NCBI GenBank assembly: GCA_032249735.1
Contig: JAVVHA010000004.1
Location: forward strand, 27,268-91,267
Direction of reading: 5' to 3'
DNA: 64,000 nucleotides
Source: Dehalococcoidia bacterium
GTDB lineage: Bacteria; Chloroflexota; Dehalococcoidia; SM23-28-2; HRBIN24
Position numbers and translations under genes: made by a program. How positions within the stretch are numbered: the stretch's first letter is position 1; every line of letters starts with the position of its first letter. Shown here one piece after another: positions 1 through 64,000 of this stretch. Under the pieces are notes generated by a model. The model saw only the letters and a list, made by a program, of their open reading frames with translations. It was not told the origin of the DNA and did no database searches.

Positions 1-238
1 GAGCGGTCACGTTATATGTGGTGAGGCGGCGCAGGGCGGTGGCTGCCCCCTCCCCCACCACCCAGTACCGGCCCATGTGGGAGACGTCGAACATGCCCGC
101 TGCCGTGCGAACGGCCCGGTGCTCCTCGATGATGCCCCGATACTGCAGGGGCATCTCCCAGCCAGCGAAGGGGAACATGCGCGCCCCTAACCTTACGTGC
201 TCCTGGTATAAGGGGGTGCGCAGGAGGAGGGAGGACAT
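1..238 (-). CDS. gcvT: Glycine cleavage system aminomethyltransferase GcvT, N-terminal part; continues beyond the window start
   Basis: My minus-strand translation from ATG at 238: [60 protein letters not shown]. This is the typical GcvT N-terminus (TPLY..H, FAGW.MP..Y, FDVSHMG). Not in the ORF track because it is open-ended. Confidence 0.8.
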
Positions 239-1095
239 TATCCCCCTCCCTCTAGAGGGAGCCAACGGCGTTTACCTTCCTCTAAGGTCAGCCGCCCTAG
301 GCCGGGGAAGGGGGCGTGCACAGCTATGAGGAGGGCCCGCTTTTCCAACGCCTTCTCCACCAGCCGCTTCTTCGTCTCCAGGCTCACCAGGGGCAGCACG
401 TCGAAGGCCGAGAGCCAGGCCAGCCGTTCTAGCATGATGGGGTGCTGGGCCACCTCTGCTATATAGATGGCCAGCTCCCCCTCCGATTCCACCTCCACCA
501 CCATGTGATGGGCGGTGTGGCCCGGGGCAGGCACCATCCGCACGCCGCGGACCACCTCCACCTCCCCTTCCACCAGCTCCACCTGCCGGGCCGCCATGAG
601 GGGCTCGAAGTTCTCAGCCAGGTAGGTGGCCCGGGTGCGCTCGTTGGGGCGCTGGGCCTCCTCCCATTCCCCCTTGGGCAGGAAGTAGCGAGCGCGGGGG
701 AAGGTGGGCACCACCCGCCCCTCTGCCAACGTGGTGTTGCCCCCGGCATGGTCGAAGTGGAGATGGGTGTTGATGACGATGTCCACGTCTTGAGGCCTGA
801 TGCCCTCCTGAGCCAGGGCATCCAGGAGGCGGCCGGTCTCCTTCAGGTCGATGCCGGCAGGGGCCCTGCCACCCTTAGTGCCCACCCCCGTCTCCACCAG
901 GACGGTCTTGCCTGCCACCCGCACCACCAGACAGTTAAGGCCGGCCCGCAAGCGGTGATATTCGTCCAGGGGCCCCACCAAGGGCTCCCACATGATGCGG
1001 GGAGTGACGCCGAAGAGGGCACCAGCATCGAAAGCGATGGGCCCATCGCTCACCACCAGGAGGTCCAGTCTCCCTAGCTTGAGCCAACGGCCCAT
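238..1095 (-). CDS. MBL-fold metallo-hydrolase
   Basis: HxHxDH motif ([12 protein letters not shown]) and later His residues (PAPGHTAHH). The track ORF extends to 1203, but 1096-1203 holds a near-consensus promoter and RBS for divergent ilvE. I therefore prefer the internal start [15 protein letters not shown] at 1095. Confidence 0.8.
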
Positions 1096-1144
1096 GGGCA
1101 ACCGAGAAAAAGATACTGTTGCCCTGGGGCTCCGGTCAACAAGT

Positions 1145-1173
1145 TTGCCTGCAAAGTTGGGGAGGCTTATAAT
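1145..1173 (+). promoter_or_regulatory. Candidate sigma70-type promoter for ilvE (TTGCCT-N17-TATAAT)
   Basis: TTGCCT at 1145-1150, a 17-nt spacer, TATAAT at 1168-1173. GGAGG follows about 6 nt upstream of the ATG at 1202. Confidence 0.45.
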
Positions 1174-1201
1174 CGCCTTAGTCTTGAAGACGGAGGTCGG
1201 C

Positions 1202-2134
1202 ATGGGAACGCCCTACGCTTACTTCCGCGGCCGATTCGTACCCCTGTCGGAGGCCAAGATCAGCATCATGACCCATGCCTTTAACTACGGCACAGGCGTG
1301 TTCGAGGGGATAAGGGGCAACTGGAACGAGGAGGAGGGGCAGATCTACCTCTTCCGCATGGCTGACCACTACCGGCGGCTGCGGCGCAGCTGTCGCATCA
1401 TGATGATCCAGCTCCCCTATTCCGATGAGGAGCTGTTCGCCATCACCACCAAGGTGGTGGAGCTGTCTGGGTTTCAGGAGGATGTTTATGTGCGCCCCAT
1501 GGCCTATAAGAGCTCTGAGGCCCTTGGGGTGCGTCTGCACGACCTGGAGGACGACTTCCTGGTGTTCGTGACCCCCTTCGGCCCCTACCTGGACGTGGAG
1601 AAGGGGGCCCGCTGTTGCACCTCCACCTGGCGGCGAGTGGAGGACACGGGCATCCCCGCCCGGGCCAAGATCATCGGCATATACGCCAACTCCGCCCTGG
1701 CCAAGACAGAGGCCAACCTCAACGGCTTCGATGAGGCCATTATGCTGGACGAGCGGGGGCACGTGTCCGAGGGGAGCGGAGAGAATCTATTCATAGTCCT
1801 GGACGGCAAGCTCATCACACCTCCCCCCTCCGAGAACATCTTGGTGGGTATCACCAGGGAGACAGTCATCACCCTGGCGCGGGAGGAGCTGGGGATAGAG
1901 ACCCTCGAGCGGCCCATCGACCGCAGCGAGCTTTACGTGGCCGAGGAGGTGTTCCTCACCGGCACCGCCGCCCACATCACCCCAGTCATCGAAGTGGACC
2001 GCCGGCCCATTGGCGATGGCCGGCGGGGGCCCATCACGGCTAAGCTGCAGGAGCTATACTTTCAGGTCATCAGGGGCAAGCACCCCAGGTACCGGCACTG
2101 GTGCACGCCATGCTATTCGCAGGTGAGGAGATAA
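1202..2134 (+). CDS. ilvE: Branched-chain amino acid aminotransferase
   Basis: MGTPYAYFRGRFVPLSEAKISIMTHAFNYGTGVFEGIRG ... ENLFIV ... GITRETV ... EVFLTGTAA. Class IV aminotransferase pattern. Start trimmed to the ATG at 1202, which is preceded by GGAGG. Confidence 0.9.
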   Translation: MGTPYAYFRGRFVPLSEAKISIMTHAFNYGTGVFEGIRGNWNEEEGQIYLFRMADHYRRLRRSCRIMMIQLPYSDEELFAITTKVVELSGFQEDVYVRPMAYKSSEALGVRLHDLEDDFLVFVTPFGPYLDVEKGARCCTSTWRRVEDTGIPARAKIIGIYANSALAKTEANLNGFDEAIMLDERGHVSEGSGENLFIVLDGKLITPPPSENILVGITRETVITLAREELGIETLERPIDRSELYVAEEVFLTGTAAHITPVIEVDRRPIGDGRRGPITAKLQELYFQVIRGKHPRYRHWCTPCYSQVRR

Positions 2135-3006
2135 GGGCGGAGAGGCCGGCGGGCCTGTGGCGGGGCGCCTTGGGGGTGGGAGTGGGGTGCGGGGCCCTAG
2201 CGCTGGCCGCCCTCTTGGCCTTGAAGGTCCGGGGGTGGCCCATCTCCTGGCCTCTGTTCCTCGGGGGCACGGCGGCCTTGACCTTGGGGCTACTGGGGCT
2301 GGCCTCCCTATTGTGGGGCTATGGGTGTCTCACCGTGCGCTATCTCCTGACCCCGCGGGGGATGGGCCTGCGCTCCGCTCTCCTTTGGGCCTGGGTGCCC
2401 TGGAGCGCAGTAGCGGAGGTGGGCAGGTGGACGGGGAAGAGGCCACGGCTGGCCTTGGGCCCGTGTCTGGCCTGGCACGAGGGGAAACAGAGGGTGGTGA
2501 GCTGCGCCCTTCAGAGCCAGAGTCTGGTCTTCGTGCGGGGGCAGAAGGCCACCTACCTCCTCTCGCCCAGAGACCAAGCAGGATTCCTGGCCCAGGCCCA
2601 CTTCCTCCAGCGCTTGGGGCGGCAAATGGGCGATGACCAGGAGAGGGCAGAGCGGCGAGGCATCCTGGCCCACCCCATCTTCGGCGATGGCCTGGGCCAA
2701 GCGATGATGGCCCTGACAGTGGCCCTGGGCCTGGTGTTGGTGGGATACGTCATGGCGGTCTACCCCGGCCTGCCTGAGGGCATCTATTGGAAGCTCACCC
2801 CCTTAGGTGAGGCGGGGCTGCCAGTGCCCAAGAAGGAGATCCTGCGCATCCCGGGCACCGCCATGGCCATCCTAGGGCTAGACCTGGCTCTCGCCTTTGG
2901 CTCCTATCTGTGGGAGAGGACGGTGGCTTACCTGCTGCTGATGGGAGGGGCCATGGCCCAGCTCCTTCTAATGGCAGGGGCGGTGACAGCGGTAACCAGG
3001 GCCTAG
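2101..3006 (+). CDS. Hypothetical multi-pass membrane protein
   Basis: Hydrophobic helices at both ends flank a soluble middle segment. No motif recognised. The start is uncertain and overlaps the ilvE 3' end. Confidence 0.45.
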   Translation: MHAMLFAGEEIRAERPAGLWRGALGVGVGCGALALAALLALKVRGWPISWPLFLGGTAALTLGLLGLASLLWGYGCLTVRYLLTPRGMGLRSALLWAWVPWSAVAEVGRWTGKRPRLALGPCLAWHEGKQRVVSCALQSQSLVFVRGQKATYLLSPRDQAGFLAQAHFLQRLGRQMGDDQERAERRGILAHPIFGDGLGQAMMALTVALGLVLVGYVMAVYPGLPEGIYWKLTPLGEAGLPVPKKEILRIPGTAMAILGLDLALAFGSYLWERTVAYLLLMGGAMAQLLLMAGAVTAVTRA

Positions 3007-3008
3007 AG

Positions 3009-3926
3009 ATGCCCCGCGGGCCTCTTGCCCTCCTTTTGGCCTTAGCTACGGTGGCCTGTGTGGCCCATCCCCAGACCCAGGTGGGGGGCCAACTCTATAT
3101 CGCCTTGGGCGACTCCCTCACCGCTGGCGTGGGCTCCAGCGACCGCCTCTCCCACAACTTCCCTTCGCTGGTGGCCCAGGCCCTAGGCCTAGCCCATATG
3201 AACCTGGGCCACCCAGGGGACACCAGCGCCGACATCCTGAGCCATGGCCACCTGGACCTGGCGGTGGCGGAGGCCCTCTCCAGGGCCAGGGACGACGACC
3301 CAGGAAACGACGTGGCGCTCATCACCATCACCGTAGGGGGTAACGACATGCTGGCCTTCTATGAGGACCACTTCCTCACTGGCCAGTGCCCGGATATCCC
3401 TACCGTCCGCGCTCGCCCCGATTGCGTCAAGGCCTTGGAAGCGACCATCCGGCAGCTGGGGGATAACCTGGGCCGCATCCTGAGCCGCCTGCGGGAGGCA
3501 GCCCCACAGGCGGAGATCGTCGTCTTCACCCTCTATAATCCCTTCGCCGGCCAGGACTCCCCCCTGGCCCAGATGGGGGACCTGGTGCTAGAGGGGGGGC
3601 CGGACCCCTTCCTCCCCCAAGGAGTCAATGACGTCATCCGGGAGGCAGCCAAGACCCACGGGGCCAAGGTGGCCGATGCCTTCCCTGTCATCTCCAGCCG
3701 TAGGGACCTCATAGCCCAGGACGGCATCCACCCCAACGACCGGGGCTATGAGGTGATGGCCCAACTGGTGCTGAAGGCCTTGCAGCCTACTCCCCAGGGC
3801 GAGGAGCATGAAGAGATTCGAGGTGGTGGTGCTGGGGGCGGGCCCAGCGGGGAGCAGCGTAGCCCGGCGGCTCTCCCGCGCGGGGGTACGCGTCCTCCTG
3901 CTGGAGCGACGCCCTCTGCCCCGTGA
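3009..3926 (+). CDS. Secreted SGNH/GDSL-family hydrolase
   Basis: Signal-like N-terminus MPRGPLALLLALATVACVA. SGNH blocks: IALGDSLTAGVG (Ser), TITVGGND, and DGIHPNDRGY (Asp/His). Start trimmed to the ATG at 3009. The 3' end overlaps the next gene by 119 nt. Confidence 0.8.
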   Translation: MPRGPLALLLALATVACVAHPQTQVGGQLYIALGDSLTAGVGSSDRLSHNFPSLVAQALGLAHMNLGHPGDTSADILSHGHLDLAVAEALSRARDDDPGNDVALITITVGGNDMLAFYEDHFLTGQCPDIPTVRARPDCVKALEATIRQLGDNLGRILSRLREAAPQAEIVVFTLYNPFAGQDSPLAQMGDLVLEGGPDPFLPQGVNDVIREAAKTHGAKVADAFPVISSRRDLIAQDGIHPNDRGYEVMAQLVLKALQPTPQGEEHEEIRGGGAGGGPSGEQRSPAALPRGGTRPPAGATPSAP

Positions 3927-5019
3927 TAAGCCCTGCGGCGGCGGCGTCACGGTGCGGGCGGCGGCCCTGGCGGCGGTAGATATCCTTCCGGTGGTGGAGA
4001 GGACCATCTACGGGGCCCGCGTATCGCTAGCCCTTGGCCCCCATAAGGATCTTTGGCACCACCTCCCCCTCACTTATATGACGCAGCGGTGGCGTCTGGA
4101 CCACTTCTTGGCCCAACTGGCCACCGAGGCAGGGGCCGAGCTCCACGACGGCGAGGGAGCCATCTCCTTGCAGGAGGAAGGCACGGGGATGGTGGTGCGC
4201 ACGTCCCGCGACGCTTACCGCGCATCGGTGGTGATAGGGGCCGACGGGGCCAACGGTTTGAGCGCCCGTTTCCTGGGGGCCCGCGCCACCTACGAGGAGG
4301 CGGTGGCCTTAGAGGCCCACGTGCCCCTCCCAGCCGATACGCTGCACCAGTGGCGGGAGTTAGTGGCCCTAGACCTGGGGAGCATCGCCGGGGGCTATGG
4401 ATGGGTCTTCCCCAAGGGCGACCACCTCAACGTGGGGGTGGGGGGCTGGAAGTACGCCTCCCATCTGCTGCGGGCCCGCCTTCGCCACCTCTGCCAGCGC
4501 TACCGTCTCCCCTGGGAGAAGGTGGAGGGGCTGCGAGGGCACCACCTCCCCCTGCGCCGTCCCCACTCGCCCCTGGTGGGACGCAGCCTTCTGTTGGTGG
4601 GGGACGCCGCTGGCCTGGTGGACCCCCTCTCAGGGGAGGGGATCCACATGGCCTTTGCCAGCGCCGCCCTGGCAGCGGAGGCCGTCCTCCGCTTCCTGGG
4701 TGGGCAGACTCCCCATCTCCTTGGCTATGCTGAGGCGGTGGAGAGGGACATAGGGCCGGAGCTGGCCACCGCCCGCATGCTGCAGGAGGTGTTCCACCTC
4801 GCTCCCCCGCCCTTTGTCGCCGTATTGTGGCATAGTCGCCACTTCTGGCGTCTCCTCTGCCACCTGATACGGGGCGAGTTAGGCTATCGGAGGATGTTGC
4901 ACCTGATGGGGCCCCTCGGGCACCTAGTGCCCTTTTTCGCCGCCTGGGCCCAGAGGCGCCGCCTGACCAGGGTTCGCGACTCCCTGGCCGCCTTTTACCT
5001 ACAGCACAGGGCGAGATGA
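3808..5019 (+). CDS. Geranylgeranyl reductase family FAD-dependent oxidoreductase
   Basis: N-terminal Rossmann motif VVVLGAGPAGSSVARRL...LLLERR, then KPCGGGV, IGADGANG, GGYGWVFPKGDHLNVGVG and VGDAAGLVDPLSGEGI. Confidence 0.85.
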   Translation: MKRFEVVVLGAGPAGSSVARRLSRAGVRVLLLERRPLPRDKPCGGGVTVRAAALAAVDILPVVERTIYGARVSLALGPHKDLWHHLPLTYMTQRWRLDHFLAQLATEAGAELHDGEGAISLQEEGTGMVVRTSRDAYRASVVIGADGANGLSARFLGARATYEEAVALEAHVPLPADTLHQWRELVALDLGSIAGGYGWVFPKGDHLNVGVGGWKYASHLLRARLRHLCQRYRLPWEKVEGLRGHHLPLRRPHSPLVGRSLLLVGDAAGLVDPLSGEGIHMAFASAALAAEAVLRFLGGQTPHLLGYAEAVERDIGPELATARMLQEVFHLAPPPFVAVLWHSRHFWRLLCHLIRGELGYRRMLHLMGPLGHLVPFFAAWAQRRRLTRVRDSLAAFYLQHRAR

Positions 5020-5092
5020 GGACCACCGAAGTCACAGATGGCGAGCATGCTCATCTTCGAATCGCCCTGTTGGGGGCTTCACACGGGCACCG

Positions 5093-6277
5093 TCATGGGG
5101 GCGCGTATACGCGGGTATCGGGGCGGAAGGCGGCCCAAGAGAACCAGAAATGGTTGATGGCCGTCACGGGCTCCAGCCGGCGGCCAGCCAGGGGCCCCCC
5201 GCGGGCCTGGCCGAGCAGATCCCAAGTGCTGCCGGTCTCACGGTCACGGAACTTGTCCCCCAACGCCTCGAAGGTGAGGACGCGGCCGTCCATGAGGCGA
5301 GAGAAGACGGCGGCTGAACCCACGTCGCGCCCTTCCCCCACCGCCCCCACATCCAGAGGAGAGGCAGTCCCCTTGCGCCAGAAGACCACGATGGGGTGGC
5401 CGGCCACCGTGTCGTTCACCACCTTCACTCTGGCAAGCACATCGTAGGGGTAGGCCACCGCTTCCCTGCCCATGTCCACCGTCACCACCCGGGCCATGGC
5501 CGGCAGGGCGCCGGCGATGGCCGGCCCCTGGTAGAGGAAAGGATCGCCCTGGTCGTAGGCGATGTAAGGGTTCAGGCCATAGGGCCGGCTATGGCCCGTC
5601 TCCCTTGAGAGCACCCGCCCGTTGGGATAGGCAGTCTTATAGTCCTGCCATGAGACCAGGTTGGCGGGGACCATCGCCAGCCGCTTGCCGGTGAGCTCTC
5701 CAACGATAGCCTCGCCAGTGGCCTGCTGCCACCAGGACTCCGTCTGACGGTCGTACATAATGAGGTTGCTGAAGCGCAGCCTGCCGGTGGTGCCGAAGTC
5801 CAGCACAAGCCCGTCCAGCTCTCGGCGAAAGACGATGGCCGTGTTACATAGGGGGCACCAGGTGACAGCGACCGGCGTCCCGCCCACCACGTCGTTGACG
5901 ATCTCGTGCCATATGAGGATCTGGACGGGGTAGGCTCGCGCGTCGCCTCCTATCTCTAGGGCCACCACTGCCTCCCGAGAGGCAAGCCAGCCATCGGCCT
6001 CGCGGACGCTCACGAACTTGGGCGAGTGGATGGCTGGAATGCCGTCGCGCGGTGGCCCTCCCGATATGATCTCGCGGTAGGGGACGCTGTGCTTGCTGAA
6101 GTCCGTCTTGGGGAACTCTACCTCGATGCCAAAGGGAGGGGTATCGGATACGGCTGATGTTCCATCCGCCATGGGTGCAGGAGCGGACGTGGTATCCTCC
6201 CCGCCACAGGCGAGTAGGGTCAGGGGGAGGATAGCTAAAGTCACTCCCCAGACGAGTAGACGTTTACTAGCCCCCAT
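5093..6277 (-). CDS. DUF3179-domain lipoprotein
   Basis: Lipobox LTLLACGG. The pattern DGIPAI..P.F, AYP..IL.WHEIVND.VGG.PV.VTWCPLCNT is as I remember it for DUF3179. Confidence 0.7.
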   Translation of the reverse strand: MGASKRLLVWGVTLAILPLTLLACGGEDTTSAPAPMADGTSAVSDTPPFGIEVEFPKTDFSKHSVPYREIISGGPPRDGIPAIHSPKFVSVREADGWLASREAVVALEIGGDARAYPVQILIWHEIVNDVVGGTPVAVTWCPLCNTAIVFRRELDGLVLDFGTTGRLRFSNLIMYDRQTESWWQQATGEAIVGELTGKRLAMVPANLVSWQDYKTAYPNGRVLSRETGHSRPYGLNPYIAYDQGDPFLYQGPAIAGALPAMARVVTVDMGREAVAYPYDVLARVKVVNDTVAGHPIVVFWRKGTASPLDVGAVGEGRDVGSAAVFSRLMDGRVLTFEALGDKFRDRETGSTWDLLGQARGGPLAGRRLEPVTAINHFWFSWAAFRPDTRVYAPP

Positions 6278-6639
6278 CTTGCCGTCGCACCTCGTCGCTA
6301 GTGGTTATATCGATCCTCAGCCATTCCTCAGCCATGCTACAGCACCCTAAGCTGGAAGCCCTATGCTCCCTAGAGTGTAGCAAGCCCCGGCCAGAGCCTC
6401 ACGCCTCTCTTCGGTGCCGGCCTGCAGGAGCATGGCTTGTGAGCCAGAAGAGAGAGGGAGCTTACACCAGAGGCCCACACCTGCGCCAGGAGAGAAAGGG
6501 GATGCGGCGGGTTCGGTGGGGCCTGATGCAGAGAGAAGGGGTGGAGCCCTAGCCGGCCCCGCCATAGGGGGCAAGAGCTGAGCCCCACCGCACGTTAGCG
6601 CACCAAGCTCGAACCGGTTAGAGGTTTGGCTCACCCCCC

Positions 6640-6671
6640 TTGACCCTGAACCATGGTTCAGAGTCTAGAAT
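6640..6671 (+). promoter_or_regulatory. MerR-type promoter/operator: TTGACC, a 20-nt spacer containing a perfect 16-bp palindrome, then TAGAAT
   Basis: TTGACC at 6640-6645, CTGAACCATGGTTCAG at 6646-6661, TAGAAT at 6666-6671. The GTG start of merR lies at 6678. Confidence 0.6.
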
Positions 6672-6677
6672 GAGGCC

Positions 6678-7121
6678 GTGCTCACCATAGGCAGGCTGGC
6701 TGAGCGCAGCGGGGTGCCCATCTCCACCCTGCGCTACTACGAGCGGCTGGGGCTCCTCAGACCCCAGAGGCGCAGCGAGGGAGGGTTCCGCATCTACGGC
6801 GAGGAGGCGGTGGAGCGGCTGCGCTTCATCAAGAGCGCCCAGGCCCTGGGCATACCCCTGCGGGACGTGCGCCGCATCCTGGCGGTGCGGGACGAGGGCC
6901 TCGCCCCCTGTCGCCACGTCCTGGAGCTTTTGTCGGGGTAGGTGCGGCGGCTAGAGGAGCAGATGGCCCGCCTAGCCGCCCTGCACGGCGACCTGCAGGA
7001 GCTGCTGCGGGATCTGGAGGGCAGGGTGGCCCTCGACGCCCGCACCGCCGAGGAGTGCCCCTGTCTGGAGATCATCGCTGAGTTCGAGCGCAGGAAGGAG
7101 GAGATGCGCCATGGACTATGA
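6678..7121 (+). pseudogene. merR: MerR-family metal-responsive regulator whose frame is interrupted by an in-frame TAG at 6939-6941
   Basis: Residues 1-87 (LTIGRLAERSGVPISTLRYYERLGLL...APCRHVLELLSG) form the wHTH and the start of the dimerisation helix. The same frame continues after the TAG: VRRLEEQMARLAALHGDLQELLRDLEGRVALDARTAEECPCLEIIAEF. It ends at a TGA at 7119-7121 and overlaps the merA start by 11 nt. Confidence 0.65.
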
Positions 7122-8514
7122 GCTGGTCATCATCGGTGGCGGTGCGGCGGGCTTCGCCGCTGCCACCCACGCCGTCGAGGTGGGTGCGCGCACGGCCATG
7201 GTCAACGCCGGCCTGCCCCTGGGGGGCACCTGCGTCAACGTGGGCTGCATCCCCAGCAAGCACCTGCTGGCCCTGGCCCAGGGCTACCACCGGGCCCAGC
7301 ACCCGCCCTTCCCCGCCCTGGGGGCTGTGCGGCCCTCCTTTGACCTGGCCCGGGCCATCGCCAGCAAGGAGGAGCTGACGGCCGCCCTGCGCCACAGCAA
7401 CTATCAGACGGTGCTGGAGTCCTTCGGCGAGACGGTGACCCTTTATCAGGGCTGGGCCCGCTTCCGCTCGCCCCATGAGGTGGAGGTGGACGGCCAGGTG
7501 ATCCGAGGCGAGCGGTTCATCGTGGCCACCGGCTCCCGGCCGGCCGTCCCGCCCTTCCCAGGCATCGAGAGGGTGGACTACATCACCAGCCGTGAGGCCA
7601 TGGAGCTGAAGGAGGTGCCCGACAGCCTCCTCGTGGTGGGGGCAGGTCCCACGGGGCTGGAGCTGGGGCAGTTCTTCGCCCGCCTGGGGACGAAGGTGAC
7701 GGTGCTGGAGAAGCTGCCCCAGGTGCTACCCAGGGCGGAGCCCGAGGTCTCCCAGGAGCTGCAGCGCTGTCTGGAGGCCGAGGGCATGGAGTTCCATTGC
7801 GCCTGCGACATCAGGCGCGTCTGGCAGGAAGGGGAGACAAAGGTGGTGGAAGCGGAGGTCATGGGCGAGAAGAAGGTGTTTCGAGCCCAGCACCTCCTTT
7901 TGGCCACCGGCATCACCCCCAACACGCAGAACCTGGGCCTAGAAGCGGCGGGGGTCAGGACCGACCGCCGCGGCTTCATCGTGACCGACGAGACCATGCG
8001 CACCTCGGCCCCCCACATCTATGCCGCCGGCGACGTGGTGGGCAGGATGCCCCTGGAGACGGTGGCCGCCCGGGAGGGGTATGTGGCCGCCCGCAACGCC
8101 CTGGAGGGCGCCGGCGAGCGCATGGACTACCAGAGCGTTCCCTGGGCCGTCTTCACCGACCCCCAGGTGGCAGCGGTGGGCATCACCGAGGAAGAAGAGA
8201 TGCGCCGCCTGGGCTCCTGCTCCTGCCGAGTGGTGAAGATGTCCCAGGTGCCCAAGGCGGTGGCAGTGGGCGACACCCGCGGCCTGCTCAAGATGGTGGT
8301 CCACCCTCAAGACGGGCGGGTGCTGGGGGTGCACATCGTCGCCCCCCAGGCAGCCGAGATGGTGCACGAGGGTGTGCTGGCGGTGTGCCTGGGCCTGAAG
8401 GTGGAAGACCTGGTGGAGACCGTCCACGTCTTCCCCACCTTCAGCGAGGCCCTCAAGCTGGCTGCCCTGGCCTTCCTGCGCGACGTCAGCGTCATGGCCT
8501 GCTGCATCAGGTAA
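7111..8514 (+). CDS. merA: Mercuric reductase, core type without an N-terminal HMA (NmerA) domain
   Basis: GGGAAG FAD motif, redox disulfide GGTCVNVGCIPSK, NAD(P)H motif VVGAGPTGLE. C-terminal vicinal Cys pair SVMACCIR. FPTFSE replaces the His-Glu dyad of lipoamide dehydrogenase/glutathione reductase-type enzymes. Confidence 0.85.
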   Translation: MDYELVIIGGGAAGFAAATHAVEVGARTAMVNAGLPLGGTCVNVGCIPSKHLLALAQGYHRAQHPPFPALGAVRPSFDLARAIASKEELTAALRHSNYQTVLESFGETVTLYQGWARFRSPHEVEVDGQVIRGERFIVATGSRPAVPPFPGIERVDYITSREAMELKEVPDSLLVVGAGPTGLELGQFFARLGTKVTVLEKLPQVLPRAEPEVSQELQRCLEAEGMEFHCACDIRRVWQEGETKVVEAEVMGEKKVFRAQHLLLATGITPNTQNLGLEAAGVRTDRRGFIVTDETMRTSAPHIYAAGDVVGRMPLETVAAREGYVAARNALEGAGERMDYQSVPWAVFTDPQVAAVGITEEEEMRRLGSCSCRVVKMSQVPKAVAVGDTRGLLKMVVHPQDGRVLGVHIVAPQAAEMVHEGVLAVCLGLKVEDLVETVHVFPTFSEALKLAALAFLRDVSVMACCIR

Positions 8515-8526
8515 GGGGGAGACGAG

Positions 8527-8745
8527 ATGGCCAAGACCATCAGCCTGCGTGTTGAAGGGATGACCTGCCAGGGCTGCGCCCACTCGCTGACGGCCTACCT
8601 CAAGCGCGAGCGTGGGGTGCTGGACGTGCAGGTGGACTGGCGGGCCGGGCGGGCCGTGGTCACTTACGACCCTGCCCTGACGGGGCCTGAGCGCATCCTG
8701 GCCAGCCAGGCCTTCCAGGGGCCCTTCCGCGCCCGACCCGAGTGA
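8527..8745 (+). CDS. Heavy-metal-associated (HMA) domain protein, cytoplasmic metallochaperone-like
   Basis: The MTCQGCAHSL motif (GMTCxxC) sits in a 72-aa ferredoxin-like protein. No signal peptide. Confidence 0.85.
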   Translation: MAKTISLRVEGMTCQGCAHSLTAYLKRERGVLDVQVDWRAGRAVVTYDPALTGPERILASQAFQGPFRARPE

Positions 8746-8760
8746 TAGGGGGGCTGAGTC

Positions 8761-8991
8761 ATGGAGAGATCCTTCCGTATCAGCAGGGACTACCGACTGC
8801 GGCAGCTGCCCCCCGTTCTGGCTCGGAGGCTGCAGGAGGTGCTGACGCTGCCCTGGGTGCCAGCGACGCTGGGTGAGCTGGTGGACTCCCTGGCAGCGAG
8901 GCTCCAGCGGGTCGCCCCCGTCGACCTGTGCTGCCAGGGCTCGCGGCACCGGGTGACCGCAGGGGGAGAGACCACCCACACCCGCTGCTGA
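8761..8991 (+). CDS. Small hypothetical protein; possibly an N-terminal remnant of an organomercurial-lyase (MerB)-like gene
   Basis: The 76-aa ORF ends ...SRHRVTAGGETTHTRC*. To my eye this resembles the MerB segment preceding its catalytic Cys (..LYAWCALD..). The ORF stops at that Cys, 66 nt before tRNA-Ser. Weak, memory-based similarity. Confidence 0.3.
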   Translation: MERSFRISRDYRLRQLPPVLARRLQEVLTLPWVPATLGELVDSLAARLQRVAPVDLCCQGSRHRVTAGGETTHTRC

Positions 8992-9057
8992 CGGACTAAC
9001 GGGAATCGGCGGTGGGTATGGCTGGCCTGCAGGTCCCCGGGGCGTCACCTATGTGGA

Positions 9058-9149
9058 TGGCGGAGGGAGCGGGATTCGAACCCGCGAGGGGGCTTTCGCC
9101 CCCCACCCGCTTAGCAGGCGGGCGCACTCGGCCACTGTGCGATCCCTCC
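9058..9149 (-). tRNA. tRNA-Ser (anticodon GCU), class II with long variable arm, CCA encoded
   Basis: The reverse complement folds by hand. Acceptor GGAGGGA/TCCCTCC, D stem GCAC/GTGC, anticodon stem CCCGC/GCGGG with loop CTGCTAA. Variable arm GGGGGC-GAAA-GCCCCC, T arm GCGGG-TTCGAAT-CCCGC, 3' GCCA. Confidence 0.95.
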
Positions 9150-9249
9150 GCCTGCCATCAACAATGTACAGCGTTGCCAGGCCCACAGGCAAGACCCTTA
9201 CACCGACCCCCTTCTTTGGTGACCCCCTCCCTGATATACTCGCTAGCAA

Positions 9250-9966
9250 ATGGCGCGTCCATCAGCTGCAGGGCGGGGAGAAAGCTCCCCCTTCCTTGTC
9301 CACGACTTCCATACCCACTCCACCCTCTCCGATGGCGCCCTCTCCCCATTGGAGCTCATCCGGCGGGCTACAGTGGCAGGCTATGTGGCCATAGCCATCA
9401 CCGACCATGCCGGCCCCGGCTCCCTGGAGCGGCTGATAAGGGAGGTGGAGCGGGACTGCCAGGTGGCCATGGGAGAGTGGGGCATCGTTGCCTTGCCAGG
9501 GGTGGAGCTGACCCATGTGCCCCCTGGGGCCATCGCCGAGGCAGCGGCCGCCGCTCGCCGCGCCGGTGCCCTGGTGGTGGTAGTCCACGGTGAGACCGTG
9601 GACGAGCCGGTGGCCCCAGGCACCAACCGGGCAGCCATCGAGTGTGGGGAGGTAGACATCCTGGCCCACCCCGGCCTCATCACCTGGGAGGATGCCCAGC
9701 TGGCAGCCCAAAAGGGCGTCTTTCTGGAGCTCTCGGCCAAGCCGGCTCATGCTGTGGCCAATGGGCATGTGGCCCGCATGGCCAAAATGGCTGGGGCAAG
9801 GCTCCTGGTGAGCTCCGATAACCACGCCCTGGACTTCCTCACTCCGCAACGCATCCGCCAGGTCATCCTGGGCGCTGGCCTCACCGAGGACGATGTGGAG
9901 GAAATAGGGATAAGAAATCCCCACCTTCTGCTGGAGAGGGCGCTAGGGCGGGCACGAGCTCGTTGA
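9250..9966 (+). CDS. PHP-domain (histidinol-phosphatase-like) metal-dependent phosphoesterase
   Basis: DFHTHSTLSDG at the N-terminus, then ITDHA, VELTH, VVHGE, LAHP and SSDNH His/Asp clusters typical of the PHP fold. Start uncertain. Confidence 0.7.
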   Translation: MARPSAAGRGESSPFLVHDFHTHSTLSDGALSPLELIRRATVAGYVAIAITDHAGPGSLERLIREVERDCQVAMGEWGIVALPGVELTHVPPGAIAEAAAAARRAGALVVVVHGETVDEPVAPGTNRAAIECGEVDILAHPGLITWEDAQLAAQKGVFLELSAKPAHAVANGHVARMAKMAGARLLVSSDNHALDFLTPQRIRQVILGAGLTEDDVEEIGIRNPHLLLERALGRARAR

Positions 9967-9967
9967 T

Positions 9968-9995
9968 GGGGGCGGCAGGGGCCCCCACCGCCCCC
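9968..9995. terminator. GC-rich hairpin between convergent genes (possible bidirectional terminator, no clear U-tract)
   Basis: GGGGGCGG (9968-9975) pairs with CCGCCCCC (9988-9995). Begins 2 nt after the PHP stop codon. Confidence 0.3.
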
Positions 9996-10008
9996 TACCT
10001 CCGAGGCT

Positions 10009-10149
10009 CTAGCCCTTGCCTATCCGGTACATGACCGTCCCACACACTGGGCAAGTGCCTTTGGTGGCGGGACGGCCATTCTTAAGGGTTACGGGCTGGG
10101 GGTTGCGCATCTCGCGCATAGCGCGACACTTGAGACAGTAGGCCTGCAT
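10009..10149 (-). CDS. DUF5679-like zinc-ribbon mini-protein (46 aa); below the ORF-track cut-off
   Basis: My translation: MQAYCLKCRAMREMRNPQPVTLKNGRPATKGTCPVCGTVMYRIGKG. CxxC...CxxC, with GGAGGTG about 6 nt upstream of the ATG. Confidence 0.75.
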   Translation of the reverse strand: MQAYCLKCRAMREMRNPQPVTLKNGRPATKGTCPVCGTVMYRIGKG

Positions 10150-10248
10150 CTTCACACCTCCCGACTATGGTATTGGTCAGGTCGTGCGACCTGCCTTTGG
10201 CCCCTAGGATATGAATATCAGCATCCTTGTCAATACGTTTGCGGCCCC

Positions 10249-11142
10249 TCATGAGGGGGACAACAGCACCGTCTTAGGGCGCCAAAGGCCCGCCGCCCCA
10301 TCCCAGCGCATGATGGCCACCAGCGAGCCATCGGGCCCGTGGGCCCGTGCCCACCCCCCCTCGCCAGGCCCAGGGCGGCGTATGGGGCGACCATGGGCCA
10401 CCGCCATAGCCTCCTCTCCATCCAGGGTGAGGGACGGCAGATGAGGAAGGGCAGCCTCCAATGGCACCAGGTAGGCCCGCCAGGTCTCGCTTCGGGAGGC
10501 GTCCTCCAACTGGCGCAGAGGCACGGCCTGTTCTATAGTGAAGGGCCCTACGGCTGTGCGCACTAGGGCCTGCACATGGGCGCCACACCCCAGGCGCACG
10601 CCTAGGTCGTGCACCAGGGAGCGCACATAGGCGCCCTGCCCACACTCCACCTCCAACACCACCTCCGGGCCCTGGAATCGGATCACCTTAATCCGGTGGA
10701 CCTCCACCCAGCGAGGGGAGAGCTGCACAGACTGGCCGGCCCGCACATACGAGTAGGCGGGACGCCCCCTTACCTTGATGGCGCTATAGGGGGGCGGGGT
10801 CTGCAGGATGCGGCCCACCATGGACGAAAGGGCCTCCTGCAGGGCCTCCAGGCTCACATGGGAGGGGTCGGCTCCCCAGGTGGGCTCCCCCTCGGCGTCG
10901 TAGGTGGTGGTGGCCTGGCCCAGGCGCACCCATATGCGATAGGTCTTGGGGAGGGATAGGAGGTAAGGGGAGAGGCGAGTGGCCCTCCCTAAAAGGATGA
11001 GGAGGACGCCCCCGGCCAAGGGGTCGAGGGTGCCGGCGTGGCCCACCTTCCTCAGCCCCAGTAGGCGGCGCAGACGGGCAACCACGGCGAAGGATGAGGG
11101 GCCTGGAGGTTTGTCCAGGTTGATGAGTCCGTCGCTCTCCAA
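10249..11142 (-). CDS. truB: tRNA pseudouridine(55) synthase
   Basis: GLINLDKPPGPSS, KVGHAGTLDPLAGGVLLILLG, and a C-terminal PUA-like region. Sits in the conserved nusA-infB-rbfA-truB context. Confidence 0.95.
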   Translation of the reverse strand: MESDGLINLDKPPGPSSFAVVARLRRLLGLRKVGHAGTLDPLAGGVLLILLGRATRLSPYLLSLPKTYRIWVRLGQATTTYDAEGEPTWGADPSHVSLEALQEALSSMVGRILQTPPPYSAIKVRGRPAYSYVRAGQSVQLSPRWVEVHRIKVIRFQGPEVVLEVECGQGAYVRSLVHDLGVRLGCGAHVQALVRTAVGPFTIEQAVPLRQLEDASRSETWRAYLVPLEAALPHLPSLTLDGEEAMAVAHGRPIRRPGPGEGGWARAHGPDGSLVAIMRWDGAAGLWRPKTVLLSPS

Positions 11143-11145
11143 GGC

Positions 11146-11499
11146 CTAGGCCCCGCCCTTGCGGGAGAGCTGGTCTATGATGCGCAAAAGACGATCCCCC
11201 TCCTCCAAGGATTCGTCCAGATGGAAGTGGAGCAGAGGGATGCGGCGCAGGACCACTCTCTGGCCCAGGAGGTGGCGCATGTAGGGAGCGGCCCCCTTAA
11301 GGGCTGCCAGGGCTGCCTCCTTCTCTTCCTCTTGCCCTAGGACGCTCACGTAGACCCGGGCGTGCTGCAGGTCAGGGGTCACCTCCACCCTAGTGATGGT
11401 GATGATCTGGAGGAGGCGGGGGTCGCGCAGCTCGCGGCGCAGGAGCTCAGCAAGCTCCTGGCGGAAGAGGGCCCCCAATCTTTCGGTGCGCCTGGTCAT
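11146..11499 (-). CDS. rbfA: Ribosome-binding factor A
   Basis: 117 aa. RTERLGALFRQELAELL...ITITRVEVTPDLQHARVYVS. Confidence 0.95.
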   Translation of the reverse strand: MTRRTERLGALFRQELAELLRRELRDPRLLQIITITRVEVTPDLQHARVYVSVLGQEEEKEAALAALKGAAPYMRHLLGQRVVLRRIPLLHFHLDESLEEGDRLLRIIDQLSRKGGA

Positions 11500-11520
11500 G
11501 GCACCACCCCCACCAACCTC

Positions 11521-13287
11521 TTAGCCCTTGGGCTGGCGGCGGAAGGTCTCGATGGTGTCCCCTTCCTGGAAGTCCTGGAACCCCTCTACTCCCACCCCGC
11601 ACTCGTAGCCGGCAGCCACCTCCCGCACGTCCTCCTGGAAGCGGCGGAGGCTGGCGATGCGGGAGGTGTGGATGACCTCCCCACCGCGGATGACGCGGCA
11701 GGGGGCGCCACGGACGATGACCCCCTCCCGCACATAGCAGCCGGCCACCCGCCCCTGGCGGACGCGGAAGACGGCCCGCACCTCCGCCCTCCCCTCCACC
11801 ACCTCCACCATCTCCGGCTCCAGCAGCCCCGCCAAGGCCTTCTGCATGTCGTCCACCATCTCGTAGATGATGCGGTAGTAGCGTATCTGGATGCCCTTCT
11901 CCTCCGCCTCCCGGCGGGCCCCAGGCTCGGCCCGCACCTGGAAGGCGATGATGATGGCCTTGGAAGCCTCGGCCAGGAGGACGTCCGACTCGGTGACGTT
12001 GCCGGTGGCGGCGTGGAGGATGTTGATGCGGGCCCTGTCCGTCTCCAGACGCTCCAGGGCGTTACGAATGGCGTCCACGGAGCCCTGGACGTCGGCCCGT
12101 ACGATGACGTTGAGCTCCTTGACCTGACCGGCGGCGATCTGACCCGCCAGTTCCTCCAAGGTAAGGGCGTGGGCGGCACGGGCGGCCTGCTTCTCCTGGC
12201 GCCTCCTCTCCACCAGCTGACGGGCGGAGGCCTCGTCCTTTACCGCCCGCAGGATGTCGCCAGCGTGGGGCACCTCCTCCAGGCCCATGATCTTGACAGG
12301 GGTGGAGGGGCCAGCCTCTCGCACCTGGCGCCCCCACTCGTCGAACATGGCCTTGACCTTACCCCAGGTCTCGCCGGCCACCACCACGTCCCCCACCCGC
12401 AGGGTGCCCTTTTGGACGATGACAGTGGCCATGGGGCCGCGGCGAGGGTCCAGCTCCGCCTCAATGATGGTGCCCACCGCCGGACGGTCGGGGTTGGCCT
12501 TGAGCTCGGCGATCTCGGCTACCAGGATGATGTGCTCCAGCAGGTCTTGCACCCCCTGGCCCGTTTTGGCCGAGATGGGGAGGGCGATGACATCCCCGCC
12601 CCACTCCTCGATGATGAGGCCATGCTCGGCCAGCTGCCGCTTCACCCGCTCGGGGTCGGCCCCCGGCAGGTCCATCTTGTTGATAGCCACGATGATGGGG
12701 ACGCCCGCGGCCTTGGCGTGGTTTATGGCCTCCACCGTCTGAGGCATGACGCCATCGTCGGCGGCCACCACCAGCACGGCGATGTCCGTCACCTGGGCGC
12801 CGCGGGCCCGCAGGGCAGTGAAGGCCTCATGGCCTGGGGTATCGATGAAGGTGATCTTATGGCCCTCCACCTCCACCTGGTAGGCGCCGATGTGCTGGGT
12901 GATCTGGCCCACCTCTTGGGCAGCCACGTTGGTCTTGCGGATGTAGTCCAGGAGGGTGGTCTTGCCGTGGTCTACGTGCCCCATGACGGTGACCACCGGC
13001 GGCCGCGGCCGCAGCTTCTGAGGGTCATCCTCCTCCTCTTCCTTGGGGAGGGCAGCGGGGGCCTCCTCCTCAGGAAGGGGCTGAAGGCCTAGCTCCTGGG
13101 CCAAAGCGGCAGCTGCTTCGTATTCCACCGCTTGGTTGATGTTGGCCATAATGCCCCGCCGCATGAGCCCCTTTATGACCTCGATGGGGGAGATGCCTAG
13201 CCTCTCCCCCAGCTCCCTTACAGTGATGGTGGGGGGCAGGGTCACCGTCCGCGTCTCTGCCTGGCTGCGCTCCACTGGCGTGGTCAT
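11521..13287 (-). CDS. infB: Translation initiation factor IF-2 (short form, 588 aa)
   Basis: G-domain motifs [20 protein letters not shown] and NKMD, followed by the C-terminal IF2 domains. Confidence 0.97.
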
Positions 13288-13571
13288 GACGCCACCTTCT
13301 CCTTAAAGGCTTGGGCATAGGCCAGGAGGGCCTGGCGCTCCTGGGGGCCGATGGTGGTGCGCAAGGCACGAGCCAGGCGGTCCTTCTTGAGGGCCTCCTC
13401 CCAGCAGTGGTAGCGGGGGCAGATGTACGCACCCCGCCCCGACTTCTTACCAGTGGGGTCCACCTCCACCTTCCCCTCCAACGTGCGAACGATGCGCACC
13501 AGCTCCCGCTTAGCAGTGACGCCTCGGCACCCCACGCAGGTGCGCATGGGCACATGCTTCCCTCTGGCCAT
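13284..13571 (-). CDS. ylxR: YlxR/RnpM family (DUF448) RNA-binding protein
   Basis: [21 protein letters not shown]...GRGAYICP. Lies between nusA and infB as usual. Confidence 0.9.
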
Positions 13572-13574
13572 CCC

Positions 13575-14930
13575 CTAAAGCTCCTCCCACTCCTCCAGGA
13601 GCTCCTCTTCCTCGTCCGTGGGGCGGGGGCGGCGTCCCTTCTTGCGCTTGGCCTTTACCTCCTCCTTCTCCAGTCGACGCCGCTCCCCCAGCACCTCCTC
13701 GGCGAAGCGGATGACGGGGCGAGCCGTTGGCTGAGGCGCGGCCACCTCCTCGGCGGGGGCCTCAGAGGGGGCCTCGGCAGGGGCTTCGGCCATGGGGGCC
13801 TCCACAGCCACCACCTCTTCCCGTTCTATGACCTCCTCCCAAGGCTGCAATGGTCGTCTCTCCTCAACGACAGCCCCCACTTTGGGGGCGGCCAGCCGCT
13901 CCACCATGGACTCGGGCTTGATATCGATGCGCCAGCCCGTGAGCTTGGCCGCCAGGCGGGCGTTCTGCCCCTCCTTGCCGATGGCCAGGGAGAGCTGTTT
14001 ATCGGGCACCACCACCACCGCCGTGTTGGTCTCCTCCTGCACGATGACACGGCTCACCTGGGCGGGGCTGAGGGCGTTGGCCACGAAGCGGGCGGGGTCC
14101 TTGTCCCACTCCACCACATCGATGCGCTCACCCCCCAGCTCCTGGATGACGTTCTGGATGCGCAGGCCGCGCAGGCCCACGCAGGCCCCCACGGGGTCCA
14201 CCCCCGCCTGGCGGGCGGCCACTGCCACCTTGCTGCGCTGGCCCGGCTCGCGGGCCACCGCCTTTATCTCCACTAGGCCCCGCGCCACCTCCGGCACCTC
14301 CAGCTCCAGCAACCTCTTCACCAGGTTCTTGTGGGTGCGGGAGAGGATGAGCTGGGGACCCTTGGGGGTGCGCTGGACCTCCAGCAGGTAGAACTTCATG
14401 CGCTGCCCAGGCCGGTACTGCTCGCCCCGCACCTGCTCCGAGGCCGGCAGGATAGCCTCTGTCCGCCCCAAGTCCACCACCACCTGACGCGGCTCCACCC
14501 GCTGGATGACGCCCGATACCACTTCCCCTTCGCGGGCCGAGAACTCCTCGTAGACCCGGTCCCGCTCCGCCTCCCGCAGCTTCTGCAGGACCACCTGCTT
14601 GGCCGTCTGGGCGGCAATGCGCCCCGCCCCCTGAGGTGTCACCTCTGTGGTGATGACGTCGCCGATGCGGGCGTTGGGCTTTATGCGGCGCGCCTCCTCC
14701 AGGGAGATCTCCGTCTTGGGGTCCGTCACCTCCTCCACCACGGTGCGGTGCTGGTAGACATGGACGGTGCCCCGCTCGGGGTCGATGCGCACCGATATGT
14801 TGCCCTGCAGGCCAGCATCCTTCTTATAGGCTGAGACGAGGGCGGCCTCCACCGCCCTCAGCACCACCTCCCTGGGGAGGTTCTTCTCCGCCGCCAACTG
14901 GGTGATGGCGATCAGGAACTCGCTCTTCAT
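13575..14930 (-). CDS. nusA: Transcription termination/antitermination factor NusA
   Basis: N-terminal [10 protein letters not shown]1 and KH regions ([35 protein letters not shown]) and an acidic C-terminal tail. Confidence 0.97.
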
Positions 14931-14966
14931 CCTGGCTTCGCCTCCACCACGCCCCCAAGAATTGAA

Positions 14967-14989
14967 AGAGGTGGGTGAGCCCCACCTCT
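14967..14989 (-). terminator. Candidate intrinsic terminator after the MidA-like gene
   Basis: On the minus strand: AGAGGTGGG-GCTCA-CCCACCTCT (9-bp perfect stem), followed by TTCAATTCTT. Confidence 0.45.
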
Positions 14990-15047
14990 GGGCCTGGGCT
15001 ATTCCTCACAAATGTTAACACGCTCAGGCGATGGGCGCAAGGCCTCC

Positions 15048-16178
15048 CTATCCGTGGAGGCCCTGCAGGCGGCACGGCCCCACCCCCTTCTCGAGGACGA
15101 GCACCCGCAGGCGGCCCAGCCCCGCCGGGTCCATGAGCTCGCTGATGGCCCGCCGGCGGGCCAAGAACTCCTCTGGGTCCAGCCCTGGGGCGCGCAAGGC
15201 GTCCTCAATGCCCAGGCGGGCCAGGAAGTGGGCCTGGTCGGTGAGGCCTAGGGGGCGTAGCCCCACCTCTTGCCCTGCCTCCATGAGGGTGGTGAAGTCC
15301 ACCTGGGCGGTCATGTCCTGGGCGCCGGGGCGCAGGTAGGGGCTAGGGGAGGGGCGGTGGCGGTAGAAGCACATGAGGGTGCCGTCCCGCCGCCAGGGGG
15401 CGTACAGCTCGGGCGCCTCATAGCCGTAGTCGATGATGAGGGCAAAGCCCCTGGAAAGCCTCTGCCCCACCCACCGCATGAAGGAGGGAGCTTCCAGGTT
15501 CACCTCCGCATAACACCCCTCCCCAGGCAGAAGGCCCAGGCGCCGGAAGTAGGCAGCGATGTCGGGGGTGGAGAGGGGGCCCAACTCCTCCCGTAGGGCC
15601 CGGCCGTCCCAGCCCACATATACCTCCAATAGCTCCTCCCCCTGCCTATAGACGCGGTGCGCGGGGAAGGCGTCCACCACCTCGTTGGCCAGGATGCACC
15701 CCACCACCGAGGCAGGGGGAAGATCCCTAGGGAAGGAGGCCCTCCCCCCAAAGCCAGCGGCGACCAAGGTGCGGCGGGCCAGGCCCCGCAGATACGGGCT
15801 CCGCTCCACCACAATATAGCGCAGGGCCCGGTAGAAAAGTGGACGGTGCCGCCTGGCCCAGGCCAGGATGCCCCGCGCCAGGGCCCCCGTCCCTCCCCCC
15901 ACCTCCACCACCTGAAAGGGATGGGGACAGCCCATGACCTCCCACATCTGGTGGAGCTGGCGCCCCAGCAGGACAGGGAAGACGGGCCCTAGCTCGGGGC
16001 TGGTGAGGTAGTCGCCACCGTGGCCCATGGGAGGACGAGGGGCAGCGTAGTAGCCATACCGCGGGTGATAGAGACATATCTCCATGTAGTCGCGAAACGT
16101 TATAGGCCCCCAGCGGCGGATGCGACGAGCCAGGGCCTCCACCAGCGCTCTGCTGCCATCCTCCTGGAACTCGTCCAT
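15048..16178 (-). CDS. Class I SAM-dependent methyltransferase, MidA/NDUFAF7 (DUF185) family
   Basis: ITFRDYMEICLYHPRYGYY, GDYLTSPELGPVF, and VEVGGGTGALA (SAM motif I). Confidence 0.8.
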   Translation of the reverse strand: MDEFQEDGSRALVEALARRIRRWGPITFRDYMEICLYHPRYGYYAAPRPPMGHGGDYLTSPELGPVFPVLLGRQLHQMWEVMGCPHPFQVVEVGGGTGALARGILAWARRHRPLFYRALRYIVVERSPYLRGLARRTLVAAGFGGRASFPRDLPPASVVGCILANEVVDAFPAHRVYRQGEELLEVYVGWDGRALREELGPLSTPDIAAYFRRLGLLPGEGCYAEVNLEAPSFMRWVGQRLSRGFALIIDYGYEAPELYAPWRRDGTLMCFYRHRPSPSPYLRPGAQDMTAQVDFTTLMEAGQEVGLRPLGLTDQAHFLARLGIEDALRAPGLDPEEFLARRRAISELMDPAGLGRLRVLVLEKGVGPCRLQGLHG

Positions 16179-16268
16179 GGCCTTTCCATCTTATCCCGCC
16201 GCCCTTGGGCCTTGCCACCGCCACCCCAAGGGCGTTATCATGGCCGAGAGAAGTTGCATCCAGAGCAA

Positions 16269-16730
16269 ATGATGGACAGAGAGCAACTGCTGGAGGAGGG
16301 CTTTCTGCTGTTGGCCCGCCTCTTGGCATGGGCCGACCCCAGCCGGCTGGAGGAGTGGGCGGAGCTGGGGCTCACCATCACTCAGATCCGCATCCTGTTC
16401 ATGCTGCGGCGGCTGCCGGGCCCCTCCGCCCGTCAGCTGGCTCAGGAGCTGGAGGTGAGCCCCTCCACCCTTACTCGGATCATGGACCGCTTGGAGAGGC
16501 ACGGCCTGGTGCGGCGGGTCACCGACCGTCAGGACCGGCGCCAGGTGCGTCACCTCCTCACCCCTAAGGGGCGGGAGATGGTGGCCCGCCTGGAACAGAC
16601 GGGCCGTGCCCGCCTGGGGGGCCTCATGTCCCGCCTCTCTTCGGACGAGCTGCAGCAGGTGGTGGAGGCCTTGCGCATCCTCCACCGGTCTATAGCCCAG
16701 GAGGAGGGGACGGAGGCGGTGAGACCATGA
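16269..16730 (+). CDS. MarR-family transcriptional regulator
   Basis: wHTH core LTITQIRILFMLRRLPGPSARQLAQELEVSPSTLTRIMDRLERHGLVRRVTDRQDRRQV. Start trimmed to the ATG at 16269. Its stop overlaps the MFS start (ATGA). Confidence 0.85.
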   Translation: MMDREQLLEEGFLLLARLLAWADPSRLEEWAELGLTITQIRILFMLRRLPGPSARQLAQELEVSPSTLTRIMDRLERHGLVRRVTDRQDRRQVRHLLTPKGREMVARLEQTGRARLGGLMSRLSSDELQQVVEALRILHRSIAQEEGTEAVRP

Positions 16731-18700
16731 TGGCAGCGGTGGAGAGCCTATCCCAGTTGAGCACCCGGGCCAAGGCCCTGGCGGTGGCTGGGGCCATGAT
16801 GGCCATGTTCACGGCGGCCATGGACCAGACGCTGGTGGGCACGGCCATGCCTCGCATCGTGGGGAGCCTGGGGGGACTTGGCCTCTTCCCATGGGTCTTC
16901 ACCGCCTACATGGTCTCCTCCACCACCGTGGTACCCATAGTGGGTAGGCTTACGGACATGTATGGCCGCAAGCCCTTCTATCTGGCGGGCATCGCCGTGC
17001 TGGTGGCGGGATCCATGTTGGCGGGCCTCTCCTCCAGCATGCCCCAGCTCATCGCCTTCCGCGCCCTGCAGGGAATAGGGGGAGGGATGGTGATGGGCAT
17101 CACCTTCATCGTGGTCGGCGACCTCTTCCCTCCCGCCGAGAGGAGCAAGTATGTGGGGCTGTTCACCGGGGTGTTCGCCGCCGCCAGCGTCCTGGGCCCC
17201 CTCATCGGTGGCGCCCTTACCGACTACGTCCACTGGCGGTGGGTGTTCTATGTGAACTTCCCCCTGGGGGCCATGGCCATGTTGGCGGTAGCGGTGGGGC
17301 TGCCGGCGGTGCGGCCCGTAGCCCAGGGGACGGCGCCGGACTGGTGGGGTTTTGCCTTGCTTCCGGCGTTGGTGGTGCCCTTGCTGTTGGCCCTCTCTTG
17401 GGGCGGGAGCCGGTTCCAGTGGCTCTCGCTGCCCATGGCCTCCATGTTCGGGGCAGTGGCCCTCCTGCTGATCCTGTTCGTGGTGGTTGAGAGGAGGGCA
17501 GCCTGGCCGGTCCTGCCCTTGTCCCTGCTGGGCAACCAAGTGTTCGCCGTGGCAGCAGCCATCTCCTTCCTATTGGGGACGTCCATGTTTGGTGCCATAT
17601 CCTTCATCCCCATGTTCGTGCAAGGGGTGTTGGGGGCATCGGCTACCAATTCGGGGCTCATCACCATGCCCCTGACAGTGGCCTTGGCCCTATCCAGCAC
17701 CTTGGGGGGCCAGGTGATAGCCCGGTTGGGCCGCTATAAGTTGGTCAACCTGTTGGGGCTGGCGGTAGTGGCGCTGGCCGTCTACCTCTTCTCCCGGATA
17801 GGCATCACCACCGCCAGGGCGGAGGTGACACGGAACATGGTCATACTGGGCACGGGGATGGGGCTGACCCTGCCCGTCCTCACCCTGGCTGTGCAGAACG
17901 CTGTGCCCTATAGGATGTTGGGCATAGCCACCTCCTCCATCCAGTTCATCCGGCAGGTGGGGGCGGTGATGGGGGTGGCGCTGCTAGGCTCACGCCTCAA
18001 TGCCGTCTTCGCCCAGCAGCTGGCCCAGGGCATGCCTCCAGAGCTCCGATCCCTGCCGCCGGAGATGTCTTCCATTCTACGTAACCCCGACTTCTTCCTG
18101 AGCCCACAGCGGATGGCCGCCCTGCAGGAGCGCTTTGCTGCCCTAGGAGGGAGGGGGATGGAGCTGTTCGAGGCCTTGCTGGGGACGGTGCGCTTGGCGC
18201 TGGCGTCGGGCATCGCCGAGGCCTTTGCCATCGCCCTTTTCCTCTCCCTGCCGAGCCTGGCCCTGGGCCTGCTGCTTAAGGAGATACCGCTGCGCAAGGC
18301 CCACGTGGTGGAGCCGGAGCGGCCCGTCCTGCCTGTCCAGACGATGACCCTGCAGGGGTTCGGGGACGGCCCATCCCCTCCCGATCCTGCCCCTCCCCCG
18401 GAGGAGGCCGAGCTGAGACGCGAGGTGGCGGCGCTGCGGGAGCAGGTGGCCTATCTGCGCCAGATGGCCCATCGCCGTGCCCAGGCCCCATCCCTGACCT
18501 CCTTGCACCAGGAGGTGGACGCCCTACGCCAGGAGCTACGGCTTTTGGCACAAGAGCTCTGCCATCTCGCCCCCGGGGCCTCGCCAGCCCAAGGCGGAAG
18601 CGAGGAATGGTCTCGCCTTTTGGAGGAGATCTTGAGGGAGGTGCGGAGCCTGCGGGAGTCCCTGCAAGGGGAGTGGCGGAGACGGCTCACGCAGCACTGA
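16727..18700 (+). CDS. MFS transporter, DHA2 (EmrB/QacA-like, ~14 TMS) with a long coiled-coil C-terminal tail
   Basis: Motif A-like GRLTDMYGRKP, about 14 hydrophobic segments, and a ~140-aa heptad-like Leu/Arg/Glu-rich tail. Confidence 0.88.
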   Translation: MMAAVESLSQLSTRAKALAVAGAMMAMFTAAMDQTLVGTAMPRIVGSLGGLGLFPWVFTAYMVSSTTVVPIVGRLTDMYGRKPFYLAGIAVLVAGSMLAGLSSSMPQLIAFRALQGIGGGMVMGITFIVVGDLFPPAERSKYVGLFTGVFAAASVLGPLIGGALTDYVHWRWVFYVNFPLGAMAMLAVAVGLPAVRPVAQGTAPDWWGFALLPALVVPLLLALSWGGSRFQWLSLPMASMFGAVALLLILFVVVERRAAWPVLPLSLLGNQVFAVAAAISFLLGTSMFGAISFIPMFVQGVLGASATNSGLITMPLTVALALSSTLGGQVIARLGRYKLVNLLGLAVVALAVYLFSRIGITTARAEVTRNMVILGTGMGLTLPVLTLAVQNAVPYRMLGIATSSIQFIRQVGAVMGVALLGSRLNAVFAQQLAQGMPPELRSLPPEMSSILRNPDFFLSPQRMAALQERFAALGGRGMELFEALLGTVRLALASGIAEAFAIALFLSLPSLALGLLLKEIPLRKAHVVEPERPVLPVQTMTLQGFGDGPSPPDPAPPPEEAELRREVAALREQVAYLRQMAHRRAQAPSLTSLHQEVDALRQELRLLAQELCHLAPGASPAQGGSEEWSRLLEEILREVRSLRESLQGEWRRRLTQH

Positions 18701-19436
18701 TGCTCCTGAGCCCCACCAGGAGGTCTAAGCGGTTGCTGATGATGCCCCTGGCCCCCAGGGAGAGGAGCCTCGTGGCCTCATCCTGGTCGTCCACCGTCCA
18801 GCAGAGGAAGGGGATGCCCCGCGCCCGTAGATAGGATGTGCGGGCCTCGTCGGCCAAGGCGCGGTGTAGGGAGAGGCCCTGGGGCGGGGATGGGCTGCCT
18901 AAGAGGGCCTCCCACTGCCGAGGCGTCTCCACGGTGAAGAGAAGGGGGACGCCGTCCACATGCTCACCTATCGTCTCCAGGAGCTGCCAGTCCTGCCCGC
19001 AGACCATCACATAGGGCGAAAAGTCCAGACGCCGCAACATCTCCCGCAGTCGATGGGCATAGCGGCGCGCGGCAGCAGGGGAGTGGCTGCCCTTGGCATC
19101 CCACAGCAGGAGGGCACGCCCGGCAATGAGTTGCGCCACTTCCTCCAGGGGGAGGGGGGCCAGGTCCAGGCGGATGTAGAAGGGGCCTAAGGGGAGGACC
19201 CATGGCCCCAGGCCGTGGTAGGCATAGCGACGACGGTCCAGTAAGACCGGTAAGAAGCCTAAGCGCCGCTCATGGCGGGCCCAGAAGCGCCCACCCCAGA
19301 ACCAGACGTCCACCTCCACCACATCTACCCCTGCCTGGAGGGCGCGGACCACCAGTTCGCGTCGGTTGCCGAAGGCATGTGCTATGGCCAGGGGGGGCCC
19401 CTGGGCCTGCAGGGCCTGGGCGGCGCTAATGGCCAT
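18687..19436 (-). CDS. Glycerophosphodiester phosphodiesterase (GDPD)-like TIM-barrel protein, divergent
   Basis: AHAFGN...AGVDVVEVDVWFWGGRFWARHE resembles the GDPD H-R-G...E-x-D-V...H-D layout, with substitutions. Confidence 0.5.
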   Translation of the reverse strand: MAISAAQALQAQGPPLAIAHAFGNRRELVVRALQAGVDVVEVDVWFWGGRFWARHERRLGFLPVLLDRRRYAYHGLGPWVLPLGPFYIRLDLAPLPLEEVAQLIAGRALLLWDAKGSHSPAAARRYAHRLREMLRRLDFSPYVMVCGQDWQLLETIGEHVDGVPLLFTVETPRQWEALLGSPSPPQGLSLHRALADEARTSYLRARGIPFLCWTVDDQDEATRLLSLGARGIISNRLDLLVGLRSISAA

Positions 19437-19887
19437 CGCCCTCCCCCTGGAGAGAGGCGTAGGCCTTGCGCAGGGCCCGCACCTCTTCCGCCCACCCCCG
19501 ATAGGCCTGGACCACTTGGGCCAGCACTTGGGCCAGAGTGAGCCTCTCGCCCTCAGGGCTCACCACCGCCCGCTCCAGGTCCTGAGGGCCCACCAGGTGG
19601 AGAAGGTTTAGAAGGCGGCGGTGGGCCACCTGCAGGACCATGGCCGCCTCTCGAGGCGAGGAGAGTTGGGCCGGGACGATGCAAGGGGTGGGGGGAAGGC
19701 CCAAGGCCGCAGCCACTAGGCGCCCAAAACGCAGGTTGAGAGCGTCCACCGCCCCCTCTAAGAGGTGACGCAGAGAGGAGCCCCCTCCTTCCCAAGAGAA
19801 CTCATCCAGCCCACATCCCGCTAGGGCGTCCAAAAGGGACTCCTTGCCCGCCTCCAGTTGGCCAGCGAGAGATTCTAAGGATTCCAT
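19426..19887 (-). CDS. Hypothetical protein, possibly DinB-like four-helix bundle
   Basis: 153 aa and helical. No firm motif. Overlaps the neighbouring gene starts and stops in operon fashion. Confidence 0.4.
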   Translation of the reverse strand: MESLESLAGQLEAGKESLLDALAGCGLDEFSWEGGGSSLRHLLEGAVDALNLRFGRLVAAALGLPPTPCIVPAQLSSPREAAMVLQVAHRRLLNLLHLVGPQDLERAVVSPEGERLTLAQVLAQVVQAYRGWAEEVRALRKAYASLQGEGDGH

Positions 19888-19924
19888 TGTCCCGCAAGCT
19901 TTAAGTTTATGGCCTAAGGTGTCT

Positions 19925-21217
19925 TCAGCCCAGATCGCAGGCCCTGCCCAATAGGGCCCGCCAGGCCCTCACTGCCCGGGGCAGGAGCCTCCGCCACTGG
20001 GAGGGGGCCATGACCCCCTCCTCTGTGAGATATGCGCTCACCCATCGCCCAGGGGTGAGGTCGAAGCGGCGATTGCGCACCTCCACCAGAGGGGGCAGGT
20101 GGGCGGCCACTTCCTCCGCCTCACCCTCCTCCAACAGGAGGTGGCGAGCTGGCGAGGGGGGCAGAAGCTTGGTGGAGTCTGCCGCCACCAGAAAGGGAAC
20201 GCCCGCCCGCCGACAGAGGAGAGCTAGGGAGGAAGTCCCCACCTTGTTGAGGACGGTGCCATCGGGGAGGATGGCGTCGGCGCCCACCAGGGCCGCCTGG
20301 GCCTCCCGTAAGGCCTCCCCCAGCTGGGCCTCGGTGACAAGGGTGACGGGGATGCCAGCCTGGGCCAGGGTGTGGGCCAAGGCTACCCCCTCCAGCAGAG
20401 GGCGCCCTTCGCTCACCACCACCCTCTGGGGCCTGCGGGCCAGGATGATGGCCTCCACCGTGGAGCTGCGGCTGTAGGTGAGGATGGTGCCCGCAGGCAG
20501 GGCCTCCGCCCCCCGAGCCACCAGGCGTGCCCCTGCCTCCTGCCTTAGGGAGAGGTGCCGCGACAGGGCATCGGCAACGTCGGGCGAGGGGCGGACGGCG
20601 GCATAGGCATGGGCGATGGCCATGGCGATGCCCGGCATACCAGGGCGGGCGCGGGCCAGAAGGCAGGCAGCCGCCCGCAGGGCCTTGGGGGCCTTTTGGG
20701 CCACCTCCCGCAGAGCGGTAAGGGCCAGCATCGCCAGCTCCCCCGCCCCTCGCCGGCGGTCCATAGCCAGCGTCCTGGCCACCTCCTCCACCTCCGCCGG
20801 CACCAGGGGATAAACAGCGCTCAAGGCCTCGGGAAGGCGGGGGACTGTCGGATAGAGGAAGACCGATGCTGGCCGCACCCAGCGGGCTGCTACATGCTCC
20901 CAATCCAGGCGGATCTGAGCGCCCTGGCGCACCTGCATCAGGAAGGGGTACACCACCCATAGGCGCCCCAGGCGGGGGTCAGGGGCATGCACCGGGGCCC
21001 CGGCGCGCACCAGCCTCACATCCTCCTCCCCCAGGCCCGTCTCCTCGGCCACCTCTCGCATGGCCTGGCGGAGGGGGTCGTCCTCCAGATAGCCGCTTAC
21101 CCCTGCCCAGCGGCCCCGGTATGTGCCCACGGCTCCGCTGCGGCGAAGGAGGAGGACGCGGTCGCCTCCAGGCCCCCGCCGCAGCAAGAAGACCGTGACG
21201 ACGGGGACTTCTCGCAC
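19925..21217 (-). CDS. Fusion protein: N-terminal Nudix hydrolase domain plus C-terminal eIF-2B alpha/beta/delta-family (sugar-phosphate isomerase-like) domain
   Basis: Nudix box GVSGYLEDDPLRQAMREVAEETGL. C-terminal half: TYSRSSTVEAII...VVVSEGRPLLEG...GADAILPDGTVLNKVGTSSLALLCRRAGVPFLVAADSTK (eIF2B/MtnA/R15P-isomerase signature). Confidence 0.8.
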   Translation of the reverse strand: MREVPVVTVFLLRRGPGGDRVLLLRRSGAVGTYRGRWAGVSGYLEDDPLRQAMREVAEETGLGEEDVRLVRAGAPVHAPDPRLGRLWVVYPFLMQVRQGAQIRLDWEHVAARWVRPASVFLYPTVPRLPEALSAVYPLVPAEVEEVARTLAMDRRRGAGELAMLALTALREVAQKAPKALRAAACLLARARPGMPGIAMAIAHAYAAVRPSPDVADALSRHLSLRQEAGARLVARGAEALPAGTILTYSRSSTVEAIILARRPQRVVVSEGRPLLEGVALAHTLAQAGIPVTLVTEAQLGEALREAQAALVGADAILPDGTVLNKVGTSSLALLCRRAGVPFLVAADSTKLLPPSPARHLLLEEGEAEEVAAHLPPLVEVRNRRFDLTPGRWVSAYLTEEGVMAPSQWRRLLPRAVRAWRALLGRACDLG

Positions 21218-21223
21218 AGGCCC

Positions 21224-21376
21224 TTATGCCGCCTTAGCCAGGGAGGCCTTCTGGGCCTGGACCGCCAGCGGTGAACGGTACCCGCACTGGATGCACACCA
21301 GGTCGGCCTCGTCGCCCAGAAGGACCTCCACGTACATCATCCCCGTGCAACGCGGGCACCTCAGCGCGGCACCCAT
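21224..21376 (-). CDS. Zinc-ribbon mini-protein (50 aa); below the ORF-track cut-off
   Basis: My translation: MGAALRCPRCTGMMYVEVLLGDEADLVCIQCGYRSPLAVQAQKASLAKAA. AGGAGGTGA lies 6 nt upstream. The ORF ends 7 nt before the Nudix-fusion start. Confidence 0.6.
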   Translation of the reverse strand: MGAALRCPRCTGMMYVEVLLGDEADLVCIQCGYRSPLAVQAQKASLAKAA

Positions 21377-21397
21377 CTGGCCTCACCTCCTCTCATC

Positions 21398-21426
21398 AGG
21401 ATAGGCTATGGTAGGCATGTTGTCAA
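21398..21426 (-). promoter_or_regulatory. Candidate promoter for the zinc-ribbon/Nudix operon (TTGACA-N17-TATCCT on the minus strand)
   Basis: The reverse complement of 21421-21426 is TTGACA and of 21398-21403 is TATCCT, with a 17-nt spacer. A second TTGACA lies about 22 nt further upstream. Confidence 0.4.
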
Positions 21427-21487
21427 TATTTCTTACAACGTCATTGTCAAGACTCCATGAAGAGGGGGGTGGTATACTTAGGGGGCG

Positions 21488-23041
21488 GTGAAGGCTGAGG
21501 GGACGCTGCTGGAAGGGCTAAAGAGGCCGGAGGCCTATCCCCACCCGGTGGAGCGGGTGGAGGTGGTGCAGACGCACATCTCATACGTATTTCTGGCTGG
21601 GGACTACGCTTACAAGGTGAAGAAGCCCCTGAACCTGGGCTTTCTAGACTACTCCACCCTGCGCAAGCGCCACTTTTACTGTCGGCGGGAGGTGGAGCTG
21701 AACCGCCGCTACTGTCCCGAGACCTATTTAGGGGTGGTGCCCATCGTCAGGGGGCGTGAAGGTCTGCAGGTGGGGGGGCGGGGGAGGCCCGTGGAGTACG
21801 CGGTGATGATGCGCCGCATCCCCCAGGAAGCCATGTTAGACCACATGGTGGAGAGAGGGGAGGCCACGCCAGAGCTGCTGGCCAGCATCGGGCGCCATCT
21901 GGCGGAGGCCCACGCCCGCTCCCCCACCAGCCCCCATATGGCCCGCCTGGGCACATGGGCCATCGCCTATGCCTGGCGGGAGAACTTCGCTCAGTGGGCG
22001 CCCATGGTGGGGGAGCTCATCACCGCTGAGCAGGACGCGCTATTGCGCGGCTACGTGGAGTGGTTCCTGAGGCGTCGCCGCCCCCTCCTGCGCCAACGGG
22101 CCCAAGAGGGGCGGGTGAGGGATTGCCATGGCGACCTCCGGGCGGAGAGCATCGCCATCCTGCCCCAGGGGCGCATATGTATCATGGACTGCATAGAATT
22201 CAACCGCCGCCTCCGCTACACAGATGTGGTGGGGGACGTGGCCTTCCTGGCCATGGACCTGGAGAGGCGGGGCCGGCCCGACCTGGCACGGGCCTTCGTG
22301 GAGGCCTACGTGGAGGCCTCCGGCGACCACGGGCTGTGGGAGGTGCTGGACTTTTACCTCTGCTATCGGGCGGCGGTGCGGGGCAAGGTGGAGGGGATCC
22401 GCGCCCACCAGCCAGAGGTGCCGGCCCAGGAGCGGGCGGAAGCAGCTGCTTCCGCCCGCCGCTTCTTCGAGCTGGCCTGTCGCTACGCCCGGCGCCACTG
22501 GCCCTGCCTCATCATCACATGTGGTCTGGCGGGGGTGGGGAAGTCCACCCTAGCCCGTGCTCTCGGCCTGGAGGTGATCTCATCAGACGTGGTGCGAAAG
22601 GAGCTGGCCGGACTCCCCCCCAATGCCCGCCGGCCGGAGGCCTTCGGCGCCGGCATCTACTCCCCCCGCATGACGGAACGCACCTACCATGCCCTCATAG
22701 AGCGGGGGCGCCATCTCCTGCGCCAGGGGCGCTGGGTGGTGCTGGACGCCACCTTCCTAAGGCGTCGCCACCGGGAGATGGCCCGCCGCATGGCCGCCCA
22801 AGAGGGGGTGCGCTTCCTATGCGTCCTCCTCGAGGCTCCGGCAGGCGAAGTGCGACGCCGCATGGAGCGACGTGAGGAGGAAGGGACGGACTTCTCCGAC
22901 GCCCGCTGGGAGGTCTACCTGGCCCAAAGGGAGGCCTGGGAGCCCCCCGACGACATACCACCGTCCCAATTGCTGGCCCTGGACGCCACCCGCCCCCCCG
23001 AGGAGCTGGCGCGCGCCGTCCTGGGCTTCCTGGGCAGGTGA
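21488..23041 (+). CDS. Bifunctional-type protein: aminoglycoside-phosphotransferase-like kinase domain plus C-terminal P-loop (AAA_33-like) kinase domain
   Basis: N-terminal VQTHISYVFLAGDYAYKVKKP and DCHGDLRAESI (APH/protein-kinase-like catalytic loop). C-terminal Walker A CGLAGVGKSTLA. GTG start at 21488. Confidence 0.8.
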   Translation: MKAEGTLLEGLKRPEAYPHPVERVEVVQTHISYVFLAGDYAYKVKKPLNLGFLDYSTLRKRHFYCRREVELNRRYCPETYLGVVPIVRGREGLQVGGRGRPVEYAVMMRRIPQEAMLDHMVERGEATPELLASIGRHLAEAHARSPTSPHMARLGTWAIAYAWRENFAQWAPMVGELITAEQDALLRGYVEWFLRRRRPLLRQRAQEGRVRDCHGDLRAESIAILPQGRICIMDCIEFNRRLRYTDVVGDVAFLAMDLERRGRPDLARAFVEAYVEASGDHGLWEVLDFYLCYRAAVRGKVEGIRAHQPEVPAQERAEAAASARRFFELACRYARRHWPCLIITCGLAGVGKSTLARALGLEVISSDVVRKELAGLPPNARRPEAFGAGIYSPRMTERTYHALIERGRHLLRQGRWVVLDATFLRRRHREMARRMAAQEGVRFLCVLLEAPAGEVRRRMERREEEGTDFSDARWEVYLAQREAWEPPDDIPPSQLLALDATRPPEELARAVLGFLGR

Positions 23042-23045
23042 GGGC

Positions 23046-23561
23046 ATGGCCGAGGAGGGCCGCTTGCCCGTCCTGGCCGTGGTGGGGCCCTCCGGGGCAG
23101 GCAAGACCACCGTCCTTGCAGCCCTCATCGGCGAGCTGGCCCGCCGCGGCTACCGGGTGGCGGCCATCAAACACTCACACCACCCCGGCCTCATGCCCGA
23201 CACCCCCGGCAAGGACTCCCACCGCCTGTGGGAGGCGGGGGCCCAGGCCGTCGCCCTGGTGGGCCCCGACCTGCTGGCCCTGCGATGGCGGGGAGGGCAT
23301 GGACGGGACCTACCCCAACTCCTCACCTTGCTGAGGGGAATGGCGGACATCATATTGGTGGAGGGGTATTCGGCCCAGCCCATACCGCGCATCGAGGTGT
23401 GGCGCCAAGGTCTTGGCCCTCCCCCCAGGCCTGCTGCAGGCAGGATTCTGGCAATGGTAGGCCATGCCCCTTCAGACTGGGAGGGGCCCACCTTCCAGCC
23501 CTGGCAGACCGCCCAACTGGCCGACCTGGTGGAGAGGGAGCTGGGCCTCCGTCGCCCATGA
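23046..23561 (+). CDS. mobB: Molybdopterin-guanine dinucleotide biosynthesis adapter protein MobB
   Basis: LAVVGPSGAGKTTVLAALIGELARRGYRVAAIKHSHH. Start trimmed to the ATG at 23046. Confidence 0.9.
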   Translation: MAEEGRLPVLAVVGPSGAGKTTVLAALIGELARRGYRVAAIKHSHHPGLMPDTPGKDSHRLWEAGAQAVALVGPDLLALRWRGGHGRDLPQLLTLLRGMADIILVEGYSAQPIPRIEVWRQGLGPPPRPAAGRILAMVGHAPSDWEGPTFQPWQTAQLADLVERELGLRRP

Positions 23562-24178
23562 CAGCCCATCCGCCCACTAGCGCCATCGTCCTGGCCGGCG
23601 GCCGCTCCCGTCGCCTCGGCCAGGACAAGGCCCTTCTGGACCTGGGGCAGGGCCCCCTTTTGGTGCACACCGTAACCTTGGCCTCCCAGCTCTGCCCCGA
23701 TGTGGTGGTGGTGACAGACCTCCCAGGCCGCTACCGCCACCTAGGGCTAGATGTGCGCTGGGCCTGCGACCGCATCGCCGGGGCTGGCCCTCTGGCGGGC
23801 CTGGAGGCGGGCCTCCAGACCATCCAGCACGATTTCGCCCTCCTCCTGGCCTGCGACTACCCCTTTCTCGACCCTAGGCTGCTGGGCTACATGCTGGCCC
23901 GCCCCCGCGACTACGAGGCCCTAGTGCCCCTCTGGGAAGGGCGGTGGCACCCCCTCCAGGCCGTCTACGCCCGCTCCTGCCTCCCCGTGGTCCAGGAAGC
24001 CTTGTCGAAGGGCGAGAGGAGCATGGAGGCCCTCCTATCCCGCCTCCAGCTGCGGGCCGTCACCGCTCAAGAGATAAGGCTTATAGACCCCCAGGGCCTC
24101 AGCCTCTTCAACCTCAACACCCCCCAGGACCTGGCATGGGCCCGCTCCCTCCTAGCCCAAAGGGCCCAAGGAGGATAG
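23558..24178 (+). CDS. mobA: Molybdenum cofactor guanylyltransferase MobA
   Basis: SAIVLAGGRSRRLGQDKALL, AGPLAGLEAGL, LLLACDYPFL. ATGA overlap with the mobB stop. Confidence 0.9.
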   Translation: MTAHPPTSAIVLAGGRSRRLGQDKALLDLGQGPLLVHTVTLASQLCPDVVVVTDLPGRYRHLGLDVRWACDRIAGAGPLAGLEAGLQTIQHDFALLLACDYPFLDPRLLGYMLARPRDYEALVPLWEGRWHPLQAVYARSCLPVVQEALSKGERSMEALLSRLQLRAVTAQEIRLIDPQGLSLFNLNTPQDLAWARSLLAQRAQGG

Positions 24179-24297
24179 GGACTAAAGGCCCATGAGGGCA
24201 CGGCCATAAGGCCCTAGGGAGGAGGGGCGGCCATTTTTTATGGTGAATCTGGAAGGATATCGAGGTGGTATTCGGTTGAGGAGGGGGGTGACCACCG

Positions 24298-24918
24298 ATG
24301 ACAGCTCCCGAAAGGAAGATGGCCACCACATCCATCATGCCGGAAGGGGTGGCCCGCATCTTCACCAGCCCTGCGTTCGCCTGGCTGTGGCTGGTAGCAC
24401 GCATGTACCTGGGCTACCAGTGGCTAGAGGCGAGCATCCACAAGCTCTCCGACCCGGCATGGATGAGCACCGGCCAAGCCGTCAAGAGCTTCTGGGAGCG
24501 CGCGGTGCAGGTGCCGCCACCGCCGGCTAGGCCGCCCATCGCCTACGATTGGTACCGCGACTTCATCCAGTTCATGCTGGAGAGGGAGTGGTACACGTGG
24601 TTTGCCAAGCTGGTGGCTGTGAGCCAGCTGCTGGTGGGCATTGCCCTGGTGCTGGGCGCCTTCACAGCCATCGCTGCCGCTGCCGGTGCGTTCATGAACA
24701 TGAACTTCATGCTCGCCGGCACCGCCAGCACTAACCCGGTGCTGCTGGTCCTGGGCATCCTGATCATCCTGGCCTGGCGCATCGCTGGCTACTGGGGCCT
24801 GGACAGGGTGCTGCTGTGGGCCGTGGGCACCCCTTGGGAGCCGGGGGCGCTGGCGCGGCGGGCCATGAGGAGCATCGGCAGCGGGAGATGGCTGAGGCCC
24901 GGCCCGAGGGTGACCTAG
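24298..24918 (+). CDS. DoxX/DoxD-like integral membrane protein
   Basis: Four hydrophobic helices. The N-terminal LWLVARMYLGYQWLEA pattern resembles DoxX/DoxD-family proteins from memory. Confidence 0.5.
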   Translation: MTAPERKMATTSIMPEGVARIFTSPAFAWLWLVARMYLGYQWLEASIHKLSDPAWMSTGQAVKSFWERAVQVPPPPARPPIAYDWYRDFIQFMLEREWYTWFAKLVAVSQLLVGIALVLGAFTAIAAAAGAFMNMNFMLAGTASTNPVLLVLGILIILAWRIAGYWGLDRVLLWAVGTPWEPGALARRAMRSIGSGRWLRPGPRVT

Positions 24919-24933
24919 AGGAGGTGAGGTGAG

Positions 24934-25218
24934 ATGGCGGGTGTCGGCATCGTCCTCTGGCTGGTGGTGGGAGCGGTGGTGGGGCTGGCGGGATGGTCGG
25001 CCCTGCGTGCGCTGGGCCAGGCCACCCTCGCTCACCTGCCCTGGGCGATGGCAGCTGCCCTTCTGGGCTCCTTCGCCTGGAGCGAATGGTTCGGTGACTT
25101 CAGCCACTGGGGTGGTGAGCTGGAGGGCTTGTACCTGGTGCCGGCCATCTTGGGTGCGGCCATCGTCACCGCCCTCTACGCGGCTGGCCACCTGATGGAG
25201 AGGAGGGAAGGCGCATAG
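24934..25218 (+). CDS. Small membrane protein, possibly GlsB/YeaQ/YmgE-like
   Basis: 94 aa with three Gly-rich hydrophobic helices. Confidence 0.4.
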   Translation: MAGVGIVLWLVVGAVVGLAGWSALRALGQATLAHLPWAMAAALLGSFAWSEWFGDFSHWGGELEGLYLVPAILGAAIVTALYAAGHLMERREGA

Positions 25219-25252
25219 GGGATAGGCCCTAGCGCCCGCCCCCTCTTCGCCT

Positions 25253-25282
25253 AAAAGAGGGCCCCCAAGGGGGCCCTCTTTT
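25253..25282. terminator. Bidirectional intrinsic terminator
   Basis: AAAAGAGGGCCCCC-AA-GGGGGCCCTCTTTT. A perfect GC-rich stem flanked by an A-tract and a T-tract. Confidence 0.65.
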
Positions 25283-25401
25283 AGCCCCCTAGTCCAATAT
25301 ACCCAAGAAAAGTCGTGACCATTGCCCTAGTAGATCGGTGCCATAAGGCCCTGGGGTTCAGGACGCCAGCCCTCTAGCTTGGGATGGGGAGGGTGAGGGC
25401 C

Positions 25402-25557
25402 ATGATGTGGACAGGAGCCTGCCCCCGCTGCCGAGGCCCTGTGGTGGAAGAATGGGACACCTATGGGCGCTACTTCTTCTGCCTCATCTGCGGCTACATC
25501 CTCACTGAGGCAGAAGAGAGGGCGTTACTAAAGGAGCGGCAGGGAGCCGCCGCCTAG
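25402..25557 (+). CDS. Zinc-ribbon mini-protein (51 aa), paralogue of 21224-21376; below the ORF-track cut-off
   Basis: My translation: MMWTGACPRCRGPVVEEWDTYGRYFFCLICGYILTEAEERALLKERQGAAA. GGGAGGGTGAGGG lies upstream. Shares the CPRC-x(16-18)-C-x2-CGY layout. Confidence 0.55.
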   Translation: MMWTGACPRCRGPVVEEWDTYGRYFFCLICGYILTEAEERALLKERQGAAA

Positions 25558-26205
25558 CTAACCCTGGTCCAAACGACGGGCCAGGAAGGCGGCGGCCTGG
25601 GACCTCCGCCGCAGGTTGAGCTTGGAGAGGATGTTGGACACGTAATTCTTCACCGTCTTCTCCGAGAGGTAAAGCTCTTGGGCGATCTCCTTATTGGTCT
25701 TACCTTCGGCGATGAGAGCTAGGATGCGCCTCTCCTGGGGGGAGAGGGAAGAGAACTCGTCCCGAGCCCCGGAGGCCATCTGGCGCAGCCGCTCCAGCAC
25801 CTGGGCCGTGACGCTGGGGTCCAGGAGGGACTCGCCACGGGCCGCCCGCTCGATGGCCTCCGAGAGGGTCTGGCTGCGGGCCTGCTTGAGGATGTAGCCG
25901 GCAGCCCCGGCCATGATGGAGCCGAAGAGGGCCTCATCGTCGGCGAAAACGGTAAGCATGATGACCTGCACCTCCGGTAGCTCCTGCTTGATCTCGCGGC
26001 AGGCCTCCACTCCTGAGCCATCGGGGAGGCGGACGTCCATCACCACCACGTGAGGGCGGGTGCGGCGGGCGGCCTCCACCGCCTCGGCCACCGTGCCGGC
26101 CTCCCCTACCACCATGAACTGGGGGCGCCGCTCTAAGATAGTCCGCAGGCCCATGCGCACCACCTCATGGTCGTCCACGATGAGCACCTTGATGGGCTCC
26201 TTCAT
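25558..26205 (-). CDS. NarL/FixJ-family response regulator (REC + LuxR HTH)
   Basis: IKVLIVDDHEVVRMGL, VVVMDVRLPDGSG, and a C-terminal LSPQERRILALIAEGKTNKEIAQELYLSEKTVKNYVSNIL. Confidence 0.95.
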   Translation of the reverse strand: MKEPIKVLIVDDHEVVRMGLRTILERRPQFMVVGEAGTVAEAVEAARRTRPHVVVMDVRLPDGSGVEACREIKQELPEVQVIMLTVFADDEALFGSIMAGAAGYILKQARSQTLSEAIERAARGESLLDPSVTAQVLERLRQMASGARDEFSSLSPQERRILALIAEGKTNKEIAQELYLSEKTVKNYVSNILSKLNLRRRSQAAAFLARRLDQG

Positions 26206-27545
26206 GCCTCCCCCTCCCTTATGGGCACTTCCAGACGCACATGGGTCCCCCGCCCGGGGGCACTATCGATGACCAGGCGGGCATCCAGGGCCCTTGCCCG
26301 GTCGGCCATGTTGCGCATGCCCTGGCGCGTGCGGTCCCGGGGGGCCTGTGGATCGAACCCCACCCCATCATCCGCCACCTCCAGGATAAGGGTGGGACGG
26401 TGGTAGGCCAAACGCACCACCAGATGGTTGGCCTGGGCATGCTTGATGACGTTGCTAATGGCCTCTTGGGCCACGTGATAGATGCCCAGGGCTTCCTCCT
26501 CCCGCAGGGGAGGCAAGGGCCCTTCGGCCTCCAGACGGACCTCCAGCCCGCCGGTGGCCCGCGCCTCCTCCAGCAGCTCCCGCACCGCCCTTCGCAGGTC
26601 ACCCACCTGAGAGGAGGCGGGGCGAAGGTCATAGATGTAATGGCGCAGGTCCCTGATGACCCGATCGAGGTCGTCGATGGCCCTCTCCAGGGCCCACCGC
26701 ACGGGCGAGCCTTCGTCCACCTCCTCGCCAGCTGCCTCCAGGCCCAAGGCGACGGCATAAAGGGACTGGATGACCCCATCGTGCAAGTCCATAGCGATGC
26801 GCTCCCGCTCCTCCAGGAGGGCCAAGCTGCGCATGCGGTCGTAAAGGCGGCTCGTCTCCACGGCCACGGCCGCCCAGTTGGCGAAGGCAGCCAGGAGCTG
26901 GGCCTGGTCGCGGCCCAAGGGAGTAGGGGCCCGATTCCCCACCAAGAGGACCCCTAGCATCTTCCCTTTGGCCGAGAAGGGCACGGCCACCAAAGACCCT
27001 AGCTCCACCCCCTCTAGGACGGCAGGCCTCCCTTCCAGCAGGGGCTCACGGCGACAATCGCTCACCACCAAGGGCTGGGCCATCCGCACCACCAGGCCTT
27101 GGGGGCCCTCGTTGGCTGGGAGGGGATCCCAGGCCCCACCCCTCTCCTTCAGGCCCCGCTGGGCGGCCAGATGCAGCTCCTGCCCCGTGGGGTCCAGAAG
27201 CATGAGGACGGCCACATCGGCCTGCAGGAGGTGACAGGCTCTCTCCACCACCGACTCCAGCAGGCCATCCACATCGGGCGAAGCCGTCACCTCCTGCCCC
27301 AGCTCGAAGAGGGAGCGCCACTCCTCGGCCCGCCTTTCCAGCTGGACCTGCATCCTCTCCAGCATGGAGAAGATGAACCAGGCGAAGGCCACAATACCCA
27401 GGGCAGCCACGCTGCCTGCTACGGCGAAGGCGACGGCATCGGTCAGGGCGGGGAGGAGGACGAGATGGAGGACGAGGCCCAGGCCCACCACAAACGCCAG
27501 AGGAGCCGCCACCGCCACCCAACGCAGGGCCCTCAGGCTGCCCAT
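26202..27545 (-). CDS. Membrane-anchored GAF-domain sensor histidine kinase (HisKA_3/NarX-DevS type)
   Basis: Two N-terminal TM helices and a GAF-like middle region. H-box ERIAMDLHDGVIQSLYAV, N-box EAISNVIKHA, G-box DDGVGF. Confidence 0.9.
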   Translation of the reverse strand: MGSLRALRWVAVAAPLAFVVGLGLVLHLVLLPALTDAVAFAVAGSVAALGIVAFAWFIFSMLERMQVQLERRAEEWRSLFELGQEVTASPDVDGLLESVVERACHLLQADVAVLMLLDPTGQELHLAAQRGLKERGGAWDPLPANEGPQGLVVRMAQPLVVSDCRREPLLEGRPAVLEGVELGSLVAVPFSAKGKMLGVLLVGNRAPTPLGRDQAQLLAAFANWAAVAVETSRLYDRMRSLALLEERERIAMDLHDGVIQSLYAVALGLEAAGEEVDEGSPVRWALERAIDDLDRVIRDLRHYIYDLRPASSQVGDLRRAVRELLEEARATGGLEVRLEAEGPLPPLREEEALGIYHVAQEAISNVIKHAQANHLVVRLAYHRPTLILEVADDGVGFDPQAPRDRTRQGMRNMADRARALDARLVIDSAPGRGTHVRLEVPIREGEA

Positions 27546-27552
27546 CTCCCCT

Positions 27553-28434
27553 TTAGTCTACATCAGGGGACAGGCGGTGAGATAACTCACGTGGGCGCAC
27601 CAGAAGACAAGGCAAGGGGGAGCGCTGGAGGATGGCATGGGCCACGCTCCCCAGGGGCCAGGGGCCACCGCCGCGCCCGTGGGTGGAAAGGACCATGAGC
27701 CCTGCGCCCACCTCCTGGGCCAGGGCCAGGATGGAGGAGACGGGGTGCCCCACCACCGCCTGAGGGATGGCCTTCACCCCCTCTCTTTCCAGCCGCCTCG
27801 CCTCCTCCCTCAGGCAGGCCAGGGCCCTTTGCCGCTCCTTCTCCAGCCATGGATGGGCCTCCTCCGAGAGCCCCTCCACCGCCACCACCTGGGCCAACAC
27901 CAGTACCGAACCCAGGGCCTGGGCCAGCTCCCGGGCCACGGGCAGGGCAGCCCGAGACAAGGCTGAGCCGTCCGTGAGCAGCAGGATGCGCCGAGGAGGC
28001 CAAAGGGCCCGCTGCCCTGGGCGCACCAGCAAGACCGGGCACTGGCTCCACTGGGCTATCCGCTGGGCCACTGCACCCTTGGCCCAAGGGGCCGGGGCAG
28101 AAGGAGGCTCATCGGCCAGCGCCACCATGTCCACCTCCCACCGCTCAGCCCACCGCAGGATGCAATAGGCGGGCTGGCCGTAGGCCACCTGCGTCCGCGC
28201 CTCCACCCCTAGGTCCTCCAACTCCCTCCTCTTGCGGTCCAAATAGACGTGGGCCCACGTTGTCTCCCGGCCCAGCTCCCGGCGCTGACGGAAATCCGTC
28301 AGATGGCTTGTGGGGTCAATGACCAGCAACAGGTAGAGGAGGGCAGCGGTGCGGGAGGCGAGGGTCAGGCCATAGAGGAGGGCCTCCTCCGCCTGGGGCG
28401 AGCCATCCAGGGCCACCAGCAGCGACCGAACCAT
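27553..28434 (-). CDS. Tandem universal stress protein (two UspA domains)
   Basis: LLVALDGSPQAEEAL and LLLTDGSALSRAAL starts, plus a C-terminal LMVLSTHGRGG ATP-binding-type motif. Start trimmed to MVRSLLVALDG at 28434. Confidence 0.85.
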   Translation of the reverse strand: MVRSLLVALDGSPQAEEALLYGLTLASRTAALLYLLLVIDPTSHLTDFRQRRELGRETTWAHVYLDRKRRELEDLGVEARTQVAYGQPAYCILRWAERWEVDMVALADEPPSAPAPWAKGAVAQRIAQWSQCPVLLVRPGQRALWPPRRILLLTDGSALSRAALPVARELAQALGSVLVLAQVVAVEGLSEEAHPWLEKERQRALACLREEARRLEREGVKAIPQAVVGHPVSSILALAQEVGAGLMVLSTHGRGGGPWPLGSVAHAILQRSPLPCLLVRPRELSHRLSPDVD

Positions 28435-28588
28435 GCCCCACCTCCCGCGGCATTTACATAATACCAGGGCGGGCAGGCAAGAAATCCCGGCCCTTGCGCC
28501 CACAACTATTAGGACTTTCGGCCTAGTCTCCATAGGGAAACGTGGCCCTACCCTCCCTTGCGCCATTCCCCATACCCTGGGTCTCGAG

Positions 28589-29146
28589 ATGCCGCAGATG
28601 TATCTCGTCTATCCCAAGGAGGTGACCATCCGGAGTGGGGAGAGGGTGGTGCTGCGCCCACCGGTGCCCGAAGACGAGGAGCGTCTTTTGGCCCATCTCA
28701 TGTCCCTCCCGCAGGAGGAGCGTCACTTCCTGCAGGAGCGGCCCATCTCCCTACCCACAGCAGGGGCGAGGGGGGAAGTCCTCTCTCTAGTGGGCCTCGT
28801 CCAGGAGCGCATCGTAGCTCACGGAGCGGTGGCTAGGCGGCAAGGCCCTGCCTATGCCCACATAGGCCAGGTATGGGCCACCGTCTCCCCCGTCTACCGC
28901 GGGCGCGGCCTTGGCACCGCCCTCCTCCAAGAGCTGTGCCAGATGGCGGCCGCAGCCGGGATGGAGCTTTTGCTGGCAGAAGTGGTGGACGAGATCCACC
29001 GGGAGGCCCTGCGTGCCCTGGAGTGGCTGGGCTTCATGCGCACTGGCGTCATCGCCGAAGGGGCCCGCGGGCCCCGCGGGGAACGGTACGACATCATCGT
29101 CATGGCCCTCTCCCTGGGCCGCTGGCAGGAATGGACCCAGTACTAA
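28589..29146 (+). CDS. GNAT-family N-acetyltransferase
   Basis: The acetyl-CoA motif VSPVYRGRGLGTALLQEL matches the R/Q-x-x-G-x-G/A pattern. Start trimmed to the ATG at 28589. Confidence 0.8.
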   Translation: MPQMYLVYPKEVTIRSGERVVLRPPVPEDEERLLAHLMSLPQEERHFLQERPISLPTAGARGEVLSLVGLVQERIVAHGAVARRQGPAYAHIGQVWATVSPVYRGRGLGTALLQELCQMAAAAGMELLLAEVVDEIHREALRALEWLGFMRTGVIAEGARGPRGERYDIIVMALSLGRWQEWTQY

Positions 29147-29201
29147 AGGGGACTACTGGGCCATGGCCAAGGCAAAAGCCCCGGATCCCCATGGCTTATC
29201 C

Positions 29202-30122
29202 TTAAGCTGGTGCCCGCGCCTGCGGCCCGCTGGACGAGCGATGTCGGGGCGCCCTGGGCAGGCGGCGGCGCAAAACGATCCCCACCCCCGCCCCCACGTA
29301 TCCCACCATCTGCACCGTCTTTAGCAGGAGATGGAGCAGCAAGGCCAGCACCCCCTCCCTCCAGGGCCGCCCGAACCAGATGCCCCCTTCCCTCTCCTTG
29401 AGGAAGAGGCTCCAGTAAGGAGTGGCCTTTACGGCATGAAGGGAGGCGCCATAGCGGAGGTTGGTACGCACCAGCTTGCGCAGATCGGGCTCCACATGCC
29501 ATACGGCGTCCCGCAGAAGCCCCACCCTCTGGGAGAGCTTACGGCACTCGTAATAGATGATGTCGTGGTCGTAGTGCAGGATGTGGGGCACCACCTCTGG
29601 CGGGATGGCCTCCATAGCCTTCAGCAGCAAGGCACGGCGGAACAGACGCGGGGGGTTGCCCCCACGGGCTGGGTCGAACCCCTCCTCCGTGCGGAACCGC
29701 GCATTGACGATGACCTTAGAGGCGGCATAGAGCCTGGGGATGGCCCAGTTGCGGTTGTAAGACTCCTCCTCCAGGACCAGCATGTCATATGGCCCTTCCT
29801 GGGCCAGGGCCACTGCCCTCTCGATGGCCCCGGGCTTGAGGACCTGGTCAGCATCCAGCATAAGGACAAACTCGCCATGAGCCTCCTGCGCCCCCATCAT
29901 GCGGGCGGCCAGGAGCTTGCCCGGACAGCTAAGCACGCGAGCCCCCATCTCTTGGGCCAGGGCCACCGTGCCGTCCCGGGAGCCCCCATCCACCACTAGC
30001 ACCTCCAGGGCAGGGTACCCCTGGGAGAGAACCGATTCCAGGCACAGACGAAGGGTGCGACGGCAGTTGTAGGTAGGCACAGTGACCGATACCAAAGGGC
30101 ATGCCGTGCTCACTTCCACCAC
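29202..30122 (-). CDS. Family 2 glycosyltransferase
   Basis: VSVTVPTYNCRRTLRLCLESVLSQGYPALEVLVVDGGSRDGT, and a DAD (DxD) motif in LMLDADQV. Confidence 0.85.
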   Translation of the reverse strand: MVEVSTACPLVSVTVPTYNCRRTLRLCLESVLSQGYPALEVLVVDGGSRDGTVALAQEMGARVLSCPGKLLAARMMGAQEAHGEFVLMLDADQVLKPGAIERAVALAQEGPYDMLVLEEESYNRNWAIPRLYAASKVIVNARFRTEEGFDPARGGNPPRLFRRALLLKAMEAIPPEVVPHILHYDHDIIYYECRKLSQRVGLLRDAVWHVEPDLRKLVRTNLRYGASLHAVKATPYWSLFLKEREGGIWFGRPWREGVLALLLHLLLKTVQMVGYVGAGVGIVLRRRLPRAPRHRSSSGPQARAPA

Positions 30123-30147
30123 CTCCCCACCTATGGCGTGATATGCT

Positions 30148-31050
30148 CTACCAGGGCAGTTCGCCCCAGGCTACACATAGGACGCGGTCAGCCGCCCCAT
30201 AGTATAGGACCAGGGTGCGGCCATCCAACACCGCCCCACACGAGAATACCACATTGGGGGCTACCCCTACCCGTTCGTACTCCTCTTCCGGCTCCAGGAT
30301 GGGGTCCACACTCCGCTCCAGGACCACATGGGGACGCTCTTTGTCCAGGAGCACATAGCCGAGGCGATATGTCCAGGTGCGGGCCTCTACGCCGTGGTAG
30401 ATGAGGAGCCAGGCGTGATCCAGCTCTATGGGAGGGCCGGCGATGCCCACCTTGGCGTCGTCCCAATAGCCGGGGCGAGGGGTGAGGATCTGCTGGTGGT
30501 CGTACCAGTGAACCAAGTCATAAGAGTAGGATAGCCAGATGTGCTCAGCCAGGGTCATGGGGCGATGGAGGAGGGCGTACCGCTCACCGATGCGACGGGG
30601 GAAATAGGCAGCGTTGCGGTTGTGGAACCCCACCATGGTGGGCAGGAGGAGGCGGTGCTTGGTCCATGCCCACTCCTTGCGCATCAGCTCCTCCGGCGAT
30701 AGGGACACCTCGCAGGGGCGGGCCATGTCCCGCTCCTTGCCGGCGTAGATGACGTATATGCGGCCGTCCAAAGCGATGATGCGTGGGTCCTCCACCCCAT
30801 CCCTCTCGAACCACTCCTCGGGGGCGAGGACAGGGTAGGGTAGCCGTTCCTCCACTTCGTCGTAGCCCCGCAGGCGGGCATAGCCGAGGCGGGCTATGTC
30901 GTCCTGGCCACGCGCGGTATAGAGGAGGTGGACGTATTCCCCCAGCTTCACGGCCCCGGCGTTGCATGTCAGCCGCGTCTCCCACCACCTGTCGGTGGGG
31001 GTCAGAATGGGGTTACGAGGGCTACGTTGGAGAAGGAGCCCCCTCCCCAT
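30148..31050 (-). CDS. GH130-family glycoside phosphorylase/hydrolase (DUF377-type beta-propeller)
   Basis: NPILTP..WE...CNAGAV, LLYTARG...RLGYA, FERDGVEDPRI and YVIYAG resemble GH130 from memory. Confidence 0.75.
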   Translation of the reverse strand: MGRGLLLQRSPRNPILTPTDRWWETRLTCNAGAVKLGEYVHLLYTARGQDDIARLGYARLRGYDEVEERLPYPVLAPEEWFERDGVEDPRIIALDGRIYVIYAGKERDMARPCEVSLSPEELMRKEWAWTKHRLLLPTMVGFHNRNAAYFPRRIGERYALLHRPMTLAEHIWLSYSYDLVHWYDHQQILTPRPGYWDDAKVGIAGPPIELDHAWLLIYHGVEARTWTYRLGYVLLDKERPHVVLERSVDPILEPEEEYERVGVAPNVVFSCGAVLDGRTLVLYYGAADRVLCVAWGELPW

Positions 31051-31086
31051 TGATGCCGGTCGCCTCGGTGGAAAGATAGCCCATCT

Positions 31087-31392
31087 CTAGCGCTGGAACC
31101 CCGCGAACCGCTCCAGCACCTTTATCTCCACCCCTCCTGGCTCCAGAAGGGATGCGAACTTGCCAGCGGCCTCCCGTAGGATAGGGCCCCGTCGGTGGGC
31201 CTCGAAGGCTGCCTCATCCTGATAGACCTCGAAGACGATGATGGTGTTAGGGTCGTTCTGCAGGCGGTGGAAGAGGTAGGTGAGGGTGGCAGGCTCTTGG
31301 GCCTCCACGCGCGATGCCAGCTCCTGCATGAACGCCTCCGCCTCCTCCTCCTTCCCCTTCTGGACCCTCAGGGTGGCCATGATGGTGAACAT
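31087..31392 (-). CDS. Antibiotic biosynthesis monooxygenase (ABM) domain protein
   Basis: 101 aa with a ferredoxin-like pattern ...IIVFEVYQDEAAFEAH. Confidence 0.8.
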   Translation of the reverse strand: MFTIMATLRVQKGKEEEAEAFMQELASRVEAQEPATLTYLFHRLQNDPNTIIVFEVYQDEAAFEAHRRGPILREAAGKFASLLEPGGVEIKVLERFAGFQR

Positions 31393-31405
31393 GGGGCTAC
31401 CTCCT

Positions 31406-33067
31406 TCAAATTATAGCTTCTTCCTGATAGATGCCGAACACGTCCCGCATGACATCGCAGATCTCGCCCAGGGTGCAATAGGCCCTGACGGCCTCGATGA
31501 CGTGGGGCATGACGTTCTCCTGTCCCCGACAGGCCTGCTCCAGCCGCCTGAGGCAGCGGGCCACCTCCCGGTTGTCCCTCTCCCGCCGCAGCCGCTTGAG
31601 CCGTTCCACCTGCCGGCGGTAACCCTCGCCAGTGGGGTCCACCCTCAGGATAGGGATCTCGATGGGCTCGTCCAAGACGTACTGGTTGACGCCCACCACC
31701 ACCCGTTTCCCCTGGTCCACCTCCTGCTGGTAGCGGTAGGAGGCGTCGGCTATCTCCCTCTGGAAGAAGCCAGCGCGAATGGCGGGGATGACCCCACCCA
31801 GGTCCTCGATCTTGCGGAAGTAGGCGCGGGCCCGCTCCTCCATCTCCTGGGTGAGGGCCTCCACCAGGTAGCTCCCTCCCAGGGGGTCGACGGAGTTGAC
31901 CACCCCTGACTCATGGGCGATGACCTGCTGCACCCGCAGGGCCAGCCTGGCCGCCTTCTCGCTGGGCAAGGCCAGGGCCTCATCCCAGGAGTTGGTGTGG
32001 AGGGACTGGGTACCCCCGAGCACCGCCGCCAAGGCCTGGATGGTGGTGCGGATGAGGTTCACCTCTGGCTGCTGGGCGGTGAGGGAGCAGCCAGCCGTCT
32101 GGGTGTGGAAACGCATCCACCATGACCTGGGATCCTTGGCCCCGAAGGTCTCTCGCATCTCCCGCGCCCAGATGCGCCGGGCGGCCCGGAACTTGGCGAT
32201 CTCCTCGAAGAAGTCGTTGTGGCAATTGAAGAAGAAGGAAAAGGTGGGGGCGAACTCATCGATGTCCAGCCCCCGCTCCAGGCACCAGCGCACATACTCG
32301 AAGCCATCGGCCAGGGTGAAGGCCAGCTCCTGCACCGCCGTAGACCCCGCCTCGCGGATGTGGTAGCCGGAGATGCTGATGGGGTGCCACTTGGGCACTT
32401 CCCGCACGCAGAACTCCACCGTGTCCACCACCAGCCGCATGGAGGGCTCGGGGGGGAAGAGGAACTCCTTCTGGGCGATGTACTCTTTGAGGATGTCATT
32501 CTGGATGGTGCCCCGCAGCTTATGTCTGGGCACCCCTTGTTTCTCAGCCACCACGATGTACATGGCCCAGATCACCGCCGCTGGGGAGTTGATGGTCATG
32601 GAGGTGGTGATCTCCCCCAGGGGTATGCCGTCCAGCAGGATCTCCATGTCCAGGAGGGAGGAGACGGCCACCCCACACTTGCCGAACTCCCCCTGGGCCA
32701 GGGGGTGGTCGGAGTCATAGCCATAAAGGGTGGGGAGGTCGAAGGCGATGGATAGGCCCGTCTGGCCCTGAGAGAGGAGGTACTTGAAGCGGGCATTGGT
32801 CTCCTCGGCCAGCCCGAAGCCCGAGAACTGGCGCATGGTCCACAGCTTGCCCCGATAGCCCGTGGCATATATGCCTCGCGTGTAGGGGTACTGGCCCGGA
32901 TAGCCCAGGTCCCGCAGATAGTCCAGCCCCGCCACGTCCGTGGGGTCGTAGACGCAGCGGACAGGGATGCCTGAGAGGGTCGAGAACTCCCCCTCCCGTT
33001 CGGGCCACTGGCGGCGCACCTCCTCCTCCCACCGCTGCCTATGCTGGCGCAGATCCTCCCTCTGCAT
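31406..33067 (-). CDS. Methylmalonyl-CoA mutase family, catalytic (large, N-terminal) subunit without a fused B12-binding domain
   Basis: [11 protein letters not shown]...[53 protein letters not shown]. Confidence 0.95.
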
Positions 33068-33127
33068 AGCTGGCCCCCTCCTGTGGCCTTAGTCTAACGC
33101 ACAACCTCAATGGAGGGAATCGGCCTA

Positions 33128-33859
33128 TCATCCCCACAGGCCACGGGGGAGGACATCGCCCCAAAAGAGGGCCACCACGCCCCCCAACACTAGGAAAGGG
33201 CCGTAGGGGAGGTACTGGCCGCGGCGGACGGCCCGCAAGAGAAGGAGGAGCAGCACCACCACCCCACCAGCCAACATCCCCAACAAGAGAGCCGAGATCA
33301 CCCTGGGGAAGCCCACCACCGCCCCCAGGAAGGCGGCCAGCTTCACATCTCCAGCTCCCAGACCGCCCCGCATGGCCACATAGGCCACCCCAAAGGCCAC
33401 GCCCCCAAAGGCCGCCCCTGCTAGGGCCTCCAGAGGCCCCCGCCCTGGCCAGGCCCAGGAGAAGGCCATGGCTAGGAGGGTGCCGGGATAGATGATGCGA
33501 TTGGGCAGGAGCCTTCGCTCCAGGTCGGCCAGAGCCAGGGCCAGGAAAAGGGCACCGAAAAGGGTCCCTAGGAGGGCAGGCCCGGCGGAGGGCCCCAATC
33601 TCGCATATGAGGCCGCCCCCAGCCCCGCCCCGCCTAGGGGCAAAGCCAGGGCCCGCCACGACAGGGCAGCGCCACAGCGGGGACAGGTGAGGAGGGAGCC
33701 GATGGAGCCTACCACTGGCCACAGGAACAACCCCCTCGCCTCCAGCTTGCACACCCCACACCGTGGCCATGGCGGAAGAACCCCACCCCCAAAGGCCCCA
33801 TCCCAGGCCAGGTCCAGCAGGTGGCCCATCACCAGGCCCAAAAGCACAGGCGCCCACAT
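33128..33859 (-). CDS. Type IV prepilin peptidase (A24 family)
   Basis: N-terminal Zn-finger-like CGVC...CPRCG, catalytic-region motif GLGAGDVKLAAFLG, multiple TM helices. Confidence 0.85.
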   Translation of the reverse strand: MWAPVLLGLVMGHLLDLAWDGAFGGGVLPPWPRCGVCKLEARGLFLWPVVGSIGSLLTCPRCGAALSWRALALPLGGAGLGAASYARLGPSAGPALLGTLFGALFLALALADLERRLLPNRIIYPGTLLAMAFSWAWPGRGPLEALAGAAFGGVAFGVAYVAMRGGLGAGDVKLAAFLGAVVGFPRVISALLLGMLAGGVVVLLLLLLRAVRRGQYLPYGPFLVLGGVVALFWGDVLPRGLWG

Positions 33860-34080
33860 CTCCCTGCCGCCCTATATACCACACCGCCTGCCCCACCAGA
33901 ACCCCCATCGCTGTAGGGCAAAACCTTACTTAAGGAGGGGCTTGTGACCTACACTAGTGCTGACCGGAGGCCCCTGGGTATGAGCCCCTATGGCCCAGAT
34001 AATTCATGCCAAATGGCCCATAGCCCAGCCACAAGGGGGGTATAACAATGGGTTCAGATGCGGCAAATTAAGGTGGGGTG

Positions 34081-36660
34081 ATGGCCATGGCCCTAAAAAT
34101 AAGCCGCAGGACATTCCTCAAGGGCACAGCAGCAGCAGGAGGGGCAGCAGCGGCCGCCACCTTCTTATATCGCGGCCTGGACACCCTAGCAGGACCTGAT
34201 GGGGAGGCCCAAGCCCAGCTGCCCCCAGGCGAGGAGTGGATCGCCACCCTCTGCTGGATCGGCAAGCAAGACTGTGGGGTGCGGGCGCGCCGCATCAACG
34301 GGCGGGTGGTGAAGCTGGAGGGCAACGGCGCCCACCCCCGCAACCTGGGGACCCTCTGCCCCAAGGGGATGGCCCAGATCACCGCCCTTTACGACCCCCA
34401 CCGGGTGCGCACCCCCCTCATCCGCACCAACGACAAAGGGGTACCCGGCCAGTTCCGCCCCGCTTCCTGGGACGAGGCCCTGGACCTGGTGGCCTCCAAG
34501 ATACGCGAGGCCCGCGCCAAGGACCCCAAGTTAGTGGTGTGGCAGAAAGGGCGCAGCAAGTCGGCCGCCCTATACGATAACTCCTTCGCCACCGCCCTGG
34601 GGGCAACGAAGCTTCACCACGGCGCCTTCTGTTCCGACGCCGGCTACCGGGCCTCCGAATACACCCTAGGCCTCAACGGCGTCCTCCACCCCGATTACAA
34701 GCACTGCCGCTACATCATCCACTGGGGCTACAACCTCACCGCCGGCGGCGGCAACAAGCTCTGCTGGATCACCTTCCCCCGGCAGGTGGTGGAGGCCAAG
34801 GAGAGGGGGGCCAAGATCGTGCACATCGACCCCCGCCTCCACTCCGCTGGGCCCCACGCCGACTGGTGGATACCCATCCGCCCCGGCACCGACCTGGCCC
34901 TGGCCCTGGCCCTTATAAACCGGGTTCTGGAGCGTGGGCTGGTGGACAAAGACTATCTTTTGCAGTACACCAACGCCCCCTTCCTGGTCCAGGAGGACGG
35001 CACCTTCCTGCGGGTGGACGGGCGGGAGCAAGTATGGGACGAGGCGGCTGGCCAGCCAGTCCCCTATGACGTCGCCACGCGACCCTTCCTGGACGGCGTC
35101 TTCGAGTGGCAGGGGAAGAGGCTCCGCACCGCCTTCCGAGTCCTGCGGGAGCACGTGGCCCCCTATACACCCGAATGGGCCTCCCAGATCTGCGATATCC
35201 CCGCCCGCGACATCCGCCGCCTGGCCGACGAGATGGTGGACAACGCCCTTATCGGCAGCACCGTGGTCGTAGACGGGGTCGAGATCCCCCACCGGCCAGT
35301 GGCCATCCACACCTACCACTTCGCCCAGCAGGAGCTAGGGTTTCAGGCCGTGCGCGCCATGCTCATCCTCATGATGCTGCTGGGGGCGCCGGGGGCAGTG
35401 GGAGGGCAGTTCGTGGACTTCGGCTGGAAGAAGCACGCCAACTTCGACAAGTTCGGCCAGGTGACGGTAAAAGACCCCCCCTACAACATCTGGCTGGAGA
35501 ACTCGCCCTTCTTCCCCATCAACTCCAATAGCTCGGCCGTGGTGGCCCTCGCCCTTAGAGACCCCCAGGGATGGCAGGTAGACCCCAACAAACTGCCCCA
35601 GGTCATGATCATTCACATGACCAATCCCATCGTGGCCTTTGGGTCCAGCCCGGACATCCTGGAGGGATTCAAGCGCATCCCCTTCATCGTGGTGCTGGAC
35701 CCCTGGCTCTCTAAGACGGCCGACCTGCTGGCCGACGTGGTCCTGCCCGTCTCCACCCTGGAGAAGTACGAGGGCCCCTCATCGGCCACCGATGGTTATG
35801 TGGACGCCGTGGCCCTCCGCATCCCTGTCATGGAGCCCTTAGGCGAGAGCCGCAGCGAGCTGGAGATCTACCTGGACCTGGCGGAGCGCGTGGGCGTCCT
35901 GAACGCCTATCTGGAGGCCCTCAACAAGGAGCTGGGCCTTAAGCCTCCCAACGTCCTGGCCCCCGGCCGCAAGCCTACCCCCAGGGAGGTGTTCGAGCTG
36001 TGGGCCAAGTCCCAGGGGGTGGCAGAGGGGCTGGCCTACTTCGAGAAGAACGGGGTACTGGTTAAGGGCCGCCTCACCCCAGACAAGATCTATGGCTACG
36101 CCCAGAAGCCTCCCTTCGGCGGCATCCGCCACCGGCTGTATGGGGAGTCCCTCCTCTTGATGCAGCGGGAGGCGCGGCGGCGGGGGGTGGACCAGGTCTT
36201 CTGGCGCGATTACACCCCCCTGCCCGTCTGGCGAGAGCCCACCATGGAGCGCTCCCCTCGCCAATATGACCTGTACCTCATCTCCTTCAAGCTTATTGAG
36301 TTCAAGCAGGGCCGGGGCACCAACCTGCCTCTGGTGGCGGAGCTAGCCCCAGAGCAGAGGCTGTGGATGCACCCCCGCGCAGCCCAGGAGCGGGGTATCA
36401 AGGACGGCGACCTGGTGTGGGTGGAGTCCCACAACGCCTTCACCGGGGAGACCAGGCGCGTCCAGGTGAGGGTGGCCCTCACCGAGGGCATCCGGCCGGA
36501 CACGGTAGGCCTTCCCCACCACTATGGAGATATCGCTCGTCACCCCTGGAGCCAAAACCAGGGCCCCGGGGCAGCCCAACTGTTCTTTACCGGCCCTGGC
36601 TACATGGCCAACACCGCCGACCAGTCCTTCCAGGTGAAGGTACGGGTATACAAGGCCTGA
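34081..36660 (+). CDS. Tat-exported molybdopterin (bis-MGD) oxidoreductase catalytic subunit, Psr/Phs/Arr/Ttr-like clade
   Basis: Twin-arginine signal KISRRTFLKG. N-terminal Fe-S motif region CWIGKQDCG...LCPKG. Probable Mo-ligand region HHGAFCSDAGY. 860 aa. The ORF opens with GTG at 34078, and ATG at 34081 or 34087 is also possible. Confidence 0.9.
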   Translation: MAMALKISRRTFLKGTAAAGGAAAAATFLYRGLDTLAGPDGEAQAQLPPGEEWIATLCWIGKQDCGVRARRINGRVVKLEGNGAHPRNLGTLCPKGMAQITALYDPHRVRTPLIRTNDKGVPGQFRPASWDEALDLVASKIREARAKDPKLVVWQKGRSKSAALYDNSFATALGATKLHHGAFCSDAGYRASEYTLGLNGVLHPDYKHCRYIIHWGYNLTAGGGNKLCWITFPRQVVEAKERGAKIVHIDPRLHSAGPHADWWIPIRPGTDLALALALINRVLERGLVDKDYLLQYTNAPFLVQEDGTFLRVDGREQVWDEAAGQPVPYDVATRPFLDGVFEWQGKRLRTAFRVLREHVAPYTPEWASQICDIPARDIRRLADEMVDNALIGSTVVVDGVEIPHRPVAIHTYHFAQQELGFQAVRAMLILMMLLGAPGAVGGQFVDFGWKKHANFDKFGQVTVKDPPYNIWLENSPFFPINSNSSAVVALALRDPQGWQVDPNKLPQVMIIHMTNPIVAFGSSPDILEGFKRIPFIVVLDPWLSKTADLLADVVLPVSTLEKYEGPSSATDGYVDAVALRIPVMEPLGESRSELEIYLDLAERVGVLNAYLEALNKELGLKPPNVLAPGRKPTPREVFELWAKSQGVAEGLAYFEKNGVLVKGRLTPDKIYGYAQKPPFGGIRHRLYGESLLLMQREARRRGVDQVFWRDYTPLPVWREPTMERSPRQYDLYLISFKLIEFKQGRGTNLPLVAELAPEQRLWMHPRAAQERGIKDGDLVWVESHNAFTGETRRVQVRVALTEGIRPDTVGLPHHYGDIARHPWSQNQGPGAAQLFFTGPGYMANTADQSFQVKVRVYKA

Positions 36661-36676
36661 GGGGAGGTAGAGGGAT

Positions 36677-37423
36677 ATGCCCCGCTATGGCATGACCATC
36701 GACCTGAGCCGGTGCATGGGGTGTCGGGCCTGCATGGTGGCCTGCAAGGTGGAGAACAACACCCCAGAGGGCCACTTCTGGATGTACGTCTTCCGGTTCG
36801 AGGAGGACGAGTTCCCCAGGACGCGCATTTGGTTCCTGCCCCGCCCCTGCCAGCACTGCGACAACGCCCCCTGCGTGAAGGTCTGCCCCGTGGGGGCCCG
36901 CTACAAGCGGGAGGACGGCCTGGTGCTGACCGACTTCCAGCGGTGCATCGGCTGCCGCTATTGCGAGGTGGCCTGCCCTTATGGGGTCAACTACTTCCAC
37001 TGGAAGCACCCCAACAAGGCCCAGTACCTGGACTATAACGACGACCCAGAGATTAAGAGCCGCACCAGTGGCGCCATGCCCCCCTACCGCAACCCCGACC
37101 AGGACCTGCGCTACGGCCCCGAGGGGCGGCTGACGGCCGGCGCCGCCCACTACCGGGGCGTCATCGGCAAGTGCACCTTTTGCGTCCACCGCGTTGAGAA
37201 GGGCCTGGAGCCGGCCTGCGTGGCCAACTGCCCCGTGCGGGTGTTCGAGTTCGGCGACCTGGACGACCCCGATAGCGTCGTCTCCCAGAAGCTGCGCTCC
37301 TCCCCCCGTTTCCGCCTCCTGGAAGGGGAGGGGACGGAGCCACGGGTGTTCTACCTCAATGGCAACCCGCCCAGCCCTGAGGTGCGGGAGGTAATGCCGG
37401 TGAAGGGAGGTAGGAAGTCATGA
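36677..37423 (+). CDS. Four-cluster 4Fe-4S ferredoxin subunit (PsrB/DmsB-like)
   Basis: CMGCRACMVAC, CQHCDNAPCVKVCP, CIGCRYCEVACP, CTFC...CVANCP. Confidence 0.9.
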   Translation: MPRYGMTIDLSRCMGCRACMVACKVENNTPEGHFWMYVFRFEEDEFPRTRIWFLPRPCQHCDNAPCVKVCPVGARYKREDGLVLTDFQRCIGCRYCEVACPYGVNYFHWKHPNKAQYLDYNDDPEIKSRTSGAMPPYRNPDQDLRYGPEGRLTAGAAHYRGVIGKCTFCVHRVEKGLEPACVANCPVRVFEFGDLDDPDSVVSQKLRSSPRFRLLEGEGTEPRVFYLNGNPPSPEVREVMPVKGGRKS

Positions 37424-38718
37424 CCGGAAGAGCCATGCCCCTCCCCTATGGCGTGGGACGTATAACGCCCGGATGGTTAGCCCTGGCGGCCGGCGCCGCC
37501 GCCCTGGTGGGCCTTGGTGCCTTCGCCTATGCGCGACAGGCGCTGGAAGGGCTCATTGTGACCGGGATGCGCGACTGGGGCACCATGGGCGGCGCAACCT
37601 GGGCCCTCTACATCTCCTTTGACGTCTATTTCGTGGGCGTGAGCTTTGCTGGCATCACGGTGGCAGCCTTCATCAGGCTTTTGCGTCTGGACTACCTGCG
37701 GCCCATCTCACGGGTGGCCGAGCTTCTGACCATCGTATCGCTTATCCTGGCCGCCTTGTCGGTGCTGGCCGATTTGGGCCAGCCCTTGCGGGGCATTGTC
37801 AACCTGTTCCGGTACGCACGGCCCCAGTCGCCCTTCTTTGGCACCTTCACTATGGTCATCGCCGGCTATCTGTTCGCCAGCCTGGTCTACTTCTACCTGG
37901 CGGGGCGGAGGGACGCCTACCTCATGGCCCAGCATCATTCCCCCCTGCGGTGGTTCTACCGAGCATGGGCCGCTGGCTACCGGGACACTCCCCAGGAACG
38001 GGAGCGGCACCAGCGGACCAGCTTCTGGCTGGCCTTGGGCATCATCCCTCTGCTTATAACCGCCCACTCCACCCTGGGCTTGGTCTTCGGCCTCATGGGG
38101 GGGAGGCCGGGGTGGTTCAGCGCCCTACAGGCCCCTGGCTTCGTGGTGCTGGCCGGGATCTCGGGCATCGGCCACATCGTGGTGCTGGCGGCCTTGCTGC
38201 GGTGGGCCCTGGGGACGCCTGAGCGGCCGGGGATGGCGGCGTTCCGCTGGCTGGGGCTGGCGTTGCTGGTGCTGGGCCTCATCTACGTATACTTCACCAT
38301 GGTGGAGATGATAACGGCGGGCTATGCCGGCCGGGAGCACGAACAGGAGCTGGCCAAACTCGTCCTCACCGGCTATTATGCGCCCTACTTCTGGGTGGGC
38401 ATGGGGGCCCTGGCGCTGGCCATCGGCCTGCTGGCCATGCAGGCCCTTAGTGGCCGATGGAGCATCCCCCTGCTGGTGGCCAGTGGCGTGCTGGTGAACG
38501 TGACGGCGGTGGCCAAACGGCTCATCATCGTGGTGCCCTCTCTCACCCATGGCTCCCTCCTGCCATATCGCACAGGGCTGTACATCCCCACCTGGGTGGA
38601 GGGATCCATCATCGCTGGGCTCATGGGGCTGGGGGCGCTCATGATCCTCTTGTTCATGAAGGTCTTCCCCATCATGGAGGTGCCGGAGCCTAGTGGCGCA
38701 GAGGAGGTGAGGGGATGA
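37420..38718 (+). CDS. NrfD/PsrC-family quinone-interacting membrane subunit (large, ~10 TM form)
   Basis: 432 aa with about 10 hydrophobic helices. ATGA overlap with the Fe-S subunit gene. No heme-binding CxxCH motif. Confidence 0.85.
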   Translation: MTGRAMPLPYGVGRITPGWLALAAGAAALVGLGAFAYARQALEGLIVTGMRDWGTMGGATWALYISFDVYFVGVSFAGITVAAFIRLLRLDYLRPISRVAELLTIVSLILAALSVLADLGQPLRGIVNLFRYARPQSPFFGTFTMVIAGYLFASLVYFYLAGRRDAYLMAQHHSPLRWFYRAWAAGYRDTPQERERHQRTSFWLALGIIPLLITAHSTLGLVFGLMGGRPGWFSALQAPGFVVLAGISGIGHIVVLAALLRWALGTPERPGMAAFRWLGLALLVLGLIYVYFTMVEMITAGYAGREHEQELAKLVLTGYYAPYFWVGMGALALAIGLLAMQALSGRWSIPLLVASGVLVNVTAVAKRLIIVVPSLTHGSLLPYRTGLYIPTWVEGSIIAGLMGLGALMILLFMKVFPIMEVPEPSGAEEVRG

Positions 38719-38942
38719 TCTCCCAACGCGCCCTGATGGCCCTAATGGTGCTGGCGGCGGGGGTGGCCCTTATGATCGTCAGCTACTTCCTCCTGGCCAC
38801 CCCCTGGGGCTTTCCGCCGGAGTCAGAGGACTTCTCCAACCCCCGCGTGGTCTTCGCCCCCTTGATATTCATCGTGGGGGTGATAATGGCGTTTGGATCG
38901 GCCATCGTCTATGAGTTATGGCCGGAGAGGAGAAGGGGATGA
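38715..38942 (+). CDS. Small two-TM membrane protein, translationally coupled within the oxidoreductase operon
   Basis: 75 aa with two hydrophobic helices. ATGA overlaps on both sides. Confidence 0.5.
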   Translation: MISQRALMALMVLAAGVALMIVSYFLLATPWGFPPESEDFSNPRVVFAPLIFIVGVIMAFGSAIVYELWPERRRG

Positions 38943-39595
38943 GGCGGTGGGCCCGCCTGGCCCGCCTGCGGCAGGGGATGTATAGGCTCTTGGCCCTATC
39001 TTTCCTGCCCCCCGCAGACGACAGGTGGGGCCAGATGGTAGCAGGGGCACGCTACCTTCGCCAGGACGATGGCATAGCGCGCCCCTTGCCCTTCTACAGC
39101 CCGTGGCGCCTCTTCTCCCAGGCCATCCTGAAGTCCCACCCTCAGGAGGTATCATCCGAACATGTCCGCCTGTTTGGGCCTGGGGGCCCTGTGCCCCTCT
39201 GGGAAACGGCCTATCTGACCCTCGACCCTCTGTCCCAGGGGGAGGTGGTGGCGGATATCACCCAGGCCTATTTGCGGGCGGGCCTGCGCCCCTCCTCCCA
39301 GGGGCCCGATCATCTGAGCGCCGAGCTGGAGTTCATGAGCTTCCTTTGCGGGAGCGAGGCCACGGCATGGGAGGAGGGGGAGGTGACATCCCTGCGCCGC
39401 CAGCTCAAACGCCAGGGTAGGTTCCTGGACCGGCATCTCTGCCTCTGGCTGCCCCACCTGGTGCGGAGGCTGGAGACGGCCCACGCCCTGTCCCTCTTCC
39501 TGGAAGGGGCCAAGGCTGCCTGGGCCCTGGCCTGTCACGACCGCGACATGGCCCATCTCCTGGACACTGAGCTGGCCCAGGCGACGGGGGGATAG
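38939..39595 (+). CDS. TorD/DmsD/NarJ-family redox enzyme maturation chaperone
   Basis: HVRLFGPGGPVPLWETAYL and GPDHLSAELEFMSFL (family signature PDHL..EL.F). Start trimmed to the ATG at 38939. Confidence 0.8.
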   Translation: MRRWARLARLRQGMYRLLALSFLPPADDRWGQMVAGARYLRQDDGIARPLPFYSPWRLFSQAILKSHPQEVSSEHVRLFGPGGPVPLWETAYLTLDPLSQGEVVADITQAYLRAGLRPSSQGPDHLSAELEFMSFLCGSEATAWEEGEVTSLRRQLKRQGRFLDRHLCLWLPHLVRRLETAHALSLFLEGAKAAWALACHDRDMAHLLDTELAQATGG

Positions 39596-39599
39596 GCCA

Positions 39600-41102
39600 G
39601 TGACCGTGCTGGTCCTCCTGTGCCAAGACCTGGCTCACCATGGCCTCTCCCCTCAGGCCCTGGCCAGGTTTGCGGAGGAGGAGGGGGCACAGGCCGTGGT
39701 GGTGCCTGGCCTCTGCCTCCATCCAGACCGGATACGGAGAGCAGCAGCAGGAGCAGAGGCGCTGGTGATAGCCACCTGCCACCAATGGCAGGCCGAGGGG
39801 GCTATAGAGCGCCACGCCCGTGCTGCAGGCATCAGCCCCCTGGCCCTGCAGGTGGTCCCCCTGGCCCGCATCTGTCAAGGCGATGCCGACCCCATGGGGA
39901 AGGCCCAGGCCGCCCTGGCGGGGGCCTTGGCCAGGGCCCGCGCCTTCCCCGGGGCGCGCCCCGAGAACCTCCGCCCCGCCCTCCCATCCAGGGGGCCGCG
40001 GGTGAGCAGGCGGGCCCTCCTCTCCCTTCCCTCCCTTGTGTACCGGCCGGTGCCCACCCTACACAAGGGGCTATGTGCCGCCGAGCGGGGATGCCGCCAT
40101 TGTGTGTCCCAGTGCCCCCATGGGGCCCTCTACGAGGACGGGGGCATCATTCACCTCAGGCGGGAGGCCTGCACCTCTTGTGGCCTCTGCGTCACTGCCT
40201 GCCCCCATCAGGCCCTGCAGATGCCGGGCTGGGGTCCACCCGAGGTGGCCGCCCAGATGGCCGCCCTGCTGGAACGGGGAGGAGGACGGGGCCTGGCCTT
40301 TATCTGCCCCCAGAGCCCTCCCCCGGGCGGTCCCTGGTTAGCCGTGAACGTGCCCTGCGCCGCTGCCGTCCCATTGGCTGCCATGCTGACCCCCCTCTCG
40401 CGGGGGGCGCCGGCGGTAGCCATCGTCCACTGCGGGGCCCTATGCCGCTCGGGACGCCGCTCCCAGGTGGAGGAGAAGCTGGGCTTCGCCCAGGCCCTCC
40501 TCGAAGCCCTGGGCCTGGGGAAGGGACGCATCTTCCTGGCCGAGACTTCGGAGAAAGGGACACTTCTTCCATCGCCCGTGGGGCCTGCCGCAGCGACCAC
40601 CTCCAGGCCAGGGCTCCCCCACCCATCCCTGGCCGGGGCAGGAGCCGATGCCGCAGCGGTAATGGAGCTGTCCCATGGCCAGGACGTCTACCTCCTCCAT
40701 ACGGGCTCCCCCCTAGGCATGGTGCAAATAGACCCCGAGGCGTGCACCGTCTGTGGCACCTGCGCCGGCGCCTGCCCCACGAGCGCCATCCGCTACACCG
40801 AGGAGGAGGCAAGGGTATCCCTGACCTTCGACCCGCGGGTGTGCATCGCCTGCGGGCAGTGCCTGGAGGTGTGCCCAGAGCGGGAGAGGGGGGCCATCGT
40901 CCTGCGGCGAGGGGTGGACACGACCTTCCTGCGTCGAGGCCCCGAGACCGTGGCGCAAGACCGACTAGTCCTCTGCCGACGCTGTCAGGGACCGGTGGCC
41001 AGCCAGAAGATGGTGCAGCGGGTCATAGCCATGCTGGGGCCACAAGTAAGCACTCAACGCCTGGCCGAGCTCTGTAGCCAGTGCCGTGGGCTCCCCTTCT
41101 GA
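39600..41102 (+). CDS. Cytoplasmic multi-cluster Fe-S protein: two 2x[4Fe-4S] ferredoxin modules separated by Cys-containing alpha/beta regions (possibly MvhD/FlpD-like)
   Basis: CRHCVSQCP, CTSCGLCVTACP, CTVCGTCAGACP and CIACGQCLEVCP. No signal peptide or Tat motif. GTG start at 39600. Confidence 0.7.
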   Translation: MTVLVLLCQDLAHHGLSPQALARFAEEEGAQAVVVPGLCLHPDRIRRAAAGAEALVIATCHQWQAEGAIERHARAAGISPLALQVVPLARICQGDADPMGKAQAALAGALARARAFPGARPENLRPALPSRGPRVSRRALLSLPSLVYRPVPTLHKGLCAAERGCRHCVSQCPHGALYEDGGIIHLRREACTSCGLCVTACPHQALQMPGWGPPEVAAQMAALLERGGGRGLAFICPQSPPPGGPWLAVNVPCAAAVPLAAMLTPLSRGAPAVAIVHCGALCRSGRRSQVEEKLGFAQALLEALGLGKGRIFLAETSEKGTLLPSPVGPAAATTSRPGLPHPSLAGAGADAAAVMELSHGQDVYLLHTGSPLGMVQIDPEACTVCGTCAGACPTSAIRYTEEEARVSLTFDPRVCIACGQCLEVCPERERGAIVLRRGVDTTFLRRGPETVAQDRLVLCRRCQGPVASQKMVQRVIAMLGPQVSTQRLAELCSQCRGLPF

Positions 41103-41129
41103 GGCCCACGCCTGTGCCATAATGAGGCC

Positions 41130-42182
41130 GTGGAGCTAGCCATCGTCGGCCTTCGCGCAGCAGGCAAGACCACCCTTTTCCAGGCCCTGGCGGGAGGGCC
41201 CGTGGCAGGGGCGGTGGCCACCGTGCCCGTGCCCGACCATCGCCTGGAGCAGCTGGCAGCCCACTTCCGCCCCCGCAAGGTGACCCCACCGGAGGCCCTC
41301 CTCCACGATCTCCCCCCCTGGCCGGACCATGGCCAACGCCTCCCCCAAGAGGCAGCCACCGCCCTGGCCCGCGCCGATGCCCTCATCCTGGTGGTGCGGG
41401 CCTTTCACCGTCCCGACGTGCCCCACCCGCAGGGGCACGTGGATCCCCAGCGCGATTACCTGAACCTGGAGCTGGAGCTACTGTACCACGACCTGGACAT
41501 CGTGACCCGGCGCCTGGAGAAGGTGGCTAAGGTGGCCACCTCTGCCCCCCCAGGTGAGAGGAAGGCCGCCCAACGCGAGCGCCGAACCCTGGAGAGGGTC
41601 AAGGCCTGCCTGGAGTCAGAACGCCCCCTGAGGGAAGAGGAGCTGTCCCCCGGGGAAAGAAAGCTCCTCTCTCCTTTCGGCCTCTTGAGCCTACGCCCCT
41701 TGCTGGTGGTGGTAAACTCCGACGACCCTGCCCAGGGCATGGAGATGGTTCAGGCCCTGGAGAGCCGCCACGGCAGGGCCCGCACCGCTTTCGCCTCCCT
41801 CTGTGCCCAGCTGGAGCTAGAGCTGGCCCAGATGGAGAAGGAGGAGGCGGTGGCCTTCCGCCAGGAGCTGGGCCTGCCCCCGGAGGGACCCAGGGCCTTG
41901 CTGCGGCAGGCCATGGACCTCCTGGAGCTGGTCACCTTCTATACGGTGGTGGGGGAGGAATGCCGCGCCTGGCTCGTCGCCAAGGGCACCACGGCCCTGG
42001 AGGCGGCAGGCAAGATCCACTCCGACATGGCCCGCGGCTTCGTGCGGGCGGAGGTCATCGCCTGGGACCGCCTGCTGGCGGCGGGCACCCTACACGAGGC
42101 CAGGGCGCGCGGAATGGTGCGGGCCGAGGGAAAGTCCTACCTGGTGCAGGACGGCGACGTGCTACACATCCTGTTCCACTAA
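41130..42182 (+). CDS. YchF-family P-loop NTPase with degenerate switch I/II regions
   Basis: Walker A GLRAAGKTTLF. C-terminal YchF/TGS-like AGKIHSDMARGFVRAEVIAWD...GKSYLVQDGDVLHILFH. The FPFCTIEPN and DIAGL-type motifs are absent. Confidence 0.75.
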   Translation: MELAIVGLRAAGKTTLFQALAGGPVAGAVATVPVPDHRLEQLAAHFRPRKVTPPEALLHDLPPWPDHGQRLPQEAATALARADALILVVRAFHRPDVPHPQGHVDPQRDYLNLELELLYHDLDIVTRRLEKVAKVATSAPPGERKAAQRERRTLERVKACLESERPLREEELSPGERKLLSPFGLLSLRPLLVVVNSDDPAQGMEMVQALESRHGRARTAFASLCAQLELELAQMEKEEAVAFRQELGLPPEGPRALLRQAMDLLELVTFYTVVGEECRAWLVAKGTTALEAAGKIHSDMARGFVRAEVIAWDRLLAAGTLHEARARGMVRAEGKSYLVQDGDVLHILFH

Positions 42183-42668
42183 TTAACGGCCCCTCTCCCA
42201 CACCCAGGGGGGCATGCTGGCCTGGGCTACAGCATCATAGGGCGGCAGATAGGGCTTGATGTCCAGCACCGGCGTGCCATCTATAGCATCTAGGCCTCGC
42301 ACCCACAGGACATGCCCCCTCACCCGCAGAAGGCGGCAAACGGTGAGGCCGATGGGGTTGGGCCGTAGCTGGCTCCGGGTGGCGAAGACGCCCCGCACGG
42401 GCAGGCCCCCGCCCTCGGCCAGTGGGGCTTGCAGGCGGCCCTCCCGCATCTCCGCCGGCACCTGGTGCATGAAGAAAAGAACGAAGATATGGGAGAACCC
42501 CTCAAGGCCCACAAGCCCCTGGGCCATACCCCGTCGCAGGACGATGCGCGCCTCCACCTCCTCCCAACCATGGGGGCGGGGGTGCCTTACCGGGCTTCTC
42601 ACCACCCCGATGGGCTCCAGGGTGATAGGGGAAAGGGGGCCAGAGGCCTCAGGTTCAAAGAAGCGCAT
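42183..42668 (-). CDS. tRNA (m6t6A37) methyltransferase TrmO/TsaA family
   Basis: PIGVVRSPV, GLEGFSHIFVLFFMH, GVFATRSQLRPNPIGLTV, GLDAIDGTPVLDIKPY. Start trimmed to the ATG at 42668. Confidence 0.85.
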   Translation of the reverse strand: MRFFEPEASGPLSPITLEPIGVVRSPVRHPRPHGWEEVEARIVLRRGMAQGLVGLEGFSHIFVLFFMHQVPAEMREGRLQAPLAEGGGLPVRGVFATRSQLRPNPIGLTVCRLLRVRGHVLWVRGLDAIDGTPVLDIKPYLPPYDAVAQASMPPWVWERGR

Positions 42669-42694
42669 GACGGCCCGCCAGATATCTCTTCCCT

Positions 42695-43384
42695 TCACAG
42701 GACCACCGGCACAGGGCTGTCCAAGCGCACCTCCTGGGGGTCCACTAGGCAACGATAGGCCAGCACAGCGACCCCTTCCCCAGCTGCCCACCGCAAGGCC
42801 TCGGCGAAGCGCGGGTCAGCGCCCACGTGCGCTGCAAAGGAGACGACATCAGGCCTCTGGATGACGAACACCACCGCTGCCCCCAGGCCCAGGCGGCGAG
42901 CAGCCACCAAGGCTGCCAGGTGGCGCCTTCCCCGCTCCGTGGGCGCATCGGGGAACAACCCCACTCCGTCCACCACTAGGGTGACGGACTTGGCCTCCAC
43001 CATAATATCGCCCTGGGGCCCCGCCAGGAGGAGGTCCAGACGCACCCCCTGGAAGGAGGGCTCGGTGGCGGCCACCCTTTGTCCGGCGAAGGCCTCCAAC
43101 CTCCCCTCCTCCACCGCCTCCCGCAGCAGGTGGTTGGGAAGGCGGGCATCGGCCGAGACCCACACCCCATCCACCTGCACCAGCACCAGGTCGAAGGGGG
43201 TCTTGCGTCCCTGCCCCGCCCTGGGGGCCAGGAGGACAGGAGCCCCCGGCACCATGAGCTCCTGGAGGCGACCGGAGTTGGCCAGATGGGCCTGGGCCCT
43301 TCCCCCAGCCACCTCCACCTCCACGGCGAAGCGGTTGAGGCGGGCCACCAACCTGGCCGATACTAGACCCTGAGGCAACCGCAC
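42695..43384 (-). CDS. sfsA: Sugar fermentation stimulation protein SfsA family (nuclease-fold DNA-binding protein)
   Basis: ARLNRFAVEV...AHLANSGRL...VEAKSVTL. I place the start at an in-frame GTG at 43384, giving 229 aa, the usual SfsA size. The track ORF extends to 43555. Confidence 0.75.
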   Translation of the reverse strand: MRLPQGLVSARLVARLNRFAVEVEVAGGRAQAHLANSGRLQELMVPGAPVLLAPRAGQGRKTPFDLVLVQVDGVWVSADARLPNHLLREAVEEGRLEAFAGQRVAATEPSFQGVRLDLLLAGPQGDIMVEAKSVTLVVDGVGLFPDAPTERGRRHLAALVAARRLGLGAAVVFVIQRPDVVSFAAHVGADPRFAEALRWAAGEGVAVLAYRCLVDPQEVRLDSPVPVVL

Positions 43385-43406
43385 AGCTTCAGTATAGGGG
43401 ACATCC

Positions 43407-44606
43407 TTGGCCCGCAGACCTCTCCCTTTGGCCCTGGGGTTCGTCCTGATGCTGGGAGCGGCCGACCTCCTGGGGGACCTCACCTTCGAGGGGGGCAGAA
43501 GCATCGCAGGCCCTTTCCTCGGGTCCCTGGGGGCGGGGGCAGTGGCCATCGCCACCCTATCAGGCCTGGGAGAGATGGCCGGCCTCCTGGTGCGCCTCGC
43601 CTCCGGCTATCTCTCCGACCGCATCCCTCGCCTTTGGCCCCTCGCCCTGTGGGGATATGCCATCAACCAGCTTTCGGTGCCCTCCCTGGCCTTGGTCTTC
43701 CAATGGCCCCTGGGCGCCCTTCTGCTGGTGGCCGAGCGGATGGGACGGGGGACAAGGGCTCCCCCCCGTGACCTCATGCTCTCCTACGCCGCCTTGCGTC
43801 TCGGCCCGGGGTGGACCTTTGGCCTCCACGAGGCCATGGACCAACTGGGGGCTATGGCGGGGCCCCTGCTGGTGGCCCTTGTCGTCCAGTTGGGACTGGG
43901 CTACCGAGGGGCCTTCGCCGTCCTGCTGGCCCCCGCCTTGGCCTGCCTATCCCTCCTCTGGTGGACCCGCCTGCGCTACCCCCAGCCGATGGCCATGGAG
44001 AGGGCGGAAGCGGACACGATAGATAGCCCCTCTCCCCTTCCGCTCCGCTTCTGGGCCTACGTGGCAGCCCTGGCCCTGGTGGCGGCTGGCTACGTGGACT
44101 TTCCCCTCATCGCCTTCCACCTGCACAAGGAAGAGGTGGGGGTGGCCACGCCCCCCCTCCTATACGGCCTGGCCATGGGGGTGGATGCCCTGGCTGCCCT
44201 GGCCCTGGGGCGCCTTTTCGACTATGTGGGGCTCAGGGCCATGGCCTTGGCCGCCCTCATCTCCGCCCCCTTCGGCCCCCTCTTCTTCCTGACCGATTCC
44301 CCTCCTCTCTGGGCCCTGGCCGCCGCCCAATGGGGGGTGGGCATGGCTGCCCAGGAATCTATCATGAGGGCAGCGGTGGTGACCATGGTGCCCAGAGGAC
44401 GCCGCGGCCTCGCCTTCGGTCTCCTCAACGCCATCTATGGCCTGGCCTGGTTTGCAGGCAGCGCCCTCATGGGCCTGCTGTACGACATCTCCTTGCCCGC
44501 CCTGGCATCCCTGGCTGCCGCCGCCCAGGTGGCTGCCGCCCTCCTCTTCATGGCCCTAGCCAAGGGCATGGGCCATGCCAGGGGTGCAGATAGCCCTACA
44601 GGATGA
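43407..44606 (+). CDS. MFS transporter (12-TMS type)
   Basis: About 12 hydrophobic segments and motif-A-like GYLSDRIPR. The start (TTG at 43407 or a downstream ATG) is uncertain. Confidence 0.7.
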   Translation: MARRPLPLALGFVLMLGAADLLGDLTFEGGRSIAGPFLGSLGAGAVAIATLSGLGEMAGLLVRLASGYLSDRIPRLWPLALWGYAINQLSVPSLALVFQWPLGALLLVAERMGRGTRAPPRDLMLSYAALRLGPGWTFGLHEAMDQLGAMAGPLLVALVVQLGLGYRGAFAVLLAPALACLSLLWWTRLRYPQPMAMERAEADTIDSPSPLPLRFWAYVAALALVAAGYVDFPLIAFHLHKEEVGVATPPLLYGLAMGVDALAALALGRLFDYVGLRAMALAALISAPFGPLFFLTDSPPLWALAAAQWGVGMAAQESIMRAAVVTMVPRGRRGLAFGLLNAIYGLAWFAGSALMGLLYDISLPALASLAAAAQVAAALLFMALAKGMGHARGADSPTG

Positions 44607-46562
<1,956 letters not shown>

Positions 46563-46566
46563 GCAC

Positions 46567-47418
46567 TTATCGCACCCGGTACGGGACCTCTCTGGAGAGG
46601 GTATCCATCAACGCTTGTCTGTAACTCTCAAGCCAGTCTGCACAGGGTGGGCACACGTCGGACACCTTCCTCAGCCCCTCCTGCCACCGCCCCATGCGGT
46701 AATAGAGGGCGGCCACCTTCAGGGCGCGGCCTCTCTTGACAGCGTCATCCTTCCCTCCCTCTTGCATCGCCGCTGAGAGCGCGCTCATGGCCCTTTGGGC
46801 CTCTTCCCACAGCAGGTCGGGGAAGCGGGTGGTGCAGTCCCGGAAGGCCCCCTCCTGCCAACATAGCACCAGGGGCAAGAAGGGGGAGTGCGCGAAGGAC
46901 AGGTCGCCGAAGTAGGCCAGCCGGTCGTCCCAGGTGAGCAACTCCGCCCGCCCGTCGGCCGTAATATCCATGACCTTGTCGATGCGCCCGTTGCCCAACG
47001 AGAAGGAGTCTAGGACGATGGGGCCCTGGGGCCCGGTGTCTACGACGAAGTACTCGAAGCAACAGTGGGCCCCTCCTGTGTAATGGAGGACGATGGCCTC
47101 CTCCTGCCCATCGCCGTCCACGTCGGCGGTGGCTGTCAGTTCCCACGGTTCAGCCGTCGCCCTAGGGTCAAGAGGGGAGGTGGCCAGAACGAGGTCCCCA
47201 CGGCCGTCGCTGACCTTCGCCTGGAACTGGCTCCCCTCCTTGACCACTTGCACCGACCAGGTGGGGGAGTACGCAGGCGTGGGGGTGACGACCTCTCTAG
47301 CGGTGGCGGCGGGGGTAGGGGTAACGGGAGGCACGGGCGCCAACACGGGCGTCCGCTCCTCCTGACAGGCCAGCAGCAACAGGGCACCCGCCATGGAGAC
47401 CAGGGCAAGCCAGCGCAT
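46567..47418 (-). CDS. Hypothetical lipoprotein
   Basis: Signal/lipobox ALLLLACQ and a Pro/Thr-rich linker. A DVDGDGQEE calcium/FG-GAP-like loop. No family assigned. Confidence 0.5.
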   Translation of the reverse strand: MRWLALVSMAGALLLLACQEERTPVLAPVPPVTPTPAATAREVVTPTPAYSPTWSVQVVKEGSQFQAKVSDGRGDLVLATSPLDPRATAEPWELTATADVDGDGQEEAIVLHYTGGAHCCFEYFVVDTGPQGPIVLDSFSLGNGRIDKVMDITADGRAELLTWDDRLAYFGDLSFAHSPFLPLVLCWQEGAFRDCTTRFPDLLWEEAQRAMSALSAAMQEGGKDDAVKRGRALKVAALYYRMGRWQEGLRKVSDVCPPCADWLESYRQALMDTLSREVPYRVR

Positions 47419-47462
47419 GGCCCCATTGTAGACTCGCCCACCTTGCCGGTCTACACTTACCT

Positions 47463-47906
47463 ATGTCAAGGGCCCCCATGACCATGCTTTTGGTGGATAC
47501 CACCGCCTCCGAGCCGTGCCCCCTGGGCTTCCAGGGCGACACTGCCCCCCTGGTCTACTTCATGTCCTTCGCCGTCGCCGAGAGATATGGAGCCCTTCAC
47601 CCCCTGGCGCAGGCGGCATCTCTGCTCCGCCGCCAGCTCCGCGTGGACATCTCCCCCCTCATGCGGTTCACCAGCGCCCTGCCCGAGGGGCCAGAGGACG
47701 TGGAGGAATTGGAGGGCCTGTGGCAAGACCCAGCCCCTTTAGCCCGCACTTGTCAGGAGATAGCCCACGCCTTACGCCACCATCCTCGCCTCAGGGCCCT
47801 CACGGCCGACTTCCCCACCCTGCCCGAGAGGCTAGAGGAGCTGGCGGCCATAGCTCAGTGGGCAGCCCAACAGGGGGCCAAGATCCGCCTCACCTATCTG
47901 CTGTGA
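47463..47906 (+). CDS. Hypothetical protein
   Basis: 147-aa ORF in the only free frame between two genes. No motif recognised. Confidence 0.35.
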   Translation: MSRAPMTMLLVDTTASEPCPLGFQGDTAPLVYFMSFAVAERYGALHPLAQAASLLRRQLRVDISPLMRFTSALPEGPEDVEELEGLWQDPAPLARTCQEIAHALRHHPRLRALTADFPTLPERLEELAAIAQWAAQQGAKIRLTYLL

Positions 47907-48516
47907 ACCCTTGGCGATAGAGCCCTTGGCTGCGTATATACTCCTCCACCTGTGGAGGCACCAGGTAGCGGATGGACCGCCCAACCCGCACCCGCTCGCG
48001 CACCAAGGTGGCGCTGATGCCTACCGGCGGCATGTCCAGCCAGACCAGTCGGCTCTTCAGGCCCGGAAGGAGAGCCTCCACCCGGGCCAAGGCCCCCTCG
48101 TCCTCCGCCCCGGGGCGGGAGGCCACGGCCAAGAAGGCCAGCGAGATGATCTCCTGGGGCCGGTGCCAGTGAGGCAGGTCCAGGAGGGAGTCGTAGCCCA
48201 TCACCAGGAAGAACTCAGCGCCGGGGAGCTCCAACCGCAGCTCATGGAGGGTGTCCACGGTGTAGGAGGGGCCGGGACGCTGCAGCTCACCCGTCCACAC
48301 CTGGAAGGGGGAGCCCTCCAGGGCCAGGCGCACCATGGCCAACCGGTGATGGCCAGGGGTTATAGGTTGCCCCGCTTTGCGCCAAGGGTTGCCCGCCGGC
48401 ACGAAGAGGAGACGCTCCAGAGAGAGGAGCTCCCACGCCGTATCGGCGAGGATGAGGTGACCCAGGTGGATGGGGTCGAAGGTGCCCCCCAGCACCCCCA
48501 CCCTCATCCCAGCCAT
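47890..48516 (-). CDS. nadD: Nicotinate-nucleotide adenylyltransferase
   Basis: VGVLGGTFDPIHLGHL and ISATLVRERV. Confidence 0.92.
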   Translation of the reverse strand: MAGMRVGVLGGTFDPIHLGHLILADTAWELLSLERLLFVPAGNPWRKAGQPITPGHHRLAMVRLALEGSPFQVWTGELQRPGPSYTVDTLHELRLELPGAEFFLVMGYDSLLDLPHWHRPQEIISLAFLAVASRPGAEDEGALARVEALLPGLKSRLVWLDMPPVGISATLVRERVRVGRSIRYLVPPQVEEYIRSQGLYRQGFTADR

Positions 48517-49763
48517 GGCACCTCCACGTCCCCGAAGCGCACGGGGTCGCCGGGCTTGGCCCCCGCCCGCCGCAGGGCCCGCACCACCCCCATGCGGGCC
48601 AGGCGTCGCCAGAACTCCTGGCGCCCCTCATCGTCCTCCAACGGCATCATATGGGCCAGGGCCACCGGGTCCCTCCCGTCCACGCGGAAACCACCGTCCT
48701 CTCGGGCCACACGGAAGCGCGGCCCCCTTGTAGCCACAAGCGCCTCGCCGGCCGCCACTTGGGCAGGAGGGGCCAAAGCTCGAAACCTCTCCCATACCAC
48801 CTCCAGGAGCTGGCGGGTGCCTTCTCCCGTGGCAGCCGATATGAAGATGGGCTCCACTCCCCGTCGCCTCAGGGCCTCCCGCAGGGCAGGGATCCGCGCC
48901 CGCACCTCTGGCAGGTCTACCTTGTTGACCGCCACCACCTGCTCCTTGCACGCCAGGTTGCCTGGCGCCAGAGCCAGCTCTCTGTTGACCACATCCATAT
49001 CTGCCGCCACGTCGGGGCGGGTGCCGTCCAGGAGGTGCACCAGCAGGCGGGTCCGCTCTATATGCCGCAGGAAGTCCAAGCCCAAGCCCTTACCCTCATG
49101 GGCCCCTTCGATGAGACCAGGGATATCGGCGATGACCAGCTCCCCGCCGTCCACCGTGGCCACCCCCAGGTGGGGCTCCAACGTGGTAAACGGGTAGGGA
49201 GCGATCTTCGGCCGGGCTCTGGTGAGGGCCGCCAGGAGGGTGGACTTGCCCACGTTGGGGAGCCCCACAATGCCTACATCGGCCAGGAGCTTGAGGTCTA
49301 GTTGGAGCTCCACCTCTTCTCCTTTCTCGCCCCGCTGGGCGATGCGCGGCGCCCGCCTCGTAGGCGAGACGAAGGCAGCGTTGCCCAGGCCGCCCCTGCC
49401 GCCGCGGGCCACCAGCAACATCTTCCCCGGCCTGTCTAGGTCCCCCACATACGTCAGCGAGCCATCAGCCTCCACCCGGTGCACTACAGTGCCCACAGGC
49501 ACCGCCACGTAGACATCTTCACCACGGCGGCCGTGCATGTTCTTCCCCTTGCCATGCTGGCCGCGCCCTGCCTCATAGCGGTGCCTCCGCGCCACTACGT
49601 ACAGGGTGCGCATGTGAGGATCGGCCACCAAGTACACGTTCCCCCCGTCGCCGCCGTTGCCGCCGTCAGGCCCGCCGCGGGGCACGAACTTCTCCCGCCG
49701 GAAGGAGACGCAGCCATTGCCACCGTCCCCACCCTTCACCCAAATACGGGCCCTATCGATCAT
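48504..49763 (-). CDS. obg: GTPase Obg/CgtA
   Basis: Gly-rich N-terminal Obg fold (GGDGGNG...), G-domain GLPNVGKSTLL, DIPGLIEGA and NKVD, plus a C-terminal OCT domain. Confidence 0.97.
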   Translation of the reverse strand: MIDRARIWVKGGDGGNGCVSFRREKFVPRGGPDGGNGGDGGNVYLVADPHMRTLYVVARRHRYEAGRGQHGKGKNMHGRRGEDVYVAVPVGTVVHRVEADGSLTYVGDLDRPGKMLLVARGGRGGLGNAAFVSPTRRAPRIAQRGEKGEEVELQLDLKLLADVGIVGLPNVGKSTLLAALTRARPKIAPYPFTTLEPHLGVATVDGGELVIADIPGLIEGAHEGKGLGLDFLRHIERTRLLVHLLDGTRPDVAADMDVVNRELALAPGNLACKEQVVAVNKVDLPEVRARIPALREALRRRGVEPIFISAATGEGTRQLLEVVWERFRALAPPAQVAAGEALVATRGPRFRVAREDGGFRVDGRDPVALAHMMPLEDDEGRQEFWRRLARMGVVRALRRAGAKPGDPVRFGDVEVPWLG

Positions 49764-49879
49764 CCTCTATGCAATTGTATAACGGTGGCTTGAAGTAACA
49801 GATGGCACGTGGAGGACGTGGATAGGGACGTGCGGCGCTAGGGGAAAGGCGGTGGAGAAAGGGGAGGAGAGGGGAAAAC

Positions 49880-51241
49880 TCAGGCGCTGGCCTGGGCAGC
49901 GTACCCTGGCGATAGGAGGGAACGGATCTCGCTTACCTGGCGGCGGAGGAGGGGGTCGGTGCGCATCAGGACCTCCACCTTGTGGATGGCGTGGATGACG
50001 GTGGAATGGTCCCGCCCGCCTAGGAGGCGGCCGATATCCTTGAGCGATAGTTGACATTCCTCGCGCAGGAGGTACATGGCGATGTGGCGGGCATCGGCCA
50101 CCATCTTGGAGCGGGCCTTCCCTGCCAAAGAATTCAGGGGAAGATTGAAGAACTGGGCGACGGTCCGCAGGACCGTGTCAGGGGTTGGGGCGCCGGTGCT
50201 GCTGGCGGCAGTAAGGGCCCTCAAGGCCTCTTGGCACACCTCCAGGTCGATGGGGCGCTGGACGAGACGCGCATAGGCCACCAGCCTGTTGACGTATCCC
50301 TCCAGCTCGCGGATGCTCCGTTGGGCGGCCTCGGCGAGGAAGCGGGCCACATCCTGAGGGATCTGGACACCCAGGTCGTGGGCCTTGGCGGCGGCCACTG
50401 CCGTCTTGGTCTCTATGTCTGGCGCTCCGATGTCCACCACCAGTCCCCCCTCCAGGCGGGATCGCAGGTGGGGCTCCAGCTGGGTGAGGGCCTGCGGCGC
50501 GCGGTCGGCCGTCGCCACGATATGCCCCCCCTCGAGGAGCACCTCGTTGAAGGTCTGGGAGAACTCGTCTTGAGTGCGCTCCTTCCCTGCCAGGAGGTGG
50601 ATATCGTCTACCAGGAGGGCGTCCAGCCCGCGGTATCGGGCGCGAAACTCGTCCACCCGCCGCTGGCTCAGGGCAGCCACGAAGTCGGTGGTGAACTGCT
50701 CGGCCGTGACGTAGAGGACTCGCCGCCCCTTGGCCAGGAGGCGATGGCCGATGGCATGGAGGATATGGGTCTTGCCCATACCCGGGGGTCCGAATATGAA
50801 GAGGGGGTTGGGGGCCTCTCCAGGCCTCTCAGCCACATCTGCGGCAGCGTGGACTGCCAAATGGCAATGAGGCCCCACCACCAACCTCTCGAAGGTGAAC
50901 TTAGGGTTGAGGCGCACACTGGGCTGGTTGGCGGGGGCAAGGGAGGTGGCCCGGAAGATGGCGCCGTCGTTGGACTGGCGGCCATAAGGCCTGTATAGGC
51001 GGAAGGACACCTCCGCCCTTCGGCCCAGCACCTTGCTCACCGTGCCGGTGATGAGGGGGTAGGCGCGGTCGTAAAGCCAGGCGATGGCATAATCGTTGGG
51101 GACACCCACCGTAAGCCGGTCGTTGCTGAACTCAAGGCCCACCGTGTCGCGCAGGTAGGTTTCGAAGTTGTGACGGGTCACTTGGAGCTGAAGCTCCCCC
51201 AGAACAGCATCCCATAACCTGCGGGCATCATCCTGGGTCAT
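49880..51241 (-). CDS. dnaA: Chromosomal replication initiator protein DnaA
   Basis: LWDAVLGELQLQV, Walker A GPPGMGKTHILHAIGH, LLVDDIH, and C-terminal domain IV ARHIAMYLLRE...IGRLLGGRDHSTVIHA. Start trimmed to the ATG at 51241. Confidence 0.97.
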   Translation of the reverse strand: MTQDDARRLWDAVLGELQLQVTRHNFETYLRDTVGLEFSNDRLTVGVPNDYAIAWLYDRAYPLITGTVSKVLGRRAEVSFRLYRPYGRQSNDGAIFRATSLAPANQPSVRLNPKFTFERLVVGPHCHLAVHAAADVAERPGEAPNPLFIFGPPGMGKTHILHAIGHRLLAKGRRVLYVTAEQFTTDFVAALSQRRVDEFRARYRGLDALLVDDIHLLAGKERTQDEFSQTFNEVLLEGGHIVATADRAPQALTQLEPHLRSRLEGGLVVDIGAPDIETKTAVAAAKAHDLGVQIPQDVARFLAEAAQRSIRELEGYVNRLVAYARLVQRPIDLEVCQEALRALTAASSTGAPTPDTVLRTVAQFFNLPLNSLAGKARSKMVADARHIAMYLLREECQLSLKDIGRLLGGRDHSTVIHAIHKVEVLMRTDPLLRRQVSEIRSLLSPGYAAQASA

Positions 51242-51398
51242 GGCTGGCACCTGCGGGGCGCAGTGGAAAATTACCACGCCAGAACTGCGTTGGCAATGGA
51301 CTTTATGACAAATCGAAGGCCAGGATCGTCCACCCCTTTTCGACATGGCCTCGCCTTATTGGGCTAAAAGCTTTAAGCTATAATCGCACTGCCGGGTC

Positions 51399-52172
51399 AT
51401 GGGCATGCTCTTGGCCATCGATGTAGGGAACACCAACGTTACCATTGGTCTCTTTGAAGGGAAGGAGCTAGTGGCCACCTGGCGTCTGGCTACCGATGCC
51501 CGGCGGATGAGCGACGAATACGCTGCCCTCCTCCTCCACCTCATGGCCCATCGCGGCCTGAGGCCTGGGGACGTACAGGACGCTGTCTTCTGCTCGGTGG
51601 TGCCGGACTTGGACCCCGTCTTCGACGACGTATGCCGCCGGTATTTGGGGGTGGTCCCCCTGGTGGTGGAGGCGGGGGTGCGCACAGGGTTGCGCATCCT
51701 CTACGACTCGCCGCGGGAGGTGGGGGCAGACAGGGTGGCCGATGCCGTAGCCGCCATTCACCTCTATGGGGCGCCGGTTATTGTGGTGGACATGGGGACG
51801 GCCACCGTCCTGGACGCCGTGGACCGCCATGGCTCCTATCTTGGCGGGGCCATCGCCCCTGGCCTAGGGGTGGCAGCCGAGGCCCTCTTCCAGCGGGCGG
51901 CCAAGCTTTACCGGGTGGAGCTGGCCCGTCCCCGCTCGGCCATTGGGCGCAACACTGTGGCTGCCATGCAGTCGGGCATCGTGCTGGGGTATGTGGGGCT
52001 GGTGGAGGGGCTGGTGCACCGCTTCAAGGAGGAGCTGGGGGACGACGCCCCGGTGGTGGCCACAGGCGGCTATGCCCATCTCATCGCCAGCGAGACGAAG
52101 ATCATCGACCACGTAAACCCCGACCTCACCCTCATCGGTCTGCGCATCATCCATGAGCTGAACAGGGGCTGA
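51399..52172 (+). CDS. coaX: Type III pantothenate kinase
   Basis: MLLAIDVGNTNVTIGLF, VVDMGTATV, VATGGYA. TATAAT at 51379-51384 lies just upstream, so the leader is short or absent. Confidence 0.92.
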   Translation: MGMLLAIDVGNTNVTIGLFEGKELVATWRLATDARRMSDEYAALLLHLMAHRGLRPGDVQDAVFCSVVPDLDPVFDDVCRRYLGVVPLVVEAGVRTGLRILYDSPREVGADRVADAVAAIHLYGAPVIVVDMGTATVLDAVDRHGSYLGGAIAPGLGVAAEALFQRAAKLYRVELARPRSAIGRNTVAAMQSGIVLGYVGLVEGLVHRFKEELGDDAPVVATGGYAHLIASETKIIDHVNPDLTLIGLRIIHELNRG

Positions 52173-52178
52173 GGGGCC

Positions 52179-53393
52179 ATGTACAACTTGGAGAGGCGGC
52201 GGGTGGTGCTGGGAGTAGGGGGCAGCGTGGCCGCCTACAAGGCGGTGGACTTGGCCAGCCAGCTCACCAGGCTTGGGGCGCAGGTGGACGCTGTCCTGAC
52301 AAAGGCTGCCACCCGCTTCGTCACCCCTCTCAGCTTCACCTCCGTCACCCTCCGCCCCGCCTATGTGGACATGTTCGAGGCCTCCCTTAGGGAGCCGGAG
52401 GTGCATGTGCGTTTGGGCCGGGAGGCGGACGTGGTGGTGGTGGCCCCGGCTACCGCCTCCCTCCTGGCCCGGCTGGCCCTGGGGATAGCTCAGGAGCTCA
52501 TTTCCCTCACCGTCCTGTGCACTCGCGCCCCTCTGGTGGTGTGTCCGGCTATGGACTCCCACATGTGGGAGCACCCAACCACTCAGGGGCACGTGCGCAC
52601 CCTTCAGGAGAGGGGGGCTGTGGTGGTGGGGCCGGAGGTGGGGCGGCTGGCATCGGGCCAGGTGGGGATGGGGAGGCTGGCTGAGAGGGAGACCATCATA
52701 GGCGCTGTGCGCTATGTCCTGGGCCAGCGCTATGGCGACCTAATAGGGAGGCGCATCGTGGTGACCGCTGGCGGCACCCAGGAGCCTATCGACCCTGTGC
52801 GCTATATCTCTAACCACTCCTCTGGCAAGATGGGCTATGCGGTGGCGGAGGCCGCCCGCGACCGTGGCGCGCAGGTGACCTTAGTGACGGCCCCCACTGC
52901 CCTCCCCGACCCCTATGGCGTGCAGGTGGTGCGGGTATGCACGGCCCTGGAGATGCGAGAGGCGGTCATGGAGGCTTGCCGCGGGGCCCACGCCCTCATC
53001 ATGGCCGCCGCCGTGGCCGACTTCCGGCCCGCCCAGGCTGCCCCCGCCAAGATTAAGCGTGGGGAGAGGGAGGCCATCACCCTGGAGCTGGTGCGCAACC
53101 CCGACATCCTGGCCGAGACGGCCTCTTTCCCCCATCTGGTGCGGGTGGGCTTTGCCGCCGAGACCGAGGACCTTCTGGCCAATGCCCACCGCAAGCTGGT
53201 GGAGCGAAGGCTGGACCTGGTGGTGGCCAACGATGTCACCGCCCCTGGCTCCGGCTTCGGCACCGATACCAACAAGGTGGTCATCGTGGGGCGCCATGGG
53301 GCTCAGGAGCTGCCCCTCATGAGCAAGTACGAGGTGGGATGTCACGTCCTAGATCATGTGGCCCGTATCCTGGCTGAGAAGGGGGAGCCATGA
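52179..53393 (+). CDS. coaBC: Bifunctional phosphopantothenoylcysteine decarboxylase/phosphopantothenate-cysteine ligase
   Basis: LGVGGSVAAYKAVDLASQL, PAMDSHMWEHP, VTAGGTQEPIDPVRYISNHSSGKMG, AAAVADFRP. Confidence 0.95.
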   Translation: MYNLERRRVVLGVGGSVAAYKAVDLASQLTRLGAQVDAVLTKAATRFVTPLSFTSVTLRPAYVDMFEASLREPEVHVRLGREADVVVVAPATASLLARLALGIAQELISLTVLCTRAPLVVCPAMDSHMWEHPTTQGHVRTLQERGAVVVGPEVGRLASGQVGMGRLAERETIIGAVRYVLGQRYGDLIGRRIVVTAGGTQEPIDPVRYISNHSSGKMGYAVAEAARDRGAQVTLVTAPTALPDPYGVQVVRVCTALEMREAVMEACRGAHALIMAAAVADFRPAQAAPAKIKRGEREAITLELVRNPDILAETASFPHLVRVGFAAETEDLLANAHRKLVERRLDLVVANDVTAPGSGFGTDTNKVVIVGRHGAQELPLMSKYEVGCHVLDHVARILAEKGEP

Positions 53394-54214
53394 TGGAGAC
53401 GACGGAGGAGAGGTTTGGGCTGGAGAAGTTCGCCCGTCACCCCTTCTATCAGGAGGTGAACCGGCGGCTGGTGAAGCTGGCCGGCCTCCGTCCTGGCCAA
53501 CGGGTGGTGGACTTAGGTGCAGGCACGGGGGCCGTAACGCGGCTCCTGGTGGAGGAGGTAAGGGGCAAGGAGGGGGCGGAGGTCATCGCAGTGGAGCCCG
53601 TAGCCTCCGCCCTGGAGGTGGCCCGCCGCAGCCTAGCCCAGGTGTCGGGAGTGGTGGTCCGCTTCGTGCAGGGCCAGGCGGAGAGGCTCTCCCAGTTGGT
53701 TCGGCGGCCTGTAGATGCCGTCTTCTTCTGCAACGCCATCCACCTGGTGCGGGAGAAGGCCAAGGTGCTCCAGGAGGTGCGCAAGGTGCTAGGGGAGGAA
53801 GGCGTCTTCTCCTTCAACACCACCTTTTTTAAGGGGGCTGAGCCCCCCGAGAGCCACCAGTTCTATCGGCGGTGGCTGAGCAAGGCCTTGCGCTTGTTGC
53901 GTTCCCGCTATGGCCTCTCCCCCCTCCCCGAGCGGGCGCCAGCGCGGGAGCGGCTCTCCTGCGAGGAGTATGCCTCCCTTCTGCTGGAGAACGGGTTCCG
54001 TATCCGCCACCAGGAGATCGTGCAGGTGCAGATGGACCTGGAGAGCTTCGAAGACATATCGGAGTATGCCCTCTGGATCGAGGGCATCTTGCCAGGGATA
54101 CCGCTGGAGACGGGCAGCGCCGTCCTGAAGGAGAGCGTGAGGGATACGTTCCATGAGCTGGGCATCGCCTTTTCCCCCCGTAACTGGTTGCTGGTGGTAG
54201 CCGGCCGCGCCTGA
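53390..54214 (+). CDS. Class I SAM-dependent methyltransferase
   Basis: Motif I VVDLGAGTGAVT. Overlaps the coaBC stop (ATGA). Confidence 0.8.
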   Translation: MMETTEERFGLEKFARHPFYQEVNRRLVKLAGLRPGQRVVDLGAGTGAVTRLLVEEVRGKEGAEVIAVEPVASALEVARRSLAQVSGVVVRFVQGQAERLSQLVRRPVDAVFFCNAIHLVREKAKVLQEVRKVLGEEGVFSFNTTFFKGAEPPESHQFYRRWLSKALRLLRSRYGLSPLPERAPARERLSCEEYASLLLENGFRIRHQEIVQVQMDLESFEDISEYALWIEGILPGIPLETGSAVLKESVRDTFHELGIAFSPRNWLLVVAGRA

Positions 54215-54265
54215 GCTATGTATGATGTAGGCATATCCGCAAGGGCCGTGTGCCGGAGGTGAGCG

Positions 54266-54859
54266 ATGAGCGTTAGGACCCTCAGCGGCTGGTTGCTACG
54301 CTTGGCCCGTCTGGATATGAGCGTCCTGCAGGATGCGGCCTCCACCGCTGCTGCCAGCGGGCCTTTGACTGGGCTGGTGGTGGCCTGTAGCCTCGTCTCG
54401 GGGCTGGGACCGTGGCTGTGGTGGACCTTTCAGGACTTCCCCGACAAGGGGGAGGTGTTCCTGAAGGGGGTCATCATCGGTGGGCTTTTGCAGGTGGCGG
54501 TCTGGCTGGGCTGGGTCTACGTCTCCTACCTCGTGGCCACCCAGATGCTCGGGGGCTCGGGGGAACTGATGGCCGTCTTTCGGGCTATGGCCTTGGCCTT
54601 CGTGCCCATGGCCTTGGCCGTGCTCATGTTCATAGAGCCGCTGGCCATTGGGCTGGGGGTACTGGCGGTAGCGGGGACGGCCATCCTATCGCAGGCGGCC
54701 CTGCAGGCTACCACCGGGGTGGAGGCAGGGAAGGCGGCCATGGCCAACCTGGTAGGGCTCGCTCTCTTCGCCCTGGTCATGTCCCTTTTGGGGGCCACCG
54801 GCGAGACCCGTGGCGTGGGGGGCGTGGCGCCCGGCATCTTCTTCTTCAGCCTGGAGTAG
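54266..54859 (+). CDS. Yip1-domain-like multi-pass membrane protein
   Basis: 197 aa with five hydrophobic helices after a short soluble N-terminus. The Yip1-like assignment is topology-based only. Confidence 0.5.
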   Translation: MSVRTLSGWLLRLARLDMSVLQDAASTAAASGPLTGLVVACSLVSGLGPWLWWTFQDFPDKGEVFLKGVIIGGLLQVAVWLGWVYVSYLVATQMLGGSGELMAVFRAMALAFVPMALAVLMFIEPLAIGLGVLAVAGTAILSQAALQATTGVEAGKAAMANLVGLALFALVMSLLGATGETRGVGGVAPGIFFFSLE

Positions 54860-54985
54860 GCGCGACCTTATAACAGCAGAGGTCTCCTGCCCTATTGGTT
54901 GGGGGGAAAGTCGAGCGTAGAATCTTGACTCGGCCCCGACTGCAGAGGTAAAACAAGCTTACTCCTTGGCTCCAGACCGGCTGCG

Positions 54986-55699
54986 ATGAAAAGGGGTGAG
55001 GCCGTGATGCGGTGGGCCATTGGTGTGGGACTTGTAGGAGTGGCGGGGGCCCTAGCGTTCCTGGTGGTGACCCGTCTGCTGGGGGGTGCCGGGGGAGAGG
55101 TGGGCAAGGCGGCCCCACCGCCCCAGCAGGAGTTTATGGAGCGGTGGCAGAGGGCCATGGCCACCGCGGAGGCCGAGCGGCAGAAGCCGCCTTTCCGGGG
55201 CACCCTTAACGGCATCCGCTTGCACCAGGTGGGCGACCAGGTGGAGATCCCCTGGTGGGTGGACCGGGCGGCCTGTGGGCAGGTGCAAATTGTGGAGTTC
55301 GAGGCGGCCAAGGGGACCCCCCTCTACTTCGAGCCCACTTACTTGCCCAAGGGAGCCGTCCTTAGCACCCAAATGAACCCCGGAGGTACATATGCCGGAG
55401 TCTGTGAGCGCTCCGGTGAGGTGATAGGGGCACAGCAGCATTACCGGTGGCCTTCTGGAAGCCTGGACATCTTTCGGAACCGCGCCGCTCATGAGTGGCT
55501 CATCAATGCCTCTGCCGAGCGTGTGAGGGCAGGGGAGGTCAATGGGCGGCCGGCCGTCTTCGTCCTCCCCGAGGTGGATGACCCCCTCTTCGCCCATACC
55601 ATGGTGATCGTCGCTGAGCCCTTTGGAATAACGGTAGTGATAGGAGAAGGCCTGCCGTTTGATGAGGTGCTCAAGGTGGCCAGGGGGGTAAGGCCATGA
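54986..55699 (+). CDS. Hypothetical membrane-anchored or secreted protein
   Basis: One N-terminal TM/signal helix (WAIGVGLVGVAGALAFLVV), then a soluble domain. No motif recognised. Confidence 0.45.
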   Translation: MKRGEAVMRWAIGVGLVGVAGALAFLVVTRLLGGAGGEVGKAAPPPQQEFMERWQRAMATAEAERQKPPFRGTLNGIRLHQVGDQVEIPWWVDRAACGQVQIVEFEAAKGTPLYFEPTYLPKGAVLSTQMNPGGTYAGVCERSGEVIGAQQHYRWPSGSLDIFRNRAAHEWLINASAERVRAGEVNGRPAVFVLPEVDDPLFAHTMVIVAEPFGITVVIGEGLPFDEVLKVARGVRP

Positions 55700-55741
55700 C
55701 ATGGAGGTGGCGCTTGTAAATGGCGGCGATGTTGGAGGCTG

Positions 55742-56314
55742 CTAGGCCATATGCAGGTTGCCCTCGGGGTCAGTATAGAACAGGCGGAAGAAGGGGTAGC
55801 CGCGGCGCCTGATCTCGTCCCCACCCCCTTCGTGGCGCTCTAGCAGAGCGGCCACCCCCACCACTCGGCACCCTATCTCCTCCACGGCCCTGATGGCCCG
55901 CAGGGAGGAGGTGCCAGTGGTCACCACATCCTCCACGATGGCCACCTTCAGCCCTCTTACCAGCTCCTCGCCGGCCACTGTGTCCCGCACCCCATGCTCC
56001 TTCCGCTCTTCGCGCACGTAGAAGACGGGCAGCACCCTAACCTGGCCATGGAAGGCGGCTAGGGAGACAGCCATGGCGATGGGGATGGCACCGGTGGCCA
56101 TGCCTCCCACCGCCTCTGCTCCCCATGCCACTATGGGGCCCAGGAGGAGGCGGCCGATGATCTCCGCCCAGCGGGGGTGGAGGGTCACCTGCTTGCCATC
56201 GTAGTAGTAACGGGCCGCCAGGCCGGAGGTGAGGCGGAACTCTCCGCGGCGGAAGCAGCGCTCCCGCAGGGCCTGGGCCAGGGCCAGGAGCTCCTCCTGG
56301 GAGGCGTAGGACAC
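55742..56314 (-). CDS. pyrE: Orotate phosphoribosyltransferase
   Basis: FRLTSGLAARYYYD and the PRPP motif VAIVEDVVTTGTS. Confidence 0.9.
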   Translation of the reverse strand: MSYASQEELLALAQALRERCFRRGEFRLTSGLAARYYYDGKQVTLHPRWAEIIGRLLLGPIVAWGAEAVGGMATGAIPIAMAVSLAAFHGQVRVLPVFYVREERKEHGVRDTVAGEELVRGLKVAIVEDVVTTGTSSLRAIRAVEEIGCRVVGVAALLERHEGGGDEIRRRGYPFFRLFYTDPEGNLHMA

Positions 56315-56315
56315 A

Positions 56316-57839
56316 TCACCCCTCCTGAGCCATCTGCAGGAGCAGGTGCACCAAGGTGCGGGCGGGGATGCCAGTAGCCCCCTTCACCCAGATCCCCTTG
56401 TCCCGGTCCACATTATCGGTGGGGGCCATGTCGATGTGGGCCCAGGGGGTCTCCTCTACGAAGAAGCGGAGGAACTCGGCGGCCGATATGGCCCCGCCGT
56501 AGCGGTCGCCCACGTTCTTGATGTCGGCCACGTCGCTGCGCAGGCTCTCCCGGTACTCCTGGATGATGGGGAAGCGCCACATGCGCTCCCCGCTCCTCTC
56601 CGCCGCCTCCATGATGCGCTGGGCCAGGGCATCGTCGTTGGCGAAGAAGCCGGTGGCCGCCGGGCCCAGGGCGATGGCCATGGCTCCCGTGAGGGTGGCC
56701 ACATCTATAAGGGGCGAGAGGCCCAGCTCGCGGGCGTAACAGATGGCATCGGCTAGAATGAGCCTACCCTCGGCATCGGTGTTGATGACCTCGATGGTCT
56801 TGCCATTGCGGGCGCGCAAGATATCGCCGGGCCTGATGGCCGAGCCAGAGGGCATGTTCTCGGCCACGGGCAGGATGGCGGTGACGTTGATGGGTGGGCG
56901 TAGCTTCCCCAGGGCCCACATACAGGCGATGACGGCCGCTGCCCCTGACATATCCCCCTTCATCTCCTCCATGCCCTGGGCGGGCTTCAAAGAGATGCCA
57001 CCTGAGTCGAAGGTGATGCCCTTGCCCAAGAGGCCCACCGCCTTTGGCGAGTCGGGGCGCCCACGGTAACGCATGATGATGAGGCGGGGGGGCTGGGTGG
57101 AGCCCGCCGCCACCCCCAAGAGGGCCCCCATGCCCATCTCCCGGATGCGCCCTTCCTCCCAAACCTCGCACTCCAGGCCGGCATCATGGGCTAGCTGCTG
57201 GGCCCGCTGGGCCATCTCCACAGGGGTGAGGATGTTGGCCGGCTCATTGGCTAGGTCACGGGCGTGGTTGGCGGCTTGTGCCAGGATGATGCCCAGCTCC
57301 ACGCCCCGGCGCAGGGCCTCCAGCCGCTCCTGCTGCATCTCTACTAGCGTCAGCTCCTGCACCTCCCTCTCGTCCTCGTCTGCCTTGTAGCGACGGAAGC
57401 GGTAGAGGCCCATGATGGCCCCCTCGGCCATGGCCTGGGCGCACTGCTGGGGTTCCAGCCCTCCCGCCCCAGCGCCCAGCACCACGGAGGCCACCCTCTG
57501 GCAGCTCAGGCGACGCAGATGGCGGAGGGCGGTGGCCGTGACGTCCCGCACCTTCTGGAGGGAGAACTGTTCCTGCTTGCCCAGGCCCACTACCGCCACC
57601 CGGGCAGCGGGCATGCGGCCCAGGGTGTGGATGACCGTCACCTCCCCCTCCTTGCCCTTGATCTCGCTGTCCTCTATGAGGCGAGAGATGGCCCCGTCCA
57701 TGGCCCGGTCCACAGCCGCCGTGGCGCCACCGGGCGTCTTTATCCCCTCGAAGAGCCCTACCACGATGGCATCGGCTTTCAGCTGGGTGATGTCTCCTGC
57801 CTCTACACGTATCTCCAAGGGCGTCACCTCCCAGTCCAA
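56316..57839 (-). CDS. pepA: Leucyl aminopeptidase (M17)
   Basis: GKGITFDSGGISLKP, MKGDMSGAA, NTDAEGRLILADA. Confidence 0.95.
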   Translation of the reverse strand: MDWEVTPLEIRVEAGDITQLKADAIVVGLFEGIKTPGGATAAVDRAMDGAISRLIEDSEIKGKEGEVTVIHTLGRMPAARVAVVGLGKQEQFSLQKVRDVTATALRHLRRLSCQRVASVVLGAGAGGLEPQQCAQAMAEGAIMGLYRFRRYKADEDEREVQELTLVEMQQERLEALRRGVELGIILAQAANHARDLANEPANILTPVEMAQRAQQLAHDAGLECEVWEEGRIREMGMGALLGVAAGSTQPPRLIIMRYRGRPDSPKAVGLLGKGITFDSGGISLKPAQGMEEMKGDMSGAAAVIACMWALGKLRPPINVTAILPVAENMPSGSAIRPGDILRARNGKTIEVINTDAEGRLILADAICYARELGLSPLIDVATLTGAMAIALGPAATGFFANDDALAQRIMEAAERSGERMWRFPIIQEYRESLRSDVADIKNVGDRYGGAISAAEFLRFFVEETPWAHIDMAPTDNVDRDKGIWVKGATGIPARTLVHLLLQMAQEG

Positions 57840-57970
57840 GGGCTATGATATGGCCATCCCTGCCCACCCTCAAGTTGCTGATGCCGAAAGGGCGGTGCTT
57901 TAATGGGATTGTGCCTCTAGGATTCTCATGGCAGGGGTGAGGTGGACGAAGTTGCGGGGCCCCTGAACCG

Positions 57971-58918
57971 GTGGTGGCGGCAGATGTCCAGGGGGGCCTG
58001 AGGCCTGTGATGGGAAGGGTGTCCTTTCTTTGGCGGAGGCTCACCAGCCCCTTTCAGCGCCGTGACCTGTTGGAAGCGGGGCTGGTGGCGGCTGGCTTCC
58101 TGGCCTATTTCGGTGTGCGGGGTGCGGTCATCGACCGCCCGGCGACCGCCTATTGGAACGCTCGGGACATCATAGAGCTGGCGCGCTCCTTGGGCATCTT
58201 CTGGGAGTATGAGGTGCATAAGGCCCTTTTGGGGAACCTGTTCCTCGTCCAGGCCATGAACATCATCTATTTCTGGCTCCACTTTCCCCTCATCATCGTC
58301 TTTGGCATCTGGTGCTATTACCGCCGGCGCTCCCATTACACACGGTTGCGGGACGCTTTTCTCGCCTCGGGGGCCATATCCCTCATCGTATATTGGCTTT
58401 ACCCGGTGGCCCCGCCGCGGGCCCTGCCCGAGCTGGCCGCCCGCTTTGAACCCAACGCCCCGGAATATGTGCGAGGCTTTGTGGACACCATGCAGGTCTA
58501 CTTGGGCTACGCCTACCAGACACAGGAGACAGGGGCCTTCGTCAACCCCTATGCCGCCATGCCCAGCCTCCACTTCGGCTGGGACATGCTCCTGGGGATG
58601 GGGATCATCTGGGTGTTCTGGCGGACGAGGCTGCGGTGGGTGGCGGTGCCTGTGGGGCTCTTTTTGCCCATCTCCCAGGTTTTCGCCATCACCGTCACTG
58701 CCAACCACTTCTTCTTGGACGCCCTGGCCGGGGCGGTGGTATCAGCCCTGGGGGTGCCCATATCGGTGGCCCTGCATCGCTGGGCATATCCCCGGCTAGG
58801 GGAGTGGGTGGGCAAGATCCCCTGGCCCAAATTACGGAGGTTCCTCCTGCCGGAGGCCGCACCTGGGGAGGGACGTGTGCCCCCTAAAGCTTCGCCAGGA
58901 GCTGGCGGGCAGCGTTGA
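57971..58918 (+). CDS. PAP2-superfamily membrane protein (PAP2_C / inositol-phosphorylceramide-synthase-like)
   Basis: PSLHFGW and TANHFFLDA motifs in a six-helix membrane protein. The start is uncertain (alternative ATG at 58010). The 3' end overlaps the convergent gene by 35 nt. Confidence 0.7.
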   Translation: MVAADVQGGLRPVMGRVSFLWRRLTSPFQRRDLLEAGLVAAGFLAYFGVRGAVIDRPATAYWNARDIIELARSLGIFWEYEVHKALLGNLFLVQAMNIIYFWLHFPLIIVFGIWCYYRRRSHYTRLRDAFLASGAISLIVYWLYPVAPPRALPELAARFEPNAPEYVRGFVDTMQVYLGYAYQTQETGAFVNPYAAMPSLHFGWDMLLGMGIIWVFWRTRLRWVAVPVGLFLPISQVFAITVTANHFFLDALAGAVVSALGVPISVALHRWAYPRLGEWVGKIPWPKLRRFLLPEAAPGEGRVPPKASPGAGGQR

Positions 58919-60242
58919 GGATGGGGTCCCAGACTGGCGAGAAGGGCGGGGCGTAGGCCAGGTCTAGGTTCACCAACTGGTGCACCGTCATGCCGGCGTG
59001 GAGAGCGGTGGCGATGACGTCGATGCGTTTGCCCGCCCCTTCGTGGCCCACGATCTGGCCTCCGAGGAGGACGCCCGTGCCCTTCTCGGCCAGGAGCTTG
59101 ACGGTGATGGGGGCGGCGCCAGGGTAATAGTGGGCCCTGGTCCTGTCCTCTATCCTGGCGGCTATCCATTCCCAGCCGAGGGCCCGCAGTTCCCTCTCCT
59201 GCAGGCCGGTGCGGGCCACCTCCAGATGGCAGACCTTGGTGATGGCCGTGCCCACCACGCCGGGGAAGGTGGCATAGCCGCCCCCCAGGTTGATGCCCGC
59301 CACCCTGCCCTGCTTGTTGGCCACCGTGCCTAGGGCCAACCAGAAGGGGCGGCGAGAGACTAGGTGGAAGGTTTGGGCACAGTCACCGGCTGCCCATACC
59401 CCCTCGCGGGGCGTCTGCATGCGCTCGTTGACCACTATGGCCCCCCTCTCCCCCAGGGGGATGTCGGCGTCGCGGGCTAGGTCAGAGTTGGGCCTCACCC
59501 CCAGGCCCAGGACCACCACATCGGCGGGGATGGTGCGGGCGGCGGTGACCACCGCCTGCACGCGGCCATTGCTCACCTCCAGCCCTTGCAACGGCTCCCC
59601 CAGGTACACGGCCACCCCTAGATGGCGGAGGGCCTCGGCGATGGGGGCGGCCATATCTGGGTCCAGGGTGAGCATCACCTGCTCCTCCTTCTCCACCAGG
59701 GAGACCTCCAGGCCGCGGTGGCAGAGGGCCTCGGCCATCTCCAGGCCGATGTACCCCCCTCCCACGATGACGGCCCTCTTGGCCCCCGTCGCCTCCAGAT
59801 AGCGATGGAGCTCTATGGCCTCGTGCAGGGAGTTGACACCAAAGACCCCTTGGGCATCCATGCCTGGCAGGGGAGGGCGTATGGGCACCGCCCCTGTGGC
59901 CAGCAGCAGATGGTCGAAGGGCTCCCAGCGCTCCTTTCCCGTCTGCAGGTCCTCCACCAGCACGCGACGGCTCTGCAGGTCCACCTTTTGCACTTGATGG
60001 TGCAGGTGCACCTCAATGCCCATGCGGGCGTAGTCCTGGGGCCAACGGACGACCAGCCTATCGGGCTCTTCTATCTCCCGGCCCAGGTAATAGGGGATGC
60101 CACAGGCGGCATAGGAGACGAAAGGCCCCTTCTCGAAGACGATGATCTCCAACTGCTGGGGGCTGCGTCGACGGCGGGCGTTGGCCGCAGCGCTCATCCC
60201 AGCGGCGTCGCCCCCTACTATCACCAGCCGCTGCTGGGCCAT
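58884..60242 (-). CDS. FAD-dependent pyridine nucleotide-disulfide oxidoreductase, CoA-disulfide reductase/NADH oxidase family
   Basis: LVIVGGDAAGMSAA, single redox Cys in VSYAACGIPYY, VIVGGGYIGLE, WAAGDCA. Start trimmed to the ATG at 60242. Confidence 0.85.
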   Translation of the reverse strand: MAQQRLVIVGGDAAGMSAAANARRRRSPQQLEIIVFEKGPFVSYAACGIPYYLGREIEEPDRLVVRWPQDYARMGIEVHLHHQVQKVDLQSRRVLVEDLQTGKERWEPFDHLLLATGAVPIRPPLPGMDAQGVFGVNSLHEAIELHRYLEATGAKRAVIVGGGYIGLEMAEALCHRGLEVSLVEKEEQVMLTLDPDMAAPIAEALRHLGVAVYLGEPLQGLEVSNGRVQAVVTAARTIPADVVVLGLGVRPNSDLARDADIPLGERGAIVVNERMQTPREGVWAAGDCAQTFHLVSRRPFWLALGTVANKQGRVAGINLGGGYATFPGVVGTAITKVCHLEVARTGLQERELRALGWEWIAARIEDRTRAHYYPGAAPITVKLLAEKGTGVLLGGQIVGHEGAGKRIDVIATALHAGMTVHQLVNLDLAYAPPFSPVWDPILNAARQLLAKL

Positions 60243-60365
60243 GGGCCACCTCCCCTTTTTCATCCATCGTAGCATAGGGGGCGTCCCCTTGATCCTAGGG
60301 GAGGGCCCATTTACACTTAGTGCGGCCTACGAAGATACATAACGCTGATGATGGGGGGTTAAAGC

Positions 60366-61664
60366 ATGCCAGCTGTGGTGGTGGTCGGGGGCCAGTGGGG
60401 GGATGAGGGGAAGGGGCGGGTGGTGGATCTGCTGGCCCAGCGGGCGCAGGTGGTGGCCCGTTACTCGGCAGGGAGCAATGCTGGCCACACGGTGGTCAAC
60501 GAATTGGGGGAGTTCCGTCTCCACTTGGTGCCGGCGGGCATCTTCTACCCTGATAAGCTCTGCCTCATCGGCCATGGGGTGGCTGTGGACCCCAAGGTGC
60601 TCTTGGAGGAGATACGTTCGCTGGAGGCGAGGGGGGTGAAGGTGCGGGGGAGGCTCTTCGTCTCCAACCGCGCCCATGTCACCATGCCCTGGCATCCCCT
60701 GCTGGACCGTCTGGAGGAGAAGGCACGGGGTAAGGCAGCCATCGGCACCACCGGGCGGGGGGTGGGCCCCACTTTCGTGGACAAGGTGGGGAGGTTGGGG
60801 ATCCGCATGGTGGACCTGGTGGACCCCCATGCCCTGCGGGAGCGTCTCTCCCTGGTTTTGCCCATCAAGAACGCCGTCCTGAGCAAGCTCTATGAGGCCG
60901 AGCCCCTGGACCTGGAGCAGGTGTGGACGGAGTACGCTGAGCTGGGGGCCCAGCTGCGCCCCTTTGTGGCCGACACATCGGTGATGACCCAGGAGGCCCT
61001 ACGCCGAGGGGAAACGGTGCTGCTGGAGGGGGCCCAGGGTGCCCTCCTGGACCTGGACCTGGGCACCTATGAATACGTCACCTCGTCTGTCCCGTCATCC
61101 CTGGCTGGAGGGGCTTGTGTGGGGATGGGCATCGGCCCCACCCAGATCAAGGCGGTGGTGGGGGTCTACAAGTCCTACATGACGCGGGTGGGCGGCGGGC
61201 CCATGCCCACGGAGCTGTTGGACGAGACGGGAGACATGCTGAGGGAGGCCGGCCCCCGCCCCGAATATGGGGCCACCACTGGCCGCCCCCGCCGGTGTGG
61301 CTGGTTCGACGCCGTGGCCTCCCGCTATACGGCCCGGGCCAATGGGCTCACAGCCGTAGCCCTCACCCGCCTGGACGTGCTGGACCGGTTCCCCACGGTG
61401 CGCATCTGCACCGCCTACCGCATCGATGGCCGGGTGACGGATGTCTTCCCGGCCAGCACCCGCGAGCTGTGGGAGGCGGAGCCGGTGTATGAGGAGATGC
61501 CTGGCTGGGAGCAGGACACCTCGGGCATTCGACGCTTCCAGGACTTGCCAGCGGCGGCCCAGGCCTATGTGCGGCGCATCGAGGAGCTGCTGGAGGTGCC
61601 CATCTATCTGGTATCGGTGGGGCCGGAGCGGGAGCAGGCTATCGTCCTCGGCGACATCTGGTGA
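60366..61664 (+). CDS. purA: Adenylosuccinate synthase
   Basis: VVVGGQWGDEGKGRVVD, GTTGRGVGP, GATTGRPRRCGW. Confidence 0.97.
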   Translation: MPAVVVVGGQWGDEGKGRVVDLLAQRAQVVARYSAGSNAGHTVVNELGEFRLHLVPAGIFYPDKLCLIGHGVAVDPKVLLEEIRSLEARGVKVRGRLFVSNRAHVTMPWHPLLDRLEEKARGKAAIGTTGRGVGPTFVDKVGRLGIRMVDLVDPHALRERLSLVLPIKNAVLSKLYEAEPLDLEQVWTEYAELGAQLRPFVADTSVMTQEALRRGETVLLEGAQGALLDLDLGTYEYVTSSVPSSLAGGACVGMGIGPTQIKAVVGVYKSYMTRVGGGPMPTELLDETGDMLREAGPRPEYGATTGRPRRCGWFDAVASRYTARANGLTAVALTRLDVLDRFPTVRICTAYRIDGRVTDVFPASTRELWEAEPVYEEMPGWEQDTSGIRRFQDLPAAAQAYVRRIEELLEVPIYLVSVGPEREQAIVLGDIW

Positions 61665-62179
61665 GGGCCATGAGGGACGATGTCTTGCTCTGGCTGCATG
61701 TGGTGGCCGCCACGGCCTTCGTGGGCCCCCAGATCTTCTTGACCCTGGTGGTGCCTGGGCTCCGCCTTTTGCCCCCTGAGGGGCGGGTGCTGGCCCTTCG
61801 TGTCCTCACCTCCCGCTTCGGCTGGCTGGGGTGGGGGGCGGTGGTGGTGCTAGTGCTCACGGGCATCGAGAACCTGCGGCATGCTGCCTCAGAGGGGGTC
61901 CTCATCTTCGACCCTGAGTTCCGGTACCTTTGGATATTCGTGGCCAAGATGGCCCTCTTGGCGGTGGCCCTGGCAGCGGTGGCCGTCCATTCCTTCCTGG
62001 TAGGGCCACGGCAGCTGAGGCTGATGGAGGCCGCTCTGAGGGGTGCCGACCCTCTGGAGGAGAGGAGGGTGAGGCGGGCCACGGTGCTCCTAGGGATGGT
62101 GGGCCTGCTGGCCTCTTTGGGCATCCTCTTGGCTGCTGTTCTTCTCCATGACTACTCCTTCTCCAACCGCCCCCTTTAG
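61661..62179 (+). CDS. Hypothetical four-helix membrane protein
   Basis: 172 aa with four hydrophobic helices. ATGA-type overlap with the purA stop. Confidence 0.45.
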   Translation: MRAMRDDVLLWLHVVAATAFVGPQIFLTLVVPGLRLLPPEGRVLALRVLTSRFGWLGWGAVVVLVLTGIENLRHAASEGVLIFDPEFRYLWIFVAKMALLAVALAAVAVHSFLVGPRQLRLMEAALRGADPLEERRVRRATVLLGMVGLLASLGILLAAVLLHDYSFSNRPL

Positions 62180-62183
62180 GGCC

Positions 62184-62651
62184 ATGGAGCAGGAGAGACA
62201 CCCTTTCTCCGCCAGGCTACAGGAGCTGATGGCCGATGTCTTGGCTGGGCGGGCCCCCAACGTTGGGCGGTTTTGCGGGGCCTGTTTCCACCCCCTGAGG
62301 CCCCAGCAGAGGTCCTGTCCCCACTGCGGCGCCAGCACCGATCAGGTGGCCCCTGTGGAGCATATCCCCTGGGAGGTCATATCCATGTTCCAGGCGCAGC
62401 GGCTGCGGGAGGCCCTGGCGGTGCGTGGCCTGGCCTATGGGGGGCTGGTGGCCGGGGTGGTGCTGGCCCTGCTGCCTATTGTCCTCTGGGATGTGCGCTG
62501 GTGGACGGTGCTGCTGCTGTTCACCATCCTGGGTGTGGCCTATGTAGGGGCTGCCAACCTGGCCAATACCCTGGGCGACGCCCTCGGCTACAGGTGGGGG
62601 CAGGCCGTCCTCCGCCGTCGCTGGGAGCGCTTCACGGCCAGGCGCCAGTAA
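62184..62651 (+). CDS. Hypothetical zinc-ribbon protein with two C-terminal TM helices
   Basis: CGAC...CPHCG followed by two hydrophobic helices. Start trimmed to MEQERH at 62184. Confidence 0.45.
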   Translation: MEQERHPFSARLQELMADVLAGRAPNVGRFCGACFHPLRPQQRSCPHCGASTDQVAPVEHIPWEVISMFQAQRLREALAVRGLAYGGLVAGVVLALLPIVLWDVRWWTVLLLFTILGVAYVGAANLANTLGDALGYRWGQAVLRRRWERFTARRQ

Positions 62652-62660
62652 GTCCTTGGC

Positions 62661-63569
62661 TCAGACAGGCACCTTCAGGTCCAGCTGGATGCGCGCCAGC
62701 TCCCGCCGCAGCCGTTCCTGACCCTGGGGGTCGGGCTCCACCAATGGGAGACGGGGCCGCCCCACCCGGAACCCTACATGGTTGAGGGCCCACTTGATGG
62801 GGCAGGGGTTGGGCGCCACCGTCATGAGGGCCTGCATGAGGGGGAGGAGCTGCAGGTGGAGTCGCCGCGCCTCCTCTACCCTCCCCTCCAGATAGGCCTC
62901 CATCATGGCTCGCATCTTACCACCTACCAAGTGGGAGGTGACGGAGATAACGCCATACCCTCCCACGGCCATGATGGGGAGGGTGAGGGCGTCGTCGCCG
63001 CTCCACACCAGGAAGCCCTGGCGGGCCTCGGCCAGGATGCGGGAGATCTGCACCAGATCGCCGGAGGCCTCCTTGACGCCTATGATGTTGTCCACCTGCG
63101 AGAGGCGGATGGTGGTATCGGCGGTCATGTTGAGGGCGGTGCGACCAGGTATGTTGTAGAGGATGCAGGGTATGTCCACAGCTTGGGCGATGGCGCGGAA
63201 GTGCTCGTATAACCCCTCCTGGCTAGGGCGGTTGTAGTAGGGGACCACCAGGAGGAGGGCATCGGCCCCTGCCTTTTGGGCCTCTCGGGAAAGCTCGATG
63301 GAGTGGGCGGTGTCATATGTGCCCGTGCCGGCCACCACCGTGCCCCGGTGGCCCAGGGCCTCCTTCACCTCTCGGACCAGGCGCACCTTCTCCTCGTCGG
63401 ACAAGGTGGGGGCCTCGCCAGTGGTGCCCGAGACCACCACCCCATGGGAGCCCGATTCCACCAGGGCCTGGGCCAGGCGACGAGCTTGGGCGTAGTCCAC
63501 CTTCCCCTCGTCGTCCATGGGGGTCACCATAGCTGTCAGCAGCCTCCCTATCTCTTGCATGGGCGCCAC
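62661..63569 (-). CDS. dapA: 4-hydroxy-tetrahydrodipicolinate synthase
   Basis: TAMVTPMD, VVVSGTTGEAPTLS, VVPYYNRP, IGVKEASGD. Confidence 0.95.
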   Translation of the reverse strand: MAPMQEIGRLLTAMVTPMDDEGKVDYAQARRLAQALVESGSHGVVVSGTTGEAPTLSDEEKVRLVREVKEALGHRGTVVAGTGTYDTAHSIELSREAQKAGADALLLVVPYYNRPSQEGLYEHFRAIAQAVDIPCILYNIPGRTALNMTADTTIRLSQVDNIIGVKEASGDLVQISRILAEARQGFLVWSGDDALTLPIMAVGGYGVISVTSHLVGGKMRAMMEAYLEGRVEEARRLHLQLLPLMQALMTVAPNPCPIKWALNHVGFRVGRPRLPLVEPDPQGQERLRRELARIQLDLKVPV

Positions 63570-63579
63570 CTCCCCGATG

Positions 63580-64000
63580 CTAGATGAGATTGCGTGCTAG
63601 AAGCTCCTGGGCGATCTGCAGGGCGTTGAGGGCCGCTCCCTTGCGCAGGTTATCGCAGGAGATCCAGAGGGCCAGGCCCCGCTGACAGGAGGCGTCCTTC
63701 CTTATGCGCCCCACCAGGGCCAGGTCACCCCCAGCGGCCATGAGGGGGGTGGGATAAAGGGCCTTTTGGGGGTCGTCTACCACCTTCACCCCCGGGGCCT
63801 CCAGGAGGATGTCCCGCGCCTCTTGGGGCGGTAACGGCTCCTGGAACTCCACATGGACGGCCAGCGAGTGGCCCACCATCACCGGTACCCGCACACAGGT
63901 GGCAGAGATGGCCAGGTCCGGGTCCCCCATGATCTTCCGCGTCTCGTTGACGATGGCAGCCTCCTCCTTGGTGTAGCCGTCATCTAGGAAGTCTTCCACA
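63580..64000 (-). CDS. asd: Aspartate-semialdehyde dehydrogenase, C-terminal part; continues beyond the window end
   Basis: ISATCVRVPVMVGHSLAVHVEF and SCDNLRKGAALNALQIAQ. Confidence 0.9.
   Translation of the reverse strand, partial: VEDFLDDGYTKEEAAIVNETRKIMGDPDLAISATCVRVPVMVGHSLAVHVEFQEPLPPQEARDILLEAPGVKVVDDPQKALYPTPLMAAGGDLALVGRIRKDASCQRGLALWISCDNLRKGAALNALQIAQELLARNLI

Follow-up and report, generated by a model that had tools for sequence, protein, structure and literature searches.

A run of six genes in a Dehalococcoidia genome, here called A to F, is best explained as a single operon encoding a complex iron-sulfur molybdoenzyme that faces the periplasm and is linked to quinone, to judge from domain content and from gene order in relatives. 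The predicted catalytic subunit belongs to a clade that is widespread and biochemically uncharacterised, and that the MAG literature provisionally names 'SreABC'. The architecture and the clade assignment are both held with high confidence.

The locus and its conserved unit

Within the window, i.e., the whole 64,000-nucleotide stretch that was analysed, seven co-directional open reading frames (A to G) were verified on the forward strand, as a sequence-only reading of the region had described them:

34081..36660, +, A, catalytic subunit (Pfam TAT_signal, Molybdop_Fe4S4, Molybdopterin, Molydop_binding)
34096..34158, +, predicted Tat signal of A, KISRRTFLKG... (PF10518, residues 7-27)
34252..34275, +, FS0 motif of A, C59-W-I-G-K-Q-D-C66 (alignment A1); the remaining ligand, C94, lies at 34357-34359
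34540..34560, +, WQKGRSK of A, residues 155-161, basic pocket motif (family conservation, alignment)
34615..34650, +, HHGAFCSDAGYR of A, residues 180-191, with the predicted Mo ligand Cys185 (alignment with PsrA and ArrA)
36677..37423, +, B, four-cluster ferredoxin subunit (Fer4_11; 16 Cys, four motifs)
37420..38718, +, C, NrfD-type membrane subunit, predicted to interact with quinone (PF03916; 10 hydrophobic segments)
38715..38942, +, D, 75-aa two-TM subunit (two TM segments predicted)
38918..39595, +, E, TorD/NarJ-family redox-enzyme maturation chaperone (PF02613, E 1.4e-20)
39600..41102, +, F, predicted polyferredoxin (Cys pattern in alignment A2, AF2 model, Foldseek)
40005..40022, +, SRRALL within F, residues 136-141, flexible linker (R137/R138 invariant in A2)
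41130..42182, +, G, degenerate YchF-like NTPase, outside the conserved module (TIGR00092, 205 bits; adjacency only in locus L001)

The true start of A is probably ATG 34081, which has an AGGTGG ribosome-binding site 8 nt upstream and gives a protein of 859 aa; use of GTG 34078 would give 860 aa. The junctions from A to G measure, in order, +16, -4 (ATGA), -4 (ATGA), -25, +4 and +27 nt, so that the earlier description of ATGA overlaps or gaps of at most 28 nt fits every junction except D/E, which is a 25-nt overlap without ATGA. A motif scan of the seven proteins found no CxxCH in any of them, in line with the earlier statement that no cytochrome is encoded.

For the synteny comparison 80 related loci were fetched, all of them from MAGs and from many phyla, and 47 of these had enough flanking sequence for gene-content counts; the catalytic clade itself was counted in 238 or more genomes at species level. 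Related loci across many phyla repeat the order A-B-C-D-E-F, which argues that the arrangement is not due to chance, and among the 47 loci all six genes are present in 29, E and F in 40, and C and D in 35. The conserved unit, as gene order indicates, is the six genes A to F. Many of the carriers belong to aerobic or microaerophilic lineages, and some pair the enzyme with a cytochrome c.

The sequence-only reading had counted G as the seventh member of the module. The product of this gene carries the C-terminal domain of YchF and an intact P-loop; its TIGR00092 score is 205 bits (cut-off 279), and no DxxG switch motif was found in it, so that the designation 'degenerate YchF-like' is fair. YchF is a universal housekeeping family. 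That all seven genes, G included, work as a single module in a wholly undescribed respiratory system would agree with the position of G, 27 nt behind F on the same strand with no convincing terminator between them, and with the same adjacency of F and G in L001, the nearest relative. However, L001 is the single one among the 47 loci in which G adjoins the module, and it is syntenic with the window across the whole neighbourhood, from methylmalonyl-CoA mutase to GyrB, in any case; taken with the housekeeping nature of YchF and with the clade members already in print as putative SreABC, this makes a seven-gene system highly improbable. Co-occurrence of the YchF-like gene had been named beforehand as a test, and the gene is not syntenic in relatives other than L001; on this comparative context G appears to be an unrelated neighbour of the conserved module.

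The catalytic subunit and its clade

By its domains and motifs, A is a predicted Tat-exported, Cys-ligated Mo/W-bisPGD subunit of a complex iron-sulfur molybdoenzyme, and its Pfam TAT_signal and molybdopterin domains agree with the earlier description of a Tat-signal bis-MGD catalytic subunit. A Tat motif is present in 56 of the 80 family ORFs as called; many of those without one are truncated or mis-started. The FS0 site of A has three Cys, with Gly in place of the second Cys of the canonical CxxCxxxC, and its residues are invariant across alignment A1. The patterns CW[IVL]GKQ[DE]C and WQKGRSK are each found in 76 of the 80 loci, and the latter aligns with (R/K)GRY of ArrA, GRGWG of ArxA and the GR motif of Ttr/Srd, and has no counterpart in Psr/Phs. 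The motif HHGAFCSDAGY, from which the sequence-only reading had placed A in the Cys-ligated clade, was confirmed; within it, Cys185 falls at the position of the Mo ligand in T. thermophilus PsrA (Cys173) and of Cys193 in ArrA, which bears that placement out. His181 of A aligns with ArrA His189, and three arsenate contacts of ArrA are changed in A, S190 to Gly, K198 to Tyr and Y210 to Val.

In the model searches and the phylogeny that had been proposed as checks, A reached no curated equivalog model and fell inside no characterised clade. The top NCBIfam model was PhsA (276 bits against a cut-off of 694), the ArrA model gave 138 bits (cut-off 1600), and the top PDB match was T. thermophilus PsrA. 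In a neighbour-joining tree of the N-terminal ~400 aa (about 367 columns), whose deep nodes are weak, the window enzyme, seven family members and the 'SreA' of Methanoperedens ASW-1 and ASW-3 formed one clade with 100% bootstrap, with the Natronorubrum enzyme as sister (100%) and Aquifex SreA next (86%). This clade stands apart from Arr/Arx, Psr/Phs, Ttr/Srd and the archaeal Sre of Acidianus in the same tree, and the closest characterised relative of A is Aquifex SreA, with 34.7% identity over 366 aa.

The electron-transfer and membrane subunits

The earlier assignments of B, C and D held up throughout. B carries its 16 Cys in four cluster motifs, has ArrB and DsrO as its best NCBIfam matches (each under cut-off) and is 55-89% identical among the fetched loci; no signal peptide was found in it, and it is presumably exported together with A. 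The large NrfD-type subunit C, with its PF03916 match and 10 hydrophobic segments, shares 30% identity with the NrfD of Natronorubrum along its entire length. No cofactor motifs were found in C, and neither C nor D contains any Cys at all; NrfD subunits are described as carrying no cofactor (PMC8076601). The 75-aa protein D, with two predicted TM segments, is gained and lost jointly with C: it follows C in most loci and is missing wherever C is missing, and a 64-aa two-TM analogue lies in the Natronorubrum cluster.

From established knowledge of this enzyme class, the cofactors would be loaded into A and B in the cytoplasm, with the Tat leader of A held by E; the AB dimer would then cross via Tat and dock onto C and D. 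Electrons would travel between the menaquinone pool and Mo by way of C, the B clusters and FS0, and proton movement through C may be coupled to this transfer.

The chaperone and the polyferredoxin

E belongs to PF02613, the TorD/NarJ family, and F shows Fer4 matches in two regions (~160-210 and 375-430), a weak FlpD/MvhD match, 28 Cys and neither a TM segment nor a signal, so that the TorD-like chaperone and the 500-aa leaderless multi-cluster Fe-S protein of the sequence-only reading are both recovered. F is a predicted cytoplasmic polyferredoxin, in which an MvhD/FlpD-like domain followed by a 2[4Fe-4S] domain occurs twice, ahead of a C-terminal CxxC...CxxC. Its Cys pattern is conserved in alignment A2, its AF2 model has a pLDDT of 90.6 and a pTM of 0.89 with low pLDDT in the RR linker, and Foldseek returned module-level matches only, to HdrA, MvhD, HycF and FwdF. 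About 25 residues ahead of the first ferredoxin Cys, nearly all of the ~50 F homologues inspected carry xRRxx(L/F), with L049 as the sole exception seen; this conserved RR motif might serve as a docking site for E.

A survey of whether the Fe-S gene accompanies the NrfD-type module, also proposed earlier, gave a positive answer, with E and F downstream of the module in 40 of the 47 loci; F is missing from the other seven and is therefore not indispensable. Both are retained in loci with a dihaem cytochrome c in place of C and D (L020, L022, L024, L026, L030, L049), and both are still there in L051, where C and D are simply missing. A distant F homologue has as neighbours a TorD-like gene and the gene of an FDH-N-like Tat enzyme with a cytochrome b anchor, and Bay et al. 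(2015) reported hypothetical ferredoxins in 43% of the surveyed TorD-associated fdh operons. This comparative context suggests that E and F act as a cytoplasmic maturation/activation pair for A and B, with the scales about level on a maturation role of F; the pair would by analogy be comparable to NapF, or to NarJ on the remnant NarG signal. For a pure chaperone role, a wire of four or more clusters seems elaborate. F might instead be a working electron-transfer subunit of a transmembrane redox module, through which the enzyme, or the quinone site of C, would be connected with a donor or acceptor in the cytoplasm. Such a function would suit its predicted four [4Fe-4S], MvhD-like and 4-Cys sites, which recall the electron wires of Hdr, Fwd and Hyc, and its tight tie to the operon, 4 nt behind E, but C and D offer no haem or Fe-S ligands by which electrons could cross the membrane, F persists where a periplasmic cytochrome c has replaced C and D or where these are absent, F-like proteins accompany TorD-like chaperones beside unrelated Tat Mo-enzymes, and seven loci do without F; a role as electron carrier is thus rather unlikely.

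Comparison with known systems

The sequence-only reading had considered the system a candidate for an undescribed one and had matched its accessory genes to no described operon. The first view stands insofar as no clade member has been biochemically characterised, but not as to publication, since the Methanoperedens members ASW-1_01618 and ASW-3_00934 are in print as putative SreABC (Leu et al. 2020 mBio), and a jumbo extrachromosomal element of Methanoperedens also carries an 'SreABC' (Nat Commun 2026). The Methanoperedens 'SreA' is 49-52% identical to A over the first 400 aa and shares CWIGKQDC, WQKGRSK and H(H/G)GA(F/Y)CSDAGYR with it; the gene order is the same, with the chaperone four genes past the Mo subunit, and the copy on the element has arrR, arrS and arrX upstream (PMC13444090), as in 15 related loci. 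These copies are archaeal, laterally acquired and known from MAGs alone, and their 'Sre' label rests solely on closeness to Aquifex SreA in trees.

As for the accessory genes, precedents do exist. TorD-like chaperones are standard in molybdoenzyme operons of this type. Extra ferredoxins occur in arxB2ABCD, where the role is unknown (PMC6549141), and in the sreABCDE of Acidianus ambivalens, whose extra Fe-S protein SreD and NarJ-like SreE have unknown functions (PMC8551704, PMC5317093). The Acidianus system is analogous in composition (Mo subunit, FeS subunit, 10-helix anchor, SreD, SreE), but its catalytic subunit falls in another clade (27-30% identity to A), and its last two genes are in the reverse order relative to E and F; SreD would be the counterpart of F by composition. 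The parts list of A to F, together with the XSR genes of relatives, also matches Arx (arxB2ABCD with arxXSR) and Arr (arrAB(C)(D) with arrXSR), i.e., a Mo subunit with a Tat signal, an FeS subunit with four clusters, an NrfD-type anchor of 10 helices (ArxC), a TorD-like chaperone and a variably present X-S-R sensor trio; ArxB2, as the extra ferredoxin, would take the place of F in this list. Arr and Arx share the Cys ligand, the His at C-4 and the aligned GR motif with A, whereas they form a separate clade and, like Psr, keep all four FS0 Cys.

A megaplasmid of Natronorubrum bangense carries all six genes in identical order, with the 64-aa two-TM protein among their products (DV706_RS18680-18705). 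This uncharacterised cluster is much more divergent (31% identity for A, 30% for C, 28% for F), with a bigger A and F (939 and 701 aa), and its counterpart of F is a long F-like 'hydrogenase iron-sulfur subunit' without the RR motif; its enzyme shares the FS0 motif CWIGKQDC with A, and keeps Lys at the ArrA K198 position where A has Tyr. The best solved structure for A is Thermus thermophilus PsrABC (PDB 2VPW-2VPZ, E 2e-42), likewise a Tat-exported AB dimer on an NrfD-family anchor with the Cys ligand aligned. The identity of PsrA to A is, however, just 29% and in the N-terminal half, PsrC has 8 helices against 10 in C, and Psr has a four-Cys FS0, lacks both WQKGRSK and the GR motif, and comes without counterparts of the genes D and F. 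Aquifex aeolicus SreA is Cys-ligated, with a GR motif and a His at C-4 as in A, but has the canonical four-Cys FS0 and lacks WQKGRSK; to our knowledge, no XSR sensor has been described for Aquifex Sre. Table 1 of PMC10100899 lists this enzyme as lacking a Tat signal and facing the cytoplasm, and it reduces sulfur, polysulfide and tetrathionate according to the citation in Leu 2020.

The substrate

The sequence-only reading had held that the substrate cannot be read from the sequence; the comparative context now gives a lead towards arsenic oxyanions, which is circumstantial. The module is adjoined by genes for a periplasmic binding protein, a histidine kinase and a NarL-type regulator in 15 related loci, which span at least six phyla and both anchor variants. 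The binding protein matches ArrX, the arsenate sensor of Chrysiogenes arsenatis in the PDB, over its full length with E 2e-57 (PtxB 1e-18, PhnD 1e-8); all 15 are 34-46% identical to ArrX, which is 33% identical to AioX, and all 15 keep the AioX pocket residues Y88, C106 and Y131. A weak match to a putative selenate-binding model was also seen. Trios of this XSR type have been described as the regulators of aio, arx and arr operons, and the ArrR of Chrysiogenes and Firmicutes is NarL/FixJ-like (PMC5908839), like the regulator in these loci. The binding protein is a predicted ArrX-type arsenic-oxyanion sensor, and the sister cluster of the haloarchaeon Natronorubrum bangense is flanked by arsR with an ArsC-type phosphatase gene and by arsD with arsA. 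In the window itself, no ArrX homologue or ars gene was found with the probes used, and the two-component system closest to the module, with a GAF-type kinase, lies on the other strand at a distance of 8 kb. XSR genes lie nearby in only about one third of the related loci, the bacterial flanks show no enrichment of ars genes, and the 80 flanks show no enrichment of sulfur genes, those for rhodanese and sulfurtransferase included. The residues of A speak on both sides of an arsenic substrate: in the alignment WQKGRSK lies opposite the arsenate-binding region of ArrA, as His181 does opposite His189, and the ArrA contacts S190, K198 and Y210 are not conserved.

The main rival is sulfur-compound reduction, with the enzyme acting as a sulfur, polysulfide or tetrathionate reductase like Aquifex Sre or Thermus Psr, yet facing the periplasm. 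The nearest characterised homologue, Aquifex SreA, is indeed a sulfur-compound reducer, which tells against arsenic; PhsA and PsrA are the top NCBIfam and PDB matches, an ABC layout built on an NrfD anchor is the classic arrangement of Psr/Phs, homologues are called PsrA/SreA or 'polysulfide reductase chain A', and Leu 2020 assigned SreABC. The scores, however, are far under the family cut-offs, Aquifex SreA has no Tat signal and differs in FS0, the flanks show no excess of sulfur genes, the dedicated sensor of the relatives is of the arsenic XSR type, and aerobic or microaerophilic carriers and cytochrome c partners misfit low-potential sulfur reduction, all of which leaves sulfur compounds as an unlikely substrate. 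Somewhat less probable still is another substrate (such as selenate/selenite, antimonate, tellurate, thiosulfate or thioarsenate), with the ArrX-like sensor binding that ligand or an analogue. Ttr/Srd and Arr/Arx alike share with A the basic KGRSK pocket and GR motif, switches between S, Se, As and Sb have occurred repeatedly in this enzyme class, e.g., Ttr-like arsenate reductases (PMC13608581; Table 1 of PMC10100899), the selenate-binding model is weakly matched, and PMC5908839 indicates that the selectivity of X proteins is not set by pocket conservation alone. Yet nothing specific singles out one of these candidates, the X proteins are nearer to ArrX than ArrX is to AioX and keep the subfamily Cys, and the sister cluster sits in an ars island.

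An arsenic oxyanion is the most likely substrate on this comparative context, a tentative choice held with a little less than even confidence. Given such a substrate, arsenate reduction would be expected where an NrfD anchor works with menaquinol, as in the window, and arsenite oxidation would be likelier in those relatives in which a dihaem cytochrome c stands in for C and D. Arsenic oxyanions may thus serve as a testable lead for a family that is labelled sulfur reductase in databases.

Gene Organization of the Module

Seven open reading frames (ORFs), all co-directional, occupy 34078-42182, with junctions in the order A to G of +16, -4, -4, -25, +4 and +27 nt; the start of the first gene is likely the ATG at 34081, just 3′ of an AGGTGG site. 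Pfam and NCBIfam scans together with hydropathy counts gave the following assignments.

A: catalytic subunit, Mo-bisPGD protein with a Tat signal (Pfam and NCBIfam scans)
B: ferredoxin with four clusters and 16 Cys, without a signal peptide; Fer4_11 match
C: NrfD family (PF03916) anchor, 10 hydrophobic segments (hydropathy count)
D: 75 aa, two transmembrane (TM) segments (hydropathy count)
E: TorD/NarJ family (PF02613)
F: soluble polyferredoxin, 500 aa, 28 Cys, two di-cluster ferredoxin regions, weak FlpD/MvhD match
G: 41130-42182, YchF-like NTPase

No CxxCH motif was found in the seven proteins. ORFs, junctions, domain scans and the absence of CxxCH agree, and the observation made by the sequence-only reading, i.e., seven co-directional ORFs with these domains and no CxxCH, is thereby confirmed. 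In the profile searches of all seven proteins, which that reading had proposed as a check, none of the seven reached an NCBIfam equivalog cut-off, so that no named enzyme can be assigned to the module.

The neighbors of the module are unrelated housekeeping genes (methylmalonyl-CoA mutase, prepilin peptidase, TrmO, SfsA, an MFS transporter and GyrB), and its GC content is not distinct from that of its surroundings. A promoter and terminator scan of 33500-42900 was uninformative on the limits of the operon because shuffled sequence gave counts at least as high, and an Rfam scan of the module gave no match near the gathering score and no Moco riboswitch. Read in a different frame, the F region also contains an ORF of 485 aa (39620-41077, +); its translation is rich in Pro, Gly and Arg, and it looks like the usual high-GC artefact and not a gene. 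The sole tRNA of the window is a tRNA-Ser (GCT) at 9058-9149 (-). At 25558-28566 (-), 5.5-8.5 kb upstream of the module, a histidine kinase of the GAF-HisKA_3 type clusters with a NarL-type response regulator and a tandem universal-stress protein. This kinase and regulator were rejected as the regulator of the module, since the sensor type is unlike the kinase of the XSR sets (periplasmic sensor X, histidine kinase S and regulator R of the ArrX/ArrS/ArrR type; see below) and the pair is merely syntenic in the closest relative.

The Conserved Unit in Related Genomes

Homologues of A number more than 1,300 protein clusters at E<=1e-20, the best 120 of which are 58-99% identical to it; they come from metagenome-assembled genomes (MAGs) of many phyla and are named generically or by guess, e.g., “polysulfide reductase chain A” or “SreA”. 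Mean column identity in the family alignment is 70%, and a scan of one genome per species found the family signature in at least 238 species-level genomes. Among the lineages represented are Chloroflexota, Armatimonadota, Methylomirabilota, Acidimicrobiia, Nitrospinota and Bacillota, along with several archaeal ones; their habitats are hot springs, groundwater and marine sediments. For comparison 80 loci were fetched, all 80 from MAGs, and surveyed by tblastn with the seven window proteins, the counts being made on the 47 loci that extended at least 7.6 kb past the start of A.

E and F lay downstream on the same strand in 40 of these 47 loci, which bears out the suspicion that the 500-aa Fe-S gene travels with the module; C and D were present in 35, and every gene from B to F in 29. 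G was found in a single locus of the 47, that of the closest relative (76% identity), where a 66%-identical copy sits in the same place and the whole neighborhood is common to both genomes. On two more contigs, each about 1 Mb long, the same six genes occur, and the genes after them are unrelated and on the opposite strand. From this tally and the two long contigs, the functional unit is the six genes A-F and G is a lineage-specific neighbor, and neither the “seven-gene module” of the earlier reading nor the co-occurrence of the YchF-like gene that it had proposed to check held up. G itself scores 205 bits against TIGR00092 (cut-off 279) and has an intact P-loop, GLRAAGKT, and a C-terminal TGS/DUF933 domain (PF06071); the DxxG switch was not found in it, its switch regions being degenerate (DLPPWP at that place).

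The gene order Mo enzyme, Fe-S protein, NrfD, small TM protein, TorD-like protein, polyferredoxin is the same in the window, in related loci and in the operon table of Leu et al. (2020). One Dehalococcoidia MAG (L017, 15697-17533) has a histidine kinase and a response regulator between D and E; A and B are about 800 bp apart there, and the module is split.

Loci from Methylomirabilota and Burkholderiales, and some others, lack C and D, and in their place is found a protein of about 130 aa with a signal peptide and two CxxCH motifs, i.e., a dihaem cytochrome c. The variants were located as follows.

L020, 6044-6430, and L022, 13335-13730: dihaem cytochrome c in place of the NrfD and 2-TM genes
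L049 (Clostridia MAG), 8782-9549: dihaem domain fused to a copper-amine-oxidase-N-like domain
L051 (Nitrospinae MAG), 13337-13475: C and D absent, nothing in their place

In a few loci the NrfD is divergent and D is absent. D is gained or lost together with C; E and F travel with A and B, and were kept in all variants in which C and D were replaced or absent.

The Catalytic Subunit

The Mo/W-bisPGD domains of A were recovered with PF00384 (E 3e-26) and PF01568 (E 1e-15). Cys185 aligns with PsrA Cys173 and ArrA Cys193, is invariant in the family and is the predicted Mo ligand. The Tat signal (PF10518) in A, the four-cluster partner B and the membrane subunit C are further features of a Cys-ligated, periplasmic complex iron-sulfur molybdoenzyme of the DMSO reductase (MopB) superfamily.

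The canonical four-Cys motif of FS0, the N-terminal Fe-S cluster (CxxCxxxC...C), was not found in A, which has three Cys only (C59, C66 and C94).

34252-34275 (+), A residues 59-66, and 34357-34359 (+), C94: FS0 motif CWIGKQDC...C, with Gly62 in place of the second Cys

Glycine occupies this position in 76 of 80 family loci and also in the sister enzyme of Natronorubrum; the substitution is absent from Aquifex SreA, Arr, Arx and Psr. PF04879 still matches A. The three-Cys arrangement suggests that the cluster is [3Fe-4S] or that its fourth ligand is not a Cys but, for example, Asp/Glu65. The second hallmark of the family alignment, besides C-W-I-G-K-Q-D/E-C of FS0, is an invariant WQKGRSK that aligns with (R/K)GRY of ArrA, GRGWG of ArxA and GR of Ttr/Srd, and that has no counterpart in Psr/Phs. 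The Sre-like clade, A of the window included, shares the signature motifs CWIGKQ[DE]C, WQKGRSK and HHGAFCSDAGYR.

The arsenate-binding residues of ArrA, R165, Y166, H189, S190, K198 and Y210, were mapped on A. R159 lies near R165 and H181 corresponds to H189; S190 is replaced by Gly, K198 by Tyr (with Arg191 adjacent) and Y210 by Val, so that the contacts appear to be only partially conserved. An AF2 model of A built from a 16-sequence alignment was of low confidence (pLDDT 61.7, pTM 0.57) and for this reason was not used for a fold search or for active-site geometry.

Placement among Known Enzymes

The best solved structure for A was T. thermophilus PsrA, of which only the N-terminal third aligned well. 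A tree was built with the references of Supplementary Data S1B of Leu et al. (2020), using the first ~400 residues of each sequence (MAFFT alignment, neighbor joining (NJ), 367 columns, 100 bootstraps, N-terminal part only). A of the window fell into a 100% clade with seven family members and the Methanoperedens proteins ASW-1_01618 and ASW-3_00934, which Leu et al. (2020) had named putative SreA; the Natronorubrum enzyme was its sister (100%), and Aquifex aeolicus SreA, 34.7% identical, was the next sister with 86% bootstrap support. Arr/Arx (100%), Ttr/Srd and Acidianus/Sulfolobus SreA each formed a separate, well-supported clade, and the Psr/Phs sequences were outside the window clade. Over the N-terminal half, A is 49-52% identical to the ASW proteins and 33% to an ArxA-like protein; the values for Moorella PsrA, ArrA and archaeal SreA are 32%, 29% and 27-30%, respectively.

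By its parts list the module would work like an Arx/Arr- or Psr-type enzyme. The defining features of the described systems were nevertheless tested and were not found. A is outside the Arr/Arx clade and reaches 138 bits against the ArrA model (NF041714, cut-off 1600) and 60 against TtrA (1750). Psr/Phs enzymes have an 8-helix PsrC-type anchor, in contrast to the 10 helices of C in the window, and A scores 276 bits against a PhsA cut-off of 694. Aquifex SreABC is cytoplasmic, without a Tat signal and with a four-Cys FS0, whereas A has a Tat signal and a three-Cys FS0; in Acidianus SreABCDE, the SreA lies in the separate archaeal clade. Judged from the N-terminal NJ tree and the profile scores, the module therefore belongs to none of Arr/Arx, Psr/Phs, Ttr/Srd or archaeal Sre.

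That reading had also called the accessory genes non-canonical and the system undescribed. The former did not survive: by composition, the extra ferredoxin and chaperone have precedents in arx (ArxB2 and ArxD) and in Acidianus sre (SreD and SreE). The latter stood in part, in that the clade is uncharacterised; its members have already been sighted in the literature as SreABC. The module is a member of an unnamed clade, to which two papers gave the SreABC label from tree proximity alone, and the locus of the window is an ordinary member of it. Unplaced Cys-type lineages in MAGs were noted by Wells et al. (2023).

The Chaperone and the Polyferredoxin

E matches PF02613 with 74 bits (cut-off 22), has neither TM segment nor signal, and keeps its position beside the Tat Mo enzyme. 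Homologues of F are named “ferredoxin” only. An alignment of 18 of them showed three Cys in an N-terminal domain and two CxxCxxCxxxC pairs, then a four-Cys MvhD-like domain, two more cluster motifs and a C-terminal CxxC...CxxC. The AF2 model of F was confident (pLDDT 90.6, pTM 0.89), and Foldseek gave module-level matches only, to HdrA, MvhD, HycF and the FwdF polyferredoxin, with no global match; F is therefore, on its model, a new assembly of known electron-transfer modules.

A twin-arginine-like motif is invariant in the alignment and lies in a low-confidence linker of the model.

40005-40022 (+), F residues 136-141: SRRAL(L/F), twin-arginine-like (S/T)RRxx(L/F)

An xRRxx(L/F) about 25 residues before the first ferredoxin Cys was seen in nearly all of some 50 F ORFs, L049 being the sole exception noticed. 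The motif was rejected as a true export signal because it is internal, follows a folded domain of 125 residues and has no hydrophobic h-region after it; F is predicted to be cytoplasmic.

When plasmids were searched with F by tblastn, nothing matched at 1e-6, and a profile search with the F alignment, in which the candidate pre-filter was limiting, added almost no further homologues. A distant homologue of 686 aa (L082, 1670-11061) is encoded divergently beside an FDH-N-like cluster consisting of DUF3305, DUF3306, a TorD-like gene, a 64-aa protein, a 965-aa Tat Mo enzyme, an FeS subunit and a cytochrome b anchor, with TusA, DsrE-like and CCG-domain genes nearby. Hypothetical ferredoxins were reported in 43% of the surveyed TorD-associated fdh operons (Bay et al. 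2015).

E and F would jointly serve A and B in the cytoplasm, because NrfD subunits are without cofactors (PMC8076601), no Cys occurs in C or D, and F survives the replacement of C and D. Precedents for such roles are NapF and NarJ, the latter in its binding to what remains of the Tat signal in NarG. More speculatively, E may dock onto the RR motif of F, which would then be a leftover signal.

The Substrate

When all ORFs in the 80 flanks were clustered, only one gene set beyond A-F was recurrent: a PF12974 binding protein of about 310 aa, an sCache-HAMP-HisKA_3 kinase and a NarL-type regulator, i.e., an XSR set. It was present beside the module in 15 related loci and directly abuts it, either upstream on the same strand, downstream or divergently. 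The binding protein of one of these loci (L069) matches the PDB entry of ArrX over its full length (E 2e-57), ahead of AioX (1e-36), PtxB (1e-18) and PhnD (1e-8), ArrX being the arsenate sensor of Chrysiogenes arsenatis. All 15 binding proteins are 34-46% identical to ArrX and 28-37% to AioX (ArrX and AioX being 33% identical to each other), and all 15 keep the AioX residues Y88, C106 and Y131. Examples of their genes lie at 6823-7746 of L069, 7996-8919 of L006 and 6743-7696 of L022. AioX, ArxX and ArrX constitute an arsenic-oxyanion-sensing subfamily that, with S and R, controls aio, arx and arr, and the ArrR of Chrysiogenes and Firmicutes is FixJ/NarL-like (Badilla et al. 2018, PMC5908839). 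The presence of XSR is variable even in true arx, aio and arr clusters (PMC6549141). An independent 2026 report described arrR, arrS and arrX upstream of “sreA” on a Methanoperedens element (PMC13444090), and the ASW MAGs were obtained from arsenic-contaminated groundwater (Leu et al. 2020).

The best plasmid match was a cluster of the same six genes in Natronorubrum bangense (A 31%, C 30% and F 28% identical), which has arsR and an ArsC-type phosphatase on one side and arsD and arsA on the other.

Plasmid NZ_CP031306, 685184-696098: Natronorubrum bangense cluster, flanked by arsR, mobA, an ArsC-type phosphatase, arsD and arsA

Its catalytic subunit keeps a Lys at the position of the ArrA arsenate contact K198. 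Non-canonical arsenate reductases have already arisen elsewhere in the superfamily, e.g., among Ttr-like enzymes (PMC13608581).

These observations point to an arsenic oxyanion (arsenate or arsenite) as a quite possible substrate, the likeliest of those considered, and this is put forward tentatively for several reasons. Neither an ArrX homologue nor adjacent XSR genes were found in the 64-kb window, and tblastn with the ArsR, ArsD, ArsC-type phosphatase and MFS proteins of Natronorubrum gave no match and detected no ars genes there. In a Pfam scan of 137 downstream and 148 upstream ORFs of related loci, the recurrent genes were limited to mobA, moaA, moeA-mobB and a few multihaem cytochromes; none for ars functions, for sulfur transfer or otherwise indicative of a substrate recurred. 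The tree is an NJ tree of the N-terminal part, and in it the nearest characterised enzyme, Aquifex SreA, reduces sulfur compounds. A sulfur substrate for the clade would be suggested by that proximity, but the same flanks hold no recurrent sulfur-transfer genes, and it is considered unlikely. The ligand range of ArrX-like sensors is also incompletely known, which leaves room for other oxyanions as the substrate, a rather improbable alternative next to the uniform resemblance of the 15 binding proteins to ArrX. If arsenic is the substrate, standard redox potentials would make arsenate reduction the thermodynamically easy direction for the menaquinone-linked NrfD variant, and the cytochrome c variants in aerobic lineages would fit arsenite oxidation better.

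Implications

Current pipelines score the A family as sulfur or polysulfide reduction, and the clade, uncharacterised as it is, is probably mis-annotated. The most inclusive reading, possible though doubtful as a whole, would be that it is an unrecognised and widespread respiratory arsenic oxidoreductase, mis-annotated as a sulfur or polysulfide reductase and distinct from Arr, Arx, Aio and Ttr-like enzymes, with its own three-Cys FS0, a modular partner (10-helix NrfD and 2-TM protein, dihaem cytochrome c, or none), and a dedicated maturation pair of TorD and polyferredoxin, the latter offering the chaperone a mimic of a Tat signal. The substrate hypothesis is now concrete, and its arsenic version can be directly tested by enzyme assays and by ligand binding to the ArrX-like sensors of relatives, the window being without one.

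If the substrate is arsenic, there would be changes in which organisms are estimated to mobilise or immobilise it in aquifers and geothermal waters, including the methane-oxidising Methanoperedens from arsenic-contaminated groundwater, and many “sulfur reduction” calls in metagenome surveys would be wrong. Whatever the substrate, the three-Cys FS0 offers a new handle on the maturation and tuning of Tat-exported molybdoenzymes, and the TorD-associated polyferredoxin, whose internal twin-arginine motif is conserved, offers a second.
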